Of a stretch of 64,000 nucleotides of DNA, positions 1 through 64,000 are shown in pieces. The notes beneath the pieces were generated by a model. The model had not been told where the DNA came from. It saw nothing but the letters and a program-made list of their open reading frames with translations, and searched no databases. The stretch's first letter is position 1. The number at the start of each line of letters is the position of its first letter. This stretch comes from Oceanispirochaeta sp. (GTDB lineage Bacteria > Spirochaetota > Spirochaetia > DSM-2461), in NCBI GenBank assembly GCA_963663385.2, contig CAXXXD010000002.1, positions 640,001 through 704,000 on the forward strand, read 5' to 3'. The position numbers were made by a program, and so were the translations under genes.

Positions 1-543
1 GAATACAATCAGGAAAATTATGGCGGGGAAGGGAATACCCAGCACATACCCGCCTCCCAGAAAATTGTACCACATGGGAAAGGAGGTTATGGGAAATCCC
101 CCTGTGATCAGATTGGCGAATCCCGATAGAGACGTCATCAGGGCCAGGGTTATAATAAAAGTCGGAACATCGTATCTGTTCCGGATTGCCGCAGAAAAGC
201 TGCCCAGGGCGAAACCGGCCGTCAGAGCCAGGACGATTCCGCAGATTACCGCCAGAGCGGGAGATACTCCCCCGGCGGTCATAACCTTGACAACCCAGGC
301 GCTTATACAGCCCGAAAAGGCCACAGCGGACCCGACGCTCAAGTCGATTTCTCCCGCCACCATAACCATTGTCATCCCGAAGGCGATAATCCCCTGCATG
401 GAGGAGTTTCTAAGGATATTGAGAAAGTTATCAATGGTGAAGAATCCCTTTGCCGTCAGGGACAGGAAAATACAGAGCATTATCAGAATACTCAGAAGCA
501 TCTGTTTTTTTAAAGGGTTGTTCTCCCTGATCCATTTTATCAT
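1..543 (-). CDS. Monosaccharide ABC transporter permease (RbsC/MglC family), runs off window edge
   Basis: Manual translation from ATG at 543: MIKWIRENNPLKKQMLL...IIAFGMTMVMVAGEIDLSVGS. GEIDLSVG is the BPD_transp_2 signature; directly follows the ATPase stop. Confidence 0.9.
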   Translation of the reverse strand, partial: MIKWIRENNPLKKQMLLSILIMLCIFLSLTAKGFFTIDNFLNILRNSSMQGIIAFGMTMVMVAGEIDLSVGSAVAFSGCISAWVVKVMTAGGVSPALAVICGIVLALTAGFALGSFSAAIRNRYDVPTFIITLALMTSLSGFANLITGGFPITSFPMWYNFLGGGYVLGIPFPAIIFLIVF

Positions 544-545
544 GG

Positions 546-2045
546 TTAAGCCTCCATACACATGGCATAAATTTTTTCTATTGTCATATCTTCGGGATAC
601 ACTTCATCCACTATACGGCCCTGACGCATAATCAGAATCCTGTGGCAGATCTCCAGAAGCTCTTCCAGCTCCGATGAAACCACGAGGGAGGAGATGCCTT
701 CCCGGCTGAGGTCCCACATAATCTGGAATATCTGCTGTTTTGCCTGTACATCGATTCCCCGGGACGGTTCATCGTAGATCATCAGGCGGGGATTTGTATT
801 AAGCCAGTTCCCTACAACAATTTTCTGCTGATTCCCGCCGCTCAGGGAAGAAACGGGCAGATCCCCCCGGGGAACCTTGGCCTGCAGTTTTTCTATGGGA
901 CCTTTAATATAGGGTTCTTCCATTTTTTTATTGATATAACCGCCGCGGCCGCCCATTGTATCCAATGAGGCCAGGCAGAGGTTTTCGTTTGTTGTCAATA
1001 CCTGAACCAGACCCTCTTCCTTGCGGTTTTCCGGGGTCAGTCCCATACCCAGTTTTTTCATTCTGGCAGGGGAGGGCTGATCTATCAGTGTATTGTTGAA
1101 CAGGATGCTCCCGCTGCTATGGGAGTCTGCGCCGAAGATGGCACGGAGGAGTTCGGTTCTCCCCGATCCGAGCATCCCGGCAATTCCCAGGATCTCCCCT
1201 TTCATAACCTTGAAGCTGATATCTCTGAAATGCTGTCCCCTTGTCAGATCTCTGACTTCCAGGATCGGTTCATCCTGAATCTTCAGGTCCGCAGGGCGTG
1301 TCTTCTGCTCCACTTTGCCAAACATCATATGGACTATTTCTTCAGATGTCACATCGGACATATTTTTTCTGCCGATATAAATGCCATCCCGTATAACGGT
1401 TACGGTGTCGGCTATTTCATTCAGTTCCTGGAGCCGGTGGGATATGTAGAGAATCCCGACTCCCTTTTCTTTTAAGGTTCGTATAACTTTAAAAAGGCTG
1501 TTTACCTCATGCTGAGCCAGGGCTGATGTAGGTTCGTCCAGCATCAGAACTGTCGGGTTGAAACTCATGGCTTTGGCAATTTCCACAACCTGCTGCTGTC
1601 CTACGCTCAGGTATTTCACCGGGCTGGTGACAGGGATATTCACTCCCATTTCATCCAGTACATGCTGGGCTCTCGCATAGGAGGACTTCCAGTCAATTTG
1701 CGAAATCAGGCCGCTCTTTTTATAACTCAATCGTCCAAGGAGGATATTCTCCGCCACTGTCAGATCGGGTATAAGGCTCAGTTCCTGATAAACCGTGGCG
1801 ATCCCCTGACGAAAGGCGTCCAGAGGAGTCTCCATTTTTACTTCTGTATCATTTACCCGGAGGGTTCCACTGGTCGGATGTATGGCGCCGGAAATAATCT
1901 TTATTAGCGTACTTTTCCCGGAGCCGTTTTTACCGATAATGGCATGAACTTTTCCGCCCTCATATGTAACGGAAAAGTTATCCAGTGCAACCGTACCGGG
2001 GTAAACCTTTCGCAGTCCTACTGTTTCCAGTTTATTCTGTTTCAT
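546..2045 (-). CDS. Sugar ABC transporter ATP-binding protein (RbsA/MglA family, two ABC domains)
   Basis: GKNGSGKST Walker A, LDEPT, LSGGNQQK, YDEPSRGIDV. Confidence 0.95.
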   Translation of the reverse strand: MKQNKLETVGLRKVYPGTVALDNFSVTYEGGKVHAIIGKNGSGKSTLIKIISGAIHPTSGTLRVNDTEVKMETPLDAFRQGIATVYQELSLIPDLTVAENILLGRLSYKKSGLISQIDWKSSYARAQHVLDEMGVNIPVTSPVKYLSVGQQQVVEIAKAMSFNPTVLMLDEPTSALAQHEVNSLFKVIRTLKEKGVGILYISHRLQELNEIADTVTVIRDGIYIGRKNMSDVTSEEIVHMMFGKVEQKTRPADLKIQDEPILEVRDLTRGQHFRDISFKVMKGEILGIAGMLGSGRTELLRAIFGADSHSSGSILFNNTLIDQPSPARMKKLGMGLTPENRKEEGLVQVLTTNENLCLASLDTMGGRGGYINKKMEEPYIKGPIEKLQAKVPRGDLPVSSLSGGNQQKIVVGNWLNTNPRLMIYDEPSRGIDVQAKQQIFQIMWDLSREGISSLVVSSELEELLEICHRILIMRQGRIVDEVYPEDMTIEKIYAMCMEA

Positions 2046-2067
2046 AGATTTCCCCGTATCGGATCTT

Positions 2068-3033
2068 TTATTCTGTCAGTTCTTTCTGCATTTTCAAAAA
2101 CTCTTCAATTCCCTCCGGGTTGCTGCGGGACAGCAGCAGGCCTGGTACGATTACCGTGGGTTCAACGGGCTCGTTCCTGATGGCTTTTACAGCAAACTCT
2201 ATGGCCTGGTAACCAATCTGATAAGGCTGCTGTCCTGTTGTCGCCTGAAGAATATTATCACTGTCTTTCAGGAAGGTAGCCAGCTGTTCACTGGCATCGA
2301 TACCGAATACGGCCATATCTTTACCGGAGTTTTTCACGGCCATTACAGCGCCGACAGTTCCACCGTCGTTGGCGGCATAGATAATATCCAGATCGGGATT
2401 GGCAGTCATAATATCCCCGGCCTTTGCCAGAGCCATTTCGGCCAGCCAGGCATCCTGCTGGGCAACCACTTCCACACCGGGCATATCGGTTATTTCATTT
2501 AAGAATCCATTTACTCTCATATCGGATATTTCCGGAAGCTGTGATTTGAAGGCAAGTGTTGCCACTTTTGCTTTTCCACCCAGCTGTGACTCAATATATT
2601 CTCTGGCCTGCTTACCGGAAGACGCACCCAGTTCGCTCTGGGAGCTGTTGATATAGGAGGCAGGAAAGTCTGCTCCCAGGGGAGAGTTGTAGGTTATAAC
2701 ACTGATTCCCTTGTCATTGGCTCTTTTAAGAGCGGCTACAGAAGCTGTTTCACTGAGAGGAGAAATAACAATGGCATCAACACCCCTTGTTATATAGGTG
2801 TTAACCAGCTCCATTTCCTTCTCGGGCTTGTTATTGCTGTTGGCCAGAAAAAGTTCAACACCCAGGTCATCTGCCGCATCCTGCATCCCTTTCTGGATTA
2901 CATTGAAGAACTGGTCGTCCTGAAATACGATACCCGCAATAGTCAGTTTCTCACTGTCTTCGTTCTGACCTCCCGCCCAAACGGCAGTAGTCAGCAATAA
3001 TATGGCGAGAGCCATCAGTAAAAGTTTTTTCAT
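2068..3033 (-). CDS. Sugar ABC substrate-binding protein (RbsB-like)
   Basis: Start reassigned to MKKLLLMALAILL (ATG at 3033, AGGAG RBS upstream); signal peptide; ANDGGTVGA and VFGIDAS motifs. Confidence 0.9.
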   Translation of the reverse strand: MKKLLLMALAILLLTTAVWAGGQNEDSEKLTIAGIVFQDDQFFNVIQKGMQDAADDLGVELFLANSNNKPEKEMELVNTYITRGVDAIVISPLSETASVAALKRANDKGISVITYNSPLGADFPASYINSSQSELGASSGKQAREYIESQLGGKAKVATLAFKSQLPEISDMRVNGFLNEITDMPGVEVVAQQDAWLAEMALAKAGDIMTANPDLDIIYAANDGGTVGAVMAVKNSGKDMAVFGIDASEQLATFLKDSDNILQATTGQQPYQIGYQAIEFAVKAIRNEPVEPTVIVPGLLLSRSNPEGIEEFLKMQKELTE

Positions 3034-3081
3034 TATAAAACTCCTTTGATTTTTTTCCCCTTGGGGCTGACTATCGTAAAA

Positions 3082-3096
3082 ACAAGAAATGGGCCA
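3082..3096 (-). promoter_or_regulatory. Putative sigma54 (-24/-12) promoter of the sugar ABC operon
   Basis: Minus strand TGGCCCATTTCTTGT matches TGGCACG-N4-TTGC spacing, with GT instead of GC at -12; adjacent to a sigma54 activator gene. Confidence 0.6.
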
Positions 3097-3226
3097 TTTT
3101 TTCAAAAAAAACATAATAAAATACAAAAAATTTCCTATTTGTTTTCATTATATATAAATAATTTCTTTTCGTACAAACGGGCCAGGGCGCAGGCCTATAA
3201 GCCGGATAGGGTCTTCAAGGTTGCAC

Positions 3227-3266
3227 CGGGTCATTCATGTCCCGGAAAGCGGGTCATTTATGTCCC
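3227..3266. promoter_or_regulatory. Tandem palindromic enhancer (UAS) sites for the sigma54 activator
   Basis: CGGGTCATTCATGTCCC (3227-3243) and CGGGTCATTTATGTCCC (3250-3266), each GGGWCA-N4-TGWCCC, 23 bp apart. Confidence 0.65.
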
Positions 3267-4676
3267 ACTGCTCTCTGATATCCCGTAGGACTGCAGTTTT
3301 CTGCCAATGGTTTTTCTTGTTATACCAAGCTCTTCAGCTGTCCTTGTTCTGTTAAAATTGTTTTTTGTCAGCGCTTCTGTCAGAATCTGTTTCTCGTATT
3401 GTTCAATTACAGGATTCAGTCTTTCCGACAGGGTTCCTGTTTTCTTAACAGGGCCCCTGTCGTCCCGGGGCAGATCGGTTTTCACGATACTGTCATGATT
3501 TCCCAGAAGCCGTTTAATCTGATCACTATGGATTTCTTCCTTTTCTGTCAGAATAACTATCCGGTTTATCAGATTTTTCAGTTCCCTGATATTCCCCGGC
3601 CAATGATACTCTCTGAGTATCTGAATTTCCTGTTCTCCCAGAGGGAGAATATTCTTTCTATACTGGCGGGCGTACATTTCGATAAAGCTGTTGGCCAGTA
3701 TTCCGATATCCTCTTTTCTCTCCCGTAAAGGGGGCAGGTTGAAGTGAATGACATTCAGCCGGAAAAAAAGGTCCTCCCTGAAGAGATCTTTCCTGATCAG
3801 TGCAGGGATATTATGATTGGTAGCGGCAATAATGTGGGTATCAACTTCTATTCTGTTGTTTCCCCCGAGAGGTTCAAAAGACCGTTCCTCCAGAACCCTG
3901 AGGAACTTGGCCTGGATATCCATACTCATATCTCCCACCTCATCCAGAAACAGGGTCCCCTTATGGGCCAGTTCAAACTTGCCGGACTTATTTTCCACGG
4001 CTCCGGTAAAGGCCCCTTTCCGGTGGCCGAACAACTCGCTGAGCAGAAGGTTATCAGACAGGGCGGCGCTGTTCAGGCCCACAAAATTACTCCGGCTGCG
4101 GTTTCCCGTATTGTGAATATAGCGGGCGAGCACCTCTTTTCCCGTACCGCTCTCACCTGTAATCAGTATATTGGGAGCCAGATCCTTCACCTGATCGGCC
4201 GTTCGGATTATCTCTTTCATTACAGGGCTTTCTGAAATAAACAGGGGCTGCTTACTGCCTTTATTGAGCTCTTCCTTAAGCTGCCTGTTTTCCCGGCGAA
4301 GCTGATGAAGTTCCCTGTTCTTTAAAATGGAATCCAGAACCTTTTCTTTTTCCAGCGGTTTCTGCAGGTAGTCATTCGCCCCCTTCCTGAGGGCTTCGAT
4401 CGCCGTATCCAGCTGGGCAAATCCTGTAATAATCAGTATTACCATGTCCGGATTCTGCTCTTTCAGGGCGTGCATTAAATCCAGTCCGCTCTCTTCATCC
4501 TTCAGGCGGATATCCAGTATGGCTATATCAAAGGTATGATCCCGCATCAGGTTTCCGGCTTCAGTCAGGTTCCCGGCTTCAAAAACGGAAAAACCTTTCC
4601 GGGACAGGAATACTCTCAGACCGAACCTTAATCCTTCTTCATCATCAACTATCAGAATATGTCCTTTCTGTTCCAT
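3258..4676 (-). CDS. Sigma54-dependent response regulator (NtrC/AtoC family)
   Basis: Receiver domain, GESGTGKE, GAFTGA, FLDEVG, WPGNIRELKN, C-terminal Fis-type HTH. Confidence 0.95.
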   Translation of the reverse strand: MEQKGHILIVDDEEGLRFGLRVFLSRKGFSVFEAGNLTEAGNLMRDHTFDIAILDIRLKDEESGLDLMHALKEQNPDMVILIITGFAQLDTAIEALRKGANDYLQKPLEKEKVLDSILKNRELHQLRRENRQLKEELNKGSKQPLFISESPVMKEIIRTADQVKDLAPNILITGESGTGKEVLARYIHNTGNRSRSNFVGLNSAALSDNLLLSELFGHRKGAFTGAVENKSGKFELAHKGTLFLDEVGDMSMDIQAKFLRVLEERSFEPLGGNNRIEVDTHIIAATNHNIPALIRKDLFREDLFFRLNVIHFNLPPLRERKEDIGILANSFIEMYARQYRKNILPLGEQEIQILREYHWPGNIRELKNLINRIVILTEKEEIHSDQIKRLLGNHDSIVKTDLPRDDRGPVKKTGTLSERLNPVIEQYEKQILTEALTKNNFNRTRTAEELGITRKTIGRKLQSYGISESSGT

Positions 4677-4702
4677 ATATCTCCTTGTCGGGCGTGAATT
4701 CC

Positions 4703-6808
4703 CTAGTCCCTCGGCAGTATCACTGTAAACACGCTGCCTTTTCCGGGATCCGACTGTACCTTGATGGATCCGTGGTACCGGTTTACCAGACCATATACAA
4801 TGGATAATCCCAGTCCGGTCCCCTTTCCCACTGGTTTTGTCGTATAAAAAGGATCAAATATCCTCATCTGGTCCATTTGCGAAATACCGGATCCCGTATC
4901 GCTGACAGATAAAACAAGGCTTTTTTTTCCCGCCCTGTTTTCTTCCGATAATTCCAGATGAGCTTTCCCTCCCGACTCCATTGCCTGTACCGCATTATTC
5001 AGGAGGTTGATTATTACCTGGAGGAGCTCGTCGGGAGGCATGAGGCATTGAAGATCCGTAAATCCCTCTGTTCTGGTATAACTTATACGGGAATACTCTT
5101 TCAAGAGGTATTTCATATAATGGTCAAGTTCGGGCAGCCAATTCGTATCATTTGTATTATCCCCGTTCCGTTCTTTACTCCCTGTAAACCGGAACAGATT
5201 CTGGATAATGGTGGCGATTCTTCTGGTTTCGTTTTTTATCCATTTCAGGGACTCTTCGCCTTCCCTGCTTTTTATCTCTCCCTCGAGATTTTCAACATTC
5301 AGCATGATGGCCCCGAGGGGATTATTAATCTCATGGGCCACTCCGGCGGTTAATATGGATATGGAATTGAGCTTTTCAGCCTGAATCATACGGGATTCCA
5401 TCTCCTCTTTGGATGTAATATCCTCCAGCATGAGAATACAGGAGGATTCGGTTCTGTCCTCTTCTTTGTGAAGCAAATAAAGCCTTACGTCGTAGACTCT
5501 TCCATTGTTTGATTGGCAGATCCTGCTATAGTTGTCCAGCTCGCCGTTCCGTATTCGTTCGAGTTTCTCCTGAAGGGAGGAGTTCCAGAAAGGGAGATTT
5601 TCTGTTACCAGGGGTTTTCCGATGTCTTTTCTGATGAAAAAACGGGAGAAGGCGCTGTTTATTTTGGTAAGACTGTTCTGTCCGTCAATGACAGCAATCC
5701 CCTCCTGGATGGAATCCATAATCTGTTCGTTGTAATCCTTTAAAAAGGTTATTTCCTGTATGTATTTCTGCTGTTTTACCGCATCTTCCTTTAAGCTCCC
5801 GGCCATCATATTGAATCCGTTATAGAGCTGGGTGATTTCCGTTGAGCGTCCTTTGGCATCGACCCTGGGGTAGCTGCCGTTTGTAAGGATACCCATTGCC
5901 GTACACAACTCCTGAATCGGCCTGGTTATGGATTTGGAAAGTCCGAAACTGATGATCACTGCCAGAAACACGCATAGTATGCTTATAAGGAAAAACTGCT
6001 GTTTGATGGCAGCCATTCGCTGTTTCAGGGGAAGGTTGGGAGAAAATATTACGGCGTTTACGGATTTGCCTCTGTCTTCCTGGTGTTCCAGCGGGGTAAT
6101 CAGTATGTTATAGCTTTTATTGTAAAAAATCTGATCGAACCGAAGCCGTTCTCCATTCTGCTGCGGCGGTTCCTTCATCATTTCCCGTATTTTTGAGATG
6201 TAATATTCCGGATCCATTGTACCGGATACCGCTTCCCCTTCATTCATCAGTATTATTCCGGAAACCGTATCATAAGCCAGTTCCTTGCAGAAATCGTTAT
6301 TCAGTTCCTTATACAAATGAAAGAGAAGGGGATCCCTGTTTTCCGGTTCTGTCCGTATTGTTCCTGTCATATACAGGGAACCGTCTTTTTCCAGAATAAC
6401 AACACTGGGATGCCACTTCCCCATGGTTTCGGGAAGCCTGGAAAGCGGGAGTCCTCCATAGGGATTCTGAAGGTTAAGCCCCTCCGTCCTGTTTCCCTGC
6501 GTCATGGTCAGATAATCCAGATTGTCAGTATGAATCTCTTTTATTATCTCCGGCAGTAATTTTTCAAAATCATCAATTGAGGCGTCCTCTAAAAGCGCGG
6601 TATTATCAATATGGACAATGTCCTGCCATACAAGAAAATGGAACTGACTGAAATGGTTGTGGACGACTGTTTTTTCATGAGTCAGGGTTTCTCTGCCATC
6701 CTTGTGGCTTATTCTGGTCAATGACAGGGAGAGGAAGTTAAAGGCCAGTAAAGCCTGAATAAAAACCAGCCCGGTCATAAATAGAAATGTTCTCGTCAGT
6801 ATTTTCAT
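4703..6808 (-). CDS. Membrane sensor histidine kinase (HAMP, PAS-like, HisKA, HATPase)
   Basis: Two TM segments, AGVAHEINNPL H-box, FDPFYTTK and GTGLGL; upstream of the response regulator. Confidence 0.93.
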   Translation of the reverse strand: MKILTRTFLFMTGLVFIQALLAFNFLSLSLTRISHKDGRETLTHEKTVVHNHFSQFHFLVWQDIVHIDNTALLEDASIDDFEKLLPEIIKEIHTDNLDYLTMTQGNRTEGLNLQNPYGGLPLSRLPETMGKWHPSVVILEKDGSLYMTGTIRTEPENRDPLLFHLYKELNNDFCKELAYDTVSGIILMNEGEAVSGTMDPEYYISKIREMMKEPPQQNGERLRFDQIFYNKSYNILITPLEHQEDRGKSVNAVIFSPNLPLKQRMAAIKQQFFLISILCVFLAVIISFGLSKSITRPIQELCTAMGILTNGSYPRVDAKGRSTEITQLYNGFNMMAGSLKEDAVKQQKYIQEITFLKDYNEQIMDSIQEGIAVIDGQNSLTKINSAFSRFFIRKDIGKPLVTENLPFWNSSLQEKLERIRNGELDNYSRICQSNNGRVYDVRLYLLHKEEDRTESSCILMLEDITSKEEMESRMIQAEKLNSISILTAGVAHEINNPLGAIMLNVENLEGEIKSREGEESLKWIKNETRRIATIIQNLFRFTGSKERNGDNTNDTNWLPELDHYMKYLLKEYSRISYTRTEGFTDLQCLMPPDELLQVIINLLNNAVQAMESGGKAHLELSEENRAGKKSLVLSVSDTGSGISQMDQMRIFDPFYTTKPVGKGTGLGLSIVYGLVNRYHGSIKVQSDPGKGSVFTVILPRD

Positions 6809-6928
6809 AGAAAGCCATTATGACATGAATCTTACTCCTGCGGAGAAATAGTACTGATTTATACCCATAATTCGGTCTCCTTCTTTCTCTACTTGTCTTT
6901 CTACACCATATTATTTTAATATAAAGTC

Positions 6929-8137
6929 ATGAATCAGGATCAGGTCTCTCCGCTTATCTATTTTATGATAGGCTGTTTTTCTTTGAATTCCCTTTATCAC
7001 TACAGTCTGTTTCTGTTCTATAAGAAAAACTTCCCGGCCCTCTATTTCGCCTTTATCAATACGGTAGCACTGGCCTTCAATCTGCTTCACCTTTTTCAGT
7101 CTGTCTACGATCAGAAAATCGGTTCGCTTATTTTTATTCTGAATCCCCTGTTTTTTCTTCTCTTTCTCAATTCTTTGTTTCAGGATGAATTCAATATAAC
7201 CATTAACAGGATCTATAAAGCTGTTTCGGTTCTGCTGTTTGTTACAATTCTGGTTTTTCCCAACAGTTTATACCTGAGTGTATTCATATATTTCAATAAG
7301 GTTGTAATGGCGCTGATGCTTTTTGATATAGTCTATATTCTTCAGGCTCTGGTCAGGGCTGTCCTCAAAAGAAGGGAGGACGCTCCGGCCATTATGACCG
7401 GGATGGCCGTTATGGCTCTGCTGAGTATATCCCGCTATCTTTTCAGGGACAGTTTTGTCCGCATCCCCAATCCTGTAGGGGCTCTGTTTCTGATGTTTTT
7501 TTATTCACTCACCCTGGCGAAACGCTTTTCTGACTCCTATTACAGAAGAGAGGAACTGATTCAGCAGAAAACTGCCGCATTAAACAGTATGAATGCCCGG
7601 CTCAATGAACTGGCTATACGGGATCCTTTAACCAATCTCTATAACCGCCGCTACTTTTTCGAATATGCGGATCATATCTTTGATCAGTTTAAAAGATCGG
7701 GAACGGAATTTTCACTTGTAATTTTTGATATTGACAATTTTAAAAGGATTAATGACAGTTACGGACACCTGACCGGGGACCATATCCTGAAAAATCTGGC
7801 GAAACTGATGGATGAAACATTGCGCAGGGCCGATATTTCCGCCCGCTTCGGAGGGGAGGAGTTTGTCCTCCTTTTTTGTGACACCGGTCTGTCGGATGCA
7901 GTAAAGGTGTCTGAGAAAATCCGGAAGAGAATTGCCGGTATGGAATTCTCTGCTGAAGATGAGCGGACCTTCGCTATAACAGCCAGTTTCGGGATTGCCT
8001 CCTCTCAACCCGAAAAAAAGGATTTTCTCAGTATTGTCCATGATGCCGATACCGCTCTCTATCATTCCAAGGCGAACGGAAGGAACTGCACCTCTTTTAC
8101 AGACCGGGACGGGCAGCTGAACAGGATAGAATACTGA
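6929..8137 (+). CDS. Diguanylate cyclase with multi-TM (7TM-DISM-like) N-terminus
   Basis: DPLTNLYNRR, DIDNFKRINDSYGH, RRADISARFGGEEF (RxxD I-site and GGEEF). Confidence 0.92.
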   Translation: MNQDQVSPLIYFMIGCFSLNSLYHYSLFLFYKKNFPALYFAFINTVALAFNLLHLFQSVYDQKIGSLIFILNPLFFLLFLNSLFQDEFNITINRIYKAVSVLLFVTILVFPNSLYLSVFIYFNKVVMALMLFDIVYILQALVRAVLKRREDAPAIMTGMAVMALLSISRYLFRDSFVRIPNPVGALFLMFFYSLTLAKRFSDSYYRREELIQQKTAALNSMNARLNELAIRDPLTNLYNRRYFFEYADHIFDQFKRSGTEFSLVIFDIDNFKRINDSYGHLTGDHILKNLAKLMDETLRRADISARFGGEEFVLLFCDTGLSDAVKVSEKIRKRIAGMEFSAEDERTFAITASFGIASSQPEKKDFLSIVHDADTALYHSKANGRNCTSFTDRDGQLNRIEY

Positions 8138-8230
8138 ATTCAAAATCAAAAAGAACAATAATCCTCCTCCTGTTTGTTTAATAACAAAGTACCGGGATAT
8201 AAAAGAACCCGGAATAACAGGCAGGATAAA

Positions 8231-9286
8231 ATGAAAAAAAATAAAACGATTTGTATCATTCTTATGGTAATGGCCGGGGTTACTGTTCAGGTAAGCGCTG
8301 TAGAGGCGGAAAAAAGCCGGGCCGGACAGATTACGTTCTTCTATCCCATGGGGAGCAGCGGGGCTCAATCCATGGAATACTCAAACTGTTTCTCCCTGAA
8401 TATGGTATACGGTATGAACGGCGGTGTGGATGCCTTTGAGCTGGGCGGCGTGGGAAACTTCAACACCCATAATGTCAGCGGGACTCAGATTGCCGGTGTA
8501 TCCAATATAAACATGGAGGAGACAAAGGGATTCCAGATTGCGGGAGTGACCAATACAAACTTCGGGGATTCCACAGGGCTGATCTGGTCGGGGACTCTAA
8601 ACAGCGTCTTTGGAAATACCAGAGGTGTCATGATTTCCAATATTAATGTGACAACCGGCGAGATGAAGGGGCTGCAAGTCGGTACCCTGAACTATGCGGC
8701 CCGGTCGAAGGGCGTACAGCTGGGCGTTATTAATGTGGCGGCGGAAGGGGCCGACTCCCTTCCCATCGGTATCATCAGTGTCGTCAAGGACGGGTATTTC
8801 GCCATGGAAACGTCAATTGGTGATACCCTCTACGGAAACCTCAGCTACAAGATGGGGGTGGAGCTTTTTTATACCATCTTCAGTATCGGTGGATCCGTAC
8901 TGGACGGAGAGTCTCTGCTGGAAGGGGATTTTCCTGAGGATCAGGATTATATCTTCTCCCACGGTCTTGGATGGGGATCACTGATTTCTCTGGGCGGCCG
9001 GAATGCCCTGGCCATTGAAGCTTCAAGCCATCACATTGTTCATGAATGGAGCTGGGATGATGATATTAATCTCCTGAACAAGGTCAATATGAACTGCCAT
9101 ATTGGTCTGGGAGAGCATATATCCTTTTTTGCAGGTCCCTCTTTCAATGTGTACGTAACGGATGAGAAGATTGACGGAGAATACGGCACCCTTCCTGTTC
9201 CCTATACCTGTTTTGAAAAAGTATATGATGATATTCAGGTATCCATGTGGGTCGGAGGGAATGCCGGAATCACCTACAGGTTTTAA
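8231..9286 (+). CDS. Exported repeat protein, LA_2272-like, with C-terminal barrel-like end
   Basis: Signal peptide from ATG 8231; G-x-Q-(I/L)-x-G-x-x-N repeats (GTQIAGVSN, GFQIAGVTN, GLQVGTLN, GVQLGVIN); terminal ITYRF. Confidence 0.7.
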   Translation: MKKNKTICIILMVMAGVTVQVSAVEAEKSRAGQITFFYPMGSSGAQSMEYSNCFSLNMVYGMNGGVDAFELGGVGNFNTHNVSGTQIAGVSNINMEETKGFQIAGVTNTNFGDSTGLIWSGTLNSVFGNTRGVMISNINVTTGEMKGLQVGTLNYAARSKGVQLGVINVAAEGADSLPIGIISVVKDGYFAMETSIGDTLYGNLSYKMGVELFYTIFSIGGSVLDGESLLEGDFPEDQDYIFSHGLGWGSLISLGGRNALAIEASSHHIVHEWSWDDDINLLNKVNMNCHIGLGEHISFFAGPSFNVYVTDEKIDGEYGTLPVPYTCFEKVYDDIQVSMWVGGNAGITYRF

Positions 9287-9294
9287 TAGCTTCA

Positions 9295-9331
9295 ATCCGG
9301 GTTCTATCTGTGTTAAATATAGAACCCGGAT
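9295..9331. terminator. Stem-loop between convergent genes, probable intrinsic terminator
   Basis: Perfect 13-bp inverted repeat ATCCGGGTTCTAT/ATAGAACCCGGAT followed by a T-rich tract. Confidence 0.8.
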
Positions 9332-9340
9332 ACTTTTCTT

Positions 9341-11080
9341 TTAAACGCAGATCTTTGCGGACTGGGCATCCAGCATACCGGCAAACACACCATTCCTGCT
9401 GCGAAGATCATCCGCCGTTCCCTCTTCGGCCACCATACCATCTTTCAGGACGACAATATGATCGGCATGACTGATTGTCCGCATCCGGTGGGCAATAATC
9501 AGAAGGGTTTTGTTTTTTACAAGGGCGGATATCCCTTCCTGAATCTTGGTTTCATTCTCCACATCAATACTGGCGGTGGCTTCATCCAGCAGAACAATAG
9601 GGGCGTCTTTTAAGAGAGCCCGGGCAATCGATACCCGCTGCCTCTCTCCTCCGGAGAGGGTTTCGCCATTTTCTCCGATAATTGTATTGTATCCTTCGGG
9701 CATCCTTTCGATAAAATCATGACAGCGGGCTGCCCTGGCGGCTTCTATTACCTCTTCTTGGGTAGCGTCTTTTTTCCCGATGCGGATGTTATCGGCAATA
9801 CTCGCATTAAATAGAACAACATCCTGAAATACTACCGAGTAGTACTGCAGCAGGGCCTCGGGGTCGATTCTGGAAATATCCTCTCCGCCAAGGAGAATCC
9901 TGCCCCTGTCTATATCCCAGAAACGGGCGGCCAGTTTGGCCGATGTGCTTTTGCCTCCGCCGGAAGGACCGACAAGAGCTGTCACTTCTCCCTGTCGTGC
10001 TGTAAATGATACATCTTTTAGAACCTGTTTCCCCGATTCATAGGAAAAATCGACATTTTGAAATTCTATATTGAAATCCCTGGGGATAAATCCGGTAAAT
10101 CCCTGCTGAACGGGAAGTGCTTCCATTTCCTTCATTCGGTTAATGCGGACATCCAGAAAAACAAGAACCGCCATATTGCTGAATACCTCCATTACCGGAT
10201 TGTAGATGCTGGAGGAGATCATTAGAAAAATCAGATAGGTAAAGAGATCGATCATCCCCTGTTCCAATAAGAGAACTCCGGCTACAGCTACGGATGCCAG
10301 GCCGAGTTTCAGAATTATATAGGATAGGTTAATCAGAACGCCGACCAGAAGTTCTCCCTTAATCTGATCCTGTTCATACCCTTTTAGATTTTCGTCCAGC
10401 CTGCGTACGTAGGCTTCCTCCTGATTGTAGGCTTTTATCTCCTGAATGGTTTCAAGCCCCTCCTGGATCTGTTCGGTCACCCCTCTTTTTATTTGATAGT
10501 GTCCGCTGTGAGCCCTCCCCATAGCCCTCCGGGAGAGTAGAATAACCGCCGCCGCCAAAGGGACCACCCAGAACAGGGCAATCGACATCTGCCAGTTAAA
10601 GAAGAATAGTCCCAGGGCTATGACACCCAGACTGAGAAGGGACGCATAGAGCTGTGGAACAGAATGGGAGAATATTTGTTCCAGAGCGGTACAGTCATCC
10701 ATGATGGTAGAGGTTAAATCGGACAGATTCTTCTCTCCGAAAAAAGCCAGTGGCAGTTTCCGGAGTTTTTCAGCAAGTTCGACGCGGCGCCGGGCGCTTT
10801 CGTTATAGGTCACCGTATAGGTGCTGCGATACTGGAATCTGGCGATAACGTACATAAGAACCATCAGGGCAACACCTGTTAGCAGGTAGAAAGAGAATCC
10901 CCGGTCCGAAAAGGCGGTCCCATTCAGAACGGGCTGCAGATAATCCTGAAGGAAATAATAGACGAGTATAGGGGGAAACATAAGAGAAATAAAATGAAGA
11001 AAGGTAAAGAACACTCCTTTGGAAAAATCCTTTGCCCCTTTCTCTGACATGGCGAAACGGTCCTGAAAAAACTTAAGCAT
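9341..11080 (-). CDS. ABC transporter permease/ATPase half (YbtQ/IrtB-like)
   Basis: Six-TM domain plus GPSGGGKST, LSGGERQR, LLDEATAS; overlaps its partner gene. Confidence 0.9.
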   Translation of the reverse strand: MLKFFQDRFAMSEKGAKDFSKGVFFTFLHFISLMFPPILVYYFLQDYLQPVLNGTAFSDRGFSFYLLTGVALMVLMYVIARFQYRSTYTVTYNESARRRVELAEKLRKLPLAFFGEKNLSDLTSTIMDDCTALEQIFSHSVPQLYASLLSLGVIALGLFFFNWQMSIALFWVVPLAAAVILLSRRAMGRAHSGHYQIKRGVTEQIQEGLETIQEIKAYNQEEAYVRRLDENLKGYEQDQIKGELLVGVLINLSYIILKLGLASVAVAGVLLLEQGMIDLFTYLIFLMISSSIYNPVMEVFSNMAVLVFLDVRINRMKEMEALPVQQGFTGFIPRDFNIEFQNVDFSYESGKQVLKDVSFTARQGEVTALVGPSGGGKSTSAKLAARFWDIDRGRILLGGEDISRIDPEALLQYYSVVFQDVVLFNASIADNIRIGKKDATQEEVIEAARAARCHDFIERMPEGYNTIIGENGETLSGGERQRVSIARALLKDAPIVLLDEATASIDVENETKIQEGISALVKNKTLLIIAHRMRTISHADHIVVLKDGMVAEEGTADDLRSRNGVFAGMLDAQSAKICV

Positions 11081-12854
11081 AACTCACCTCCGATTCAATG
11101 GTCCATTCAACAGCCTGCTGATACTCATTCCACATGCGATTGTACATACCGTCCATAGCCATCAGTTCTCCGTGGGAACCGGCTTCAGCAATCTTTCCTT
11201 CATTAATCACAAGGATTTTATCCACATCCTGAACAGTGGTCAGGCGGTGCACAATCATAAGAACCGTCTTTCCTTTTGTCAGCTCGCGCAGAGCCTTCTG
11301 GATTAGATGTTCGTTTTCCGGATCAGCGAAAGCGGTGGCTTCATCGAGAACGACAATGGGCGCATTCTTGAGAAAAGCCCTTGCCAGGGCAATCCGCTGC
11401 TGTTCTCCTCCGGAAAGGTAGGTCCCGTCCGCACCTATCTTTGTATTAAGCCCATCGGGCAGCCTGTCGATGATCTCGCGGCACTGGGCGAGCTCAAGGG
11501 CCCGCTCAACCTCATCTATAGACGCTTCGGCATTTCCATATCTTATATTTTCAAGAAGGCTTGTTTTAAAAAGCCTTGTATTCTGAAACACAAAGGAAAC
11601 ATTATTCATTAGATCGTCTTTTGAAATATCTCTTACATCGGTTTCGCCTATGGTGACGCTGCCGCTCTGGACATCCCAGAACCGGGGGATCAGCCTGGCT
11701 ATGGTCGTCTTACCGCCCCCCGAGGCTCCTACAAGGGCAAAGGTCCGTCCCTGGGGAATTGTAAAGCTGACTCCATCAACCGCATTCTGTTCGGTTCCCG
11801 GATACTTGAAAAGGACGTTATTGAAAGAAACATCATAGTTTTTTATGGCAGCAGAATGCTCCGGATAGGAAAAAGCCGTAACATCCGTCAGGTTCTCAAT
11901 CCGTGTTATGGCTTCACCGGCAAGAAAGAGATTCTGACTGATATGCATGCTCTTCATGATATTGACCGATAGTATAGGAGTCAGAAGAACATAGAGAAAC
12001 ATATCCACGATAACCTGGGAAGAACCGCCGGTTCTCCGGATCAGCAGAATCGCCATGGGAATGAGAAAGAAGGCGAAACAATGGACGATCACCCCGTAGA
12101 AAGAGTAGGGCTTCTCCCAGCTGTCTGTATACTTTTTTACCAGATCATTGTACTTCCGGATACTGTCGTGAAAGCGTTTAAAAGAGAAGATCGTCTGCTG
12201 AAAGACCTTCACTACCGGAATACCACGGACGTATTCGACAGCCTCCATACTCATATTCTCTTGTGCATCCATATAGAGCTTCTGGAATTTCATGGAGCCT
12301 GTTGTCATCATGGTTCCCATGGTTCCGAAAGCCAGAACAAGAGGTATCAGACAGGCCAGCCCCAGTCGCCAGTCAAAAATAAAGATCATGGCAACGGTCG
12401 TCAGAGGCATGACGATGGTTCCGGCTAAATCGGGTAGCTGATGAGCCAGGAAGGTATGGGTTGTTGAGCTGTCATCATCAATGATCTTTCTGATGCGCCC
12501 GCTGGTATTGTTATCGAAGAAACCGAGAGGCAGATGAACAATCTTCTTCATGGCCTCCCGGCGGATATTCCCTTCTACCCTGAAGGCCGCCAGGTGGGAA
12601 CTCATCAAAGCTATAAAGTAGAGGACAACGCTTAAAACAGCCGTTCCACCGGCCCACCAGGCATAACTTGCAACGGCGGTTCCCGCGATGCGGCCGGAAT
12701 TCGTCAGAAGTGCACGTACGATAAGCCAGATAAATATGTAAGGCATCATCCCCGCCGCCGCCGACAGGGCTGAAGTAATCAGAGACAGGGGCAGCAGGGC
12801 CCTTCGGCCTCCCATATACTTCTCCAGCCTTTTCAATACAGAATCTTTTTTCAT
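11073..12854 (-). CDS. ABC transporter permease/ATPase half (YbtP/IrtA-like)
   Basis: SHLAAF, LAHQLPD, EYVRGIPVVKVF, GASGGGKTT, LSGGEQQR, DEATAFADPENE. Confidence 0.9.
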   Translation of the reverse strand: MKKDSVLKRLEKYMGGRRALLPLSLITSALSAAAGMMPYIFIWLIVRALLTNSGRIAGTAVASYAWWAGGTAVLSVVLYFIALMSSHLAAFRVEGNIRREAMKKIVHLPLGFFDNNTSGRIRKIIDDDSSTTHTFLAHQLPDLAGTIVMPLTTVAMIFIFDWRLGLACLIPLVLAFGTMGTMMTTGSMKFQKLYMDAQENMSMEAVEYVRGIPVVKVFQQTIFSFKRFHDSIRKYNDLVKKYTDSWEKPYSFYGVIVHCFAFFLIPMAILLIRRTGGSSQVIVDMFLYVLLTPILSVNIMKSMHISQNLFLAGEAITRIENLTDVTAFSYPEHSAAIKNYDVSFNNVLFKYPGTEQNAVDGVSFTIPQGRTFALVGASGGGKTTIARLIPRFWDVQSGSVTIGETDVRDISKDDLMNNVSFVFQNTRLFKTSLLENIRYGNAEASIDEVERALELAQCREIIDRLPDGLNTKIGADGTYLSGGEQQRIALARAFLKNAPIVVLDEATAFADPENEHLIQKALRELTKGKTVLMIVHRLTTVQDVDKILVINEGKIAEAGSHGELMAMDGMYNRMWNEYQQAVEWTIESEVSYA

Positions 12855-12881
12855 TAACTTTTCTCCTCAAAGTTTTTATTT

Positions 12882-14264
12882 TTATGCCGAGACCTGTTCT
12901 GTCTGCATTCTGTTTACTTCTCCCCGCCGGAGTTTTCTGAACTCCGCTGTAACCATGGTGAAAACCCATAAAACGATTATCAGGTCGATACAGAAGGAGC
13001 CCTTGTATACCCAGTCAACACCGAAAAAACGCGGCAGGGTCAGCATGACCGGTACATAGAAGACCAGTTGTCTGGCAATGCCCATAATCGAAGCGGGTTT
13101 ACCGTTGTTTATGGCAGGGAAGAAGGTCATGGCCATAAAAATGATGGGAAGAACCGGAAGCAGGGCCATGAATATACGGAAATTGGACAGATCGGATGAC
13201 AGAAATTCTTTGGCCGGCAGCATTATATGCAGTACCAGTTGGGGATCTATCATCATAACAGCCCAGAATGGAGACATCAGAATGGTCGCCGCCACACCGA
13301 AAATCCTGAAGCTGCTGATAACACGGTCGTATTTTTCGGCGCCGAAATTAATTCCAACCGCCGGCTGCAGCGCCCGCATAAGGCCGAATATCGGGGTCAG
13401 CATAAACATAAACAGGCGGTAAGCTATCCCGTAAAAGGCAATATCTGCGGTCGTTCCGTAGCGGCTCAATGCATTGAGCACAACGACTCCCTGTATCAGG
13501 GTCATAAAGGTCATAATCAGGGAGGGAATACCGTTGGACATGATCACTTTCATAATTTCCCTGTCCCTTGAGATTGTAAAAGGTCTGGCGTCAAATGAAA
13601 TCCGTTTGCCCGAGGCATAGACGTAAAAGACGATTGTGTAGACCAGCATCCCCATATTGGTTCCCCAGGCGGCGCCCTTCACGCCAAAGCCCAGAATAAC
13701 TATCAGGATGTAATTGGCTATTATGTTCACCACAAGGCCCACGGCCATCATAATAGCCGCCGATCCCATCTTTCCTTCGGAGCGGACCACCATATTCCCC
13801 GACAATCCGGCAATCCAGAATACAGCGCCGTAGAGGGTCACCTTAAAATAGTCGACTCCAAAGATAAGCTCTTCACCGGAGCCTCCCATCATACGGACAA
13901 GAGGCCGGGCCAGAAAAAGACCGGCAATGGTCAGACCGATCCCGTATACAATATTCAGATAATTCACATTGCCGATCAGTTTTTTCTGTGTGGCATGATC
14001 ATTCGCGCCCAGGGCAATACTCAAAACCGATCCGGCTCCGACCCCCACCAGCGAACCGAACCCCAGAGAAAGCTGGCTCAGGGGATAGGCCAGAGAGACA
14101 CCGGCCAGGGCTGTTTCACCTACAAAGCGTCCTACAAAAATCGCATCAAAAACAGTGTTCAATCCGTATAGAACCATGGCAATGACAGCCGGCCAGGAAA
14201 GGTTGATCATAACCTTCCAGATATTCTCTTCCAGAATCATATTCTTCTGTTTATCTCTTTCCAT
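12882..14264 (-). CDS. MATE family efflux transporter (MepA-like)
   Basis: About 12 TM segments, DAIFVGRFVG..ALAGVS, GVKGAAWGT; start taken at ATG 14264 after GGAGGA. Confidence 0.9.
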   Translation of the reverse strand: MERDKQKNMILEENIWKVMINLSWPAVIAMVLYGLNTVFDAIFVGRFVGETALAGVSLAYPLSQLSLGFGSLVGVGAGSVLSIALGANDHATQKKLIGNVNYLNIVYGIGLTIAGLFLARPLVRMMGGSGEELIFGVDYFKVTLYGAVFWIAGLSGNMVVRSEGKMGSAAIMMAVGLVVNIIANYILIVILGFGVKGAAWGTNMGMLVYTIVFYVYASGKRISFDARPFTISRDREIMKVIMSNGIPSLIMTFMTLIQGVVVLNALSRYGTTADIAFYGIAYRLFMFMLTPIFGLMRALQPAVGINFGAEKYDRVISSFRIFGVAATILMSPFWAVMMIDPQLVLHIMLPAKEFLSSDLSNFRIFMALLPVLPIIFMAMTFFPAINNGKPASIMGIARQLVFYVPVMLTLPRFFGVDWVYKGSFCIDLIIVLWVFTMVTAEFRKLRRGEVNRMQTEQVSA

Positions 14265-14294
14265 ACATCCTCCATATACGTCTTCCAACCATCT

Positions 14295-14942
14295 TCAGTT
14301 CTCTTCAAAAAGCCTGTCCCAGCCGGCGGAATAGAATTTCCAGAGCATAACCACATGATCTCCGGCTTCTTTTCTGGAAAGATCATGGACAATGGTCTCA
14401 AAAACAGCATTGAAGTATCCGTTTATCAGCAGATGAATCAGGTTGGGACTCAGGGATATCTCTTTTTTTTCCGTCCTGTTAATCATGTCTATATAACGGT
14501 AGGTATATTCGGTTTCTATCTCTACCAGAGAATCTGTAAAACCCGAATACTCCGTCCCGTCCGAACGGGAAAGGATCAGTTTGAATTCAGTAAAATTGTC
14601 ATACATATAGTCCAGCATCTCATTCAGTTTTTTCAGACTGTAATCATGCATCCAGGCCTGGTCTGTCTCATCCTCCAGGGTGAAATCCTCCTGGGCTTTG
14701 ATAAACATATCCCTCAGCTGCCGGGCGGGAGCCTCCACAAGGGTTTTGAACAGAGTCTGTTTATCCGGGAAGAGTCCGTAAAATGCGCCAGTTGTTACTC
14801 CGGCGGCTTTTGCAATTCCCCGCAGGGATGCTTCCCTGAATCCCTTTTCCATAAACTCCCTGAGCGCCGCTTCGAGTATGCGTTCTCTGGTTGTTGTTAT
14901 TTCCTGCTTCAAATCGGATCTCCTTTCCCTTCTTTCATACAT
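14295..14942 (-). CDS. TetR/AcrR family regulator
   Basis: ILEAALREFMEKGFREASLRGIAKAAGVTTGAFYGLFPDK HTH. Confidence 0.93.
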   Translation of the reverse strand: MYERRERRSDLKQEITTTRERILEAALREFMEKGFREASLRGIAKAAGVTTGAFYGLFPDKQTLFKTLVEAPARQLRDMFIKAQEDFTLEDETDQAWMHDYSLKKLNEMLDYMYDNFTEFKLILSRSDGTEYSGFTDSLVEIETEYTYRYIDMINRTEKKEISLSPNLIHLLINGYFNAVFETIVHDLSRKEAGDHVVMLWKFYSAGWDRLFEEN

Positions 14943-14951
14943 TCCTGATGG

Positions 14952-16985
14952 TTAAAAAATCAGAAGACCGACCCTGTAGGCAAGACCGCCGGCTATAAGA
15001 GAGGTCACTATGTAGTACAGGGAGCTGCCGGCCGTCCATTTCCAGGACTTTGTTTCCGAATAGATTGTCGCCACCGTACCCAGGCAGGGGATGGAGAAGA
15101 AGAAGGCGAAGATAAACGCCAGGGCGGAAGCGGGGGAGACCGACTGGAGCAGGGTTCCGGTCAGGGTCGCTGCCTCATAACCTCCTTCGCCGATCATGAA
15201 ACTGGTGATGGAGTTGGCTCCCGCACCGAGTCCGTACAGTACGGCGATTACCGACATGGACGCTTCTTTGGCAATCATGGCGGCCATTAAGGCTATAAGC
15301 AGCTTCCAGTCCAGCCCCAGCAGACTGGTCACTGGGTCAAAGAAACGCCCGATGGCTGCCAGTATGGAATTCTCCATATTCCCGTCTTTCTGATAGGACA
15401 GAGCCCATATAATAAGCGATAAAAGGGTGATAAGGGTGACGGCCCGTTTGACAAAGGCCTTAGCCTGAACCCATACATGGGAAAATACGGTTTTCCAGTT
15501 GGGTTTATGATAGGGCGGCAGTTCCATGATGAGTCCCATGGCTTCTCCCGGGACAATAAACTTCCGCATTAGGACCGATGTAAAGGCAAGGTGAAACACC
15601 ATGACAACCAGCAGGGACAGAATAACAAGGGGCATGCCGCTGCCGAAGAAGATAGCTCCCATAAAACTGACCACAGACCAGAGGGCCAGGCAGGGGATTA
15701 TGGAAACCATTACCAGGGTCACCATCCTCTGTCTCCAGGAATCGATGACCCTGGTGCCCGTTACACCGGCAATATTGCAGCCGAAGCTCATAAGAAGAGG
15801 CATAAAGGATTTTCCGTGCAGTCCCACCCTGTTCATGGACCGGTCGAACAGATAAGCCAGTCGGGAGAGATAGCCCACATCTTCCAGAATCCCGAAAACC
15901 GTATAGATTCCGATGATATAGGCCAGCATGCAGACGGCTACGCTCAATCCCGGGATAAGCCCGTCCGTGACAAGGGCTATATACCAGGGCAGGCTGTCTC
16001 CAAAGATCGTACGCATCTGCTCTGCCAGAAGGGGGGCCGACCCCATGACAATACCCATTACGGGACCCGCCACAATCATGGCAGCTCCAAAAGCAATGAT
16101 CAGTATGAAGAATGCCAGAATTTTTCCAAAGAAAGGGTGAGTCGCGTATTTATCCAGGGAGCTGTCTTTTTTTTCCTTTTTCAGATCGCCGGTTCTTTTC
16201 AATACTGATGTGAGGACTTCGTTTATCCAGCTGTACCGGGCGCCAGCCATAATCAGCTGGCCGTCATCATAATCATTGAGGATCATTTCCATCCTGTTCC
16301 GATCATCCCTGTCCAGTCGTTCCCGGGCTGTCTTATAGACCTCTTCATCTCCTTCGATCAGCTTTACAATCATCCAGTTTTCCCGGTTCGGATCACCAAG
16401 CTTTCCATTCAGAAGAGACTTAAGGCTGTTGTATACATCAAACTCTGTAAAATCGGGTCCCCTGTGATTATTTCTGCCTTCCTCTACTGTTTTTTCTGCA
16501 GCAACAAGAAGTTCATCAAGTCCCCGGTTTTTTGATGCTGTCATGGGTACTACAGGAATGCCCAGCTGTTCTTCCAGCAGAGCCGTATTGATCTCTTTTC
16601 CCTGATCGGCGGCTACATCCATCATATTAAGGGCCAGGATGACAGGCGCCTGGAGCAGTTTCATTTCCGTGAGCAGGTAGAGGCTCCTTTCCAGCTGGGA
16701 CGCATCGGCCATTACAACCAGAACATCGGGTTTTTCTCCGATGATAAAGTCCCGGGCAATCCGTTCTTCCACGGAATTGGCCGATAAACTGTAGGTTCCC
16801 GGTAGATCGACAACTTCCCACTCCCTCCTGTTCCGGTTGAACCGGCCGGACTTCTGTTCTATTGTTTTTCCCGGCCAGTTTCCCACATGCTGGTGGGCCC
16901 CGGTTAATCTGTTGAATACAGTCGATTTGCCCGTATTGGGCTGTCCAGCCAGGGCAATGGTTCTGGTTTTTACTGCTGTTTTCAT
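14952..16985 (-). CDS. feoB: Ferrous iron transporter FeoB
   Basis: GQPNTGKST, VGNWPGKT, DLPGTYS, NMMD G-motifs; FGCN and MELPPYH membrane motifs; start at MKTAVK. Confidence 0.95.
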   Translation of the reverse strand: MKTAVKTRTIALAGQPNTGKSTVFNRLTGAHQHVGNWPGKTIEQKSGRFNRNRREWEVVDLPGTYSLSANSVEERIARDFIIGEKPDVLVVMADASQLERSLYLLTEMKLLQAPVILALNMMDVAADQGKEINTALLEEQLGIPVVPMTASKNRGLDELLVAAEKTVEEGRNNHRGPDFTEFDVYNSLKSLLNGKLGDPNRENWMIVKLIEGDEEVYKTARERLDRDDRNRMEMILNDYDDGQLIMAGARYSWINEVLTSVLKRTGDLKKEKKDSSLDKYATHPFFGKILAFFILIIAFGAAMIVAGPVMGIVMGSAPLLAEQMRTIFGDSLPWYIALVTDGLIPGLSVAVCMLAYIIGIYTVFGILEDVGYLSRLAYLFDRSMNRVGLHGKSFMPLLMSFGCNIAGVTGTRVIDSWRQRMVTLVMVSIIPCLALWSVVSFMGAIFFGSGMPLVILSLLVVMVFHLAFTSVLMRKFIVPGEAMGLIMELPPYHKPNWKTVFSHVWVQAKAFVKRAVTLITLLSLIIWALSYQKDGNMENSILAAIGRFFDPVTSLLGLDWKLLIALMAAMIAKEASMSVIAVLYGLGAGANSITSFMIGEGGYEAATLTGTLLQSVSPASALAFIFAFFFSIPCLGTVATIYSETKSWKWTAGSSLYYIVTSLIAGGLAYRVGLLIF

Positions 16986-17212
16986 AGTTTCTGCTCCATA
17001 ACCTTTATGCATTGTGATTCCCTGCGGCCAACGGCTATCCGGCTATCCCTCAGGGATACAATAAGGGGGCCTCTCCGGTTGTTCCGGAAGATGGACAGTT
17101 TTGTTCCGGGGGTGAACCCCATGGCGGTGATGCGGCTGAGGAAATGCCTGCTCCCGTTCAGTGAATGGATAATGGCCGATTCTCCTTTTTTCAGATTACC
17201 GAGTGTGCACAT
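16982..17212 (-). CDS. feoA: FeoA family protein
   Basis: 76 aa, RITAMGFTPG..GPLIVSLRDSRIAVGRRE; overlaps feoB start. Confidence 0.92.
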   Translation of the reverse strand: MCTLGNLKKGESAIIHSLNGSRHFLSRITAMGFTPGTKLSIFRNNRRGPLIVSLRDSRIAVGRRESQCIKVMEQKL

Positions 17213-17456
17213 AGCGTTCTCCTTTTCTGGTTAATATCCAAATGACTCCCGATCCCTGTGGGCATCCGGCGGAATCCCTGCATCCCGGGCATCTGGAGCA
17301 TCCGTTTTCTGTTTTCAACTGTTTCAGGTATCCAAGTCTGACAAGCTCATGGATCATATGGGATGCCAGATCCGTACTGGTATTCAATTCCGAGGCAATA
17401 TCCCGGATATTTCCGGCGTTGCCGCCGCTGATGGATTTCAGTACCCTGTCAAGCAT
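17196..17456 (-). CDS. FeoC-like winged-helix protein with Cys cluster
   Basis: IASELNTS..LVRLGYL wHTH plus CSRCPGC..GC; first gene of the feo operon; start at MLDRVL. Confidence 0.75.
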   Translation of the reverse strand: MLDRVLKSISGGNAGNIRDIASELNTSTDLASHMIHELVRLGYLKQLKTENGCSRCPGCRDSAGCPQGSGVIWILTRKGERYVHTR

Positions 17457-17495
17457 TTCTTCTACCTCATGTAACAGTGTTATATTGTTAATAAT

Positions 17496-17524
17496 AGTTA
17501 ACAAAAGCTGTCTGGTTTTGTCAA
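17496..17524 (-). promoter_or_regulatory. Sigma70-type promoter of the feo operon, with nearby palindromes
   Basis: Minus strand TTGACA-17 nt-TTAACT; nearby dyads TAACAGTGTTA (17472-17482) and TTTAGAGTCTAAA (17566-17578). Confidence 0.55.
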
Positions 17525-17757
17525 TAGTTAGTCGCTATTAATAATATTATTTATATATAAATATATTTAGAGTCTAAAATATCCTGTAGGCTTATCCATT
17601 TGGCTCTCTGCTTTTTCGTTATTTTTATATCGATTAGATTGACTTAATCAGTAGGCGGGGTATACAATTTTCTTTATCTGAGAAACTGCTTAAGGGAGTT
17701 TCAAGGATTCAAAAACATACTGAACCTGAGGCTCTGTGCTGAAGGAAAGGGGATCAT

Positions 17758-19260
17758 ATGCCAATTACTCTTGAAAAAAAGAAATCCTGGATGGAATCTG
17801 TAATCCGTCCGGAGGAAAACGAGCGCTTTCTGAAAAACGGAAAAGATTTTATTGATGAAGAGAAAATCTTCGGTCTGCTGAACGATACCGCATCGACCGA
17901 TCCGGCCTTTATCAGGGCTATCCTGGACAAAAGCCGGAGCATTCAGCGACTGGAACCGGAAGAAACCGCCGCTCTCCTGCGGGTGGAAGATCCCTCCCTG
18001 ATCTATGAAATGGAGGAGTGTGCCAGACAGGTCAAAAAAAAGGTCTATGACAACAGGATTGTTACTTTTGCTCCTCTCTACTGCAGCAATCACTGTGTGA
18101 ACAACTGCCTCTACTGCGGATTCCGGAAAGACAACAGCGGTGAGGTTCGCCGCCGGCTTTCCATGGACGAGATTAAAAAGGAAACCGAAGCCCTGGTTAA
18201 ACTGGGACATAAGCGGCTGATTGTTGTATACGGGGAACATCCCATGTCCGATGCGGACTATATGGCCGATTCCATAAGAGCCATTTACGATGTAAAGGTT
18301 CCCGCCCGGCGGGGAACCGGCGAGATCCGGCGGGTAAACATAAATGCCGCCCCCCTCTCGGTTGAAGACTATAAAAAAGTGGCGGATGCGGGAATCGGGA
18401 CCTACCAGATCTTTCAGGAAACCTATCACCATGAAACCTACGCCCGTATGCACCCATCGGGACTCAAGGCAGACTATCACTGGCGTCTCTATGCCCTGCA
18501 CCGGGCCATGGATGCGGGTATTGACGATCTGGCTATCGGAGGTCTGTTCGGTCTTTATAACTGGAAGTTCGAAGTGATGGGGCTTCTCCAGCATGCCATT
18601 GATCTGGAGGAACATTTTGGAATCGGTCCCCATACGGTTTCCTTTCCCCGTCTGAATCAGGCCTCGGGGACGGAGCTGCCCGGAACAAGCGGGTGGAAGG
18701 TTTCCGATCAGGCCCTCAGAAGGCTTATTACGGTACTGCGTCTGTCCATCCCTTATTCGGGGATGATCCTGACCGCACGGGAAACGCCCGAACTGCGCCG
18801 GGAGCTGATACCTCTGGGGATTACCCAGATAGACTGCTCCAGCAAAATAGGAATCGGTGCCTACAGCGCCGAAACGGACGAGCAGAAACTGGACGAGCAG
18901 CAGTTTATGCTGGGGGATACCCGGAGTCTGAACAGCGTTATAAATGAATTCGCCGATGAGAATCTGATTATGTCCTTCTGTACCGCCGGATACCGCTGCG
19001 GGCGGACGGGCGACAAGATAATGGACCTGTTGAAGACAGGAACAGAAGGTAAATTCTGCAAGCTCAATGCGGTTCTTACCTATCAGGAGTGGCTGGACGA
19101 CTATGCCGATGAGGAAACCCGCCGGAAGGGGGAGGCTGTTATCCGGAAGGAGCTGGCCGAGATTGATGCTGACCCTCACTTTGACAAGGGGAATCTGAGA
19201 GACTCCTTCTACGGCCTTCTGGACAGGATCCGCAAGGGCGAGAGGGATATCTATATCTGA
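17758..19260 (+). CDS. hydG: [FeFe]-hydrogenase H-cluster radical SAM maturase HydG
   Basis: FAPLYCSNHCVNNCLYCGF (CxxxCxxC), GEIRRVNINAAP, FQETYH, GPHTVSFPR, C-terminal SFCTAGYRC-X19-C auxiliary-cluster region. Confidence 0.92.
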   Translation: MPITLEKKKSWMESVIRPEENERFLKNGKDFIDEEKIFGLLNDTASTDPAFIRAILDKSRSIQRLEPEETAALLRVEDPSLIYEMEECARQVKKKVYDNRIVTFAPLYCSNHCVNNCLYCGFRKDNSGEVRRRLSMDEIKKETEALVKLGHKRLIVVYGEHPMSDADYMADSIRAIYDVKVPARRGTGEIRRVNINAAPLSVEDYKKVADAGIGTYQIFQETYHHETYARMHPSGLKADYHWRLYALHRAMDAGIDDLAIGGLFGLYNWKFEVMGLLQHAIDLEEHFGIGPHTVSFPRLNQASGTELPGTSGWKVSDQALRRLITVLRLSIPYSGMILTARETPELRRELIPLGITQIDCSSKIGIGAYSAETDEQKLDEQQFMLGDTRSLNSVINEFADENLIMSFCTAGYRCGRTGDKIMDLLKTGTEGKFCKLNAVLTYQEWLDDYADEETRRKGEAVIRKELAEIDADPHFDKGNLRDSFYGLLDRIRKGERDIYI

Positions 19261-19266
19261 TTATTA

Positions 19267-19309
19267 CCGGATTTTCTGCAGAAGCTGCCGGGTTCTGCAG
19301 AAAATCCGG
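19267..19309. terminator. Stem-loop between convergent hydG and methyltransferase genes
   Basis: Perfect 17-bp inverted repeat CCGGATTTTCTGCAGAA/TTCTGCAGAAAATCCGG. Confidence 0.75.
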
Positions 19310-19332
19310 ACATCCCTCCGGCCGCTGTATTT

Positions 19333-19968
19333 CTATCCCGTGGATTTCTGCACCGTAAAGTACAGCAGCGCTCCGTTTTCTTCAGGTTCAATTTTAAAAC
19401 AGAAACCGGCTCTGCAGAAAAGAGTCTTCAGCTCTTCCGCTGTATACAACTGCCCCCTGATCCGTACCCCTGTCTCCATCCGCTCGAGACAGGGTACACA
19501 GAACAGAATTGTCGAACCTGTGCGCATAACCCGATTCAGTTCTTCCAGTGCTTTTTCTGTATTATCAATAAAGTTCAAAGTCAGCAGGCAAATCCCGTAA
19601 TCGAAACATCCGTTTTCAAAAGGCAGGGACTCTGCCCCGGCGCGATAAAAAGAGGCGTTCTCTTCCAGTTTAAATCCCTTTCGGGCAAATCTTTTTTCTG
19701 CCCGCTTCATAAGTCCAGGGCTGATGTCCGAACCGGAGTATCGGTTGTCCGGAGCGAGATACGCTGCGGTAAAACCGGAACCCGTACCGACCTCCAGGAT
19801 ATCCTTTTTATGAACCTCTGCCAGATGTGTTTCAATAATCCGGCAGTGTTTATCATAATCCGCCCGGAATTTCCGGGGAAAGACGGAGCGGACCATTATT
19901 GTGTCATAGATTGCAGCTACCAGATCCCCTCTCCAGGGACGCAGTTTTTTCGACCTCTTTATTTTCAT
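19333..19968 (-). CDS. Class I SAM-dependent methyltransferase
   Basis: ILEVGTGSG, DISPGLM, AESLPFENGCFD. Confidence 0.9.
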   Translation of the reverse strand: MKIKRSKKLRPWRGDLVAAIYDTIMVRSVFPRKFRADYDKHCRIIETHLAEVHKKDILEVGTGSGFTAAYLAPDNRYSGSDISPGLMKRAEKRFARKGFKLEENASFYRAGAESLPFENGCFDYGICLLTLNFIDNTEKALEELNRVMRTGSTILFCVPCLERMETGVRIRGQLYTAEELKTLFCRAGFCFKIEPEENGALLYFTVQKSTG

Positions 19969-19970
19969 AG

Positions 19971-20453
19971 TTATTCCTTCTGTTTCTCACCTTCCAGCTC
20001 TCTGACAAGAAGGGAGCGGCGGTGCATAAGATCAAGAAGCTTGAGTACGCCGTCGGCTTCCTTCCGGGTAAAACTTTCAATCTCCTCTATAAAAGGAGTT
20101 TCCACCTGTGCATGAAAATCCTTGTGCGCCCTAAAAGCCCTTTGTCCGTCTTCGGTCAGGCGAAACAGTACTTCCTTTTTGTTTTCCGGGATCTTGAAGC
20201 GTTCAAGCAGTCCCCGGGCCTCTATCTTTTTTACAGCCTGGGATACGGCGCTTTTGGATATCTCATGTTTCTGTGCCAGTACGGTTACGTTTATTCCGGG
20301 ATACCTTCCCACCGTATCAATCAGGTGTATTTCCAGCCTGTTGTATTTTTTATCCGATCCGTAACTTTTCGGTGTCGCCGCCAGATTGATATAGTCTTCG
20401 ATCGTCCAGAGCAGTTTTTCAATGATGGCGTGGGCTTCTTCTTTCTTTATCAT
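19971..20453 (-). CDS. MarR family transcriptional regulator
   Basis: EIHLIDTVG..INVTVLA..ISKSAVSQAVKKIE..NKKEVLFRLTEDG. Confidence 0.92.
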   Translation of the reverse strand: MIKKEEAHAIIEKLLWTIEDYINLAATPKSYGSDKKYNRLEIHLIDTVGRYPGINVTVLAQKHEISKSAVSQAVKKIEARGLLERFKIPENKKEVLFRLTEDGQRAFRAHKDFHAQVETPFIEEIESFTRKEADGVLKLLDLMHRRSLLVRELEGEKQKE

Positions 20454-20460
20454 TACTATA

Positions 20461-20523
20461 ATATTAACATGTTTAACAATATTGTAAAGAAGCTAAACAA
20501 TAATATTAATCAGATTAACAATA
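20461..20523. promoter_or_regulatory. Three tandem 21-bp imperfect palindromes, probable MarR operators
   Basis: ATATTAACATGTTTAACAATA / TTGTAAAGAAGCTAAACAATA / ATATTAATCAGATTAACAATA; AACAATA recurs every 21 bp. Confidence 0.55.
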
Positions 20524-20566
20524 ATTTTCAAAACCAGATCAGATGAACTACTTCATTCAGCTCAAA

Positions 20567-20594
20567 CCATGCCCGGAGTAAGATCCGGGCATGG
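20567..20594 (-). terminator. Stem-loop after the permease pair
   Basis: 11-bp inverted repeat CCATGCCCGGA/TCCGGGCATGG. Confidence 0.65.
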
Positions 20595-20602
20595 AGGGTT
20601 TA

Positions 20603-21130
20603 TCAGACCGGTACGTCCCCTTCTGTCTCAACATGGCCCTTCAGTAAGCGCCCCAGCAGCAGCGATGTGATTATAGTCAGGGGGATAGCCGTCAGGTAAC
20701 GGGTGAGGGTGAACAGCGGCCCCAGGTAGGTGATTTCAAATATGGTCATAGGGATACGGCATATTGCCGCCGCTCCTATATAGGCAAGGACAACGCTCAG
20801 GGCCGCCCCTTTTTTCAGCAGGGATTGGGCTACAGGAAGGGCTGTCAGCATGGGGCCGATGGTCATGCCTCCCAGAAGAAAAACCCATAGATAGCTTTTC
20901 CATCCCCCTTCTTCCCCCAGGTGTTTTTCCACCGTTTCCCGTTTGACCCAGACTTCAAAGAGTCCTATCAGGATAAAAGCAAAGGGAAGAATAAGAAACA
21001 TATCCTTCAGGGTTTTGAAAAATTCCATTCCCATCCGACTGCCGGTGTCAAAACCCGTCAGGAAGGATACAATAACAAAAATACCGAAAACAGCAATAAC
21101 CGTCAGGTTGATAATAGTTGATTTTTTCAT
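20603..21130 (-). CDS. Permease (ArsP/DUF318-like, half-size)
   Basis: Hydrophobic; LIGLFEVWV..VEKHLG, GPMLTALPVA..LLKKGA. Confidence 0.75.
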   Translation of the reverse strand: MKKSTIINLTVIAVFGIFVIVSFLTGFDTGSRMGMEFFKTLKDMFLILPFAFILIGLFEVWVKRETVEKHLGEEGGWKSYLWVFLLGGMTIGPMLTALPVAQSLLKKGAALSVVLAYIGAAAICRIPMTIFEITYLGPLFTLTRYLTAIPLTIITSLLLGRLLKGHVETEGDVPV

Positions 21131-21609
21131 TATAGAATCTCTCCGAAAACAAGTCCCATAATCAGGGCGATCAGCAGGGAAATCACAACGCTCGAAATAT
21201 TTCTGAGCAGGGCAAAACGGGTTCCGAAAAACTGACGTTCAACAGGAAAGGTCAGAATCCCCACCATCATAAGGCTGCAGGTAAAGGCGGCAATGACCAT
21301 ATACTGAACACCCTGATCCCGCAGTACGCTTCCCAGGGGAAAGGCGACGAATCCGGGCATGACGGCCACCGATCCCAGCGCCAGGCCGATGAGGACCCCG
21401 AAAGAACTGTTGCTGCCGGAAAGGTATTCCGAAATCATGTTTTCCGGCATAAGAGTCAGTGCCATGGCGATGAAAACAAGCATCATCAGGAACACAGGCA
21501 TTATCTTAAGGAACTTTTTTCCCCCCATCCTGAGACCTTTCAGGGTTTTTTCCCGGTCTTTTATGAACAGGATGAGGGTTACGGCTGTTACGAATATGAT
21601 GAATCCCAT
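21130..21609 (-). CDS. Permease (ArsP/DUF318-like, half-size partner)
   Basis: Hydrophobic; MPGFVAFPL, VGILTFPVE..FG..FALLRN; translationally coupled to the next gene. Confidence 0.75.
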   Translation of the reverse strand: MGFIIFVTAVTLILFIKDREKTLKGLRMGGKKFLKIMPVFLMMLVFIAMALTLMPENMISEYLSGSNSSFGVLIGLALGSVAVMPGFVAFPLGSVLRDQGVQYMVIAAFTCSLMMVGILTFPVERQFFGTRFALLRNISSVVISLLIALIMGLVFGEIL

Positions 21610-21807
21610 GTCTTTCCTCCTTTTTCAGAACTGATCATATCTATCATTCCATACGTGAAAGCTGTAATCAAGCATGTTCTGCGGTTCCGGCAGCAGATTT
21701 TGCAGAGAAGGGGATATCTGCGGCAAGTGGTAATGCAGTTTTCCTTCCCCTTTAGCAGTAGACCCTAAAATCTCTCCTGCTGTTCTATGGCCGCTGAAAA
21801 ATAAATA

Positions 21808-21911
21808 TTGACAGATCTCAGAACTGTGTTAGGATTATAGTGGTTCGACAAAAGAACCAGTTAGAATTATTTAATTGAATAAAATTGTAATAAATGTGGA
21901 TAACTGGTTCT
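21808..21911 (+). promoter_or_regulatory. Promoter and candidate GntR/FadR operator of the glycan operon
   Basis: TTGACA (21808) then TAGGAT after 16 nt; dyad TGGTTC-N7-GAACCA (21841-21859); AGAACCAGTTA/TAACTGGTTCT inverted pair (21853-21863 and 21901-21911). Confidence 0.55.
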
Positions 21912-21979
21912 TAATTCGGTGTGATTCCTATTGTTAGCAGGATTCTTCTCTTATTCAAATTCTAAAAGGAGCAATTGAA

Positions 21980-23320
21980 ATGAAGAAAAAGGTTTTGGCA
22001 TTTTTGTTTGTACTTATTGGATTGACATTCTGTCTTTCCGCTTCCGGCGGCACAGAGGACGCTGTGTCTGAGGACCTGCGGTTTATAGATGTATCCCCCA
22101 GTCCGACAAGACAGGAGTATTTCACAGGAATCTTTGAAAAGTTCAATAATGAAACAGGTAAAAAAGTAGTCTATGAGAGTGTTCCATGGGATGATGCGGC
22201 AAATAAACTGACTGTTCTGGGTGCTTCCGGAGAACTTCCTGATGTTATGACTACCTGGGCCGGCTGGCTTGGTCAATTTACCGAAGCCGGTTGGGTTGAA
22301 CCCCTTGCTCCCTATATAGGGAATACTGCAGATGAATACGCTGCGACAGTAACAAAGCTGGTCTGGAAAGCGGAAAAAGAACTTTACGGAAATATCTACA
22401 CAGTTCCCGATGGTGTAATGGTTAAAGGTGTTTTTGTCAGAAAAGACTGGGCGGATGAGGCCGGACTTGATCTTGATCCTGCAGCAGGCTGGACTTACAG
22501 TGAATATTTCGACACTGTCTATGCCCTTACAGATTCAGACAAGAACAGATATGGAACTTCCTTCCGTGGATCCCGCGGAGCCTTTGACCCCCTTTATGTA
22601 TACCTTGAAAGTCTGAATGGCGGCGCCGCGTATGCAGAAGACGGATCTTCTCTTATGACAAACAATGAAGCCGTTAAAGCATATGAAACCTGGGGTAATC
22701 TCTATCTTAACGGGGCTGCACCAAAAGATGCCATTAACTGGGGATTCGTTGAAATGGTTGATAACTTTGTCGGCGGGCTTACAGGAACACTCATTAATGA
22801 TTCCGAGGTTGCCGCTACCTGTATAGAAAGAATGGAAGAGGATCAGTGGTTTGTCATGCCCATGCCCAGGAGTGATAAGGACGGGAAAATATACAATACT
22901 GTCAATTCCCCCTATGCCTACAGTATCGCCGCTACATCCAGCCGTAAGGATGATGCCTGGGAGCTAATCCAGTTTCTTACCAAACCTGAGAACAATATCG
23001 AATATTGTAAGCTCACCGGTTTGATTCCCATTAAAAAAGCCGTTGGAGACGATCCTTTTTACGGACCTGACGGACCCTATGCCGCATTCGTACAGCAGCT
23101 GAACGATCCTGCCATGGTTGTACCGGTAGCCTACGGTTCATTCAGCTATACCGATATGCACCAGGGCATGATGCATGAGGAACTTCAGAAATATCTTCTT
23201 GGCAAGCAGAGTGCGGAAGATTCTCTTTTCAAAGTTATGCTGGAACTGGAGAAGAGAATGAAGGCCTATCTGAAGGATAACCCCGGATCGGCCGTTGAGC
23301 AGCCAAAGGGACTCCTCTAA
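21980..23320 (+). CDS. Carbohydrate ABC substrate-binding protein (SBP_bac_1 type)
   Basis: Signal peptide, ESVPWDD..ASGELPDV, VRKDW; followed by two CUT1 permeases. Confidence 0.9.
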   Translation: MKKKVLAFLFVLIGLTFCLSASGGTEDAVSEDLRFIDVSPSPTRQEYFTGIFEKFNNETGKKVVYESVPWDDAANKLTVLGASGELPDVMTTWAGWLGQFTEAGWVEPLAPYIGNTADEYAATVTKLVWKAEKELYGNIYTVPDGVMVKGVFVRKDWADEAGLDLDPAAGWTYSEYFDTVYALTDSDKNRYGTSFRGSRGAFDPLYVYLESLNGGAAYAEDGSSLMTNNEAVKAYETWGNLYLNGAAPKDAINWGFVEMVDNFVGGLTGTLINDSEVAATCIERMEEDQWFVMPMPRSDKDGKIYNTVNSPYAYSIAATSSRKDDAWELIQFLTKPENNIEYCKLTGLIPIKKAVGDDPFYGPDGPYAAFVQQLNDPAMVVPVAYGSFSYTDMHQGMMHEELQKYLLGKQSAEDSLFKVMLELEKRMKAYLKDNPGSAVEQPKGLL

Positions 23321-23338
23321 ATTCATTTAATGTAATTG

Positions 23339-23367
23339 GTACTGCAGAACTGGAAATTCTGCAGTAC
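23339..23367 (+). terminator. Intercistronic stem-loop after the binding-protein gene
   Basis: GTACTGCAGAA/TTCTGCAGTAC 11-bp inverted repeat. Confidence 0.55.
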
Positions 23368-23397
23368 TATTTAAAAATCCAAACGGAAGGAAGCGCA

Positions 23398-24381
23398 ATG
23401 GGAATTCTCCTGCTCTATTTAATCGGCCTTACAGTCATTGTTATTGCGGCTGTAATGGTTCTCAGTAGATATATTCAAAAAAAAGGAAGACGATCATTAT
23501 CCCGGTCAAGAAAAGCCGAGCCTTATCTTTTTCTGTTTCCCACGGTTTTTCTGCTGGTGCTTATGTTCGGATATCCTCTGATCAACAGTTTTATCATGGC
23601 GTTTCAGCATTATAAACTGACGAATCCCGGAAACATCAGCTTTAACGGGTTTGAAAACTTCCGGAACCTTTTCAGCGAATCCGATATCGGACTGATAATC
23701 AGGAACTCCTTTATCTATGTAGTCGTGTCGGTTCTCAGTCAGCTGGTCCTCGGTATGATTCTGGCTCTGGCTTTGAATAGAAAATTCAGGCTGAGGGGTG
23801 TTTACCAGGCCATCGTGTTTCTGCCCTGGTCCCTGTCTGCTTTTGTAATAGGCCTTATGCACCGCTGGTCTTTCAACGGAGAGTACGGGGTGGTAAATGA
23901 TCTGCTGCTTAAGGCGGGAATCATCAGCGAAAAAATTGCCTGGCTGGGTACGCCCGGTTTTTCTCTGGCTGTTGTGATTATTGCGATGGTTTGGATGGGA
24001 ATACCTTTCTTTGCCATAATGATTCTCGCTTCTCTTCAGTCGATTCCCGTGACTATTTATGAAGCTTCCTATATAGACGGCTGCGGAGCGCTGCGACGAT
24101 TCTGGACAATTATCATGCCCTATATCAAACCGACAGTCATCATAACGTCCCTGCTGAGGACTATCTGGATCTTTAATTCATTCGATCTGATAGTGGTTAT
24201 TACAAACGGCGGTCCTGCCAATTATTCACAGACTCTGCCTTCCTACATGTATACAAAAGCATTCTCCAGTTATGATTTCGGACTGGCTTCCGCATTAGGT
24301 GTCCTTCTGATCGGCGTTCTGGTGCTTTATGTGTTCTTTTTTCTTAAAGTGACAAAATATAATAAAGCGGGGGAATTCTAA
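23398..24381 (+). CDS. Carbohydrate ABC permease (MalF/UgpA-like)
   Basis: LASLQSIP..IYEASYIDG EAA loop, TNGGP. Confidence 0.93.
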   Translation: MGILLLYLIGLTVIVIAAVMVLSRYIQKKGRRSLSRSRKAEPYLFLFPTVFLLVLMFGYPLINSFIMAFQHYKLTNPGNISFNGFENFRNLFSESDIGLIIRNSFIYVVVSVLSQLVLGMILALALNRKFRLRGVYQAIVFLPWSLSAFVIGLMHRWSFNGEYGVVNDLLLKAGIISEKIAWLGTPGFSLAVVIIAMVWMGIPFFAIMILASLQSIPVTIYEASYIDGCGALRRFWTIIMPYIKPTVIITSLLRTIWIFNSFDLIVVITNGGPANYSQTLPSYMYTKAFSSYDFGLASALGVLLIGVLVLYVFFFLKVTKYNKAGEF

Positions 24382-25223
24382 TGAATTTTCGATTAAAACG
24401 AAAACTGGGCGAAGCCGGACGGATGCTGGTTCTTCTCTTTTTCCTGCTTCTGGTGATACTGCCGATCTACTGGATGATCTCGAGTTCTCTGAAACCGGCT
24501 AATGAGATTATCAACGCTCAGGAAATCACCTATTACCCCCATGACATTACCGGTGAGAACTATAATCAGCTGTTCCGTCTCTATAATTACCGGCAGATGC
24601 TTGCCAATAGTCTGACAATTTCCATAGCAACCGGGTTTTGTATTACCGTGCTGTCGATTTTCGGAGGGTACGGTCTGGCCCGGTACACATTCAGGGGAAA
24701 GGAGTCCATGCTGCTGTTCTTTCTGGCTACGCAGATGATCCCCGGTATTCTTGTAATCATTCCTCTTTATATTATTTTTTCAAAGATGGGGATTATCAAT
24801 ACCCATTTCGGACTTTTTCTATTCTACCTTATTACAAACCTTCCGTTCTGTGTCATCACTATGCGCAGCTTCTTTGAACGGATTCCCTATACCCTTGAGG
24901 AAGCGGCCTATGTGGACGGATGCACAAAGATGGACAGCCTGTTCCGAATCATACTTCCGGTGATGTTTCCCGGCATCGTTGCGGTATTTGTCTTTGCTTT
25001 TATCGGAGCATGGAATGAACTGATCGCCGGTACCATCTTCATCAACACATCCAATTTATGGACGGTCCCTGTCGGCCTGAAGTCTCTGATAGGGAAATAT
25101 GATGTTAAATGGGGAGTCCTGATGGCCGGCGGCGTTGGCGCTCTGGTTCCCACCGCCCTGATGTTCGCGTTTATGCAGAAGTTTGTTGTTGATGGACTCA
25201 CTGCCGGGGCTGTAAAGGAGTAG
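24381..25223 (+). CDS. Carbohydrate ABC permease (MalG-like)
   Basis: FFERIPYTLEEAAYVDG, AWNE, GLTAGAVKE. Confidence 0.93.
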   Translation: MNFRLKRKLGEAGRMLVLLFFLLLVILPIYWMISSSLKPANEIINAQEITYYPHDITGENYNQLFRLYNYRQMLANSLTISIATGFCITVLSIFGGYGLARYTFRGKESMLLFFLATQMIPGILVIIPLYIIFSKMGIINTHFGLFLFYLITNLPFCVITMRSFFERIPYTLEEAAYVDGCTKMDSLFRIILPVMFPGIVAVFVFAFIGAWNELIAGTIFINTSNLWTVPVGLKSLIGKYDVKWGVLMAGGVGALVPTALMFAFMQKFVVDGLTAGAVKE

Positions 25224-25229
25224 GTACGC

Positions 25230-25943
25230 ATGAGCAAGGTAAAAAAAGTGGAAAACATGGAGCCTATTTCCAAGGATCTTCTGCACCAGAAGGTTTCGGA
25301 TTCCATCATAAGCTATATTTTTAAAAACGGCCTCAAGCCCGGGGATAAACTGCCGGGTGAACGGGTGCTGTCGTCAGAGCTTGCGGTTGGAAGAAACTCT
25401 GTCCGGCTGGGGCTTTCCCAGCTGGAGGAAGAGGGGATTATCGAACGAAAAGCGGCCAGGGGGGCATTCGTTAAAAAAGAGGTCTCTGTGGATTCCATGG
25501 AATTGAAGCTGATGCAGGTAGATTATATGGATCTGCTTGAAATCAAGATCTCCCTTGAACAGCTCGCCATCCGCCGTGCCGTGAAAAATGCAAGCGATGA
25601 ACAGATTGCAAAACTGAGGGTGCTGGCAGAAAAGCTTATGGAACATGCTGACCGGAATGTATTCTCTCTCGAACTGGACAGGGAGTTTCATTCCGCTCTT
25701 ATCGAATGCGGAGGGTCTCCTACTCTGTCACAGTTTGTTTTCAGCCTGATCGATAACCTTGACAGCTATATGAATGTGTTTGGAGACGGGTCGAATGTGT
25801 GGATAAAAACCATACCCTTTCATCTTGATATAGTTGAGGCCCTGGAAAAGCGTCAGCTGGAATATGCTCTGGCAGCCCATCAGTATATCTACCAGTATGA
25901 CACAAAAGTTCTGGAAGACCTTTCAGAGAAAAATTCACAATAA
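25230..25943 (+). CDS. GntR/FadR family regulator (FCD domain)
   Basis: LKPGDKLPGERVLSSELAVGRNSVR HTH; DREFHSAL. Confidence 0.92.
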   Translation: MSKVKKVENMEPISKDLLHQKVSDSIISYIFKNGLKPGDKLPGERVLSSELAVGRNSVRLGLSQLEEEGIIERKAARGAFVKKEVSVDSMELKLMQVDYMDLLEIKISLEQLAIRRAVKNASDEQIAKLRVLAEKLMEHADRNVFSLELDREFHSALIECGGSPTLSQFVFSLIDNLDSYMNVFGDGSNVWIKTIPFHLDIVEALEKRQLEYALAAHQYIYQYDTKVLEDLSEKNSQ

Positions 25944-25958
25944 CAGAGAGAACGCTAT

Positions 25959-27203
25959 ATGAATCAAACATTACCTCAATGGTGGAAAGACGGTAAATTC
26001 GGACTTTTTATCCATTTCGGACTTTACTCAGTACTTGCCGGAGAATATAAAGGTGTAAAAACCGATAATATCGCCGAATGGATCATGCATGATCTTGATA
26101 TCCCCCGGGAGGAGTATCGAAAACTGTCCGGACAGTTCAATCCGGTCAATTTTGATGCGGACCGGATTGTCTCTTCCGCCAGGGCCGCGGGAATGTCGTA
26201 TGTGGTTTTTACATCAAAACACCATGACGGATTTGCCATGTACGATTCCAAAGTGAGTTCCTATTCCTGCATGAAAGCCTCTCCCTTTTCCCGCGATCCC
26301 CTGGCGGAATTACGGAAGGCCTGTGACAAGTACGGTTTAAAGTTATGCATCTATTACAGTCAGGCTCAGGACTGGGATGAACCGGATGCCTGCCGTGACG
26401 GCCATAGCGGAGATGGAAAGGATTTTGATGCTTATTTTTATAATAAATGTATTCCCCAGGTAAAAGAACTCTTAACAAATTATGGTGAGATCGGTCTGAT
26501 GTGGTTCGATACTCCCATGTATATGAGCAGAGCCCGGTCGACGGAACTGAAGGAACTGGTAAACAGTCTGCAGCCCGACTGTCTGGTAAGCGGCCGTATC
26601 GGCAGCGGTATTGGTGACTACATGACAACGGGTGATAATTTTATTCCTCTCCTGCCTTTTAACGGTCCTTTCGAGGTCCCTGCAACCATGAATGCAACAT
26701 GGGGATTTAACAAGTATGACCAAAACTGGAAAAGTACAGAGTATCTTATCAGATCCCTTGTAAAAATCGTAAGCCGGGGAGGCAACTATCTGCTGAATAT
26801 CGGACCGGACGGAACAGGTAGAGTCCCGGAGGAAAGTTTTAAACTCCTGGAAGAGATCGGATCATTTATGAAGCGGAATGGCGACAGTATCCGCTCCGCC
26901 TCTCCTGTTCCCGTCTATCCCTATGATGTGGAGGGAATTTTTTTTACAACATCTCCGCACCGCCTCTATATTCATAATTTCAGGGATCAGGAATCTCTCT
27001 ATCTACTGAACATCGCCAGCAAACCATTGAAATGTTACAGGCTCAGTGACGGTAAGCCGCTGGAGCTGAAAGAACGTACTACCTGCGAAGATGACAGCAG
27101 CTGGCTGATTTCCCTTCCATCGAGGGAAAAAAATGAAATCAACCAGGTAATTTGTGTTGAAATGGAAGATGAACATGTTGAGTTTGAGTCGGTTCACTGG
27201 TAG
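25959..27203 (+). CDS. Alpha-L-fucosidase family protein (GH29)
   Basis: KFGLFIHFG, AEWI, TSKHHDGF, YYSQAQDW, WFD, GGNYLLNIGP. Confidence 0.92.
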   Translation: MNQTLPQWWKDGKFGLFIHFGLYSVLAGEYKGVKTDNIAEWIMHDLDIPREEYRKLSGQFNPVNFDADRIVSSARAAGMSYVVFTSKHHDGFAMYDSKVSSYSCMKASPFSRDPLAELRKACDKYGLKLCIYYSQAQDWDEPDACRDGHSGDGKDFDAYFYNKCIPQVKELLTNYGEIGLMWFDTPMYMSRARSTELKELVNSLQPDCLVSGRIGSGIGDYMTTGDNFIPLLPFNGPFEVPATMNATWGFNKYDQNWKSTEYLIRSLVKIVSRGGNYLLNIGPDGTGRVPEESFKLLEEIGSFMKRNGDSIRSASPVPVYPYDVEGIFFTTSPHRLYIHNFRDQESLYLLNIASKPLKCYRLSDGKPLELKERTTCEDDSSWLISLPSREKNEINQVICVEMEDEHVEFESVHW

Positions 27204-27220
27204 AAGGAGTGGAAAAAACT

Positions 27221-28375
27221 ATGAAACTGAATGAAAAGCTGATGCCCGAAGATATTTTAACTGATGATTCATTTGATTATCCCCGGGATGAGAGGCCCGC
27301 GGCAGCTCCCCTCTATCAGACATCCCTGTTTACCTTCCCTTCGGCTGAGGCTCTGGAGAACGCGATAGCTGATGAGTATTCAAGTTTTCTGTACAGCCGG
27401 GGGCATAATCCCACGGTAAAACCCGTGGAAGAAAAAATGGCTGCTCTTGAGGGAGGAGAAAAGGCAAAACTTTTATCCTCCGGTGCTGCGGCTATTGCTT
27501 CAAGCATTCTCTCCTGTGTCAGGCAGGGCGACCATATTGTCTGCAGCAATGAAGCATATACCTGGGCCCGCTATATCAGCAGCACATACCTTGAACGTTT
27601 CGGGATTACCGTAACTTTCGTTGATGCATCCGATATGGCGGCGGTAGAACAGGCTATTACTGAAAAAACGAAAGTTCTCTATCTGGAGAGCCCCAGCACC
27701 CTGTTGTTGCGGATACAGGATCTCAGCTCGCTGGCAGACCTTGCAAAAGCCCATGGAATAACGACGATCGTGGACAATACGTGGGCTACACCGCTCTATC
27801 AGAACCCGCTGAAGATGGGAATTGACATGGTTGTTCATTCGGCATCAAAGTACCTTGGCGGCCACAGCGACCTTGTCGGCGGCGTTGTAGTCAGCAGTGC
27901 CGAACGGATTCGGCATCTGTTCAGCACCGAGTTTCTGCCGATCGGGCAGGTGCCCGATCCCCATCAGGCCTGGCTTATACAGAGAGGTATGCGAACCCTT
28001 CATATCAGGCTTGCCCATCATTATAAAGCGGCCCTTGAGGTCTGTGACTATTTATATGATCACCCCAAGGTCGCCGAAGTGAATTATCCCATGCATCCGA
28101 AAAGTCCCTGGTATGAGCTTGCGGCCAGGCAGATGTCCGGAGGATCCGGTCTGCTTTCCCTTCGGTTGAAATCAGCTGATCGGGAAAGGGTCTTCAAGGC
28201 CGTAAATGCTCTTTCCCATTTTCGTATCGGAGTAAGCTGGGGCGGGTACGAGAGCCTTGTATTTCCGTCAGGTGTCAGTAAAGAGGGTGATCCTTCGCTG
28301 CTTCGGCTTCATATCGGTCTGGAATCGGTTAATTCTCTTATCGAAGATATCGATAGAGCTTTCTCCATGATTTAA
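27221..28375 (+). CDS. PLP-dependent trans-sulfuration family lyase (cystathionine beta/gamma-lyase-like)
   Basis: YSRGHNPT, LESP, DNTWATP, HSASKYLGGHSD (PLP lysine), SWGGYESL, RLHIGLE; ATG 27221 preferred (AAGGAG upstream). Confidence 0.88.
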   Translation: MKLNEKLMPEDILTDDSFDYPRDERPAAAPLYQTSLFTFPSAEALENAIADEYSSFLYSRGHNPTVKPVEEKMAALEGGEKAKLLSSGAAAIASSILSCVRQGDHIVCSNEAYTWARYISSTYLERFGITVTFVDASDMAAVEQAITEKTKVLYLESPSTLLLRIQDLSSLADLAKAHGITTIVDNTWATPLYQNPLKMGIDMVVHSASKYLGGHSDLVGGVVVSSAERIRHLFSTEFLPIGQVPDPHQAWLIQRGMRTLHIRLAHHYKAALEVCDYLYDHPKVAEVNYPMHPKSPWYELAARQMSGGSGLLSLRLKSADRERVFKAVNALSHFRIGVSWGGYESLVFPSGVSKEGDPSLLRLHIGLESVNSLIEDIDRAFSMI

Positions 28376-30205
28376 ATGAGGTTTAACAGTTCCATGATTA
28401 ACGATCCTCGTCCTTATACCCGCTGGTGGTGGTTTTCCGGAACCATATTGAACAGTGATATTGATAACCAGCTTGACTGGATAGCCGAACAGGAGTTCGG
28501 CGGTGTTGAGATTGCCTGGGTTTATCCGCAGAAGGGAACAGATCCCGGAGATGGCGCCCGTTTCCTGGAGCCCGATTTTATGGCTTCAATCCATTATGCC
28601 GCCGAAGGCTGCAGGGTTCGCGGGCTGGGTGTCGATCTGACTTTCGGCAGTCTCTGGCCTTTTAACGGGACTTTTATTCCCGAAGAACATACAAGTAAAA
28701 CTCTCTCGGGGTTTTCAGACCAGAATGTGGATCGTTCCTGGGAGAGCCGGTACTCGGCAGATCCCTCTCCTGTACTTGATCATGTCAGCAGAGAGGCTCT
28801 GGAGTGGTATGCCGGATATCTGCTGGATAAGGGATTCTCTGAAGTTAAAGCCGGTTCTTTCTTCTGCGATTCTTGGGAAGTGGATCCCATATTGCTCGGA
28901 TACGAAGGTATTTTTGAAGATTTTTATAAAGAATACGGGTATGAACTCACTCCCTGTCAGGAAACACTTGATAGCTGTGCCGATGTAAGATTTGATTACA
29001 GAAAACTGCTTTCCGATAAAATCCTCAGCTCTTTCTATGGGCCCTATCGTGAGATATGCCATAAGGCCGGCACACTGGCCCGGGTTCAGTGCCACGGGGC
29101 TCCCACGGACATTCTGGCAGCCTACGGGCTTAGTGATATACCCGAGACGGAAACGCTCCTGTTTGATCCTGATTTTGCTCTTATTGCGGCTTCAGCCGCT
29201 GCAATGACAGATAAACCTGTCGTTTCAAGCGAGTCATTTACCTGCCTTTACGGATGGATTCCTTCCGGTATTGCTCCTCCCGGTATGGGAGAGGAACAGA
29301 TCCGTGACCTCCGCTGCGTGGCAGATGCCCAGTTCGCCTGGGGGGTAAACCGTGTTGTCTGGCATGGCATGCCTTTCAGTACGGAAGACCGCCCGGCCCG
29401 TTTCTATGCAACCGTTCACGTGGGGCCCGATGGGGGACTGGCTCCCTATCTCCCCTCTTTCAACCGCTATCTGGCTGCCGTAAGTGACTATATGAGCCGG
29501 GGAGAGAGCGTTTCCCGGCTTGCGGTCTATCTGCCTCTTGAAGACCAGTGGATGAGGGATGAAGTGCCGGATACACTGAAAAAGCCGAGCAGCAACTGGC
29601 ACTGGGAGCTGCAGGAGCTGAAGATGGATTATGACCTTCTTCCCTACCGTCCGCTCTGGTTTTCAGCCTCCTGGCTTGAAGAACTTGAGTTTACGGAGGG
29701 GAAACTGCTGTACCATGATCGTGATATCGGGGCTCTGTACTGCGATAGCGAGTGGATGCTCTGCAGTTCCCTGGAGAAACTGACGGAGCTGGTGGAAGCC
29801 GGGGCTCCTGTCATCTTTAATCGTCTGCCTGAAGAGCCGGGAAAAGTCCGCCATGAGGCCTATGACAAATTGACAGGAAGAATTCAGAACTCTCATATGA
29901 CATCATTAAAGGATATTCCTCCATTGATTAAGTCGGATGTCTCCCTTGAATACTGGTGTCGAAGAGAGGGGGATAAACTGTTTTTCTTTTTTGCTCACCC
30001 CCAGATGCAGGGACTCCGTTATCCCATGCCGTACGGGTATGGGGATACCCTTAAGGAACAATCTGCAACGGTTGAGATTTTTCCGGATATCGGTTCCGAA
30101 TCGCCATATACCCTTAATCTTGAATTCGGAGCTGTCGAAAGTCTCCTGTACGAGGTTGATACGGAAAGGGGGAGTATCAGACGGGTTGAACTGGATTTCC
30201 TTTGA
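28376..30205 (+). CDS. Glycoside hydrolase, GH106 (alpha-L-rhamnosidase)-like
   Basis: RPYTRWWW, GGVEI, FCDSWE, DIPETE, SSESFT, GVNRVVWHG. Confidence 0.72.
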   Translation: MRFNSSMINDPRPYTRWWWFSGTILNSDIDNQLDWIAEQEFGGVEIAWVYPQKGTDPGDGARFLEPDFMASIHYAAEGCRVRGLGVDLTFGSLWPFNGTFIPEEHTSKTLSGFSDQNVDRSWESRYSADPSPVLDHVSREALEWYAGYLLDKGFSEVKAGSFFCDSWEVDPILLGYEGIFEDFYKEYGYELTPCQETLDSCADVRFDYRKLLSDKILSSFYGPYREICHKAGTLARVQCHGAPTDILAAYGLSDIPETETLLFDPDFALIAASAAAMTDKPVVSSESFTCLYGWIPSGIAPPGMGEEQIRDLRCVADAQFAWGVNRVVWHGMPFSTEDRPARFYATVHVGPDGGLAPYLPSFNRYLAAVSDYMSRGESVSRLAVYLPLEDQWMRDEVPDTLKKPSSNWHWELQELKMDYDLLPYRPLWFSASWLEELEFTEGKLLYHDRDIGALYCDSEWMLCSSLEKLTELVEAGAPVIFNRLPEEPGKVRHEAYDKLTGRIQNSHMTSLKDIPPLIKSDVSLEYWCRREGDKLFFFFAHPQMQGLRYPMPYGYGDTLKEQSATVEIFPDIGSESPYTLNLEFGAVESLLYEVDTERGSIRRVELDFL

Positions 30206-30226
30206 ATCATAATACCACTCACCAAC

Positions 30227-32044
30227 TTAAAACTGTCGTATTGCTATGGTCCTGCAATTGCTGGAATCCTTGCTGCAGTTGTAGACGGATTGAGTACTCC
30301 CTGAGTTGGAAATATATCTGAACGAAGAAGCATTCGGTTGGGTGGATGAGGCCATATCTATAGTAGAATTTTTTAGATAAGTGTTATTAATAAGATGAGA
30401 TGCTTCATCTATACTCGGCATATACCAGTCTGTGAAGCCTCCAAGAGTGGAGTTCCTGCAAAAAGAGGCTAACACCGCATTTTCTCCTATTTTCTGCAGA
30501 ATAATATCTGTATTACTCTTTCCGGTACCCAGAATATATGCAGTTCCCGGAATATCTGTATTGGCTTCGCTGGCTGTTGCCCATATGCCGTAATCTGAAT
30601 AATCTCCATATTCCAGGTAACGCCATCCTTCACTGTAACCGGTTTTATCATAAAACAATTTTCCGCCGGAAGGACCAGTCGCATCCATTACGAATGCTTT
30701 TGTCGCAACACCGTAGCTGCCTGCTATTCCTGATCCATCTGTAGCCGCAGCCGTGATCGTGGCAGAGCCAGCTCCATCAGTGATTCCTGTTATCTCTCCT
30801 GAAGAAACCGAAACATCACTGCTGCTGCATGCCCAAGTTAAAGTCTGATTAGTTGCCGTTGAAGGATTGATCTCAACTGTTAACTGTTCTTTTACTCCCG
30901 GAAGATAATAGCTGTATTTGCCGCCAAGTGTTATTGATTCGATAAGAATTCCCGCCATCCCGGTTCCAGCTGTGGAAAAGGCAGTGGATCCCGTGCTGTT
31001 CCTGGCAATTATCCAGACATTGTAGTCAGTATAGTTATCAAGACCTGTAAATGTGCAGGATGTCGTTGTCAGATCGGTCGGGCCGTTTGCCGTATCAGGT
31101 CTTGTCTCGGCAGCTTTGCAATAGTAGACATCATATGTAGTGGAAGAGCTGTTGGATGAAGTCCAGGAAACGTCCAGCATTCCGCTTCCCGCTGCATAGG
31201 GAACCGCAGAGACTGTAACGTCTGTGACAACTGCCGGTTTGGTCCTGAAGGAAACCTGTGTACCGTATCCGGTGGAAATCCCGTTGGAGGCATAGGCTCT
31301 TATATAATAGAGGGTATCACAGGTCAGGTTTTTCAGCTGATTGGAATATTCTCCTGTTCCGGTTGTTCCGTCGCTGATGAAATTGTCATGAATCGTCGGA
31401 CTCGGTTCGGTTCCCCAGCAGATGCCCCTTTCAATGATATCAGTTCCTCCGTCGTTTGTAATATCACCGCTGCAGTTGGCGGTTGTGGCTTCGATACTGC
31501 TGACACTGCCGGTTGTCAGAATTATGACTCCCCCGGCTCCGGTGAGGGTGAAACTGCAGGAAGGGGTATTAAAATCATTGGAGGGAATGGTTACTCTCGC
31601 GGATTTAGCCCCTTCCGATTCCGGTGTAAAGCTGACAGTAAATGAAGTAGTGCCATCGACAGCAACTTCAGCTGCCGGAGTTGCTGTTAAGGTGAATGTA
31701 TCCTCTTCCGTATCGGATCCCATGGTCATTACCAGACCGGATAGATCTATTGACAGAGGACTTTCCCCGGAATTTTTTATAGTGAATGTAACTTCATTTG
31801 ATTTTCCGACAGATACCTGATCAAAATCGTAATTCCCTTCATCTTTCAGGGTTGAGTCTGTTCCGTAAGCTATAACCAGAACCGGTGAAATAGCATCCGC
31901 CCTCATCACGTCAATTTCATCTATCAGATTATTTTTACAGGAAAAAAGGACCAGTATAGTCAGTCCCGCCATAAGGAGAGAAGCCCCCCCCCGGGGGGAA
32001 AGTAATACGGATGGTTTCTGTTTTTTTGTTTGAAAATTCCTCAT
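30227..32044 (-). CDS. Surface lipoprotein with Ig-like (choice-of-anchor D-like), FN3, Big_2 and C-terminal DUF1566/Lcl-like domains
   Basis: LVLFSC lipobox; FTIKNSG..FTVSFTP..G.KSA; YYIRAYA; INPSTATNQTLTW; GPSGGKLFYD..GWRYLE..DWYMPS.DE. Confidence 0.75.
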   Translation of the reverse strand: MRNFQTKKQKPSVLLSPRGGASLLMAGLTILVLFSCKNNLIDEIDVMRADAISPVLVIAYGTDSTLKDEGNYDFDQVSVGKSNEVTFTIKNSGESPLSIDLSGLVMTMGSDTEEDTFTLTATPAAEVAVDGTTSFTVSFTPESEGAKSARVTIPSNDFNTPSCSFTLTGAGGVIILTTGSVSSIEATTANCSGDITNDGGTDIIERGICWGTEPSPTIHDNFISDGTTGTGEYSNQLKNLTCDTLYYIRAYASNGISTGYGTQVSFRTKPAVVTDVTVSAVPYAAGSGMLDVSWTSSNSSSTTYDVYYCKAAETRPDTANGPTDLTTTSCTFTGLDNYTDYNVWIIARNSTGSTAFSTAGTGMAGILIESITLGGKYSYYLPGVKEQLTVEINPSTATNQTLTWACSSSDVSVSSGEITGITDGAGSATITAAATDGSGIAGSYGVATKAFVMDATGPSGGKLFYDKTGYSEGWRYLEYGDYSDYGIWATASEANTDIPGTAYILGTGKSNTDIILQKIGENAVLASFCRNSTLGGFTDWYMPSIDEASHLINNTYLKNSTIDMASSTQPNASSFRYISNSGSTQSVYNCSKDSSNCRTIAIRQF

Positions 32045-32085
32045 AACAAGGGGGCTCCTTTTTTCTTTTTTTAAGATGGAAACAG

Positions 32086-34170
32086 TCAGAACCAGAGGAC
32101 TCGGGTGTCTTCCGCTTCCGCTGCTCTTGTCATGGATGATCCTGAACCGGAAACAACCGCAACATGAGCGTACTGTTCGGCCAGTTCGGGATCCAGTCTT
32201 CTCAGTTCTTCGAGGGCGGCATCCGCCTCGTTCTGATTTCCCGATGCGGCGGCGGCTTTGGCCAGATTGAACTGCAGTCTCGCATTACGGGGCAGCTGTT
32301 CCGCCGCCTCCCGGTAGTACCCGTAGGCTGTTTCGGCATCCGACTGGAGCAGGGAAATATTTCCCAGATTGACCAGGGCCGATGCATTGCCTGCGTTGGC
32401 CGCCTCTTTCAGATACTTCACCGCATCCGGATAGAACCCGTATTTCGCATAGAGAATCCCCCGGTTGTTGGCCGCTTTGGCATAGGAGGGACCTTTGTCC
32501 AGGGGGCCGAGCCGATCCAGTCTCGCATTCAGCTCGTTGTTTGACGCAATGGTCTTTTCGGCAGTAAAGTTCCTGAGAATTTCATCCGGCCGGGGAAGCT
32601 TTATTGCGGAACCGTCAGCGGGAAGGCCGACAGGGGCATACAGATTCCAGGCTTCATGAACCGGGTAGAGGGCCGCTTTATTATCCCCGGAGGCATTCCG
32701 CCACTGCTCGGCTGCTTTTTTCCAGACTTCCGTGAAGCCGGCACTGCGCATGGTTGTTTCGATGGGAACCCAGACCTTATCATCCCGGACAATCAGATCA
32801 TTCAGGTTCATGCCCCGGGCTGCTGCCCGGGAGGCACTCATTCCAAGGTCTGCGGCGATAAAAATATGTCCGGGAACTGTGATAAAGGCGGTTTCAATTC
32901 CTGCAGCCTCGAAACAGGACGCATAGAGGACGGACAGGTCCGCACAGTCTCCGGCACGGAACCCAAGGGTCTGACGGGGGTATTTCAGGGTGTCCACAGT
33001 CGCCGTATCTACGATCTCTTTGGCAAAAGGCCGGTTGGGGCTGAGCATATAACTGATTCCGTAGGCTTTTAAACCCTCATGGATAGCGATAGCAGTCTGC
33101 AGATTCTTTGTCAGTTCCGGATTTCTTTCCGCCATAACCGTGGCCATTATGTTCCCGGTCAGATCCATTACCCATGGATCTTTGCTGGAAACGAAGGCTG
33201 CCGCTTTCCGGTCGTCGCTCCATGTCAGGGCATTCCGGTCATAGACAAGAACTGATGTCCCCCGGCTCTCTTCCATGCCGTTATAATCCACCAGAATCTC
33301 GCCGCTGACTTTAGTCGATTCGGTAATACCCAGAACACTGTCGTTGAAAAGTGCATAGAGTGGAACCTGAACAGACTCTCCGGGAGAAAGATTATTTATA
33401 GTATAGCTCTCCCGGGGGGCATCCATATACTGGCGGATGATAAAACTGACCCTGAGATTTTCAAGATTTTTTTTGCCCGTATTGGTAATGGTTGCTGAAC
33501 CGATCCGGCTGTCTTCATACTGTGATCTGAGACTGGGGAAAAGGTCGTTTACCTCGATTGAATAAAAATCCAGCATCCTGGGGGGAAGGGGTGAAGACTT
33601 TTCCGATACCGGGATATGGTAGCTGATGCCGAAGACCGCTCCGAGACCGGCTGTCAGTCCTGACTTATAAACAGCCGCTGTTTCCAGGCGGGCCGACCAG
33701 GCATCGCTTATCCTGAAGTCCAGACCGATTCCCGACTGGCCTGATCCGTAGGTTGTCGTTTTTCCCGTACTCAGTCTGCCGTAGGTCATTCCGGCATCCA
33801 GAAATCCGAGAAAAGTCAAACGCGAAGTCAGGCCGTAGCCGTAAACCAGTCCGGCCTGTGCGGAAACTTCCATAAGAGATCCTTTGACTTTCACATCTTC
33901 TACGGGCTGAAGGGGGGCTGCTGTATAAGCTCCGCCCAGGCGCAGGGAGAAGGGGCCTGCTGTCTGAATCCTGCGTTCCGCAGAGAGAGTTCCGCCCCAG
34001 GATGAGTTCAGTATTTCATTGGACTCAAAATCGCTGGTGACTGAAGGGTAATAATAAACGGGTGCTGAAAAGAGGGACCAGTTTGAATCGTATGAATCCG
34101 CTGCCTGGAGTAAGGGACTGAAGCTGAGTACCGGTAACAGTATAAAGGTGAATTTCCAGGATTTCATCAT
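32086..34170 (-). CDS. Exported protein: barrel-like N-terminus, Ig-like domain, transglutaminase-like domain, TPR repeats
   Basis: Signal peptide; amphipathic strands ending GISYH; GDCADLSVLYAS..AAGIETAFITVPGHIF..WVPIETT; NNRGILYA and NLGNI TPRs. Confidence 0.7.
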   Translation of the reverse strand: MMKSWKFTFILLPVLSFSPLLQAADSYDSNWSLFSAPVYYYPSVTSDFESNEILNSSWGGTLSAERRIQTAGPFSLRLGGAYTAAPLQPVEDVKVKGSLMEVSAQAGLVYGYGLTSRLTFLGFLDAGMTYGRLSTGKTTTYGSGQSGIGLDFRISDAWSARLETAAVYKSGLTAGLGAVFGISYHIPVSEKSSPLPPRMLDFYSIEVNDLFPSLRSQYEDSRIGSATITNTGKKNLENLRVSFIIRQYMDAPRESYTINNLSPGESVQVPLYALFNDSVLGITESTKVSGEILVDYNGMEESRGTSVLVYDRNALTWSDDRKAAAFVSSKDPWVMDLTGNIMATVMAERNPELTKNLQTAIAIHEGLKAYGISYMLSPNRPFAKEIVDTATVDTLKYPRQTLGFRAGDCADLSVLYASCFEAAGIETAFITVPGHIFIAADLGMSASRAAARGMNLNDLIVRDDKVWVPIETTMRSAGFTEVWKKAAEQWRNASGDNKAALYPVHEAWNLYAPVGLPADGSAIKLPRPDEILRNFTAEKTIASNNELNARLDRLGPLDKGPSYAKAANNRGILYAKYGFYPDAVKYLKEAANAGNASALVNLGNISLLQSDAETAYGYYREAAEQLPRNARLQFNLAKAAAASGNQNEADAALEELRRLDPELAEQYAHVAVVSGSGSSMTRAAEAEDTRVLWF

Positions 34171-34354
34171 TCCTCCGGCATAGGCAAAAATTGTTCCATA
34201 ATCGTTTATTCAGATCACAGCTGAAAAAGAGTTTCAATCTCTTATGAGTTATTACAGAAACTACCACAGGAAAGAAGCAAGATCGTTCAGAAGTGCATTT
34301 CTGAACCTTTTTTCTATGAATCAGGATGAGAATTTGCCGTTTGAAGATGTTTTT

Positions 34355-35422
34355 CTAAATAGTATTGCTCCTGCGGAATTCACTGGGTGTCATTCCGTAT
34401 CGCTGTTTAAAAATTGTATTGAAAGTGCTTTTGGAGTTGAATCCGGTATAGAATGCAACCTCCAGAATATTCATGGAACGTTTTTCCAGGAGGATAACTT
34501 TTGCTTCCTCAAGACGGCGGGTATTTATAAGAGATCTGAAGTTCATTTCATATTTACGATTTACCAGCCGGGACATCTGATTCTCGGTAATGCCTATCAG
34601 TTCGGCAACCTGTCTGACAGATATATCAGAACGCGAATAGATGCGGTCTTTTTCTATCAGGACTTTAAGCTTCTGATCAGCTTCTTCAAGCCAGAGAGGA
34701 TTCTCATCCTTTTTCGGTGCCGGGGCCCTGGCGGGCATAAACAGCTGTGTTTCCTTAGGGTATCTGTAGGTAAACAGGATGGATGTGAACCCGAAGATTC
34801 CATATAAAACTATTGCGGCCATAACCAGAACATCGCTTTTAATAAAATGGGTTAACAGCATCATCGATGAACAGGTAAGGAACAGGACCGAAAGTATAAA
34901 GATCAGAAGGTTATAGTTATTTCTTTTACTCGAAATAATGCCTTTCTTTATAAGAAACAAGAAAAGAGCAGCTGCACATATTACAAAGAAATAATCTGAG
35001 AGGGAATTCAGAATCCGGAGTCTCTCAGGAAGAGCAAAATAGGGATGATAACTCCCGTCTGTATATTTGATTTCAACCGGATCTACAACATTAAGGAGAA
35101 CAATCACACTGAAAATAATTAAGAGCCACAAGAAAACGGGGATGATATACTGGTTTTTTTTCTGTATTGAATCAGTGATCATAGTAAAGTAAAGAAAAAG
35201 GAGTGGCCCGATAAAAAATGAGACGGCCGCATCGGTTCCATACAGGATTTCAGGAAGAACTGATGAATTATACATCCAGATATAAAACATATAATAGGCA
35301 AGGGAAAAGTACATAAAGGAAATAATATAGTTGAAAAAAGTCTTGTTTTTATAAACCAGCTGAATGACCCCTGCCAGAGAAAGACAAAGACTTGTTGCAA
35401 ATAAAAGGGATAAAACAATCAT
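34355..35422 (-). CDS. AraC family regulator with multi-TM sensor domain
   Basis: About 7 TM segments, then NFRSLINTRRLEEAK..EVAFYTGFNSKSTFNTIFK..GMTPSEFR. Confidence 0.92.
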   Translation of the reverse strand: MIVLSLLFATSLCLSLAGVIQLVYKNKTFFNYIISFMYFSLAYYMFYIWMYNSSVLPEILYGTDAAVSFFIGPLLFLYFTMITDSIQKKNQYIIPVFLWLLIIFSVIVLLNVVDPVEIKYTDGSYHPYFALPERLRILNSLSDYFFVICAAALFLFLIKKGIISSKRNNYNLLIFILSVLFLTCSSMMLLTHFIKSDVLVMAAIVLYGIFGFTSILFTYRYPKETQLFMPARAPAPKKDENPLWLEEADQKLKVLIEKDRIYSRSDISVRQVAELIGITENQMSRLVNRKYEMNFRSLINTRRLEEAKVILLEKRSMNILEVAFYTGFNSKSTFNTIFKQRYGMTPSEFRRSNTI

Positions 35423-35534
35423 TACAATTACCTCTCAGCTGAAAAACAAAACCTGAGGAATCCTCAATTCTCCCAGGCAATTTATCATTTCTCCGGAATT
35501 TTGTCATTGTTTATCCTCTCAGAACTGAAGGCAC

Positions 35535-35695
35535 TTTCCCGGCCCCTGCGGACAGCAGATCCGGCTGTCTGGGCAGGGCTTCTTTCGCCTCCTGTTCGGA
35601 AAAGAGATCGGCTTTGCGCAGGATGCTTGTTATGACCTGGCTCTGGCAGGGGAAGAGATAGGCCAGATCGAATACTCCGGCGGCGATTGGTCCAT
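35535..35695 (-). pseudogene. recQ: Decayed 5' fragment of recQ
   Basis: Reads MDQS-(deletion of about 22 nt)-AAGVFDLAYLFPCQSQVITSILRKADLFSEQEAKEALPRQPDLLSAGAGK, collinear with MDQSPDLLTRTAAEVFGLTYLFPYQRLVITNILRKAGLFSREEAEEAPPNQVVLLPTGAGK at 57533. Confidence 0.85.
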
Positions 35696-35997
35696 ATTTT
35701 CAGAGCTGATACTGGTTTAGGCATAAAAAAACCTCTCCATCATAGAGAGGTATTGAGTAACACCTGTAAAGGCAATGACCTAAGTAAATAACCGTATCAT
35801 TCTGTTTTCTCAAGTGGTTTGATTTATTAACAGTCACAAGTATGTCTTCGTTTTCAATCCATACCAGAAGGTAAATTAAAAATAGAAACATAAGCGCTAC
35901 AAAGTAGGAAAATAAAAAAACCTATATAGTTCTACCTTATTGGAAAAGGCATGCAACTTTTCAATTTAAAATCATCTAATAATAAATGATATTTTAA

Positions 35998-36026
35998 ATA
36001 ATATCGAACAGGCAAACAAATGTCAA
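35998..36026 (-). promoter_or_regulatory. Sigma70-type promoter facing the recQ remnant and AraC module
   Basis: TTGACA-17 nt-TATTAT on the minus strand. Confidence 0.55.
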
Positions 36027-36260
36027 GTATATTTAAATCATTTAATCTGTGGGCTGTTCGCCCGTTCAGTTTCAGCTGTTCCTTTCCGCTCCCTGCGGAG
36101 TTTCTTTCGCTCCTGGCGCGCCGTTTCGCCGTTTTATCTCTTTCTGACGTTTGTCAGATGAGCATCAATGCTTTGCCGGTTTCAGTTTCCCCAGCGGGGC
36201 TGGAAAAATAACAGGAGCCTATCTCATTCTTCACAAGAAGCTTCTTATTTGATTGAAAAG

Positions 36261-36296
36261 AATCACGAAAGTGCAGTAGGATACACTCTCGTGATT
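36261..36296 (-). terminator. Intrinsic terminator of the RRM gene
   Basis: Minus strand AATCACGAGAGTG...CACTTTCGTGATT (one G-U pair) followed by CTTTT. Confidence 0.6.
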
Positions 36297-36351
36297 CAGA
36301 GAGTCACTATTTTCCACTTGCTAGATAGCTCTGAAGGCTGTCAGGAACAGA

Positions 36352-36618
36352 TTAAAACCTTCGACTATCCTGGCGTTCCACTGCCTCATTGACCCGTAGG
36401 TTACGGCCGTCAAGTTCTTTTCCATTGAAGGTCGAAATAGCTGCTGCAGCAGCATCGTCTTCTGCCATTTCAATAAATCCAAACCCTTTGGATCGGTTTG
36501 TATCCCGATCTGTAATGATACGGGTAGAGATTACTTCTCCATACTGTGCGAAAAGTTCGATGAGATCGTCTTCGATGGTATTCCAGCTAAGGTTACCAAC
36601 ATAAATTTTCTTAGACAT
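36352..36618 (-). CDS. RRM (RNP-1) RNA-binding protein
   Basis: IYVGNL (RNP2), RSKGFGFIEM (RNP1), GRNLRVNEA; start MSKK after GGAGA. Confidence 0.95.
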   Translation of the reverse strand: MSKKIYVGNLSWNTIEDDLIELFAQYGEVISTRIITDRDTNRSKGFGFIEMAEDDAAAAAISTFNGKELDGRNLRVNEAVERQDSRRF

Positions 36619-36770
36619 AATGTCTCCTATCCCGGAATGTTCCGGTATGTATAATTTTACTGAATGATTATTGAACTGCGGGAATCGGAATTGAAGACAG
36701 GAAACAAAAAATTGGTTACTTTTAAAACAATTATACGGTTCTACATTAAAAAGATCAGACTGTAGTCCAG

Positions 36771-36799
36771 ATAATATGTGGTTTCCTGACAAATGTCAA
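36771..36799 (-). promoter_or_regulatory. Sigma70-type promoter of the RRM gene (5' UTR about 145 nt)
   Basis: TTGACA-17 nt-TATTAT on the minus strand. Confidence 0.65.
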
Positions 36800-37330
36800 C
36801 ATCCGGGCCTGTAAGAAACCGAAAACTGTTTGTTTCAATGATTAATTGTACAGATAAATTCGCCATATCCACAGGTTTATATATAACTTAGCTTTCTAAA
36901 AAAATATAAAACTATCATTATGATCAACTTGTAAACGAGAAAGACTGCTTTAATACAGAGTACGATACCTATCGATCAGGCTTTGAAACGGAGAATTCCT
37001 ACTACAGGAATATTACGCGCGACTTAAACAGTTATCCGTTCAATTACGGCCATGCCCCTTCCTTGATGAAAAACTCTTCAGCTTCTTGGGCATGCTAAAC
37101 CGGAAAGTCAAGTTAGAAGGCCGGGACAGACTGTTAAGACAGACTTTAAAAACAAACGATGGTGAACAGTCAATATATTTTGTGTAGGGGAACAAAAAGC
37201 AGAAAACACTTTATCTATAAATAGCACTATTACCAAAGCAGTTTGATTTGACACGATGATATAAAAAGTATTAGTAATATATTCTGTAACCAATTAATAA
37301 ATAATTAGTTAATATATAGATTATCTCATG

Positions 37331-37564
37331 TTATTCTTCATTCCGAGACTTTTTGTGGAATAGAGAATACTGAACGATTCCCCACAACAGTCCGACACCA
37401 ACCAGTACAAGCACTCCTATCCATGGAACAATTCCCAGTAGGTACAAAATCAAATTGAAAAGGCCGAATATAACACCTGTCAGAAAAAGATATACCAATA
37501 ACCAGACCCATACAGGTTTATCGATTAGAAATTCCCTCAATCGGCTATTTTTCTTTTCACTCAT
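37331..37564 (-). CDS. Small two-TM membrane protein
   Basis: 77 aa, strong GGAGG RBS, two hydrophobic segments; downstream of radical SAM copy 1. Confidence 0.65.
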   Translation of the reverse strand: MSEKKNSRLREFLIDKPVWVWLLVYLFLTGVIFGLFNLILYLLGIVPWIGVLVLVGVGLLWGIVQYSLFHKKSRNEE

Positions 37565-37623
37565 ACTGACACCTCCCCAGGTAAATCTCTCATTCCGGTT
37601 AGATCCTTTATGGAAATTCTCCG

Positions 37624-39105
37624 TCAGATCGATTCGGCCACTCTCTGAAAATGATATCCATATACAGCAAAGGTAAGGACCATCCTCAGCTTATCAGGAC
37701 AGTTAAACAGTGTATACCAGATCAGTTTCCAGAAATAGAACTTTCCATTCTTTTTCAGAACTCCAAGCTTAAGAAGAACTAAGAAAAATGATCGCAGACT
37801 GGAAAATGGACTGGCGTTGAGGTTTTCAAAAGGGTCCCTGTACTCTTCGAGAAAAACCCGGATTCTCTCAAAAAACAGCCTGGGGGAATAGATCTTTTTC
37901 ATAAGGGATCTGTATCCATTGATCAGAACATCCGGATGAATTTGGGGGATAAAATTCAGAATCCCATCCGTGTTATTTCCGGTCATATCCGCAATTATCC
38001 TGTTTTCCTTTTTCAGCCTTTTATAGAGACGGGTTCCCAAAGGAGCATTCAGAAGCCCTACCATAGCTGTGACAATCCCGCTGTTCTGAATAAATCTGGC
38101 CTGTCTATCAAAAATATCCACAGGATCGTTATCAAATCCAATGATAAACCCTCCCGAAACATTAAAACCTTTCCGCTGCATGATTTTCACACTCTGAATC
38201 AGATCCCGTCCCTGGTTCTGAATCTTATGACACTCATTCAGACTGGCTTCTTCCGAAGATTCAATTCCGATAAAACAGGTACTGAACCCGGCCTGCCTCA
38301 TCATATCCATCAGTTCCTCATCATCAGACATGTTTATAGAGGCTTCTGTTGTGAAATTGAAGGGATAATGGTGATCTTCCTGCCAGGAGATCAAAGCCGG
38401 AAGCATTTCACTTTTCAAACGGTTTTTATTCCCAATAAAATTATCATCTACAATAAAGACAGAACCTCTCCATTTCGCATCATACAGCGATGTCATTTCA
38501 TCAAGAAACTGATCCGTTTTTTTTACACGCGATTTATGACCGAAAAGAGCGGTTATGCTGCAGAACTCGCAATTGAATGGGCACCCTCTGGAATACTGAA
38601 GATCCATTGAAGCATAATCATTCAGATGAAGTAGACTCCAGTCCGGAATGGGGGTTTGTGACAGATCTGCAAAATCACCGGTCTCATAGACTCTTTTCAA
38701 ATGCCCCGATTCCAGATCCCGGACAAAAGGTTTCATCGTAATCTCTGCTTCATTCAACATAAAACAGTCTACATCGGGAAAACTCCCGGGATGCTGGGTG
38801 ACCATCGGACCGCCGGCTACAATTTTCGCCCCGACCTCTTTGCATCTTTTAACCACTTCTGTAAAAGATTTCTTCTGAATATCCATACCGCTAATGAAAA
38901 CAAAGTCAGCCCATAGAATATCTCTTAGAGACAACCTCCGCGTATTCAAATCCACCAGCTTTTTCTCCCACAACGAAGGAAGTAAGGATGCAACAGTCAA
39001 CAGGCCCAGAGGAGGGTCTGATGCTTTTTTGCCAATAAAGCTTAAAGCATATTTAAAGCTCCAGAATGTTATAGGTATTTCCGGATATATCAGGAGAATC
39101 TTCAA
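37624..39105 (-). CDS. B12-binding domain radical SAM protein with DUF4070-like C-terminus, copy 1
   Basis: TFWSF..PPLGLLTVA, VAGGP, SRGCPFNCEFC, FIVDDNFIGN, GGFIIGFDND; TTG start. Confidence 0.9.
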   Translation of the reverse strand: MKILLIYPEIPITFWSFKYALSFIGKKASDPPLGLLTVASLLPSLWEKKLVDLNTRRLSLRDILWADFVFISGMDIQKKSFTEVVKRCKEVGAKIVAGGPMVTQHPGSFPDVDCFMLNEAEITMKPFVRDLESGHLKRVYETGDFADLSQTPIPDWSLLHLNDYASMDLQYSRGCPFNCEFCSITALFGHKSRVKKTDQFLDEMTSLYDAKWRGSVFIVDDNFIGNKNRLKSEMLPALISWQEDHHYPFNFTTEASINMSDDEELMDMMRQAGFSTCFIGIESSEEASLNECHKIQNQGRDLIQSVKIMQRKGFNVSGGFIIGFDNDPVDIFDRQARFIQNSGIVTAMVGLLNAPLGTRLYKRLKKENRIIADMTGNNTDGILNFIPQIHPDVLINGYRSLMKKIYSPRLFFERIRVFLEEYRDPFENLNASPFSSLRSFFLVLLKLGVLKKNGKFYFWKLIWYTLFNCPDKLRMVLTFAVYGYHFQRVAESI

Positions 39106-39190
39106 ACTTAAACCTTCTACTCACAAATATACTATATTTATAATTATACCAGCCTAAATAATGGGTAAAGTAAAAGAAGTGTAAAATCTG

Positions 39191-40153
39191 ATGAGCACAG
39201 TTAAGAAAAAAATAACCCTCCGGACTTCGGTGACTATGTTTGTTCTTGTACAGATTTTCTTTCTCATACTGATAGGGCTTTGGATTTGGTTTTTTCTTAC
39301 TGATAATGAAATCAATCAGTCGTCGAACACTGTAATCAATTTCCCATTTTTTTCAGTCCCTGTGAAGACAGTTCTCTTTCTTTGTGGGCTATTACTGATT
39401 TTCCTGAATTCCGGAGGAACGTATTATTTATTTCAGAAATTCATTAAACAGACAAGAATTAATCGTATGTATGACAATTTTATCATCAATATAGTTCATG
39501 ACTTGAAGACACCTGCAGCATCCATTCAGCTGATTGGAGAAACACTTGCCAACAGAGACCTCTCAGATGATACTTATCATGATTTTCTTAACCGCCTGGA
39601 AAACGACACGACAAGGCTGAATCTGTTGATCAAATCCATTCTGGAGATTTCCAGAATATACAAGAAAAGTGACATGTTTTCGTTTGTTTCATTAAATGCG
39701 GATTTTTATGTCAGAACTGCAATCCGAGTTCTTCAAAGCCAATTCAACCTGGATAAAGACAGGATTTCTGTTGTTGGATATTCCAAGTGCCAGATAAGAA
39801 TAGATCCTTCTGCTTTTACAGCAGTCTTAAGCAATCTAATTGATAACTCAATAAAATACAGCTCCTCACCGGTGAAAATTAAAATATATTTAGGATATAA
39901 AAAGAAGAAGTTCATTTTAATTTTTTCAGATGAGGGAAGCGGTATCTCCCGGAAATTCAGAAAGCGTGTTTTCAAGAAGTTTGTTCAAATAAGAACGCTC
40001 CCCAATTCTACCCTCACAGGCTTGGGGTTAGGTCTCAACTGGTGCAGAGAGATTCTCCATATACACAAAGGAAGAATTCAGATTCAGCAAAAAAGGAATA
40101 GTAAGGGTACCTTTTTTTACATTGAACTGCCGGGAGACAGGTTGATTAATTAA
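39191..40153 (+). CDS. Sensor histidine kinase, copy 1
   Basis: Two TM segments, NIVHDLKTP H-box, NLIDNSIKYS, DEGSGI, GLGLGL. Confidence 0.92.
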   Translation: MSTVKKKITLRTSVTMFVLVQIFFLILIGLWIWFFLTDNEINQSSNTVINFPFFSVPVKTVLFLCGLLLIFLNSGGTYYLFQKFIKQTRINRMYDNFIINIVHDLKTPAASIQLIGETLANRDLSDDTYHDFLNRLENDTTRLNLLIKSILEISRIYKKSDMFSFVSLNADFYVRTAIRVLQSQFNLDKDRISVVGYSKCQIRIDPSAFTAVLSNLIDNSIKYSSSPVKIKIYLGYKKKKFILIFSDEGSGISRKFRKRVFKKFVQIRTLPNSTLTGLGLGLNWCREILHIHKGRIQIQQKRNSKGTFFYIELPGDRLIN

Positions 40154-40168
40154 TAAGAGGGGAACACA

Positions 40169-40897
40169 TTGGCTAACGGGGAATTAATACTTCTGATTGA
40201 AGACGATAGGAATTTGGCATCTAGTGTAATATACAATCTGGAAAATGAAGGTTACAGAGTTCTCTGGGCAGAAGAGGGACATCAGGCTATGAAACTGTCG
40301 GATAATGGTGACATAAGTCTTGTCATACTGGACATAATACTTCCTTATTACAACGGATTCACAATACTGGAAAAAATAAGGTCGGACTCGCCATCCTTGC
40401 CTGTAATTATCGTTTCAGCAAGATCTGAAGTACAGGATAAAATCATAGGCCTTTCACTGGGTGCTGATGATTATCTGCCGAAACCGTTTCATATCAAGGA
40501 ATTACTTATGAGAGTAGCCGGAATGCTTAAGAGAAGGAACTGGTATAGAACGAATATTTCCGATATGGACGATTTTTCCTTTGGCGAAAACAGAATCAAT
40601 TTTGAAAATGCGACCTGCCAGTCCCCCAAGGGGTCATTTAAGCTGACACCTCTTGAAAGCGCCCTGTTAAAGTGCTTTATCTTAAACGAAGACCAGATAC
40701 TATCCAAACAGGAACTTCTTATGAAGGTTTGGAAAACGAGTACTGAAACAGAAACCCGAACTGTCGATAACTTTGTAATGCGGCTAAGAAAATACTTTGA
40801 AGAAGACCCTTCCAAACCAGTGTATTTTAAAAATATCAGAAAAAGAGGATACATATTCTCAACCAGAGGAGAATGGCATGAAAAAGGAAAAGAATGA
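40169..40897 (+). CDS. OmpR/PhoB family response regulator, copy 1
   Basis: LIEDD, LDIILP, GADDYLPKPF, TRTVDNFVMRLRKYFEEDP. Confidence 0.93.
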   Translation: MANGELILLIEDDRNLASSVIYNLENEGYRVLWAEEGHQAMKLSDNGDISLVILDIILPYYNGFTILEKIRSDSPSLPVIIVSARSEVQDKIIGLSLGADDYLPKPFHIKELLMRVAGMLKRRNWYRTNISDMDDFSFGENRINFENATCQSPKGSFKLTPLESALLKCFILNEDQILSKQELLMKVWKTSTETETRTVDNFVMRLRKYFEEDPSKPVYFKNIRKRGYIFSTRGEWHEKGKE

Positions 40898-41741
40898 ACA
40901 AACGAAACTATTTGATATAATTAGCAATAGAATCTTTACACACAGGTTTATTTCAGGTATTGCCGGGGATCGCTTACAGTCAACCGAAGAAAAAGAGCTC
41001 TATGAAACTCTTTTAGAAGAATCAGAAGGAGACCTGTATGTAAAAGTTCTCTTCCATCTTACAAATGAAGTCTTTAATAAAGAAAAAGCCATTACAATCT
41101 GGAAAGCCATAATTGATCATAAAAGTTACTTGTCCAGACAACTCAATAGAAATGTTGAAATTACAGTAGCGACTCTGGATTATCTGACAAATATTAAAGA
41201 TGAGATTACGGAACCTAAGATAATAGGAAGCGCCTTTTTGGGGAAGATTGTTGAGCTATCCTCTGTGGATACATTAACAAAATTGTACAACAGACAGCAC
41301 CTGATGCAGGTTTTATCCAAAGAGACCAGTCGATTCAAACGCTATAAGATTCCATTCTCTCTCCTGATGATTGATATCGATCATTTTAAATCTATAAATG
41401 ATAAATACGGGCATCAAACGGGAGATAACGTTCTGGTGGAAATCAGTAAGTTACTGATTCTCGATCTGAGAGAGCTGGATATCTGTACAAGATTCGGCGG
41501 GGAAGAGTTTATGATCGTTCTTCCTCATACAACAGAGCCTGAATCCTATGAACTAGCAGAACGCATAAGAGAAAGAGTAGAAGAAAAGTACCGGGATGAG
41601 ATGAGAATAACAATCAGTATAGGAATATCAATTATCACGGAACAGAATAATGAGATTTCGGAAATCATAAGGAGAGCCGATAATGCCCTTTATCAGTCAA
41701 AGAAAAATGGTCGAAATAAGACGACCCTCTCAGATATTTAA
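40878..41741 (+). CDS. Diguanylate cyclase with an unassigned N-terminal helical domain
   Basis: DTLTKLYNR, DIDHFKSINDKYGH, RELDICTRFGGEEF; ATG 40878 overlaps the RR end. Confidence 0.9.
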   Translation: MKKEKNEQTKLFDIISNRIFTHRFISGIAGDRLQSTEEKELYETLLEESEGDLYVKVLFHLTNEVFNKEKAITIWKAIIDHKSYLSRQLNRNVEITVATLDYLTNIKDEITEPKIIGSAFLGKIVELSSVDTLTKLYNRQHLMQVLSKETSRFKRYKIPFSLLMIDIDHFKSINDKYGHQTGDNVLVEISKLLILDLRELDICTRFGGEEFMIVLPHTTEPESYELAERIRERVEEKYRDEMRITISIGISIITEQNNEISEIIRRADNALYQSKKNGRNKTTLSDI

Positions 41742-42166
41742 GCTGCATAGCACAGAGGAATAATAGAATAATCTGACGTACTGTCCATTCTGGAAGATTG
41801 GTTCTTTCTTCCATAGAGTTCCAGTATTTTATAGAGGAACCCCGCATCGATACCGCCCAGATGCCTCACCTCTCCGCCATCGTAAAGGATCGACTGGTAA
41901 GACAGCCCCGGATTGAATGTTACCTGCCCCAGAGGGATATTTCCGGATTTTTTCTTCTTACGGAATCTGTTCCACATTCGAAGGTGGGGATATTTCCCGG
42001 GGATCCCTGATCTACAGATGGGAACATTGGGATGTCCCTCAATACCGGCAGAGGGAGAAAGACTCAATACACATGCTGAGAGAGTACTTTAACCGGTTCG
42101 GATCGGATGGTATATAATACCATTCCATTCCTGCGGTAACAGTTTACCGTGATCAGGAAAAAACAG

Positions 42167-42196
42167 TTGCGCACGCCACACTTGTATGGTAGTATA
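42167..42196 (+). promoter_or_regulatory. uxaC promoter with overlapping operator
   Basis: TTGCGC-17 nt-TAGTAT with extended TG; ACTTGTATGGTAGTATA is identical to the uxuA upstream site. Confidence 0.7.
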
Positions 42197-42246
42197 CATT
42201 TTGTTAGTTAAAATATCCGAACAGGCTCAGAATTGAAGGAGCGGCT

Positions 42247-43647
42247 ATGAAGTTTATTCATAATGATTTCCTATTGGAAAACGATGCGGCAAAGCGCCTA
42301 TTTCACGATTACGCTGAAGATCTGCCCATTATCGATTATCACTGTCATCTGAATCCCCGGGAGATTGCAGAGGATGTCAGGTGGGAGAATCTGACACAAA
42401 TATGGCTGGGCGGCGATCACTACAAGTGGCGCTGTATGCGAAGCAACGGTATTGCTGAAAAGTATATTACAGGAGATGCCCCGGACCGGGAGAAATTTCA
42501 GAAATTTGCTGAGACTATGCCCTATCTACTCAGAAATCCCATGTATCACTGGTGTCATATGGAACTGGCCCGGTATTTCGGGATAGACGATCTGGTTTTG
42601 AATGGCGAGACCGCCCAGGAAGTCTGGGATCGTTCTCTGGAAGTTATCGGCAGGGGAGTCAGTGCCCGGCAGCTGATGATTGATAGCAATGTAAAGATTG
42701 TCTGCACCACTGATGATCCTGTGGACGATCTTAAATATCATAAGGCCCTGTCGGCGGAAAACTTTGCGATAAAGGTTCTTCCCACCTGGCGTCCCGACAG
42801 AGTCATGGCTATCGATAAGCCCGGATACAGAGACTATCTGATCACCCTGGGAAATACGGCGGAAGAGGATATCCGGGACTATGCGTCTCTGGTGAAAGCC
42901 ATTGAGATACGGCACGACTATTTTCACAGGGCAGGATGCCGTCTGTCAGATCATGGTCTGGATACCTGCTATGCTTCCGATTTCACAGAGATCGAGGTTT
43001 CCGGAATCTTTGATAGAGCCCTCTCGGGAGAACCCGTATCCGGAAAAGAGGCGGATAAATTTAAAACCGCCATGATGGTTCTTTTCGGACGGCTTGATGC
43101 CGGGAAGGGATGGACCAGTCAGATCCATCTGGGAGCACTGCGGAGCAACAACAGCCGAATGGTTGAAAAGCTGGGCGTTGATACGGGATTTGATTCCATC
43201 AATGACCAGAACTATGCCGGAGCTCTTTCCCGGTATCTGGATCTTCTGGATTCTGAAGAAAAGCTGCCGAAAACCATTCTCTACAACCTGAATCCCAGGG
43301 ATAATGAAATGATCGCCTCCATGCTGGGTAACTTTCAGGACGGTTCTGTTCCCGGGAAGATTCAGATGGGTGCCGGCTGGTGGTTTCTGGATCAGAGAGA
43401 CGGGATGGAGAGGCAGATGGAGGCCCTCAGTCAGCTGGGGCTTCTGCGCCGTTTTGTCGGGATGCTTACGGACAGCCGTTCCTTCCTCTCCTACACCCGG
43501 CATGAATACTTCCGCCGTATCCTCTGTAACCTTCTGGGGAGTGAAATGGAACGGGGGCTGATTCCTCCGGACTTTGATCTGGTCGGAGCCATGGTACGGG
43601 AGATCTCCTGCGAAAATGCCGGTAAATATTTCGGATTCGGAAAGTAG
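42247..43647 (+). CDS. uxaC: Glucuronate (uronate) isomerase
   Basis: PIIDYHCHL, WLGGDHYKWR, TTDDP, GAGWWFLD, GMLTDSRSFLSYTRHEYFRRILC. Confidence 0.97.
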   Translation: MKFIHNDFLLENDAAKRLFHDYAEDLPIIDYHCHLNPREIAEDVRWENLTQIWLGGDHYKWRCMRSNGIAEKYITGDAPDREKFQKFAETMPYLLRNPMYHWCHMELARYFGIDDLVLNGETAQEVWDRSLEVIGRGVSARQLMIDSNVKIVCTTDDPVDDLKYHKALSAENFAIKVLPTWRPDRVMAIDKPGYRDYLITLGNTAEEDIRDYASLVKAIEIRHDYFHRAGCRLSDHGLDTCYASDFTEIEVSGIFDRALSGEPVSGKEADKFKTAMMVLFGRLDAGKGWTSQIHLGALRSNNSRMVEKLGVDTGFDSINDQNYAGALSRYLDLLDSEEKLPKTILYNLNPRDNEMIASMLGNFQDGSVPGKIQMGAGWWFLDQRDGMERQMEALSQLGLLRRFVGMLTDSRSFLSYTRHEYFRRILCNLLGSEMERGLIPPDFDLVGAMVREISCENAGKYFGFGK

Positions 43648-43682
43648 CAGGAGAGATATTGCAAGTGGCAGCGGTGAGAGTA

Positions 43683-44432
43683 CTATCTATTCATATCCTG
43701 AAAGAGCTTTTTCTCATCAAAGACTCCCAGACCTGTGATAGATTCATCCTCAAAATAGTCTGCAAATTTCTCAAAAATAATATTCTTTTCAATATCCAGT
43801 TTGCGCAGATGGGTTTTCATGGTCTCCTCTGCGGCATCAAGATCCCGATCCTCAATGGACTTGAGCAGCTCACAATGATGCCTGTAATTTGATTTCGATA
43901 CACCGCTGACGGACATGGAGAGTACTCTGACCCGTCTGTAATGACTCGAGAAACTTATAACAACATTGAAACACATAGGTCTTTCCGCAAGTTCAAAAAG
44001 CAGTGCATGAAACTGGTCGTCCAGCTCCATGAACTCTGTGGTTTCCCCCTTTTCAAGGGCCTTGTTCTGTTTTTCAAGGTTCCGGTACAGCTTTTCCAGT
44101 GAGAGATCGCTTCTATTCAGTATAATCTCTTCAATTACGGATGTTTCCAGGGACTCCCTCAGGAATCTCTCTTCCCTGACGCGGGAGAGGCTGATCTTTG
44201 AAACAAAGCTTCCTTTCTGGGGGACCACCGTAACAAGGGCCTGGTTTGACAGCTTAATAAATGCTTCCCGCACAGGGGTCCGGCTGACCTTCATACGCTC
44301 GGAGATATCCTTTTCACTCATAATCGTTCCGGGTGTCAGATTCAGGTTAATGATATTTCTGTGCAAAATATCATAGACCGTCTCGCTAGCTGTTTTCGTC
44401 TGTCCCTGTTCTCCCCATTTGCGACTGGCCAT
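43683..44432 (-). CDS. GntR family regulator (FCD), likely hexuronate repressor
   Basis: VSRTPVREAF, PQKGSFVSKI, DDQFH; located within the uxa/uxu cluster. Confidence 0.9.
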   Translation of the reverse strand: MASRKWGEQGQTKTASETVYDILHRNIINLNLTPGTIMSEKDISERMKVSRTPVREAFIKLSNQALVTVVPQKGSFVSKISLSRVREERFLRESLETSVIEEIILNRSDLSLEKLYRNLEKQNKALEKGETTEFMELDDQFHALLFELAERPMCFNVVISFSSHYRRVRVLSMSVSGVSKSNYRHHCELLKSIEDRDLDAAEETMKTHLRKLDIEKNIIFEKFADYFEDESITGLGVFDEKKLFQDMNR

Positions 44433-44554
44433 TATATACCATCCTTTCCTGTTAAATCAGTCAGAGCATTCCGGATGTCCGGAATCGTTTTATTATATGC
44501 AGCATAATTGGCCGTCCCATTAATATAGAGAATCTGTTCTCCATTCTCCTTCCC

Positions 44555-46159
44555 TCAGTCCAGTATATATTTTTTCAGTGTATTCCGGATAGCGGCCGGA
44601 CCTGCCAGCATTTCCCTGAAAAAAGCTTCCACCTTACCTCCGAGATTATATTCATAGAGGTCTATTCCGAAAATCTCGCTGTCAGAAAGGAGCCCTTTCA
44701 GCTGTTCATGGACTTCTCCTGTATATGGTATTGAAAAGGATGCCACATAGGGTTGAACCTTGTCCAGATTGGGATCGGGACTGGGTTCAAATGTTTTTCC
44801 TTCATCATCAACAGCCATCAGGTATCGAAGCCAGCCGGCCATAAACAGAGGGATATAGTTCAGGAATGAGAGATCCGTCTTCCCCTGAGCTATATAGGCT
44901 TTCATGGTTTCTCCAAAACGGACCGGAATCTTTTTAGAGGTATCTGTGGCTATCCTCTGTGGTGTATCGGGAACAAAGGGGTTGGGGAACCGCACTTCGA
45001 TGCTGTCCCGGATAAAATCCTCTGCGTTCATAATACCGGGATCCACAACGACGGGCATTCCTTCGCTGTACCCCAGTTTTTCAATAAACCCTTTCAGCAG
45101 GGGATCTTTCATCTCGGCTGAAATGGAATTATACCCCAGGAGGCAACCGAAAACGGCCAGAACCGTGTGAAGGGGATTCAGACAGGTGCATACTTTCATC
45201 TTTTCAATCTTGTCGATGGTTTGTTTATCCGAGAAGAGAACTCCTGTCTCCTCCAGAGGAGGCCTGCCATTGGGAAAAAGATTTTCAATGGCAAGGTACT
45301 GGGACTCCTCCGCATTGACGAAGGGGGAAACATAGGTGTTCCTGGAGGTTTTGACCAGATCCATTCCTTCCAGACCGTCCTCGGCAAAGGTCTTTAAAAG
45401 AACCCCCGAAGGCCGGGGGGTGATCTTGTCTATCATACTCCAGTTGAAGGAGATTCTACTCTCGTCATTCAGATAAGCCAGGAAGGCAGCATCCGCATGA
45501 CCCTGTTCATTCCAGACTTCCGCGTATTCCATAACAGCCTGTTTCAGAAGGGTTCCGTTATGACTGCAGTTATCCATACTCACAAGAGCCAGGGGGGCAG
45601 CCCCTGTTTGAAACCGTTCCAGAAGAAGGCGGGTGATAATCCCGATGGTGCTGACGGGCTGTTTACCGAAGTTCTCCAGGTCCGGTCTGATCCAGGGAAA
45701 GTACTCTCCCTTTCCGTCTTTCAGGGCGTACCCCTTTTCCGTGATGGTCAGGCTGAGAATCTGCAGAGAGGGGGCGCAGAGAATCTCTTTCATCCTGTCA
45801 TAGTTTTCCGAGGGGATAAGCGATTCGGTCAGGCTGGCAACAATCTCCTTCTGAATATCTCCGTTTCCTTTCAGGGTTACTGCCAGGGCAAGGTTGTCAC
45901 AGGCTCTGTAGGCCTTCTCTATAATTTCCTCATCGAAGGTTTCGCAGACAATAATTCCCGTATCGGTTTTTCCATCATTCAGGAGCCTCTGCTGAAGAAC
46001 GGCAATAAATGCTCTGAAAATGTTCCCTGCGCCGAAGTGGATCCACCGCGGTGTTTCCCTGCTGCTCTTTCGAACAGACTCTATATCGAATAATGGCAGT
46101 ACATATCCCCTGGAAGTCCATTCGTCTTTATTTTTAATACTCTGTAAATTCAATTTCAT
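44555..46159 (-). CDS. Mannitol dehydrogenase family protein (D-mannonate oxidoreductase, UxuB-like)
   Basis: WIHFGAGNIFRAF, TITEKGY, SMDNCSHNG, MIDKITPRP, KVCTCLNPLH. Confidence 0.88.
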   Translation of the reverse strand: MKLNLQSIKNKDEWTSRGYVLPLFDIESVRKSSRETPRWIHFGAGNIFRAFIAVLQQRLLNDGKTDTGIIVCETFDEEIIEKAYRACDNLALAVTLKGNGDIQKEIVASLTESLIPSENYDRMKEILCAPSLQILSLTITEKGYALKDGKGEYFPWIRPDLENFGKQPVSTIGIITRLLLERFQTGAAPLALVSMDNCSHNGTLLKQAVMEYAEVWNEQGHADAAFLAYLNDESRISFNWSMIDKITPRPSGVLLKTFAEDGLEGMDLVKTSRNTYVSPFVNAEESQYLAIENLFPNGRPPLEETGVLFSDKQTIDKIEKMKVCTCLNPLHTVLAVFGCLLGYNSISAEMKDPLLKGFIEKLGYSEGMPVVVDPGIMNAEDFIRDSIEVRFPNPFVPDTPQRIATDTSKKIPVRFGETMKAYIAQGKTDLSFLNYIPLFMAGWLRYLMAVDDEGKTFEPSPDPNLDKVQPYVASFSIPYTGEVHEQLKGLLSDSEIFGIDLYEYNLGGKVEAFFREMLAGPAAIRNTLKKYILD

Positions 46160-46220
46160 AGCTATTCCCTCTATTGGATTGTTTCAGGTCAAAAGGCTCC
46201 CACGATCATGACCCTCAGCA

Positions 46221-47282
46221 TCAGGATTTCCTTATGGCTTCCAGCAGACCCAGAAGGTACTGAGATCCCAGGGCCCTGTCGTAAAGGCCGTAGCCGGGCA
46301 TGGCCTTTTCTCCCCAGATGGCACGTCCATGATCGGGGCGGACAGGCCCGTCATATCCGATTTCTACAAAAGCCTTCATGATTTCATACATATCCAGCGA
46401 TCCGTCTGATGAAAGATGGGCCGACTCTTCGAAGATCCCGGGCGCCGTATGTTTGGTATTCCTCACATGGGCAAAGTTGATTCTACCCTTGAGGGAGCGG
46501 ATGATATCGGGAATGTCATTGTCGGGATTAGAGCTTAATGAACCGGTGCAGAGGGTTACGCCATTGTACGGGGAGGGCACTTCCGTAATCAGACGCTGCA
46601 GGTCCATTTTGTTTTTTACAATACGGGGCAGACCGTAGACGCTCCAGACGGGATCGTCAATATGGATAGCCATTTTTACCCCGTATTTTTCACAAGTCGG
46701 CATAATCGCCTGGAGAAAGTACTTCAAATTCTGAAAGAGTTCTTCATTATCCGTGTCCTTGTAGAGGTTGAAGAGCTCCTCCACCTTCGCCATCCTTTCA
46801 GGCTCCCAGCCGGGCATCATAAAGCCGTTGGAATCATCATCGATGTGTCTGAATATCTCCTTCGGATCAATGGCGTCAACCTTTTCCTGGTTATAAGCCA
46901 GAACGGTAGAACCGTCGGGACGGGGTTTGGCCAGCTCGGAACGGGTCCAGTCGAATACAGGCATAAAGTTATAGCAGACCATATTGATGCCCTCATCGGA
47001 AAGCTTTTTCAGGGTGCTGATATAGTTTTCAATATGCTGGTCACGCATTTTATGTCCGGCTTTTATTTCATCTGAAACATTTACGCTTTCGATACCGTAG
47101 ATCGAAAGGCCCGCCTCTTCCACGTCTCTTTTAAGACTCTGTATATCTTCCCTGGGCCAGTCTTCGCCGGGATTCCTGTCATAAAGTGTGGGGATAACGC
47201 CGCCTACCCCCGGAATCTGACGGATCTGTTCCAAAGTTATACTGTCATGGTTTTTTCCGTACCATCTGAGACTCATTTTCAT
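46221..47282 (-). CDS. uxuA: Mannonate dehydratase
   Basis: MKMSLRWYG, CYNFMPVFDWTRS, HIDDP, RPDHGR, PGYGLYDRALG; start reassigned to ATG 47282. Confidence 0.96.
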   Translation of the reverse strand: MKMSLRWYGKNHDSITLEQIRQIPGVGGVIPTLYDRNPGEDWPREDIQSLKRDVEEAGLSIYGIESVNVSDEIKAGHKMRDQHIENYISTLKKLSDEGINMVCYNFMPVFDWTRSELAKPRPDGSTVLAYNQEKVDAIDPKEIFRHIDDDSNGFMMPGWEPERMAKVEELFNLYKDTDNEELFQNLKYFLQAIMPTCEKYGVKMAIHIDDPVWSVYGLPRIVKNKMDLQRLITEVPSPYNGVTLCTGSLSSNPDNDIPDIIRSLKGRINFAHVRNTKHTAPGIFEESAHLSSDGSLDMYEIMKAFVEIGYDGPVRPDHGRAIWGEKAMPGYGLYDRALGSQYLLGLLEAIRKS

Positions 47283-47304
47283 TTTTTGTTTTTTCCTCCA
47301 TTTA

Positions 47305-47506
47305 AATAGATCAAATTGGGTATGAACATAACTACATCGGGAATTAGGAATCATTATGATCATCACCACACCAGTACGATGATCGTGATATGGAAGGAGC
47401 ATTATACTTGCCAAATCCGATATAAAGCTGTTCCACCTGTCGTGTTCATGCATCCCATAGTTATAAATGTCATCATTGGAATACAGAGATGAACCGGATC
47501 AGTTCC
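47305..47506 (-). pseudogene. Decayed 3' remnant of a TRAP transporter large permease (DctM)
   Basis: Minus strand reads GTDPVHLCIPMMTFITMGCMNTTGGTALY and, after frameshifts, PDVVMFIPNLIY; resembles the DctM C-terminus G(I/V)DPVHFG...TPPVG.LY...FP..V.F.P. Confidence 0.65.
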
Positions 47507-47586
47507 TCTCCTTTCCATTATCAACAGCATCCCGCCGACCATTAGCAAAAAAGTACTCTTCTCTAATTATCCACTACGTCTGGAAA

Positions 47587-47616
47587 TATACTACCATACA
47601 AGTATGGAGGGCGCAA
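47587..47616 (-). promoter_or_regulatory. uxuA operon promoter with overlapping operator
   Basis: Minus strand TTGCGC-17 nt-TAGTAT containing ACTTGTATGGTAGTATA. Confidence 0.7.
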
Positions 47617-47998
47617 CAACTTCTTTATTTTATTTATTCATGATGGACAGGGGGGATATATTATCCCTTTTTTCCGTTTATTTTTGATGAGGCCTATCCG
47701 GAATGGCCGCAGGGTTCTCAGCCGGGCTTCTCATATCCAACTGTTCAAACCCTTTCTAAATAAAGGCCTCCTCAGCTTTTATAAGGATCCTGTTTTCCGG
47801 ATCTTCTATGATTTCTGGCATTTTTCTCTCTTTATGAACAACGCTCATAAAAATATCAGACCATTCTGATCCGGTCAAATTCTCCTGCAGAGGAGAATCT
47901 CACCATTTTTAAGGGAGACAGGACCTTTTTTACTGCGCAAAGGAAGAAGGTGGAGTCTATAATTATATCTATGGGTTGAACAAGTACAGGAGGTGTCT

Positions 47999-48304
47999 AT
48001 GGAGGAGTCGAATTTTCATGATCGACTGAAGAATACAGGCCGGAATGATCTGTGTCCCTGCGGATCGGGAAAGAAGTATAAAATGTGTCACCTGGATGCG
48101 GATGAACATCTGCAGCTTGAAGAACTCAAAGCTCGGGACCAGGCACGCCATGAGGAGGAACACGAACCGGCCCCGGCCGATGAATCTCCTCATTTTGAAA
48201 AAAACGAGAGGGTAGAGCATTCGGTCCATGTTCCGCCTCAGCGGGCCAGGGGGATTCAGGGGCGTAAGGGCAATGGTGTTCCCAGAAGATCCGCGTCTTC
48301 CTGA
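47999..48304 (+). CDS. SEC-C metal-binding motif protein
   Basis: GRNDLCPCGSGKKYKMCH; AGGAGG RBS before ATG 47999. Confidence 0.85.
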   Translation: MEESNFHDRLKNTGRNDLCPCGSGKKYKMCHLDADEHLQLEELKARDQARHEEEHEPAPADESPHFEKNERVEHSVHVPPQRARGIQGRKGNGVPRRSASS

Positions 48305-48510
48305 GCGGGAATTGAATCGGGACTCCATCGAAACTTCACAATCTGCAGATTAATATAAAGAGGAAGCTGTTCTATGATGGCCGGTCCCTATCTGGATTAC
48401 GGGCAGCTGTTTCTGAAGACCCTGGAGTCAACTGACGGTATCTTCGGATTGAAAACGCCCTTTTCCTCTTTTACGGGACGGAAGCCGTTGCCTTTCTGCA
48501 AATGAACTGG

Positions 48511-50058
48511 CTATTGTTCCGGCGGGGTGCTTCTCACGCCGGGAATCCTTACCTCTCCGTCAATGAGTCTGCCTTTCCAGCTTCCCCCGGGGATCTTCCG
48601 GATCTTTCCGGTTAGAATCATTCCTCCGATTATCTCCATTACATCATCCGGATCCCACTCTCTGAAAATACCGAAGCCCGGGGACCTGTAATACCGTCCC
48701 TGCCGGATTCCGCTGCTGAATCTTCCCAGCAGGAAATCTCCCAGCAGCCGTGAATCAAACCGTTTTCTATATACCCGGACAACACCTTTAACTGTATCTT
48801 CCGCCGGATCCTTCAGTATCACTTCGCCCCGGCAGACATCACAGTTGTCGCAGTCCTCGGGTTCAGCCTCCAGAATGGCCAGGAGACTCTCCCGGCGGCA
48901 GGTTGTTGAATCTTCTGCAAAGGCAACCAGTTTTCCGTACCGTTCCCGCAGCTCGGATCGGGGATTCGCCTTCTCCCGGTCGCGATCCTCCGGATGATAG
49001 AGCAGCACCGCCCGGCAGGGCTGTCTGTCCCGTCCCGCCCTGCCCGATTCCTGCAGGTAGGCCTCTACAGAAGAGGGGAGGGCCAGGTGAATAACCGTGC
49101 GGATATTTCCCTTGTCCATTCCCATGCCGTAGGCACAAGTGGAGCATAATATTCCTTCAGAAGAATCAAAAAACCATTTTTCCCGTTTTGTCCGGAGAGT
49201 GGGAGACAAGCCTGCATGGTAGTAGCGAATCTCATCAGGTACCAGTTCATTTATTCTTTCCCGAAGAATAAGAGCCACCTGTTCACACAGACGGCGTGTA
49301 GGGCAGAATATAATAGCCGGTCTTTCCGCTGTCTTTAAAACATCTTCCAGACCTTTTGTCCGTGAAAGAACCGGACGGACCTCATAATGGATATTCACCC
49401 TGTCCGGATTAGCCCTGACCAGATTAAAAGATCTGTCTTTTAAAAGATAATCCTGAATCTTTCCCAGAATAAGGGGCGAGGCGGTGGCGGTAAAAGCGGT
49501 GACCTGCTCAACCGGAAGATTGTTAAAGGTTTTACCCAGCTCCAGGCAGGCCGGGCGGAAGGTCTCACCCCATTCGGGAATGGTATGGGCTTCGTCGATG
49601 ACCAGATGGGAGATTTTCACATCTTTCAGTTTGTCCTGTACTTCGGGCAGGGTCAGCATCTCCGGGTTGGTCAGAAGCATCCGGATCTCTCCGGCCTGTA
49701 CGGAGCGCCATATATCCTCCTTCTCTTTGCGGCTCATTCCGCCCTTCAGCAGGGCCCCTTTCATCCCTGCCTCCTCCACCCGGCGGAGCTGATCCGCCAT
49801 TAATCCAAGGAGGGGAAACACGACAATCGTCAGACCCGGGAGAAGGGCGGCCGGCAGCATAAAGCAGAGGCTCTTCCCGGCCCCAGTGGGCAGCAGAACC
49901 ACCTGATTGGGCGGGGCTTCCTCCGCTTCCTCTCTGGAGAAAAGACCGGCTTTGCGGAGGATGTTTGTAATAACCAGGCGCTGGTAGGGGAAGAGGTAAG
50001 TGAGACCGAAGCGTTCGGCGGCGGTACGGGTGAGGATATCGGTTTTTTGTTCTTCCAT
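48511..50058 (-). CDS. recQ: RecQ family ATP-dependent DNA helicase (full length, no HRDC seen)
   Basis: LPTGAGKSLCF, IDEAH, FTATA, YHAGL, YGMGMDK, QESGRAGRD, Zn site CRR..CDNCDVC. Confidence 0.93.
   Translation of the reverse strand: MEEQKTDILTRTAAERFGLTYLFPYQRLVITNILRKAGLFSREEAEEAPPNQVVLLPTGAGKSLCFMLPAALLPGLTIVVFPLLGLMADQLRRVEEAGMKGALLKGGMSRKEKEDIWRSVQAGEIRMLLTNPEMLTLPEVQDKLKDVKISHLVIDEAHTIPEWGETFRPACLELGKTFNNLPVEQVTAFTATASPLILGKIQDYLLKDRSFNLVRANPDRVNIHYEVRPVLSRTKGLEDVLKTAERPAIIFCPTRRLCEQVALILRERINELVPDEIRYYHAGLSPTLRTKREKWFFDSSEGILCSTCAYGMGMDKGNIRTVIHLALPSSVEAYLQESGRAGRDRQPCRAVLLYHPEDRDREKANPRSELRERYGKLVAFAEDSTTCRRESLLAILEAEPEDCDNCDVCRGEVILKDPAEDTVKGVVRVYRKRFDSRLLGDFLLGRFSSGIRQGRYYRSPGFGIFREWDPDDVMEIIGGMILTGKIRKIPGGSWKGRLIDGEVRIPGVRSTPPEQ
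49120..49998. repeat. 879-bp direct repeat within recQ (partner 56598-57476, offset 7478)
   Basis: Aligns with 56598-57476; only two mismatches spotted by eye (49579/57057 and 49639/57117). Confidence 0.95.
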
Positions 50059-50280
50059 ACCCCTATATACACAGCCACATCCTCTGCTGCTTCAAAGGTT
50101 ATTTTAATATAATTTTGAGCTGTATCGAATCTCGGGAGGACTATATAAGGTACTGGCAAAATTCCGGATTCAAAAAAACTTCCAGGTAATGGTCAAATCA
50201 AGAAAGATTCTGTATTGGAAGGGTTACACCACAATTATTACCGGAGTACTGCTTGAATGCTGAAAAAGCCATTCCACGTG

Positions 50281-51762
50281 TCAGATAGATTCGGCCACTC
50301 TCTGAAAATGATATCCATATACGGCAAAGGTAAGAGCCATCCTCAGTTTTTCAGGATAGTTAAATAATGTATACCAGAATAGTTTCCAAAAATAGAACTT
50401 TCCATCCTTTTTTAGAACACCAAGCTTAAGAAGAACCAGAACAAATGATCGCAGACTGGAAAATGGACTGGCGTTGAGGTTTTCAAAAGGGCCCCTGTAC
50501 TCTTCGAGAAAAACACGGATTCTCTCAAAAAACAGCTTAGGGGAATAGATCTTTTTCATAAGGGACTTGTATCCATTAATCAGAACATCAGGAGGAATCT
50601 TGGGGATAAAATTCAGAATTCCATCCGTGTTATTTCCGGTTATACCCGCAATTATCCTTTTTTCCTTTTTCAGTCTTTCATACAGACGGGTTCCCAATGG
50701 AGCATTCAGAAGCCCTACCATAGCTGTGACAATCCCGCTGTTCTGAATAAATCTGGTCTGCCTATCAAAAATATCCACAGGATCGTTATCAAATCCTATG
50801 ATAAACCCTCCCGAAACATTGAAACCCTTCCGCTGCATGATTTTAACACTCTGAATCAGATCCCGTCCCTGGTTCTGAATTTTATGACACTCATTCAGAC
50901 TGGCTTCTTCCGAAGATTCAATTCCGATAAAACAGGTACTGAATCCGGCCTGCCTCATCATATCCATCAGTTCCTCATCATCAGACATGTTTATAGAGGC
51001 TTCTGTCGTAAAATTGAAGGGATAATGGTGATCTTCCTGCCAGGATATCAAAGCCGGAAGCATTTCACTTTTCAAACGGTTTTTATTCCCAATAAAATTA
51101 TCATCTACAATAAAGACAGAACCTCTCCACTTCGCCTTATACAGCGATGTCATTTCATCAAGAAACTGATCCGTTTTTTTTACACGTGATTTATGACCGA
51201 AAAGAGCGGTTATGCTGCAGAACTCGCAATTGAATGGGCACCCTCTGGAATACTGAAGATCCATTGAAGCATAATCATTCAGATGAAGTAGACTCCAGTC
51301 CGGAATGGGGGTTTGTGACAGATCTGCAAAATCACCGGTCTCATAGACTCTTTTCAAATGCCCCGATTCCAGATCCCGGACAAAAGGTTTCATCGTAATC
51401 TCTGCTTCATTCAACATAAAACAGTCTACATCGGGAAAACTCCCGGGATGCTGGGTGACCATCGGACCGCCGGCTACAATTTTCGCCCCGACCTCTTTGC
51501 ATCTTTTAACCACTTCTGTAAAAGATTTCTTCTGAATATCCATACCGCTGATGAATACAAAGTCAGCCCATAAAATATCGTTTAGAGACAACCTCCGCGT
51601 ATTCAAATCCACCAGCTTTTTCTCCCACAACGAAGGAAGTAAGGATGCAACAGTCAACAGGCCCAGAGGAGGGTCTGATGCTTTTTTGCCAATAAAGCTT
51701 AAAGCATATTTAAAGCTCCAGAATGTTATAGGTATTTCCGGATATATCAGGAGAATCTTCAA
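50281..51762 (-). CDS. B12-binding domain radical SAM protein with DUF4070-like C-terminus, copy 2
   Basis: Same motifs as copy 1; substitutions concentrated in the C-terminal third. Confidence 0.9.
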   Translation of the reverse strand: MKILLIYPEIPITFWSFKYALSFIGKKASDPPLGLLTVASLLPSLWEKKLVDLNTRRLSLNDILWADFVFISGMDIQKKSFTEVVKRCKEVGAKIVAGGPMVTQHPGSFPDVDCFMLNEAEITMKPFVRDLESGHLKRVYETGDFADLSQTPIPDWSLLHLNDYASMDLQYSRGCPFNCEFCSITALFGHKSRVKKTDQFLDEMTSLYKAKWRGSVFIVDDNFIGNKNRLKSEMLPALISWQEDHHYPFNFTTEASINMSDDEELMDMMRQAGFSTCFIGIESSEEASLNECHKIQNQGRDLIQSVKIMQRKGFNVSGGFIIGFDNDPVDIFDRQTRFIQNSGIVTAMVGLLNAPLGTRLYERLKKEKRIIAGITGNNTDGILNFIPKIPPDVLINGYKSLMKKIYSPKLFFERIRVFLEEYRGPFENLNASPFSSLRSFVLVLLKLGVLKKDGKFYFWKLFWYTLFNYPEKLRMALTFAVYGYHFQRVAESI

Positions 51763-51847
51763 ACTTAAACCTTCTACTCACAAATATACTATATTTATAA
51801 TTATACCAGCCTAAATAATGGGTAAAGTAAAAGAAGTGTAAAATCTG

Positions 51848-52810
51848 ATGAGCACAGTTAAGAAAAAAATAACCCTCCGGACTTCGGTGACTATGTTTGT
51901 TCTTGTACAGATTTTCTTTCTCATACTGATAGGGCTTTGGATTTGGTTTTTTCTTACTGATAATGAAATCAATCAGTCGTCGAACACTGTAATCAATTTC
52001 CCATTTTTTTCAGTCCCTGTGAAGACAGTTCTCTTTCTTTGTGGGCTATTACTGATTTTCCTGAATTCCGGAGGAACGTATTATTTATTTCAGGAATTCA
52101 TTAAACAGACAAGAATTAATCGTATGTATGACAATTTTATCATCAATATAGCTCATGACTTGAAGACACCTGCAGCATCCATTCAGCTGATTGGAGAAAC
52201 ACTTGCCAACAGAGACCTCTCAGATGATACTTATTATGATTTTCTTAACCGCCTGGAAAACGACACGACAAGGCTGAATCTGTTGATCAAATCCATTCTG
52301 GAGATTTCCAGAATATACAAGAAAAGTGACATGTTTTCGTTTGTTTCATTAAATGCGGATTTTTATGTCAGAACTGCAATCCGAGTTCTTCAAAGCCAAT
52401 TCAACCTGGATAAAGACAGGATTTCTGTTGTTGGATATTCCAAGTGCCAGATAAGAATAGATCCTTCTGCTTTTACAGCAGTCTTAAGCAATCTAATTGA
52501 TAACTCAATAAAATACAGCTCCTCACCGGTGAAAATTAAAATATATTTAGGATATAAAAAGAAGAAGTTCATTTTAATTTTTTCAGATGAGGGAAGCGGT
52601 ATCTCCCGGAAATTCAGAAAGCGTGTTTTCAAGAAGTTTGTTCAAATAAGAACGCTCCCCAATTCTACCCTCACAGGCTTGGGGTTAGGTCTCAACTGGT
52701 GCAGAGAGATTCTCCATATACACAAAGGAAGAATTCAGATTCAGCAAAAAAGGAATAGTAAGGGGACCTTTTTTTACATTGAACTGACGGGAGACAGGTT
52801 GATTAATTAA
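51848..52810 (+). CDS. Sensor histidine kinase, copy 2
   Basis: NIAHDLKTP H-box; four amino-acid differences from copy 1 seen. Confidence 0.92.
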   Translation: MSTVKKKITLRTSVTMFVLVQIFFLILIGLWIWFFLTDNEINQSSNTVINFPFFSVPVKTVLFLCGLLLIFLNSGGTYYLFQEFIKQTRINRMYDNFIINIAHDLKTPAASIQLIGETLANRDLSDDTYYDFLNRLENDTTRLNLLIKSILEISRIYKKSDMFSFVSLNADFYVRTAIRVLQSQFNLDKDRISVVGYSKCQIRIDPSAFTAVLSNLIDNSIKYSSSPVKIKIYLGYKKKKFILIFSDEGSGISRKFRKRVFKKFVQIRTLPNSTLTGLGLGLNWCREILHIHKGRIQIQQKRNSKGTFFYIELTGDRLIN

Positions 52811-52825
52811 TAAGAGGGGAACACA

Positions 52826-53530
52826 TTGGCTAACGGGGAATTAATACTTCTGATTGAAGACGATAGGAATTTGGCATCTAGTGTAATATACAATCTGGAA
52901 AATGAAGGTTACAGAGTTCTCTGGGCAGAAGAGGGACATCAGGCTATGAAACTGTCGGATAATGGTGACATAAGTCTTGTCATACTGGACATAATACTTC
53001 CTTATTACAACGGATTCACAATACTGGAAAAAATAAGGTCGGACTCGCCATCCTTGCCTGTAATTATCGTTTCAGCAAGATCTGAAGTTCAGGATAAAAT
53101 CATAGGTCTTTCACTGGGTGCAGATGATTATCTGCCGAAACCGTTTCATTTAAAAGAATTGCTTTTGAGAGTAGCCGGAATGCTAAAAAGGAGGAACTGG
53201 TATAGAAATAATATTTCCGATATAGACGATTTTTCCTTTGGCGAAAACAGAATCAATTTTGAAAATGCGACCTGCCAGTCCCCAAAAGGGTCATTTCAAC
53301 TGACACCTCTTGAAAGTGCCCTGCTAAAGTGCTTTGTCTTAAACGAAGATCAAATACTATCCAAACAGGAACTTCTTAAGAAGGTTTGGAAAACGAGTAC
53401 TGAAGCAGAAACCCGAACTGTCGATAACTTTGTGATGCGGATAAGAAAATACTTTGAAGAAGATCCTTCCAAGCCAGTGTACTTCAAAAATATCAGGAAT
53501 AGGGGATACATATTCTCAACCAAAGGATAA
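52826..53530 (+). CDS. OmpR/PhoB family response regulator, copy 2
   Basis: Receiver identical to copy 1 up to KPFH; earlier stop (GAA to TAA). Confidence 0.93.
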   Translation: MANGELILLIEDDRNLASSVIYNLENEGYRVLWAEEGHQAMKLSDNGDISLVILDIILPYYNGFTILEKIRSDSPSLPVIIVSARSEVQDKIIGLSLGADDYLPKPFHLKELLLRVAGMLKRRNWYRNNISDIDDFSFGENRINFENATCQSPKGSFQLTPLESALLKCFVLNEDQILSKQELLKKVWKTSTEAETRTVDNFVMRIRKYFEEDPSKPVYFKNIRNRGYIFSTKG

Positions 53531-53770
53531 TGAAAGGAAAGAGGAAAAGAATGAGCAAACGAAACTATTTGATATAAAAGGATGGTTAAATAAAATACCG
53601 CAAAGGGGATTTCCCGGAAAAACTGGAATCGGCTGAAAACACTTCTCAAAAGACTCAAAGCAAATTGACAGGACACAAGTACACACAATTCAAATGAAAA
53701 GGTTTATACTTAAATATATGTATACTTGATAATCTAAAAAGATTATTTCGGGAAATAAAGGATAGACACT

Positions 53771-56308
53771 ATGGCTGCAGAATGCAATTTTGAGGGAATA
53801 AAAAAAATAGCTCACCCCAGAATTTCTCGTGATCTGCTTGAAGTGATATGCTCGGAGAAAGAAGCATCAGATAAACAAAAAAAGGAGATCGCAAAGATAT
53901 CCACAGACTTAGGCAGTAATTTCTATAGGGAAGTTCTTTTTTTATTGACTTATAGCGAGATTGATAACCCCGAAGTTGCAGAAAGAATCTGCCACAGTAT
54001 CGCAAAACATAAAATTGAAATGCAAAAAAAGCTTAAAAGAACTGTTCTTCTGGAAATTGCCGCATTGGACTATATCCATTCCAGAAGCAAAGCTGACTTA
54101 CCCGTTATGGTCAATAAGGATAATATCATCAATCAAATAGCCAGGCAGGCCATTACGGACAGTAAAACCACAGCATTCTCTGGTGAACAGTTGAAGGTTG
54201 ATATTCAAAAGGAAATGGATAGGACATTTAGATACGGCTTGACATTTTCTGTCATCATGATTGACCTGGACAACTTCAAAGCGATAAATGACACTCATGG
54301 ACACCAGAAGGGAGACCTTGCACTACAATTCTTCGCCTTACTCGTAGTTGAAAATCTCAGAAAACTGGATATTTTGTATCGTTTCGGCGGAGATGAATTT
54401 CTCATACTGCTCCCTCAGACTAATATTAAAGGGGCAGGGAAAATTGCCCTCAAATTACTAAAACTGCTCAATACAACTCCCTGTGAAGCTATTGGGCAGA
54501 CGATCTCTGCCAGTATGGGAGTTTCAGCTTATGGGAATATATACAGCAATAGTTATACAAAGCTGATTGATAGTGCAGACCAGGCTCTATACAAGGCGAA
54601 AGCAGAAGGGAAAAACCTTATAGCCCTATTCAGAGAAGGGAAATGTGTAATTCTCAAACAGGGAAAAGGCAAACAGCTAAAAAGCAGCAAAAATGAAAAT
54701 GAAAAAACTCCATGCCATCCAATTGTACCGGGATACGCTATGGGAGAGATTTATCTCTACAAAGATATTTTCTCCAGCCGAATAAGCCAATATGAAATTA
54801 AAGCAGAGGAAGTGGAAAATGAACTGGAGCGGATCAGGATAGCCATAATGAGTGTTGTCGATGATCTGTCGGAAATGCAGAGCATCGTTGAAGAAGAAAT
54901 GAGCAAAGAGCATGGAGCTATTTTCCTCGCCCACAAGTTGATTCTTCAGGACAGCCATATTTTCAATGATATAGAAAATGAATTAAACGAAAAATTATTA
55001 AACGGTGAGATTATCGTCAGAGATATATTCCGTAAACTGGAAACGAGATTTCTTCTATTCGAAGACAAGCAACGAAATGACAAAGCCAAAGATATCAGGG
55101 ACATCGGCGGTAGAGTCGTAAGAAAACTTCAGGGTAAAGACAAAAACCTGCTATCATCGCTACCGGAAAACACCATTCTTCTCTCTCAGAGACTACTTCC
55201 TTCCGATACTGTTTTCCTCGATAAGAAACATGTCAGAGCAATAATTACCGTAGAGGGGAGCCGCGGTTCCCATTCCGCCATTCTGGCGCGCGCTCTCGAT
55301 ATCCCCTATGTAACAATACGCCGGGAAATTGAACATCTGCCCAATCATACACAGGTTATTGTCGATGGCAACGGCAGCTCCATCATAACCAACCCTGATG
55401 CCCAGCTCATAAAAAAATACAGCGAACTTATAGAAGAGCAGAAATCAGCGGCCCTTCCGCAGGTCGTCTCTAGCAAACCTCTTGAATTCCATGGTAGAAA
55501 AATCTCACTTTTAGCTAATGTTTCCTGTCGGGAGGAAGCTCTGGAAGCCTTGTCAGCCGGAGCGGAAGGTGTAGGATTGTTCCGTGTGGAAAACATCTAT
55601 ATGTCGAGCCGAACAATGCCCGATGAAGATTATCTCCTGTCCCGTTTCACAGATATCCTCAACCCTTTGAAGGGTAAGGAGATAACTGTCAGGCTGGTAG
55701 ATATCGGTTCTGATAAAGTTCCGTCATATCTCAATCTGGGTAATGAAATCAATCCGGCTCTGGGTCTCAGAGGGGTGCGACTTCTCTTAAAACACAGAAA
55801 ACTGCTCCAAACACAACTATCTGCTTGTATAAGATTGAATAAAGAAATACCTGTTAAAATCATGCTTCCCATGGTAACGATGCCCTTGGAAATCAGACAA
55901 GTGCGCAATATTTTGAATAAAATGGATGGCGGAGACAAGATACAGATAGGAACCATGATTGAAACTCCTGCCGCAGTATTCCATATAGATGAGATATTGG
56001 AGGAATCTGATTTTATCAGCATAGGTACCAATGATCTCATTCAGTACACCATGGCATCGGACAGGGAAAATAAAGATGTAGCAGAGTATTTTGATAAAGG
56101 ATTTCAGGCACTGAGCAGAACTCTCGAAAATATATTCAAGAAGTCCAGAGAGGCTTCAAAGGACTGTGCGGTCTGCGGTGAAGCCGCTGGAGACAGCGAT
56201 TATATTCCGTCGCTGCTTAAACTGGGTCTAACGAAATTCAGCGTACTGCCGAATCTTATCCATAGGGTCAGAAAAGAAATTATCGAATACTCTGAAGCTG
56301 AGAATTGA
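53771..56308 (+). CDS. Fusion of N-terminal helical domain, GGDEF domain and PTS Enzyme I (PEP-protein phosphotransferase)
   Basis: DLDNFKAINDTHGH, RKLDILYRFGGDEF; then PGYAMG, IFLAHKLILQD, SHSAILARALDIP (phospho-His), GVGLFR, NPALGLRGVR, MIETPAA, SIGTNDLIQY, VCGE. Confidence 0.9.
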   Translation: MAAECNFEGIKKIAHPRISRDLLEVICSEKEASDKQKKEIAKISTDLGSNFYREVLFLLTYSEIDNPEVAERICHSIAKHKIEMQKKLKRTVLLEIAALDYIHSRSKADLPVMVNKDNIINQIARQAITDSKTTAFSGEQLKVDIQKEMDRTFRYGLTFSVIMIDLDNFKAINDTHGHQKGDLALQFFALLVVENLRKLDILYRFGGDEFLILLPQTNIKGAGKIALKLLKLLNTTPCEAIGQTISASMGVSAYGNIYSNSYTKLIDSADQALYKAKAEGKNLIALFREGKCVILKQGKGKQLKSSKNENEKTPCHPIVPGYAMGEIYLYKDIFSSRISQYEIKAEEVENELERIRIAIMSVVDDLSEMQSIVEEEMSKEHGAIFLAHKLILQDSHIFNDIENELNEKLLNGEIIVRDIFRKLETRFLLFEDKQRNDKAKDIRDIGGRVVRKLQGKDKNLLSSLPENTILLSQRLLPSDTVFLDKKHVRAIITVEGSRGSHSAILARALDIPYVTIRREIEHLPNHTQVIVDGNGSSIITNPDAQLIKKYSELIEEQKSAALPQVVSSKPLEFHGRKISLLANVSCREEALEALSAGAEGVGLFRVENIYMSSRTMPDEDYLLSRFTDILNPLKGKEITVRLVDIGSDKVPSYLNLGNEINPALGLRGVRLLLKHRKLLQTQLSACIRLNKEIPVKIMLPMVTMPLEIRQVRNILNKMDGGDKIQIGTMIETPAAVFHIDEILEESDFISIGTNDLIQYTMASDRENKDVAEYFDKGFQALSRTLENIFKKSREASKDCAVCGEAAGDSDYIPSLLKLGLTKFSVLPNLIHRVRKEIIEYSEAEN

Positions 56309-56591
56309 TCGCTATATAATTGCACATGAGTCTAAAACCCTGGCGGAAATTCTATTATTTGAGTGAGAACCCCGCCCCAATTCTTTTAGACTTCAACCGG
56401 ATTTATGCACTACTTCGGAAATTATGGACATATGAATCCTCATTATGAGATATATGCGGCGCTCACCATTCACTTGTCCTCTGACGAGTGAAACTTAATA
56501 TAGAAAATTTGAACAATTATGCCCGCTCTGTAAAGACATTACAGAATATACTGATTTGAAAGAGGCGAGAAATTATTAAACCCAACATAAA

Positions 56592-57533
56592 TTACAGTCC
56601 CATGCCGTAGGCACAAGTGGAGCATAATATTCCTTCAGAAGAATCAAAAAACCATTTTTCCCGTTTTGTCCGGAGAGTGGGAGACAAGCCTGCATGGTAG
56701 TAGCGAATCTCATCAGGTACCAGTTCATTTATTCTTTCCCGAAGAATAAGAGCCACCTGTTCACACAGACGGCGTGTAGGGCAGAATATAATAGCCGGTC
56801 TTTCCGCTGTCTTTAAAACATCTTCCAGACCTTTTGTCCGTGAAAGAACCGGACGGACCTCATAATGGATATTCACCCTGTCCGGATTAGCCCTGACCAG
56901 ATTAAAAGATCTGTCTTTTAAAAGATAATCCTGAATCTTTCCCAGAATAAGGGGCGAGGCGGTGGCGGTAAAAGCGGTGACCTGCTCAACCGGAAGATTG
57001 TTAAAGGTTTTACCCAGCTCCAGGCAGGCCGGGCGGAAGGTCTCACCCCATTCGGGGATGGTATGGGCTTCGTCGATGACCAGATGGGAGATTTTCACAT
57101 CTTTCAGTTTGTCCTGAACTTCGGGCAGGGTCAGCATCTCCGGGTTGGTCAGAAGCATCCGGATCTCTCCGGCCTGTACGGAGCGCCATATATCCTCCTT
57201 CTCTTTGCGGCTCATTCCGCCCTTCAGCAGGGCCCCTTTCATCCCTGCCTCCTCCACCCGGCGGAGCTGATCCGCCATTAATCCAAGGAGGGGAAACACG
57301 ACAATCGTCAGACCCGGGAGAAGGGCGGCCGGCAGCATAAAGCAGAGGCTCTTCCCGGCCCCAGTGGGCAGCAGAACCACCTGATTGGGCGGGGCTTCCT
57401 CCGCTTCCTCTCTGGAGAAAAGACCGGCTTTGCGGAGGATGTTTGTAATAACCAGGCGCTGGTAGGGGAAGAGGTAGGTAAGTCCGAATACTTCGGCGGC
57501 GGTCCGGGTCAGAAGGTCGGGGGATTGGTCCAT
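56592..57533 (-). pseudogene. recQ: 3'-truncated recQ copy
   Basis: Start MDQSPDLL (ATG 57533); matches full recQ until CAYGMG, then L-stop; lacks motif VI and the Zn/RQC domain. Confidence 0.9.
56598..57476. repeat. 879-bp direct repeat (partner 49120-49998)
   Basis: Aligns with 49120-49998. Confidence 0.95.
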
Positions 57534-57798
57534 ATCTGTTTTATGCCCGGAAACGGGGTTGTGATTCAAAGGTGGTTTATCTGTACAGGATAAAGCTAAG
57601 GAAAAGAGAAAAAACAACCTCACCAGTATTTTAACGGGACTTGCTGTCATATACGGAATACAGATTCCCGTTGACAGGCCGGCATTTATAAAGGATAGTT
57701 TATTCAATGAATTAACTATCGAAATCGTATCTGAATTTCACCAGTTATCCGATATTTCAACGCCGGAAACTCCAAATAATAATCAATGAGGAAAAATC

Positions 57799-58131
57799 AT
57801 GAGTACGAAAATCGTCAGAAGAATGGAAACGAAGAATCTGCTGGAAGGCGACGAGTTTACCAAAGTCTATTTTCATACGGACAAGCTGATTTTTGCAGTC
57901 AGTACACTGCTGCCCGGACAGAAAGCCTGTCTGGACAAAGGCCATCAGGATTCCGATGAAACCTGTTATGTTATCGAGGGGCATGTGGCCGTTCATCTGA
58001 CAGGTCTGGATGAAGTTCACGAACTGGAAAAGGGCGACTGCATTCTGATTCCCAGAGGGGAGCCTCACTATACCGTCAATATCGGCGGGAGTCAGTCAGT
58101 CACAGCCTGGTCCTGTGCTCCCCGTTTGTAG
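57799..58131 (+). CDS. Cupin domain protein
   Basis: LLPGQ..GHQDSDETCYVIEG..LEKGDCILIPRGEPH.TVN cupin motifs. Confidence 0.88.
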   Translation: MSTKIVRRMETKNLLEGDEFTKVYFHTDKLIFAVSTLLPGQKACLDKGHQDSDETCYVIEGHVAVHLTGLDEVHELEKGDCILIPRGEPHYTVNIGGSQSVTAWSCAPRL

Positions 58132-58342
58132 GGAAATCGGTCTTTTTTATACTGTCGGCAGGTGCCCCGGGCAATGGGGCATTTTCCCGAATCCTGTCTG
58201 CAGATTAAAAAAATCTGTTTTGTACGAAGAGTAACAGACTGTTCTGCAATTTATATACTCCTCTATCCTCAATACGACCTCCCTTGACTCTGTAAAACCT
58301 CTCTTCTAAAATCTAGTAATTTCCTATAGGAGAAGATATACT

Positions 58343-59416
58343 ATGTTTCGTCCGGATGAGTATTTCAACCTTTTTGTCTGCGGACTTTGTGTTGTCATGT
58401 CCCTCGGACTTCTTCAGAAGCCCATTAATCTGAGGAAAATCCTTCTTGCCTGTATTCTCCTGTCTCTCGGGTACATTCAGTTTGTTACAGTACTGATCTC
58501 TTCCCGCCTTGTTTATCACTATCCCGGGTTCTATTACAGTTCTCTTCCGTTTGGCTATTCTCTCTCTCCTCTGGTTTACTTTTATATCAGAAGTTTCATG
58601 CAGGAAGCTCCGAAGTTTAAAAGAAGAGATCTGCTGCATTTTGTTCCGGCCCTGCCTCTGGCAGGCATTTACTTCAATTATCGTACCCTTCCCCGGACCG
58701 ATATGATTCTGAAAATCGATATGTTCTACGATGGGCTGTCATCTTTCGGGCTATGGATCTGTCTGAATATTCTGGTGTATACACTCTATGCTGTGTTTAT
58801 AGGTAAGGCTTTGATCAAAGTCTTTCACAGGGAGAATCCCCTGCACCGTCGCCTGGTCCGATTGTTTTTACTGCTTCTCTCCTGGGCTATTCTGCTTACC
58901 GCCCGGGTGATCAGTATGCGATGGAGAATTGATCTTCTCTGGCGGATTGTCGATTGTGCGATTTGCCTGGAGCTGCTTCTGTTTTATTTTCATCTGCAGC
59001 GTTATCCCGTTCTCCTCAGTTACGCCCATATAGGGAACACCGTGAAGAAGCGCAGCGGTTCTTCCATTCTGGAAGGACTGGATACGCAAAGTCTTAAACG
59101 GAATATTGAGATTATGATGGATGAAGACAGGCTTTTCTGTGATGAAGATCTAAGCCTGAGCCGTTTTTCCCATGCCCTTGAAATCAGCTCCCATCAGCTT
59201 TCCGCGTTTCTTAATGAGCATTACGGAAGGAATTTCAACGTTTTTGTCAACGGCTACAGGATTCGTTATGCCTGTGAACTTATGAATACCGATTCCGATA
59301 TGAGCACACTCTCCATTTCATTTGCCTGCGGATTCAATTCCTACTCCGCCTTTTTTGCGGCTTTTAAAAAGGAGACGGGCCAATCACCACGGGACTACAA
59401 GAATAATTGCAAATGA
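58343..59416 (+). CDS. AraC family regulator with multi-TM sensor domain
   Basis: About 6-7 TM segments (PLVYFY, LLHFVP), then HQLSAFLN..NFNVFVNGYRI..CGFNSYSAFFAAFKKETGQSP. Confidence 0.92.
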   Translation: MFRPDEYFNLFVCGLCVVMSLGLLQKPINLRKILLACILLSLGYIQFVTVLISSRLVYHYPGFYYSSLPFGYSLSPLVYFYIRSFMQEAPKFKRRDLLHFVPALPLAGIYFNYRTLPRTDMILKIDMFYDGLSSFGLWICLNILVYTLYAVFIGKALIKVFHRENPLHRRLVRLFLLLLSWAILLTARVISMRWRIDLLWRIVDCAICLELLLFYFHLQRYPVLLSYAHIGNTVKKRSGSSILEGLDTQSLKRNIEIMMDEDRLFCDEDLSLSRFSHALEISSHQLSAFLNEHYGRNFNVFVNGYRIRYACELMNTDSDMSTLSISFACGFNSYSAFFAAFKKETGQSPRDYKNNCK

Positions 59417-59544
59417 TATTCTGGAAAAATTCCTTCCTGAATTATAAATCAGAAGATTTTTTTTGTTTCTGAAAGATAATCCTGTAAGACCCTGATCCGA
59501 ATCCGTTGTATACCTCTGGTTAATAATTTTGACGGAGGTTCATT

Positions 59545-62415
59545 GTGAACAGAATTATAAAGTTGGCCGTAAAACGGCCGATCTTTTGTCTCACATTGCT
59601 TCTGGTGCTGACGGGAGTCTTCTTCCTTGGATTAAAGAATCTAAGGGTGGAGCCCTCAACCGAGGCGCTTATGCCGGAGCATGTGGAAGAATATCGCTAC
59701 AATATGCGAATGAAAAAGGTATTCGGTGATTCCAAGCTGTACCTGCTATGTCTTGTAGAGGCGCGGGAAGGCGAACTGTTTACTCACGAGAATTTCATTT
59801 TACTGAATGATCTTGTGGAGGAGATAGAAGAGTTTCATACCTTTAATTATGATACAGAGAACAACCGGTTGGATACACTGATCTCTATGGGAACTGTAAC
59901 GCACAGGGAAGATCGGTTGATTCAAAATACCGCGGTACAGTATAAGTTGTCCGATGAGGATCTGGATGCCCTTCTTACAGATGATACTGCAGATATAGCC
60001 TTTGGAGAAAATGGGTACTTTGATGTGTTTGCCATAGACGAACCTATTCCTGAGGATATGTATATACGCCCGCTTCGGGAGAAGCGGACATACTCTCTGG
60101 ATCACTATAACGGAGTCCGCTGCGGAGATTTGAAAAAGGCCCTGGATTCCGGCGGTCGCCGGCAGCTGGAAACCGTTCTTAACAGAATCGGGGCAGAGTA
60201 TGCCAGGGATGATCATGTATTTGAGGCGGATGAATATGCCCTTATTCTGAATGAATTCGAAGAAGCCTACCTCCATAAGTCAATGGAAGCGGTGAAAAGT
60301 TTTATGAATCCTGTATCCGGAGAGGATATTCAGGGGAGTGAAGATGCTCTTACCTCTGTGGAGATGATAGAAGAGAACGACCGGGGCGAGCGGTTACTGC
60401 CCCGGAATCCTGCCGATTTCAATAACTACAGACAGAAGCTTCAGGCCAATCCCATATTGGAAAATATGATATATACGCTTGACAATGAGGAAAGCATTGA
60501 TTCCCTGGCTATGAATATCCAGTTTCAGGTTATGGAGAATCCTGACTATATACGGGATTATTTCATGGATATCTTTGATAAGCACAATACCGGTATTCTG
60601 GAGTTGACGCCCGTAGGCGTCCCGGTATTCGAATTCTATATTCAGAAGTTTATGAAGCAGGATATGAAGAAGTTCATGCCTCTGGTTTTTCTGGTTGTGA
60701 TTATTACTTTTTTTATGAATTTCCGGTTATTGAGAGGTGTCCTTCTTCCTACGGTATCCATCCTGCTTTCCATTATCTGGACTATGGGGTTAATGGGATT
60801 CCTTGGGATCCCGCTGACAATTGTTGTGAATATCCTGCCGACTATACTTGTTGCCGTGGGGAGCAGTTATTCCATACATATTATCAACCAGTACCTCCAT
60901 GACCGGGAGATGATCCGCATAAAAGGGAAACAAAACGGACTGGTTTCTTCCATGTCGCATATTTCCGTTACAGTCCTGCTGGCATCACTGACAACCTTTA
61001 TCGGGTTCTCTACCCTGGGCTTCAATCAGGTGGTTTCGCTCAGGCATTTCGGGATATTTTCTGCCATCGGCACTCTGTTTACCATGCTGATAGCGACTCT
61101 TCTGATTCCCTCTGTATTATCCCTTAGCAATATCCCCCGGGAAAAAGCTCACAAAGCGGCAAAACCCGATTTTCTTCAAAGGGTTCTGTTAGGAGCCGGT
61201 CATTTTACGATAAGAAAGCCTGTACCTATACTGGCCGGTACTGTTCTGATTTTGTTCGTCTCTCTTATTGGAATTACCCGTCTGAACATAGAATCCGCAC
61301 CCACCTTCAACTTCAAGGATGATTCCTATGTCGTTCAGGCCGATGAGAAGGTCAGTCAGGTTCTTAAGGGGTCAATCCCCATCAATCTGATGATTGATAC
61401 AGGTAGAGACGGAGGAGTAAAAGATCCCGAATTCCTTAAACATATGGATGAACTGGCTGTCTGGGCGGCAAACGAAGAAAATTGCAGGCAATACAACCTG
61501 CTGAGCTGCTATACTTTCTCTGACATTATAAAACGCATGAACAAGGCTATGAACGGTGAGGATCCGGATTACTATTCCATTCCTGAAGATTCGGCTGCGA
61601 TTGAAGACTATCTGATGTTATACAGCGGAGAGGACAGAGATTCTGACGGGTTGCCTGATACAATGGAGCGCTTTACTGATCCTCATTTTCGAGTGGCCAA
61701 TGTATTCATCAAAACCGGGTATTACCAGGGAAGAAAATACTCGACCAAACGTCTTCTCAGTGCTATTGAATCTTTGGAAAATTATCTGGCATCAGATCCT
61801 TACTTTTCTCAGTTCAAGTATCAGTGTGCCGGTCAGACAATCAACTATGCCGTATTAAACAAACTGATAGCCCGGGGGCAGATTGTAACGATTGTTCTGA
61901 CTCTGATTATTATCAGCACAATCATCTTTATTCTGTTCAGAAATATAAAGGCGGCTCTGGTCTCTCTGATTCCCATTTCATGCAGTATCCTGGTTGTCTT
62001 CGGTATTATGGGGTATTTTCAGATTCCTCTGGATATTACAAAAAGCATTATTGCTGCCGTAACCATAGGTATCGGTATCGACGATACAATTCATATGCTG
62101 AAAACAATTCGTTATTATCAGATGAACGGGTACTGTCTTAAAGAAGCTATATACGAAGCTTACAGAGAGGCGGGGAAAGCTATTGTCTATACATCAATCG
62201 CTCTGGTCTGCGGATTTGCCGTCCTTATGTTTTCACAATTCAAAGTCCTTTATTATCTGGGATTGCTGGTTGCTATGAATATGATCACCACAACCATTGC
62301 GGCTCTGATTGTTCTACCTGCTGCTGTGTGGGTGTTCAAGATCCGTTTTAATCCATCTGAAAAAAGTAACATCAAAAATGTCAAACAGGCAGAACTGCGT
62401 CTGGAAGGAGAATAA
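59545..62415 (+). CDS. MMPL/RND family transporter
   Basis: Two TM blocks; AVGSSYSIHI, ASLTTFIGF, GIGIDDTIH; large periplasmic loops. Confidence 0.9.
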   Translation: MNRIIKLAVKRPIFCLTLLLVLTGVFFLGLKNLRVEPSTEALMPEHVEEYRYNMRMKKVFGDSKLYLLCLVEAREGELFTHENFILLNDLVEEIEEFHTFNYDTENNRLDTLISMGTVTHREDRLIQNTAVQYKLSDEDLDALLTDDTADIAFGENGYFDVFAIDEPIPEDMYIRPLREKRTYSLDHYNGVRCGDLKKALDSGGRRQLETVLNRIGAEYARDDHVFEADEYALILNEFEEAYLHKSMEAVKSFMNPVSGEDIQGSEDALTSVEMIEENDRGERLLPRNPADFNNYRQKLQANPILENMIYTLDNEESIDSLAMNIQFQVMENPDYIRDYFMDIFDKHNTGILELTPVGVPVFEFYIQKFMKQDMKKFMPLVFLVVIITFFMNFRLLRGVLLPTVSILLSIIWTMGLMGFLGIPLTIVVNILPTILVAVGSSYSIHIINQYLHDREMIRIKGKQNGLVSSMSHISVTVLLASLTTFIGFSTLGFNQVVSLRHFGIFSAIGTLFTMLIATLLIPSVLSLSNIPREKAHKAAKPDFLQRVLLGAGHFTIRKPVPILAGTVLILFVSLIGITRLNIESAPTFNFKDDSYVVQADEKVSQVLKGSIPINLMIDTGRDGGVKDPEFLKHMDELAVWAANEENCRQYNLLSCYTFSDIIKRMNKAMNGEDPDYYSIPEDSAAIEDYLMLYSGEDRDSDGLPDTMERFTDPHFRVANVFIKTGYYQGRKYSTKRLLSAIESLENYLASDPYFSQFKYQCAGQTINYAVLNKLIARGQIVTIVLTLIIISTIIFILFRNIKAALVSLIPISCSILVVFGIMGYFQIPLDITKSIIAAVTIGIGIDDTIHMLKTIRYYQMNGYCLKEAIYEAYREAGKAIVYTSIALVCGFAVLMFSQFKVLYYLGLLVAMNMITTTIAALIVLPAAVWVFKIRFNPSEKSNIKNVKQAELRLEGE

Positions 62416-62417
62416 TC

Positions 62418-63167
62418 ATGTTACGTACTAAAGGAATTTCTATCTGTGTATTTCTAATGACTTTCTTTATCCCCGGCTTGCCTCTGGCTGCAGCTGAGAG
62501 TGCTCAATCCATTATGGAAAAGAACTACGCCATACCCGATGGAGAGAGTTTTCAAAAGGAGTCTGTTCTTTTAATTGTCAAATCGGGAAGCACTGAAAAA
62601 AAGGAGTTTGTAACCCTGGGCAAGGAGTACGACCGCAGTTGGCGCAGTCGTATTCAGTTTACCTTTCCTTCCACAGTAGGGTTTCTGATCTGGGACGAAC
62701 CTGGAGAGGACAGCCAGCAGTGGATTAAACTGACAAGCGGTAAAGTTCGGAAAATCGCCGGCAGTGAGAAAGGGAAGCCCTGGATGAATTCCCATTTTTA
62801 TAATCAGGATATCTCCCGCACGTATATTGAAGATTATGAATACAGTCTCCTGGGCGAAGGATCGGTAGATGGTCATCCCTGCTATAAAATCAGAGCCGAG
62901 AAGATCCGGGGTGAAAGGGTCTACTCCCATTCCGTCCTCTATATCGGAAAGGAGGATTATCTAAAATACAGGATTGAGTTTTATGAGAGCGGGCTGCATA
63001 CCAAGACTCTGGACTTTACTAACTATGAGATCATAGATGGGATTCCCACTCCCCGGAAGCTGACCATGACCCGCAGCGACGGACGGGGGAAGAGCGTTCT
63101 CTACGTGAAAACGGCCGTTTATAACCTGACTGTTGACGATCGGAAAATGACTCGTGAGGCCTTCTAG
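62418..63167 (+). CDS. Outer membrane lipoprotein-sorting protein (LolA-like)
   Basis: Signal peptide; DSQQWI...KVRKIAGSEKGKPWMNSHFYNQDI, CYKI; follows the MMPL gene. Confidence 0.85.
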   Translation: MLRTKGISICVFLMTFFIPGLPLAAAESAQSIMEKNYAIPDGESFQKESVLLIVKSGSTEKKEFVTLGKEYDRSWRSRIQFTFPSTVGFLIWDEPGEDSQQWIKLTSGKVRKIAGSEKGKPWMNSHFYNQDISRTYIEDYEYSLLGEGSVDGHPCYKIRAEKIRGERVYSHSVLYIGKEDYLKYRIEFYESGLHTKTLDFTNYEIIDGIPTPRKLTMTRSDGRGKSVLYVKTAVYNLTVDDRKMTREAF

Positions 63168-63177
63168 GGGAAGTTTA

Positions 63178-64000
63178 ATGAATATGTTTAAAAGAAATAT
63201 ACTGTTTTCTATTCTTTTTGTACTGTGGCGTCTCTTTCCCCTTTCCGCTCAGACCGAGGAGGAGTTGGACCAGCTCCTCCTGGGGGGGGATAGCAGCGAT
63301 CGTATAGAAGAAATGAGCATGCCCGAGTCCGAACCTCCTTTCTCCCTCTCCGGTTCGGCCGTGTATGAATCCGGTCTTTCCCTGAACGAAAACTCTTTTG
63401 AATTGAATCGCTTTTACCGGAATCAGGGGCGGATCAAACTGAAACCCCTTTATGAGACAGAGAATACCAGAGCCTATGGGGATCTGGATTTCTTTGTGAA
63501 TTCCGGTGTTGAGGGGGAAACCCGTGAAAGCAGCAGCCTGGAGTGTGTGGAGGCCTATGCTGAAGGTTCAGGCCTGCTCCTGTGGAAGATCGGAAAACAG
63601 CGCTTTAACTGGGGTGTCGGGGATTCCTGCCAGCCCACGGACTTGATGGACCGTCCCGATCTGCGCGATTCCTTTATGCGGAACATCGATGACCGTTATA
63701 CAGGGGTATATGCCCTTTCCCTGAAGTATCTGGCCGGAGACTATGCCCTGGAGATCGCTTTGCGCCCCGTAACGGAAACGGCTCTGGTTCCAGCCGGGTT
63801 CTATGCTCTGGAAGCAGATGCTCTGACATCTGCCGCCGGAACTGTCTCTCCCCGCTATCCGGAGAGTGAGGTGCTGTCCGCACTGGAAGACGTTTCGGCG
63901 GGTATTCGCATTGGTGGAACCAGCGGTATCCTGGATTGGCATCTGACGGGGTACAGTGGAATGAACAAAGAGTTCCTTTATCGTTCTTCAATTAAAAGGG
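63178..64000 (+). CDS. Putative outer-membrane beta-barrel (DUF1302-like), runs off window edge
   Basis: ATG 63178; manually translated segments give a signal peptide MNMFKRNILFSILF...LSAQ and WKIGKQRFNWGVGD..QPTD; third gene of an MMPL/LolA-like operon. Confidence 0.65.
   Translation, partial: MNMFKRNILFSILFVLWRLFPLSAQTEEELDQLLLGGDSSDRIEEMSMPESEPPFSLSGSAVYESGLSLNENSFELNRFYRNQGRIKLKPLYETENTRAYGDLDFFVNSGVEGETRESSSLECVEAYAEGSGLLLWKIGKQRFNWGVGDSCQPTDLMDRPDLRDSFMRNIDDRYTGVYALSLKYLAGDYALEIALRPVTETALVPAGFYALEADALTSAAGTVSPRYPESEVLSALEDVSAGIRIGGTSGILDWHLTGYSGMNKEFLYRSSIKR

Follow-up and report, generated by a model that had tools for sequence, protein, structure and literature searches.

An N-terminal helical domain, a GGDEF domain and a complete Enzyme I joined in one conserved spirochaete protein

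PTS phosphorylation state and c-di-GMP are two of the main bacterial routes for choosing between motile and sessile life, and to our knowledge the known links between them run via separate proteins, at the level of EIIA. Among described Enzyme I (EI) proteins, EI-Ntr (PtsP) is built like the protein analyzed here (a complete EI with an N-terminal sensory module) and is typical of HPr/NPr-EIIA-Ntr regulatory branches; its GAF domain binds glutamine and 2-oxoglutarate, whereas our fusion carries an N-terminal helical domain (NHD) and a GGDEF domain, the latter by prediction itself an enzyme and nucleotide binder. Cyclases of the PleD, WspR and DgcZ type share with the fusion the GGDEF motif, the DxD, the N/D of INDxxGHxxGD and an RxxD placed 5 residues before the motif; they differ from it in their input domain (REC, CZB or GAF, against the NHD), in the wide-turn motif (DxLT.L.NRR, against DSKT..FSGE) and in the EI that stands at the C-terminus of the fusion. 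In PMC2405797, the Ntr group of EI is defined by its N-terminal GAF domain, and multiphosphoryl transfer proteins such as FruB (EIIA-HPr-EI) have EI fused in a single chain. The FruB-type partners of EI are PTS phosphocarriers, whereas the present chain is without an HPr or EIIA domain. In Vibrio cholerae, the partners of EIIA-Glc are reported to be a c-di-GMP phosphodiesterase and the GGDEF/EAL-type MshH (PMC6877527, PMC3509428). That cross-talk resembles the fusion in tying PTS phosphorylation state to c-di-GMP turnover, and differs from it in that separate proteins meet at the EIIA level, whereas the fusion unites a cyclase module with the entry enzyme of the PTS in one polypeptide.

In the window (the whole 64,000-nucleotide stretch analyzed), one open reading frame of 845 aa, starting with ATG, is a real, conserved single gene of a marine-type spirochaete. 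Just 4 more codons are open upstream of the ATG (the open frame is 849 aa), and the sequence AAAGGA lies about 9 nt 5' of it. The order of parts is NHD, GGDEF domain with an RxxD I-site, Lys-rich linker and complete EI, as follows.

53771..56308, + strand: whole gene, NHD-GGDEF-linker-Enzyme I (845 aa; ORF, translation, Pfam, NCBIfam)
53771..54148, + strand: NHD (residues 1-126, core about 15-110)
54149..54616, + strand: GGDEF domain (residues 127-282; PF00990, 6.5e-35)
54158..54187, + strand: variant 'wide-turn' motif DSKTTAFSGE instead of DxLTxLxNRR (residues 130-139)
54359..54370, + strand: RKLD, an RxxD I-site 5 residues before GGDEF (residues 197-200)
54386..54400, + strand: GGDEF active-site motif (residues 206-210)
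54617..54718, + strand: Lys-rich linker from GGDEF to EI (residues 283-316, about 30 residues)
54719..55066, + strand: EI N-terminal domain, PEP-utilisers_N (residues 317-432; Pfam 3e-16)
55163..55372, + strand: EI mobile His domain, PEP-utilizers (residues 465-534; Pfam 2.3e-15)
55490..56284, + strand: EI PEP-binding C-terminal domain, PEP-utilizers_C (residues 574-838; Pfam 5.2e-79)

All the motifs named in the original prediction lie in the translation where it had placed them, and its claim that both catalytic sets are present holds for every GGDEF and EI catalytic residue checked; we consider it very probable that this is a real fusion with both modules functional. The three EI domains follow one another in the proper order, each above its Pfam cut-off, and TIGR01417 (PTS_I_fam) matches at 408.6 bits against a cut-off of 341.7, with residues 317-844 covering profile positions 5-543 of 565. 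Compared with canonical PtsI (E. coli, Staphylococcus; 2hwg, 2hro, 2wqd), residues 41-536 of the EI part align to 2hro (E 5.3e-79) with the phospho-His and the Cys of CGE in register. The phospho-His is His501 in GSHSAI (codon 55271-55273), invariant in 17 of 17 sequences of alignment A1, and GSRGSHSAI of the fusion aligns to GGRTSHSAI of 2hro; the Cys is Cys802 in VCGE (residues 801-804; codon 56174-56176). R605, R641, E731, N754, D755 and C802 are likewise invariant in A1 and line up with the corresponding positions of 2hro and 2wqd, and we take these PEP/Mg-site, His and Cys residues to have the roles that alignment and the general literature give them. The fusion differs from canonical PtsI by 316 extra N-terminal residues and by its separate clade in the EI tree. 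It reaches the cut-off neither of the PtsI equivalog NF008382 (296.3 bits against 824) nor of EI-Ntr/PtsP NF008283 (275.5 bits against 583), and no GAF domain matches it in Pfam at E<=0.01. By its sequence, the EI part is an EI-family protein and not an E. coli-type PtsI orthologue.

The GGDEF domain scores well above both of its profiles (PF00990, 120.7 bits against a cut-off of 23.8; TIGR00254, 144.2 against 37.4) and aligns over its whole length with solved active cyclases, including PleD 1w25 (1.4e-20). DLDNFK occupies residues 165-170, and the DxDxFKxxNDxxGHxxGD stretch reads DLDNFKAINDTHGHQKGD (residues 165-182), in register with the solved cyclases. Across 46 NHD-GGDEF sequences (alignment A5), D165, D167, N173, G206, G207, E209 and F210 are invariant and D182 is near-invariant. 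The RxxD inhibitory site is found in many, though not all, cyclases; the I-site, metal and guanine ligands presumably act here as alignment and the literature known to us would have them. Because the GGDEF domain is about as conserved as EI among 10 orthologues (70% identity, against 72-74% for the EI domains), the catalytic residues are invariant and the domain aligns fully to active cyclases, the predicted cyclase is probably active in this orthologue clade. The original prediction had called the DxLT..NRR motif degenerate, and DSKTTAFSGE is indeed what the protein reads; a reading as decay does not stand, in that the pattern D.[LMIV]T.[LVIM].N[RKH] is matched by 0 of 20 fusion representatives (against 31 of 96 stand-alone NHD-GGDEF proteins) and many intact stand-alone relatives also deviate, reading DxLTxLYD. 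To judge from these alignments, the non-canonical motif is a trait of the subfamily and not a sign of decay.

Between the two enzymes, the linker is the least conserved segment among the 10 orthologues (48% mean pairwise identity), EIN being the most conserved (residues 317-460, 74%), and the AF2 model gives it low pLDDT (at residues 298-306; below 50 in the linker). The model as a whole has a pTM of 0.46 and no confident packing between domains, so far as it goes offering no visible structural route for coupling GGDEF with EI. Homodimer prediction for two copies of residues 1-300 with alignment A5 gave scores of 0.34, 0.34 and 0.16, where the mark is 0.42, and these scores count neither for nor against dimerization.

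The N-terminal domain was described originally only as helical. The AF2 models agree (helices at 20-27, 34-63, 67-88 and 94-104), and to this we can add that it is conserved, with His80, Arg90, Asp100 and Tyr101 near-invariant (H80 in 147 of 149 sequences, R90 in 145 of 147, D100 in 146 of 146), that it may be related to DUF4032, and that it defines a subfamily of cyclases. An NHD profile search gave 688 representatives at E<=1e-3, and 96 of the best 150 NHD-bearing representatives are stand-alone NHD-GGDEF cyclases of about 300 aa. DUF4032 (PF13224) is the sole family link and a weak one: the fusion's own NHD has no match, 16 of 30 aligned relatives match weakly (best 1.6e-5), and an ESM Atlas query with the NHD gave DUF4032 leads only, on 15-16% of members. 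No PRD or HPt match to the NHD was found, Foldseek against the PDB gave nothing at E<=0.001 (best E 1.7), and a wide VIA-align search gave a best Z of 5.3, to generic helical pieces, with nothing specific, which leaves the domain without an assigned fold but is no sign of a novel one. The NHD would appear to be a conserved domain with a weak link to DUF4032 and the hallmark of the whole ~300-aa cyclase subfamily.

The original prediction had listed a unique and inactive fusion among the outcomes that would count against it, but the fusion is not unique: 18 of the best 120 clusters listed in a search of 5.8 billion proteins combine PF00990 with EI domains, and 20 of the best 150 NHD-bearing representatives are NHD-GGDEF-EI. 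Among the clusters listed the architecture is kept down to 34% identity, and by source names the members belong to Spirochaetota, Elusimicrobia and Omnitrophota. The EI phospho-His is retained in 20 of 20 fusion representatives and the Cys of CGE in every one long enough to reach the site; GG[DE]EF is retained in 13 of the 20, and RxxD in 18, including 5 of the 7 with degenerate GGDEF. The genome's own paralogue (C3, 808 aa) has TYDRNRF in place of GGDEF and keeps RLTD, and P0021-P0023 are NHD-EI proteins without GGDEF. PopA and PelD types are degenerate-GGDEF c-di-GMP receptors, and the C3 paralogue and those 5 of 7 degenerate representatives resemble them in keeping RxxD and losing GG[DE]EF, whereas the protein at 53771..56308 is not degenerate. 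On sequence evidence, NHD-GGDEF-EI is a small, uncharacterized and conserved family, and among its relatives are proteins whose GGDEF is degenerate or missing. In keeping with the original statement that no characterized GGDEF-EI fusion is known, we found no paper on one in the literature searched.

In a 69-row EI tree, all 21 NHD-bearing EI domains fall within one 27-row group (SH-aLRT 89), a candidate single-origin group which includes 6 stand-alone EIs, the tree coming from a quick search. In genomes G010 and G015, unfused genes for EI and NHD-GGDEF lie together in one co-directional cluster; these clusters are near-identical (branch lengths 0-0.003) and represent one event, and their EI lies outside the fusion clade, so that the tree rules out these operon-linked EIs as sisters of the fused EI. 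Two further searches returned only generic proteins: a profile scan of genome contigs with A1 (generic EI motifs) kept 80 loci, all ordinary EIs, and found no fusion members, and a full-length ESM Atlas query gave generic GGDEF clusters only, below 0.9. In a Gammaproteobacteria MAG (L014), a GGDEF gene whose protein is without NHD precedes an EI gene by about 1.5 kb.

Because the genome has 5 EI genes above cut-off, one HPr with HPrK, 10 PTS_EIIA_2 (EIIA-Ntr-type) domains and 0 matches to the EIIC family PF02378 in the whole genome, its PTS looks regulatory and transporter-poor. PMC2405797 describes a group of EI genes characteristic of organisms that have no PTS transporters. The fused EI shares just 33% identity with the canonical EI of this genome, and two EI paralogues carry GAF (the L003 paralogue matches GAF at 5.8e-14); the N-terminal site of NHD-GGDEF matches the position of GAF in these two. 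The HPr, on contig C1, has His15 and Ser46 motifs and adjoins HPrK and a hibernation-factor-like gene. All PTS_EIIA_2 domains lie outside C2:640001-704000, and the original observation that the window has no HPr or EII genes is borne out for HPr, PTS_EIIA_2 and PF02378, the three families scanned genome-wide. Neither HPr nor EIIA lies beside the fusion gene in any of 5 annotated fusion loci.

In our judgement there is an even chance that the protein serves as the sensor EI of a regulatory PTS, much as EI-Ntr would, with NHD-GGDEF replacing GAF and, in this member, also working as a cyclase. PEP would phosphorylate His501, the phosphoryl group would pass to the genome's single HPr and from there to many EIIA-Ntr-type domains, and the N-terminal module would set the rate of this flux. 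c-di-GMP at the RxxD I-site, together with a signal at the NHD, may restrain or release the movements of EIN and the His domain, the c-di-GMP coming either from the protein's own GGDEF pair in cis or from other cyclases. Because EI dimerizes through its C-terminal domain, the dimer would hold two GGDEF domains together and could give a working cyclase with product feedback in this orthologue clade. That control runs mainly from the N-terminal module to EI is a claim we would put just short of even; it is favored because EI is always intact, GGDEF catalysis is often lost and the I-site is kept. The original prediction had offered both directions of coupling, and the evidence divides between them: the family pattern favors gating of EI by c-di-GMP or the N-terminal module, and the conservation of GGDEF in the orthologue clade (70% against 72-74%) fits gating of the cyclase by PEP status equally well. 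In naming the fusion the best candidate for a new signaling system, the original prediction overstated the case; the protein is better regarded as an EI-Ntr-type regulatory EI with a new kind of input.

The reverse arrangement, which we regard as possible and yet unlikely, would make EI the sensor and the cyclase the output, with PEP and autophosphorylation tightening the EI dimer or moving EIN and so pairing the GGDEF domains, c-di-GMP synthesis then following the PEP/pyruvate ratio. EI dimerization does respond to PEP/Mg, and cyclases need dimers. The GGDEF domain, intact and as conserved as EI among the 10 orthologues, would fit control of the cyclase by EI equally well; NHD-GGDEF is also the commoner parent (96 against 20 of the best 150), so that EI looks added to a cyclase, and unfused EI and NHD-GGDEF share the one cluster in G010 and G015. 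Against this, GG[DE]EF is lost in 7 of 20 fusion representatives and the EI His in none, NHD-EI proteins exist without any cyclase, the two parts are joined by a long, flexible linker of low conservation, and the G010/G015 clusters are one event with an EI outside the fusion clade.

It is improbable that the two enzymes are independent and the fusion just co-expresses or co-localizes a cyclase with a regulatory EI, free of allosteric coupling. The flexible Lys-rich linker, the absence of confident inter-domain contacts from the model and the differing genomic context of orthologues would suit such a reading; however, deeply diverged members (to 34% identity, in three phyla by source names) still have the architecture, and the GGDEF domain and I-site stay where catalysis is lost, as would be expected if they had a function in the protein. 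A slighter chance still attaches to the NHD as a PRD-like phospho-acceptor, in which the fused EI, directly or via HPr, would phosphorylate His80 and switch the cyclase. The near-invariance of His80 (147/149), Arg90 (145/147) and Asp100 (146/146) is consistent with this, as are the links of NHD to EI by fusion (20 of the best 150) and by the shared cluster in G010 and G015, but the sole family link is the weak one to DUF4032 in place of any PRD or HPt match, fold searches gave nothing specific (Foldseek E 1.7, VIA Z 5.3), a His-Arg-Asp set would be equally suited to binding a ligand or a metal, and most NHD-GGDEF genes in the family genomes do not adjoin an EI gene.

The surroundings of the gene bear on whether the fusion is genuine.

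51848..52810, + strand: histidine kinase, 320 aa, upstream of the fusion gene (HisKA + HATPase_c)
52826..53530, + strand: OmpR-type response regulator, 234 aa, upstream of the fusion gene (Response_reg + Trans_reg_C)
50281..51762, - strand: B12-binding radical SAM protein with DUF4070, divergent from the kinase (domain annotation)
50032..56594, unstranded: low-GC island between two copies of a recQ-like 5' part (GC 0.37-0.42, against 0.44-0.54 in flanking bins)
49117..50031, - strand: recQ repeat copy A, a 915-nt stretch of the full-length recQ-like gene 48511..50058 (98.9% identity with 56595-57509)
56595..57509, - strand: recQ repeat copy B, within the truncated recQ-like ORF 56592..57707 (repeat alignment, Pfam)
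37623..40920, unstranded: paralogous cassette of radical SAM, kinase and regulator (96.9% identical to 50280-53577)
40797..41741, + strand: stand-alone NHD-GGDEF cyclase after the paralogous cassette, with GGEEF and canonical DTLTKLYNRQ (domain annotation)

The stand-alone cyclase (4.1e-4 to DUF4032, under cut-off) shares just 33% identity with fusion residues 27-286, which rules out the fusion as its recent derivative. Neighbors vary among orthologues: G000 and G008 have the kinase and regulator together with radical SAM, G009 has a Crp-like gene, and G016 has radical SAM and PAS. G008 carries this same island, into which an IS3-type transposase has inserted. A TTGATA-16-TAAAAT match lies at 53569-53596, 5' of the fusion gene, and carries no weight as evidence, since the sites in a promoter and terminator scan of 51700-56700 were no commoner than in shuffled sequence (10 against a mean of 13.1; 3 against 4.3). 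Of 38 same-family genomes, 4 carry a full-length orthologue (G000; G008, 98%; G009, 66%; G016, 64%), and the GGDEF-EI junction, singled out for checking in the original prediction, is bridged by contigs of other runs: X2 record 9 (53400-56627, 0 differences), X6 record 15 (53400-56700, 3 differences) and X11 record 2 (53585-55025, 15 differences). The source sample itself may lie behind X2 and X6, which are near-identical; X11 represents a different strain. The original claim of one fused ORF is upheld, and that the gene is a product of misassembly or a pseudogene in decay within an island of recent rearrangement, as the low GC, the bounding 915-nt repeat at 98.9% and the adjoining 3.3-kb duplication at 96.9% might suggest, is scarcely credible against an unbroken frame, intact catalytic residues wherever checked, the same architecture in G008, G009, G016 and metagenome proteins down to 34% identity, and a junction spanned by contigs from other runs.

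If the halves proved uncoupled, this would be merely one more multidomain signaling protein. A wider reading, which we offer tentatively and think rather unlikely, is that the whole NHD-EI family, degenerate and GGDEF-less members included, consists of c-di-GMP-gated EIs, the intact members being two-way junctions of PTS and c-di-GMP; if so, c-di-GMP level and an NHD ligand or phospho-His80 would be passed directly to HPr and the EIIA-Ntr network as their phosphorylation state, and intact members would also write PEP status back into c-di-GMP, within one polypeptide. The NHD, with its His-Arg-Asp-Tyr signature, is widespread (688 representative clusters) and uncharacterized, and may control a whole cyclase subfamily. 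The single-chain cyclase-EI, with its cyclase-dead, I-site-keeping relatives, would make a compact, purifiable system suited to asking whether c-di-GMP gates the first PTS step, PEP status gates c-di-GMP synthesis, or both, and the fusion family may link carbon status to second-messenger signaling.

A single ORF on the forward strand (53771..56308, 845 aa) encodes a GGDEF-Enzyme I (EI) fusion, and its parts, located by Pfam (domains) and on the translation (motifs), are listed below by residue.

Domains and motifs of the fusion protein
127-282, GGDEF domain (Pfam 6.5e-35)
130-139, pre-GGDEF motif DSKTTAFSGE
165-170, DLDNFK
197-200, RKLD (I-site, the RxxD stretch)
206-210, GGDEF
317-432, PEP-utilisers_N domain
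465-534, PEP-utilizers domain
501, EI phospho-His
574-838, PEP-utilizers_C domain (Pfam 5.2e-79)
801-804, VCGE

Against NCBIfam models the fusion scores 408.6 bits for TIGR01417 PTS_I_fam (cut-off 341.7) and 144.2 bits for TIGR00254 GGDEF (cut-off 37.4), and it misses the equivalog cut-offs for both Escherichia coli-type PtsI (296.3 versus 824) and EI-Ntr (275.5 versus 583). The original prediction of a GGDEF-Enzyme I ORF is thus correct in all its motifs and coordinates on translation, Pfam and NCBIfam.

The fusion is not an assembly artefact, because contigs from other public runs span the GGDEF-EI junction. This check, proposed with the original prediction, found the junction crossed whole by contigs of runs X2 and X6 (near-identical to the window, and therefore possibly from the source itself) and included in record 2 of run X11, which spans 53585-55025 with 15 differences. 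Nor is the fusion unique: full-length matches occur in four of 38 genomes of the same family (the source genome G000 itself, G008 at 98%, G009 at 66% and G016 at 64% identity), and at least 18 clusters carry it in a search of 5.8 billion proteins, where PF00990 and EI domains stand together in 18 of the 120 clusters listed, at 100% down to 34% identity. A second, more distant fusion type (37-40% identity) is found in three of the 38 genomes, namely on contig C3 of the source genome, in G005 and in G017, where the match is interrupted by a contig end; Pfam on fetched loci returned the same architecture in G008, G009, G016, G005 and the C3 copy. The cluster sources include Spirochaeta isovalerica, two Elusimicrobia MAG records and one Omnitrophota MAG, all named plainly 'phosphoenolpyruvate--protein phosphotransferase', and no fusion match at E<=1e-100 appeared among 400 further genomes sampled from 61 other families of the phylum. 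The architecture is real, conserved and rare, and its distribution is narrow and patchy.

In a 17-sequence alignment (A1) the EI residues His501, Cys802, R605, R641, E731, N754 and D755 are invariant, and alignment to solved EIs places GSRGSHSAI of the fusion on GGRTSHSAI and CGE on CGE. Solved cyclases align with the GGDEF domain over its whole length, and D165, D167, N173, G206, G207, E209 and F210 are invariant among 46 sequences that share its N-terminal helical domain (NHD); we take the roles of these GGDEF and EI residues to be those given in the PleD and EI literature. Judged by sequence, both enzyme modules are intact in one conserved single chain. The pre-GGDEF motif had been called degenerate, and it is indeed non-canonical; it does not read as a sign of decay, being by these comparisons a trait of the subfamily, with the consensus matched by none of 20 fusion representatives (cluster representatives from the NHD profile search) and a DxLTxLYD-type variant common also among intact stand-alone NHD-GGDEF relatives.

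The region ahead of the GGDEF domain (residues about 15-110) has no Pfam match. Its description as an N-terminal helical domain holds for the fold, which is helical in both AF2 models, and falls short of what a profile search adds, namely that it is the conserved input domain by which a subfamily of cyclases can be recognized, because 96 of the best 150 representatives are NHD-GGDEF proteins (mostly about 290-310 aa). That profile (A3, seven NHD segments), searched against 1.84 billion representatives, matched 688 proteins at E<=1e-3, of which 157 reach E<=1e-10; the best 150, sorted by local HMMs made from our own alignments, further comprise 20 NHD-GGDEF-EI fusions, 28 with the NHD only (mostly fragments) and six split hits. 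Four residues are near-invariant (His80 in 147/149, Arg90 in 145/147, Asp100 in 146/146 and Tyr101 in 133/146), and this signature points to a site for a ligand, a metal or a phosphoryl group. In the window (53771-54148) and the best 150 representatives it reads HK..L...L.R.V...VAALDY..N. The sole resemblance to a known family is weak: 16 of 30 aligned members match DUF4032 (best 1.6e-5), an Atlas lead for the NHD points the same way, and the neighboring stand-alone cyclase gives 4.1e-4; fold searches with the NHD gave nothing specific.

Across the 20 fusion representatives the EI phospho-His is present in all, GG[DE]EF in 13 and RxxD in 18, including five of the seven with a degenerate active site. 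The C3 copy of the source genome (808 aa) has TYDRNRF in place of GGDEF and retains RLTD, and three metagenome proteins (P0021-P0023, 697-708 aa) join the NHD straight to EI without a GGDEF domain; the NHD alone can thus be the N-terminal partner of a fusion-clade EI. From these patterns we infer that EI is the module that never decays, that GGDEF may lose catalysis yet tends to retain the I-site, and that the NHD is constant. A quick ML tree of 69 EI domains puts all 21 NHD-bearing EIs in one 27-row group (SH-aLRT 89) alongside six stand-alone EIs, distant from the canonical and GAF-type EIs of the source genome, which is consistent with, and not proof of, a single origin after which GGDEF decayed or was lost.

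Unfused associations of EI with a cyclase also occur. Genomes G010 (locus L102) and G015 (loci L103 and L104) of the same family carry near-identical same-strand clusters of an EI (564-577 aa), a 425-aa ORF without a Pfam match, a DUF6320 protein (285 aa) and an NHD-GGDEF cyclase (291 aa); G015 has two copies of the cluster, which may therefore be mobile. Its EI lies outside the fusion clade, so that the same cyclase subfamily is here paired, unfused, with an EI from another clade. In a Gammaproteobacteria MAG (L014), of an unrelated phylum, a GGDEF gene (7632-8591), the N-terminus of whose product is not an NHD, precedes an EI gene (10066-11853) on the same strand by about 1.5 kb.

The fusion gene lies in a low-GC island (0.37-0.42 versus 0.44-0.54 in flanking bins) that also carries a divergent B12/radical-SAM gene, a small histidine kinase and an OmpR-type regulator. 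These three genes (radical SAM with B12 and DUF4070 domains) form a 3.3-kb block at 50280-53577 that is a 96.9% copy of 37623-40920; the first copy is followed by the stand-alone NHD-GGDEF cyclase and the second by the fusion. The homology ends inside the stand-alone cyclase ORF, extending in the second copy 47 nt beyond the regulator stop, a stretch that forms, in the first copy, the 5' end of the cyclase ORF. The 6.6-kb island lies between direct repeats of 915 nt (98.9% identical), each the 5' part of a recQ-like gene (49117-50031 and 56595-57509), of which one copy is full (48511..50058) and one truncated (56592..57707). This arrangement suggests an element that integrated by recombining through a recQ fragment of its own. 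The other low-GC cassette has at its edge (35529-35685) a third recQ 5' relic, roughly 78% identical. That cassette, the first of the two, encodes a bacterial protein with an RNA recognition motif (RRM_1; 36352-36792, reverse strand, 8.7e-22), and just outside each cassette lies an AraC-family regulator with a multi-span membrane N-terminus (34355-35422, reverse strand, 355 aa; 58343-59416, forward strand, 357 aa). The G008 locus has the same layout plus an IS3-type transposase between regulator and fusion gene. This element (L107, on C2 of G008, about 11990-13218; a 303-aa rve integrase and a 106-aa ORF) is absent from the window, the orthologous locus being 98% identical. The fusion is neighbored in G009 by a truncated recQ-like gene and a Crp-like gene, and in G016 by a radical SAM gene directly upstream and a PAS gene; at no fusion locus examined does an HPr or EIIA gene adjoin it.

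Across the source genome, five genes of the EI family score over cut-off: a canonical EI, two of the GAF type, the fusion and its degenerate C3 copy. The single HPr carries the motifs GLHARPA and KSIMG and adjoins HPrK and a hibernation-factor-like ORF. The genome also has ten PTS_EIIA_2 domains, several within long ORFs; a genome scan for the EIIC family PF02378 alone found none. From its gene content this PTS looks like a signaling PTS in which several sensor EIs would converge on one HPr. With five EI paralogues, ten PTS_EIIA_2 domains, one HPr and one HPrK, the regulatory PTS is unusually branched. The available text of PMC2405797 describes a comparable EI group in organisms without PTS transporters, and a GAF-bearing Ntr group. 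EI-Ntr carries its GAF domain N-terminally, and the NHD-GGDEF module takes the corresponding position in the fusion.

The reading we favor, tentatively and at somewhat under even odds, is that the fusion is a sensor Enzyme I in which the NHD-GGDEF module would set EI phosphotransfer to HPr, under control of c-di-GMP at the I-site plus an NHD signal. It is favored because EI does not decay, GGDEF decays with the I-site kept, the NHD is constant and the module takes a GAF-like position. Control in the reverse direction, with PEP-driven EI dimerization switching the cyclase, is rather unlikely; it draws support from GGDEF being conserved equally with EI in this clade (70% for GGDEF and 72-74% for the EI domains among 10 close orthologues, the linker being least conserved at 48%). 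The two directions are compatible and may coexist. No structural route of coupling is visible in the full-length model (pTM 0.46), in which the linker is disordered. The fusion is at the same time probably an active cyclase: in this orthologue clade, c-di-GMP would also come from the two GGDEF domains that the EI dimer keeps together.

The statement in the original prediction that no GGDEF-EI fusion has been characterized agrees with the full-text literature searched, which gave no description of one; most subscription papers lie outside that scope, and a prior mention is possible. The available portions of PMC1183210, PMC10333796, PMC10100716, PMC2405797 and PMC12943098 likewise describe none. 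In Vibrio cholerae, the available text of PMC6877527 and PMC3509428 links EIIA-Glc to c-di-GMP enzymes. The fusion fits best as a regulatory Enzyme I of the EI-Ntr kind with a new form of input, and it is of interest because it makes the putative PTS/c-di-GMP coupling testable within one protein.
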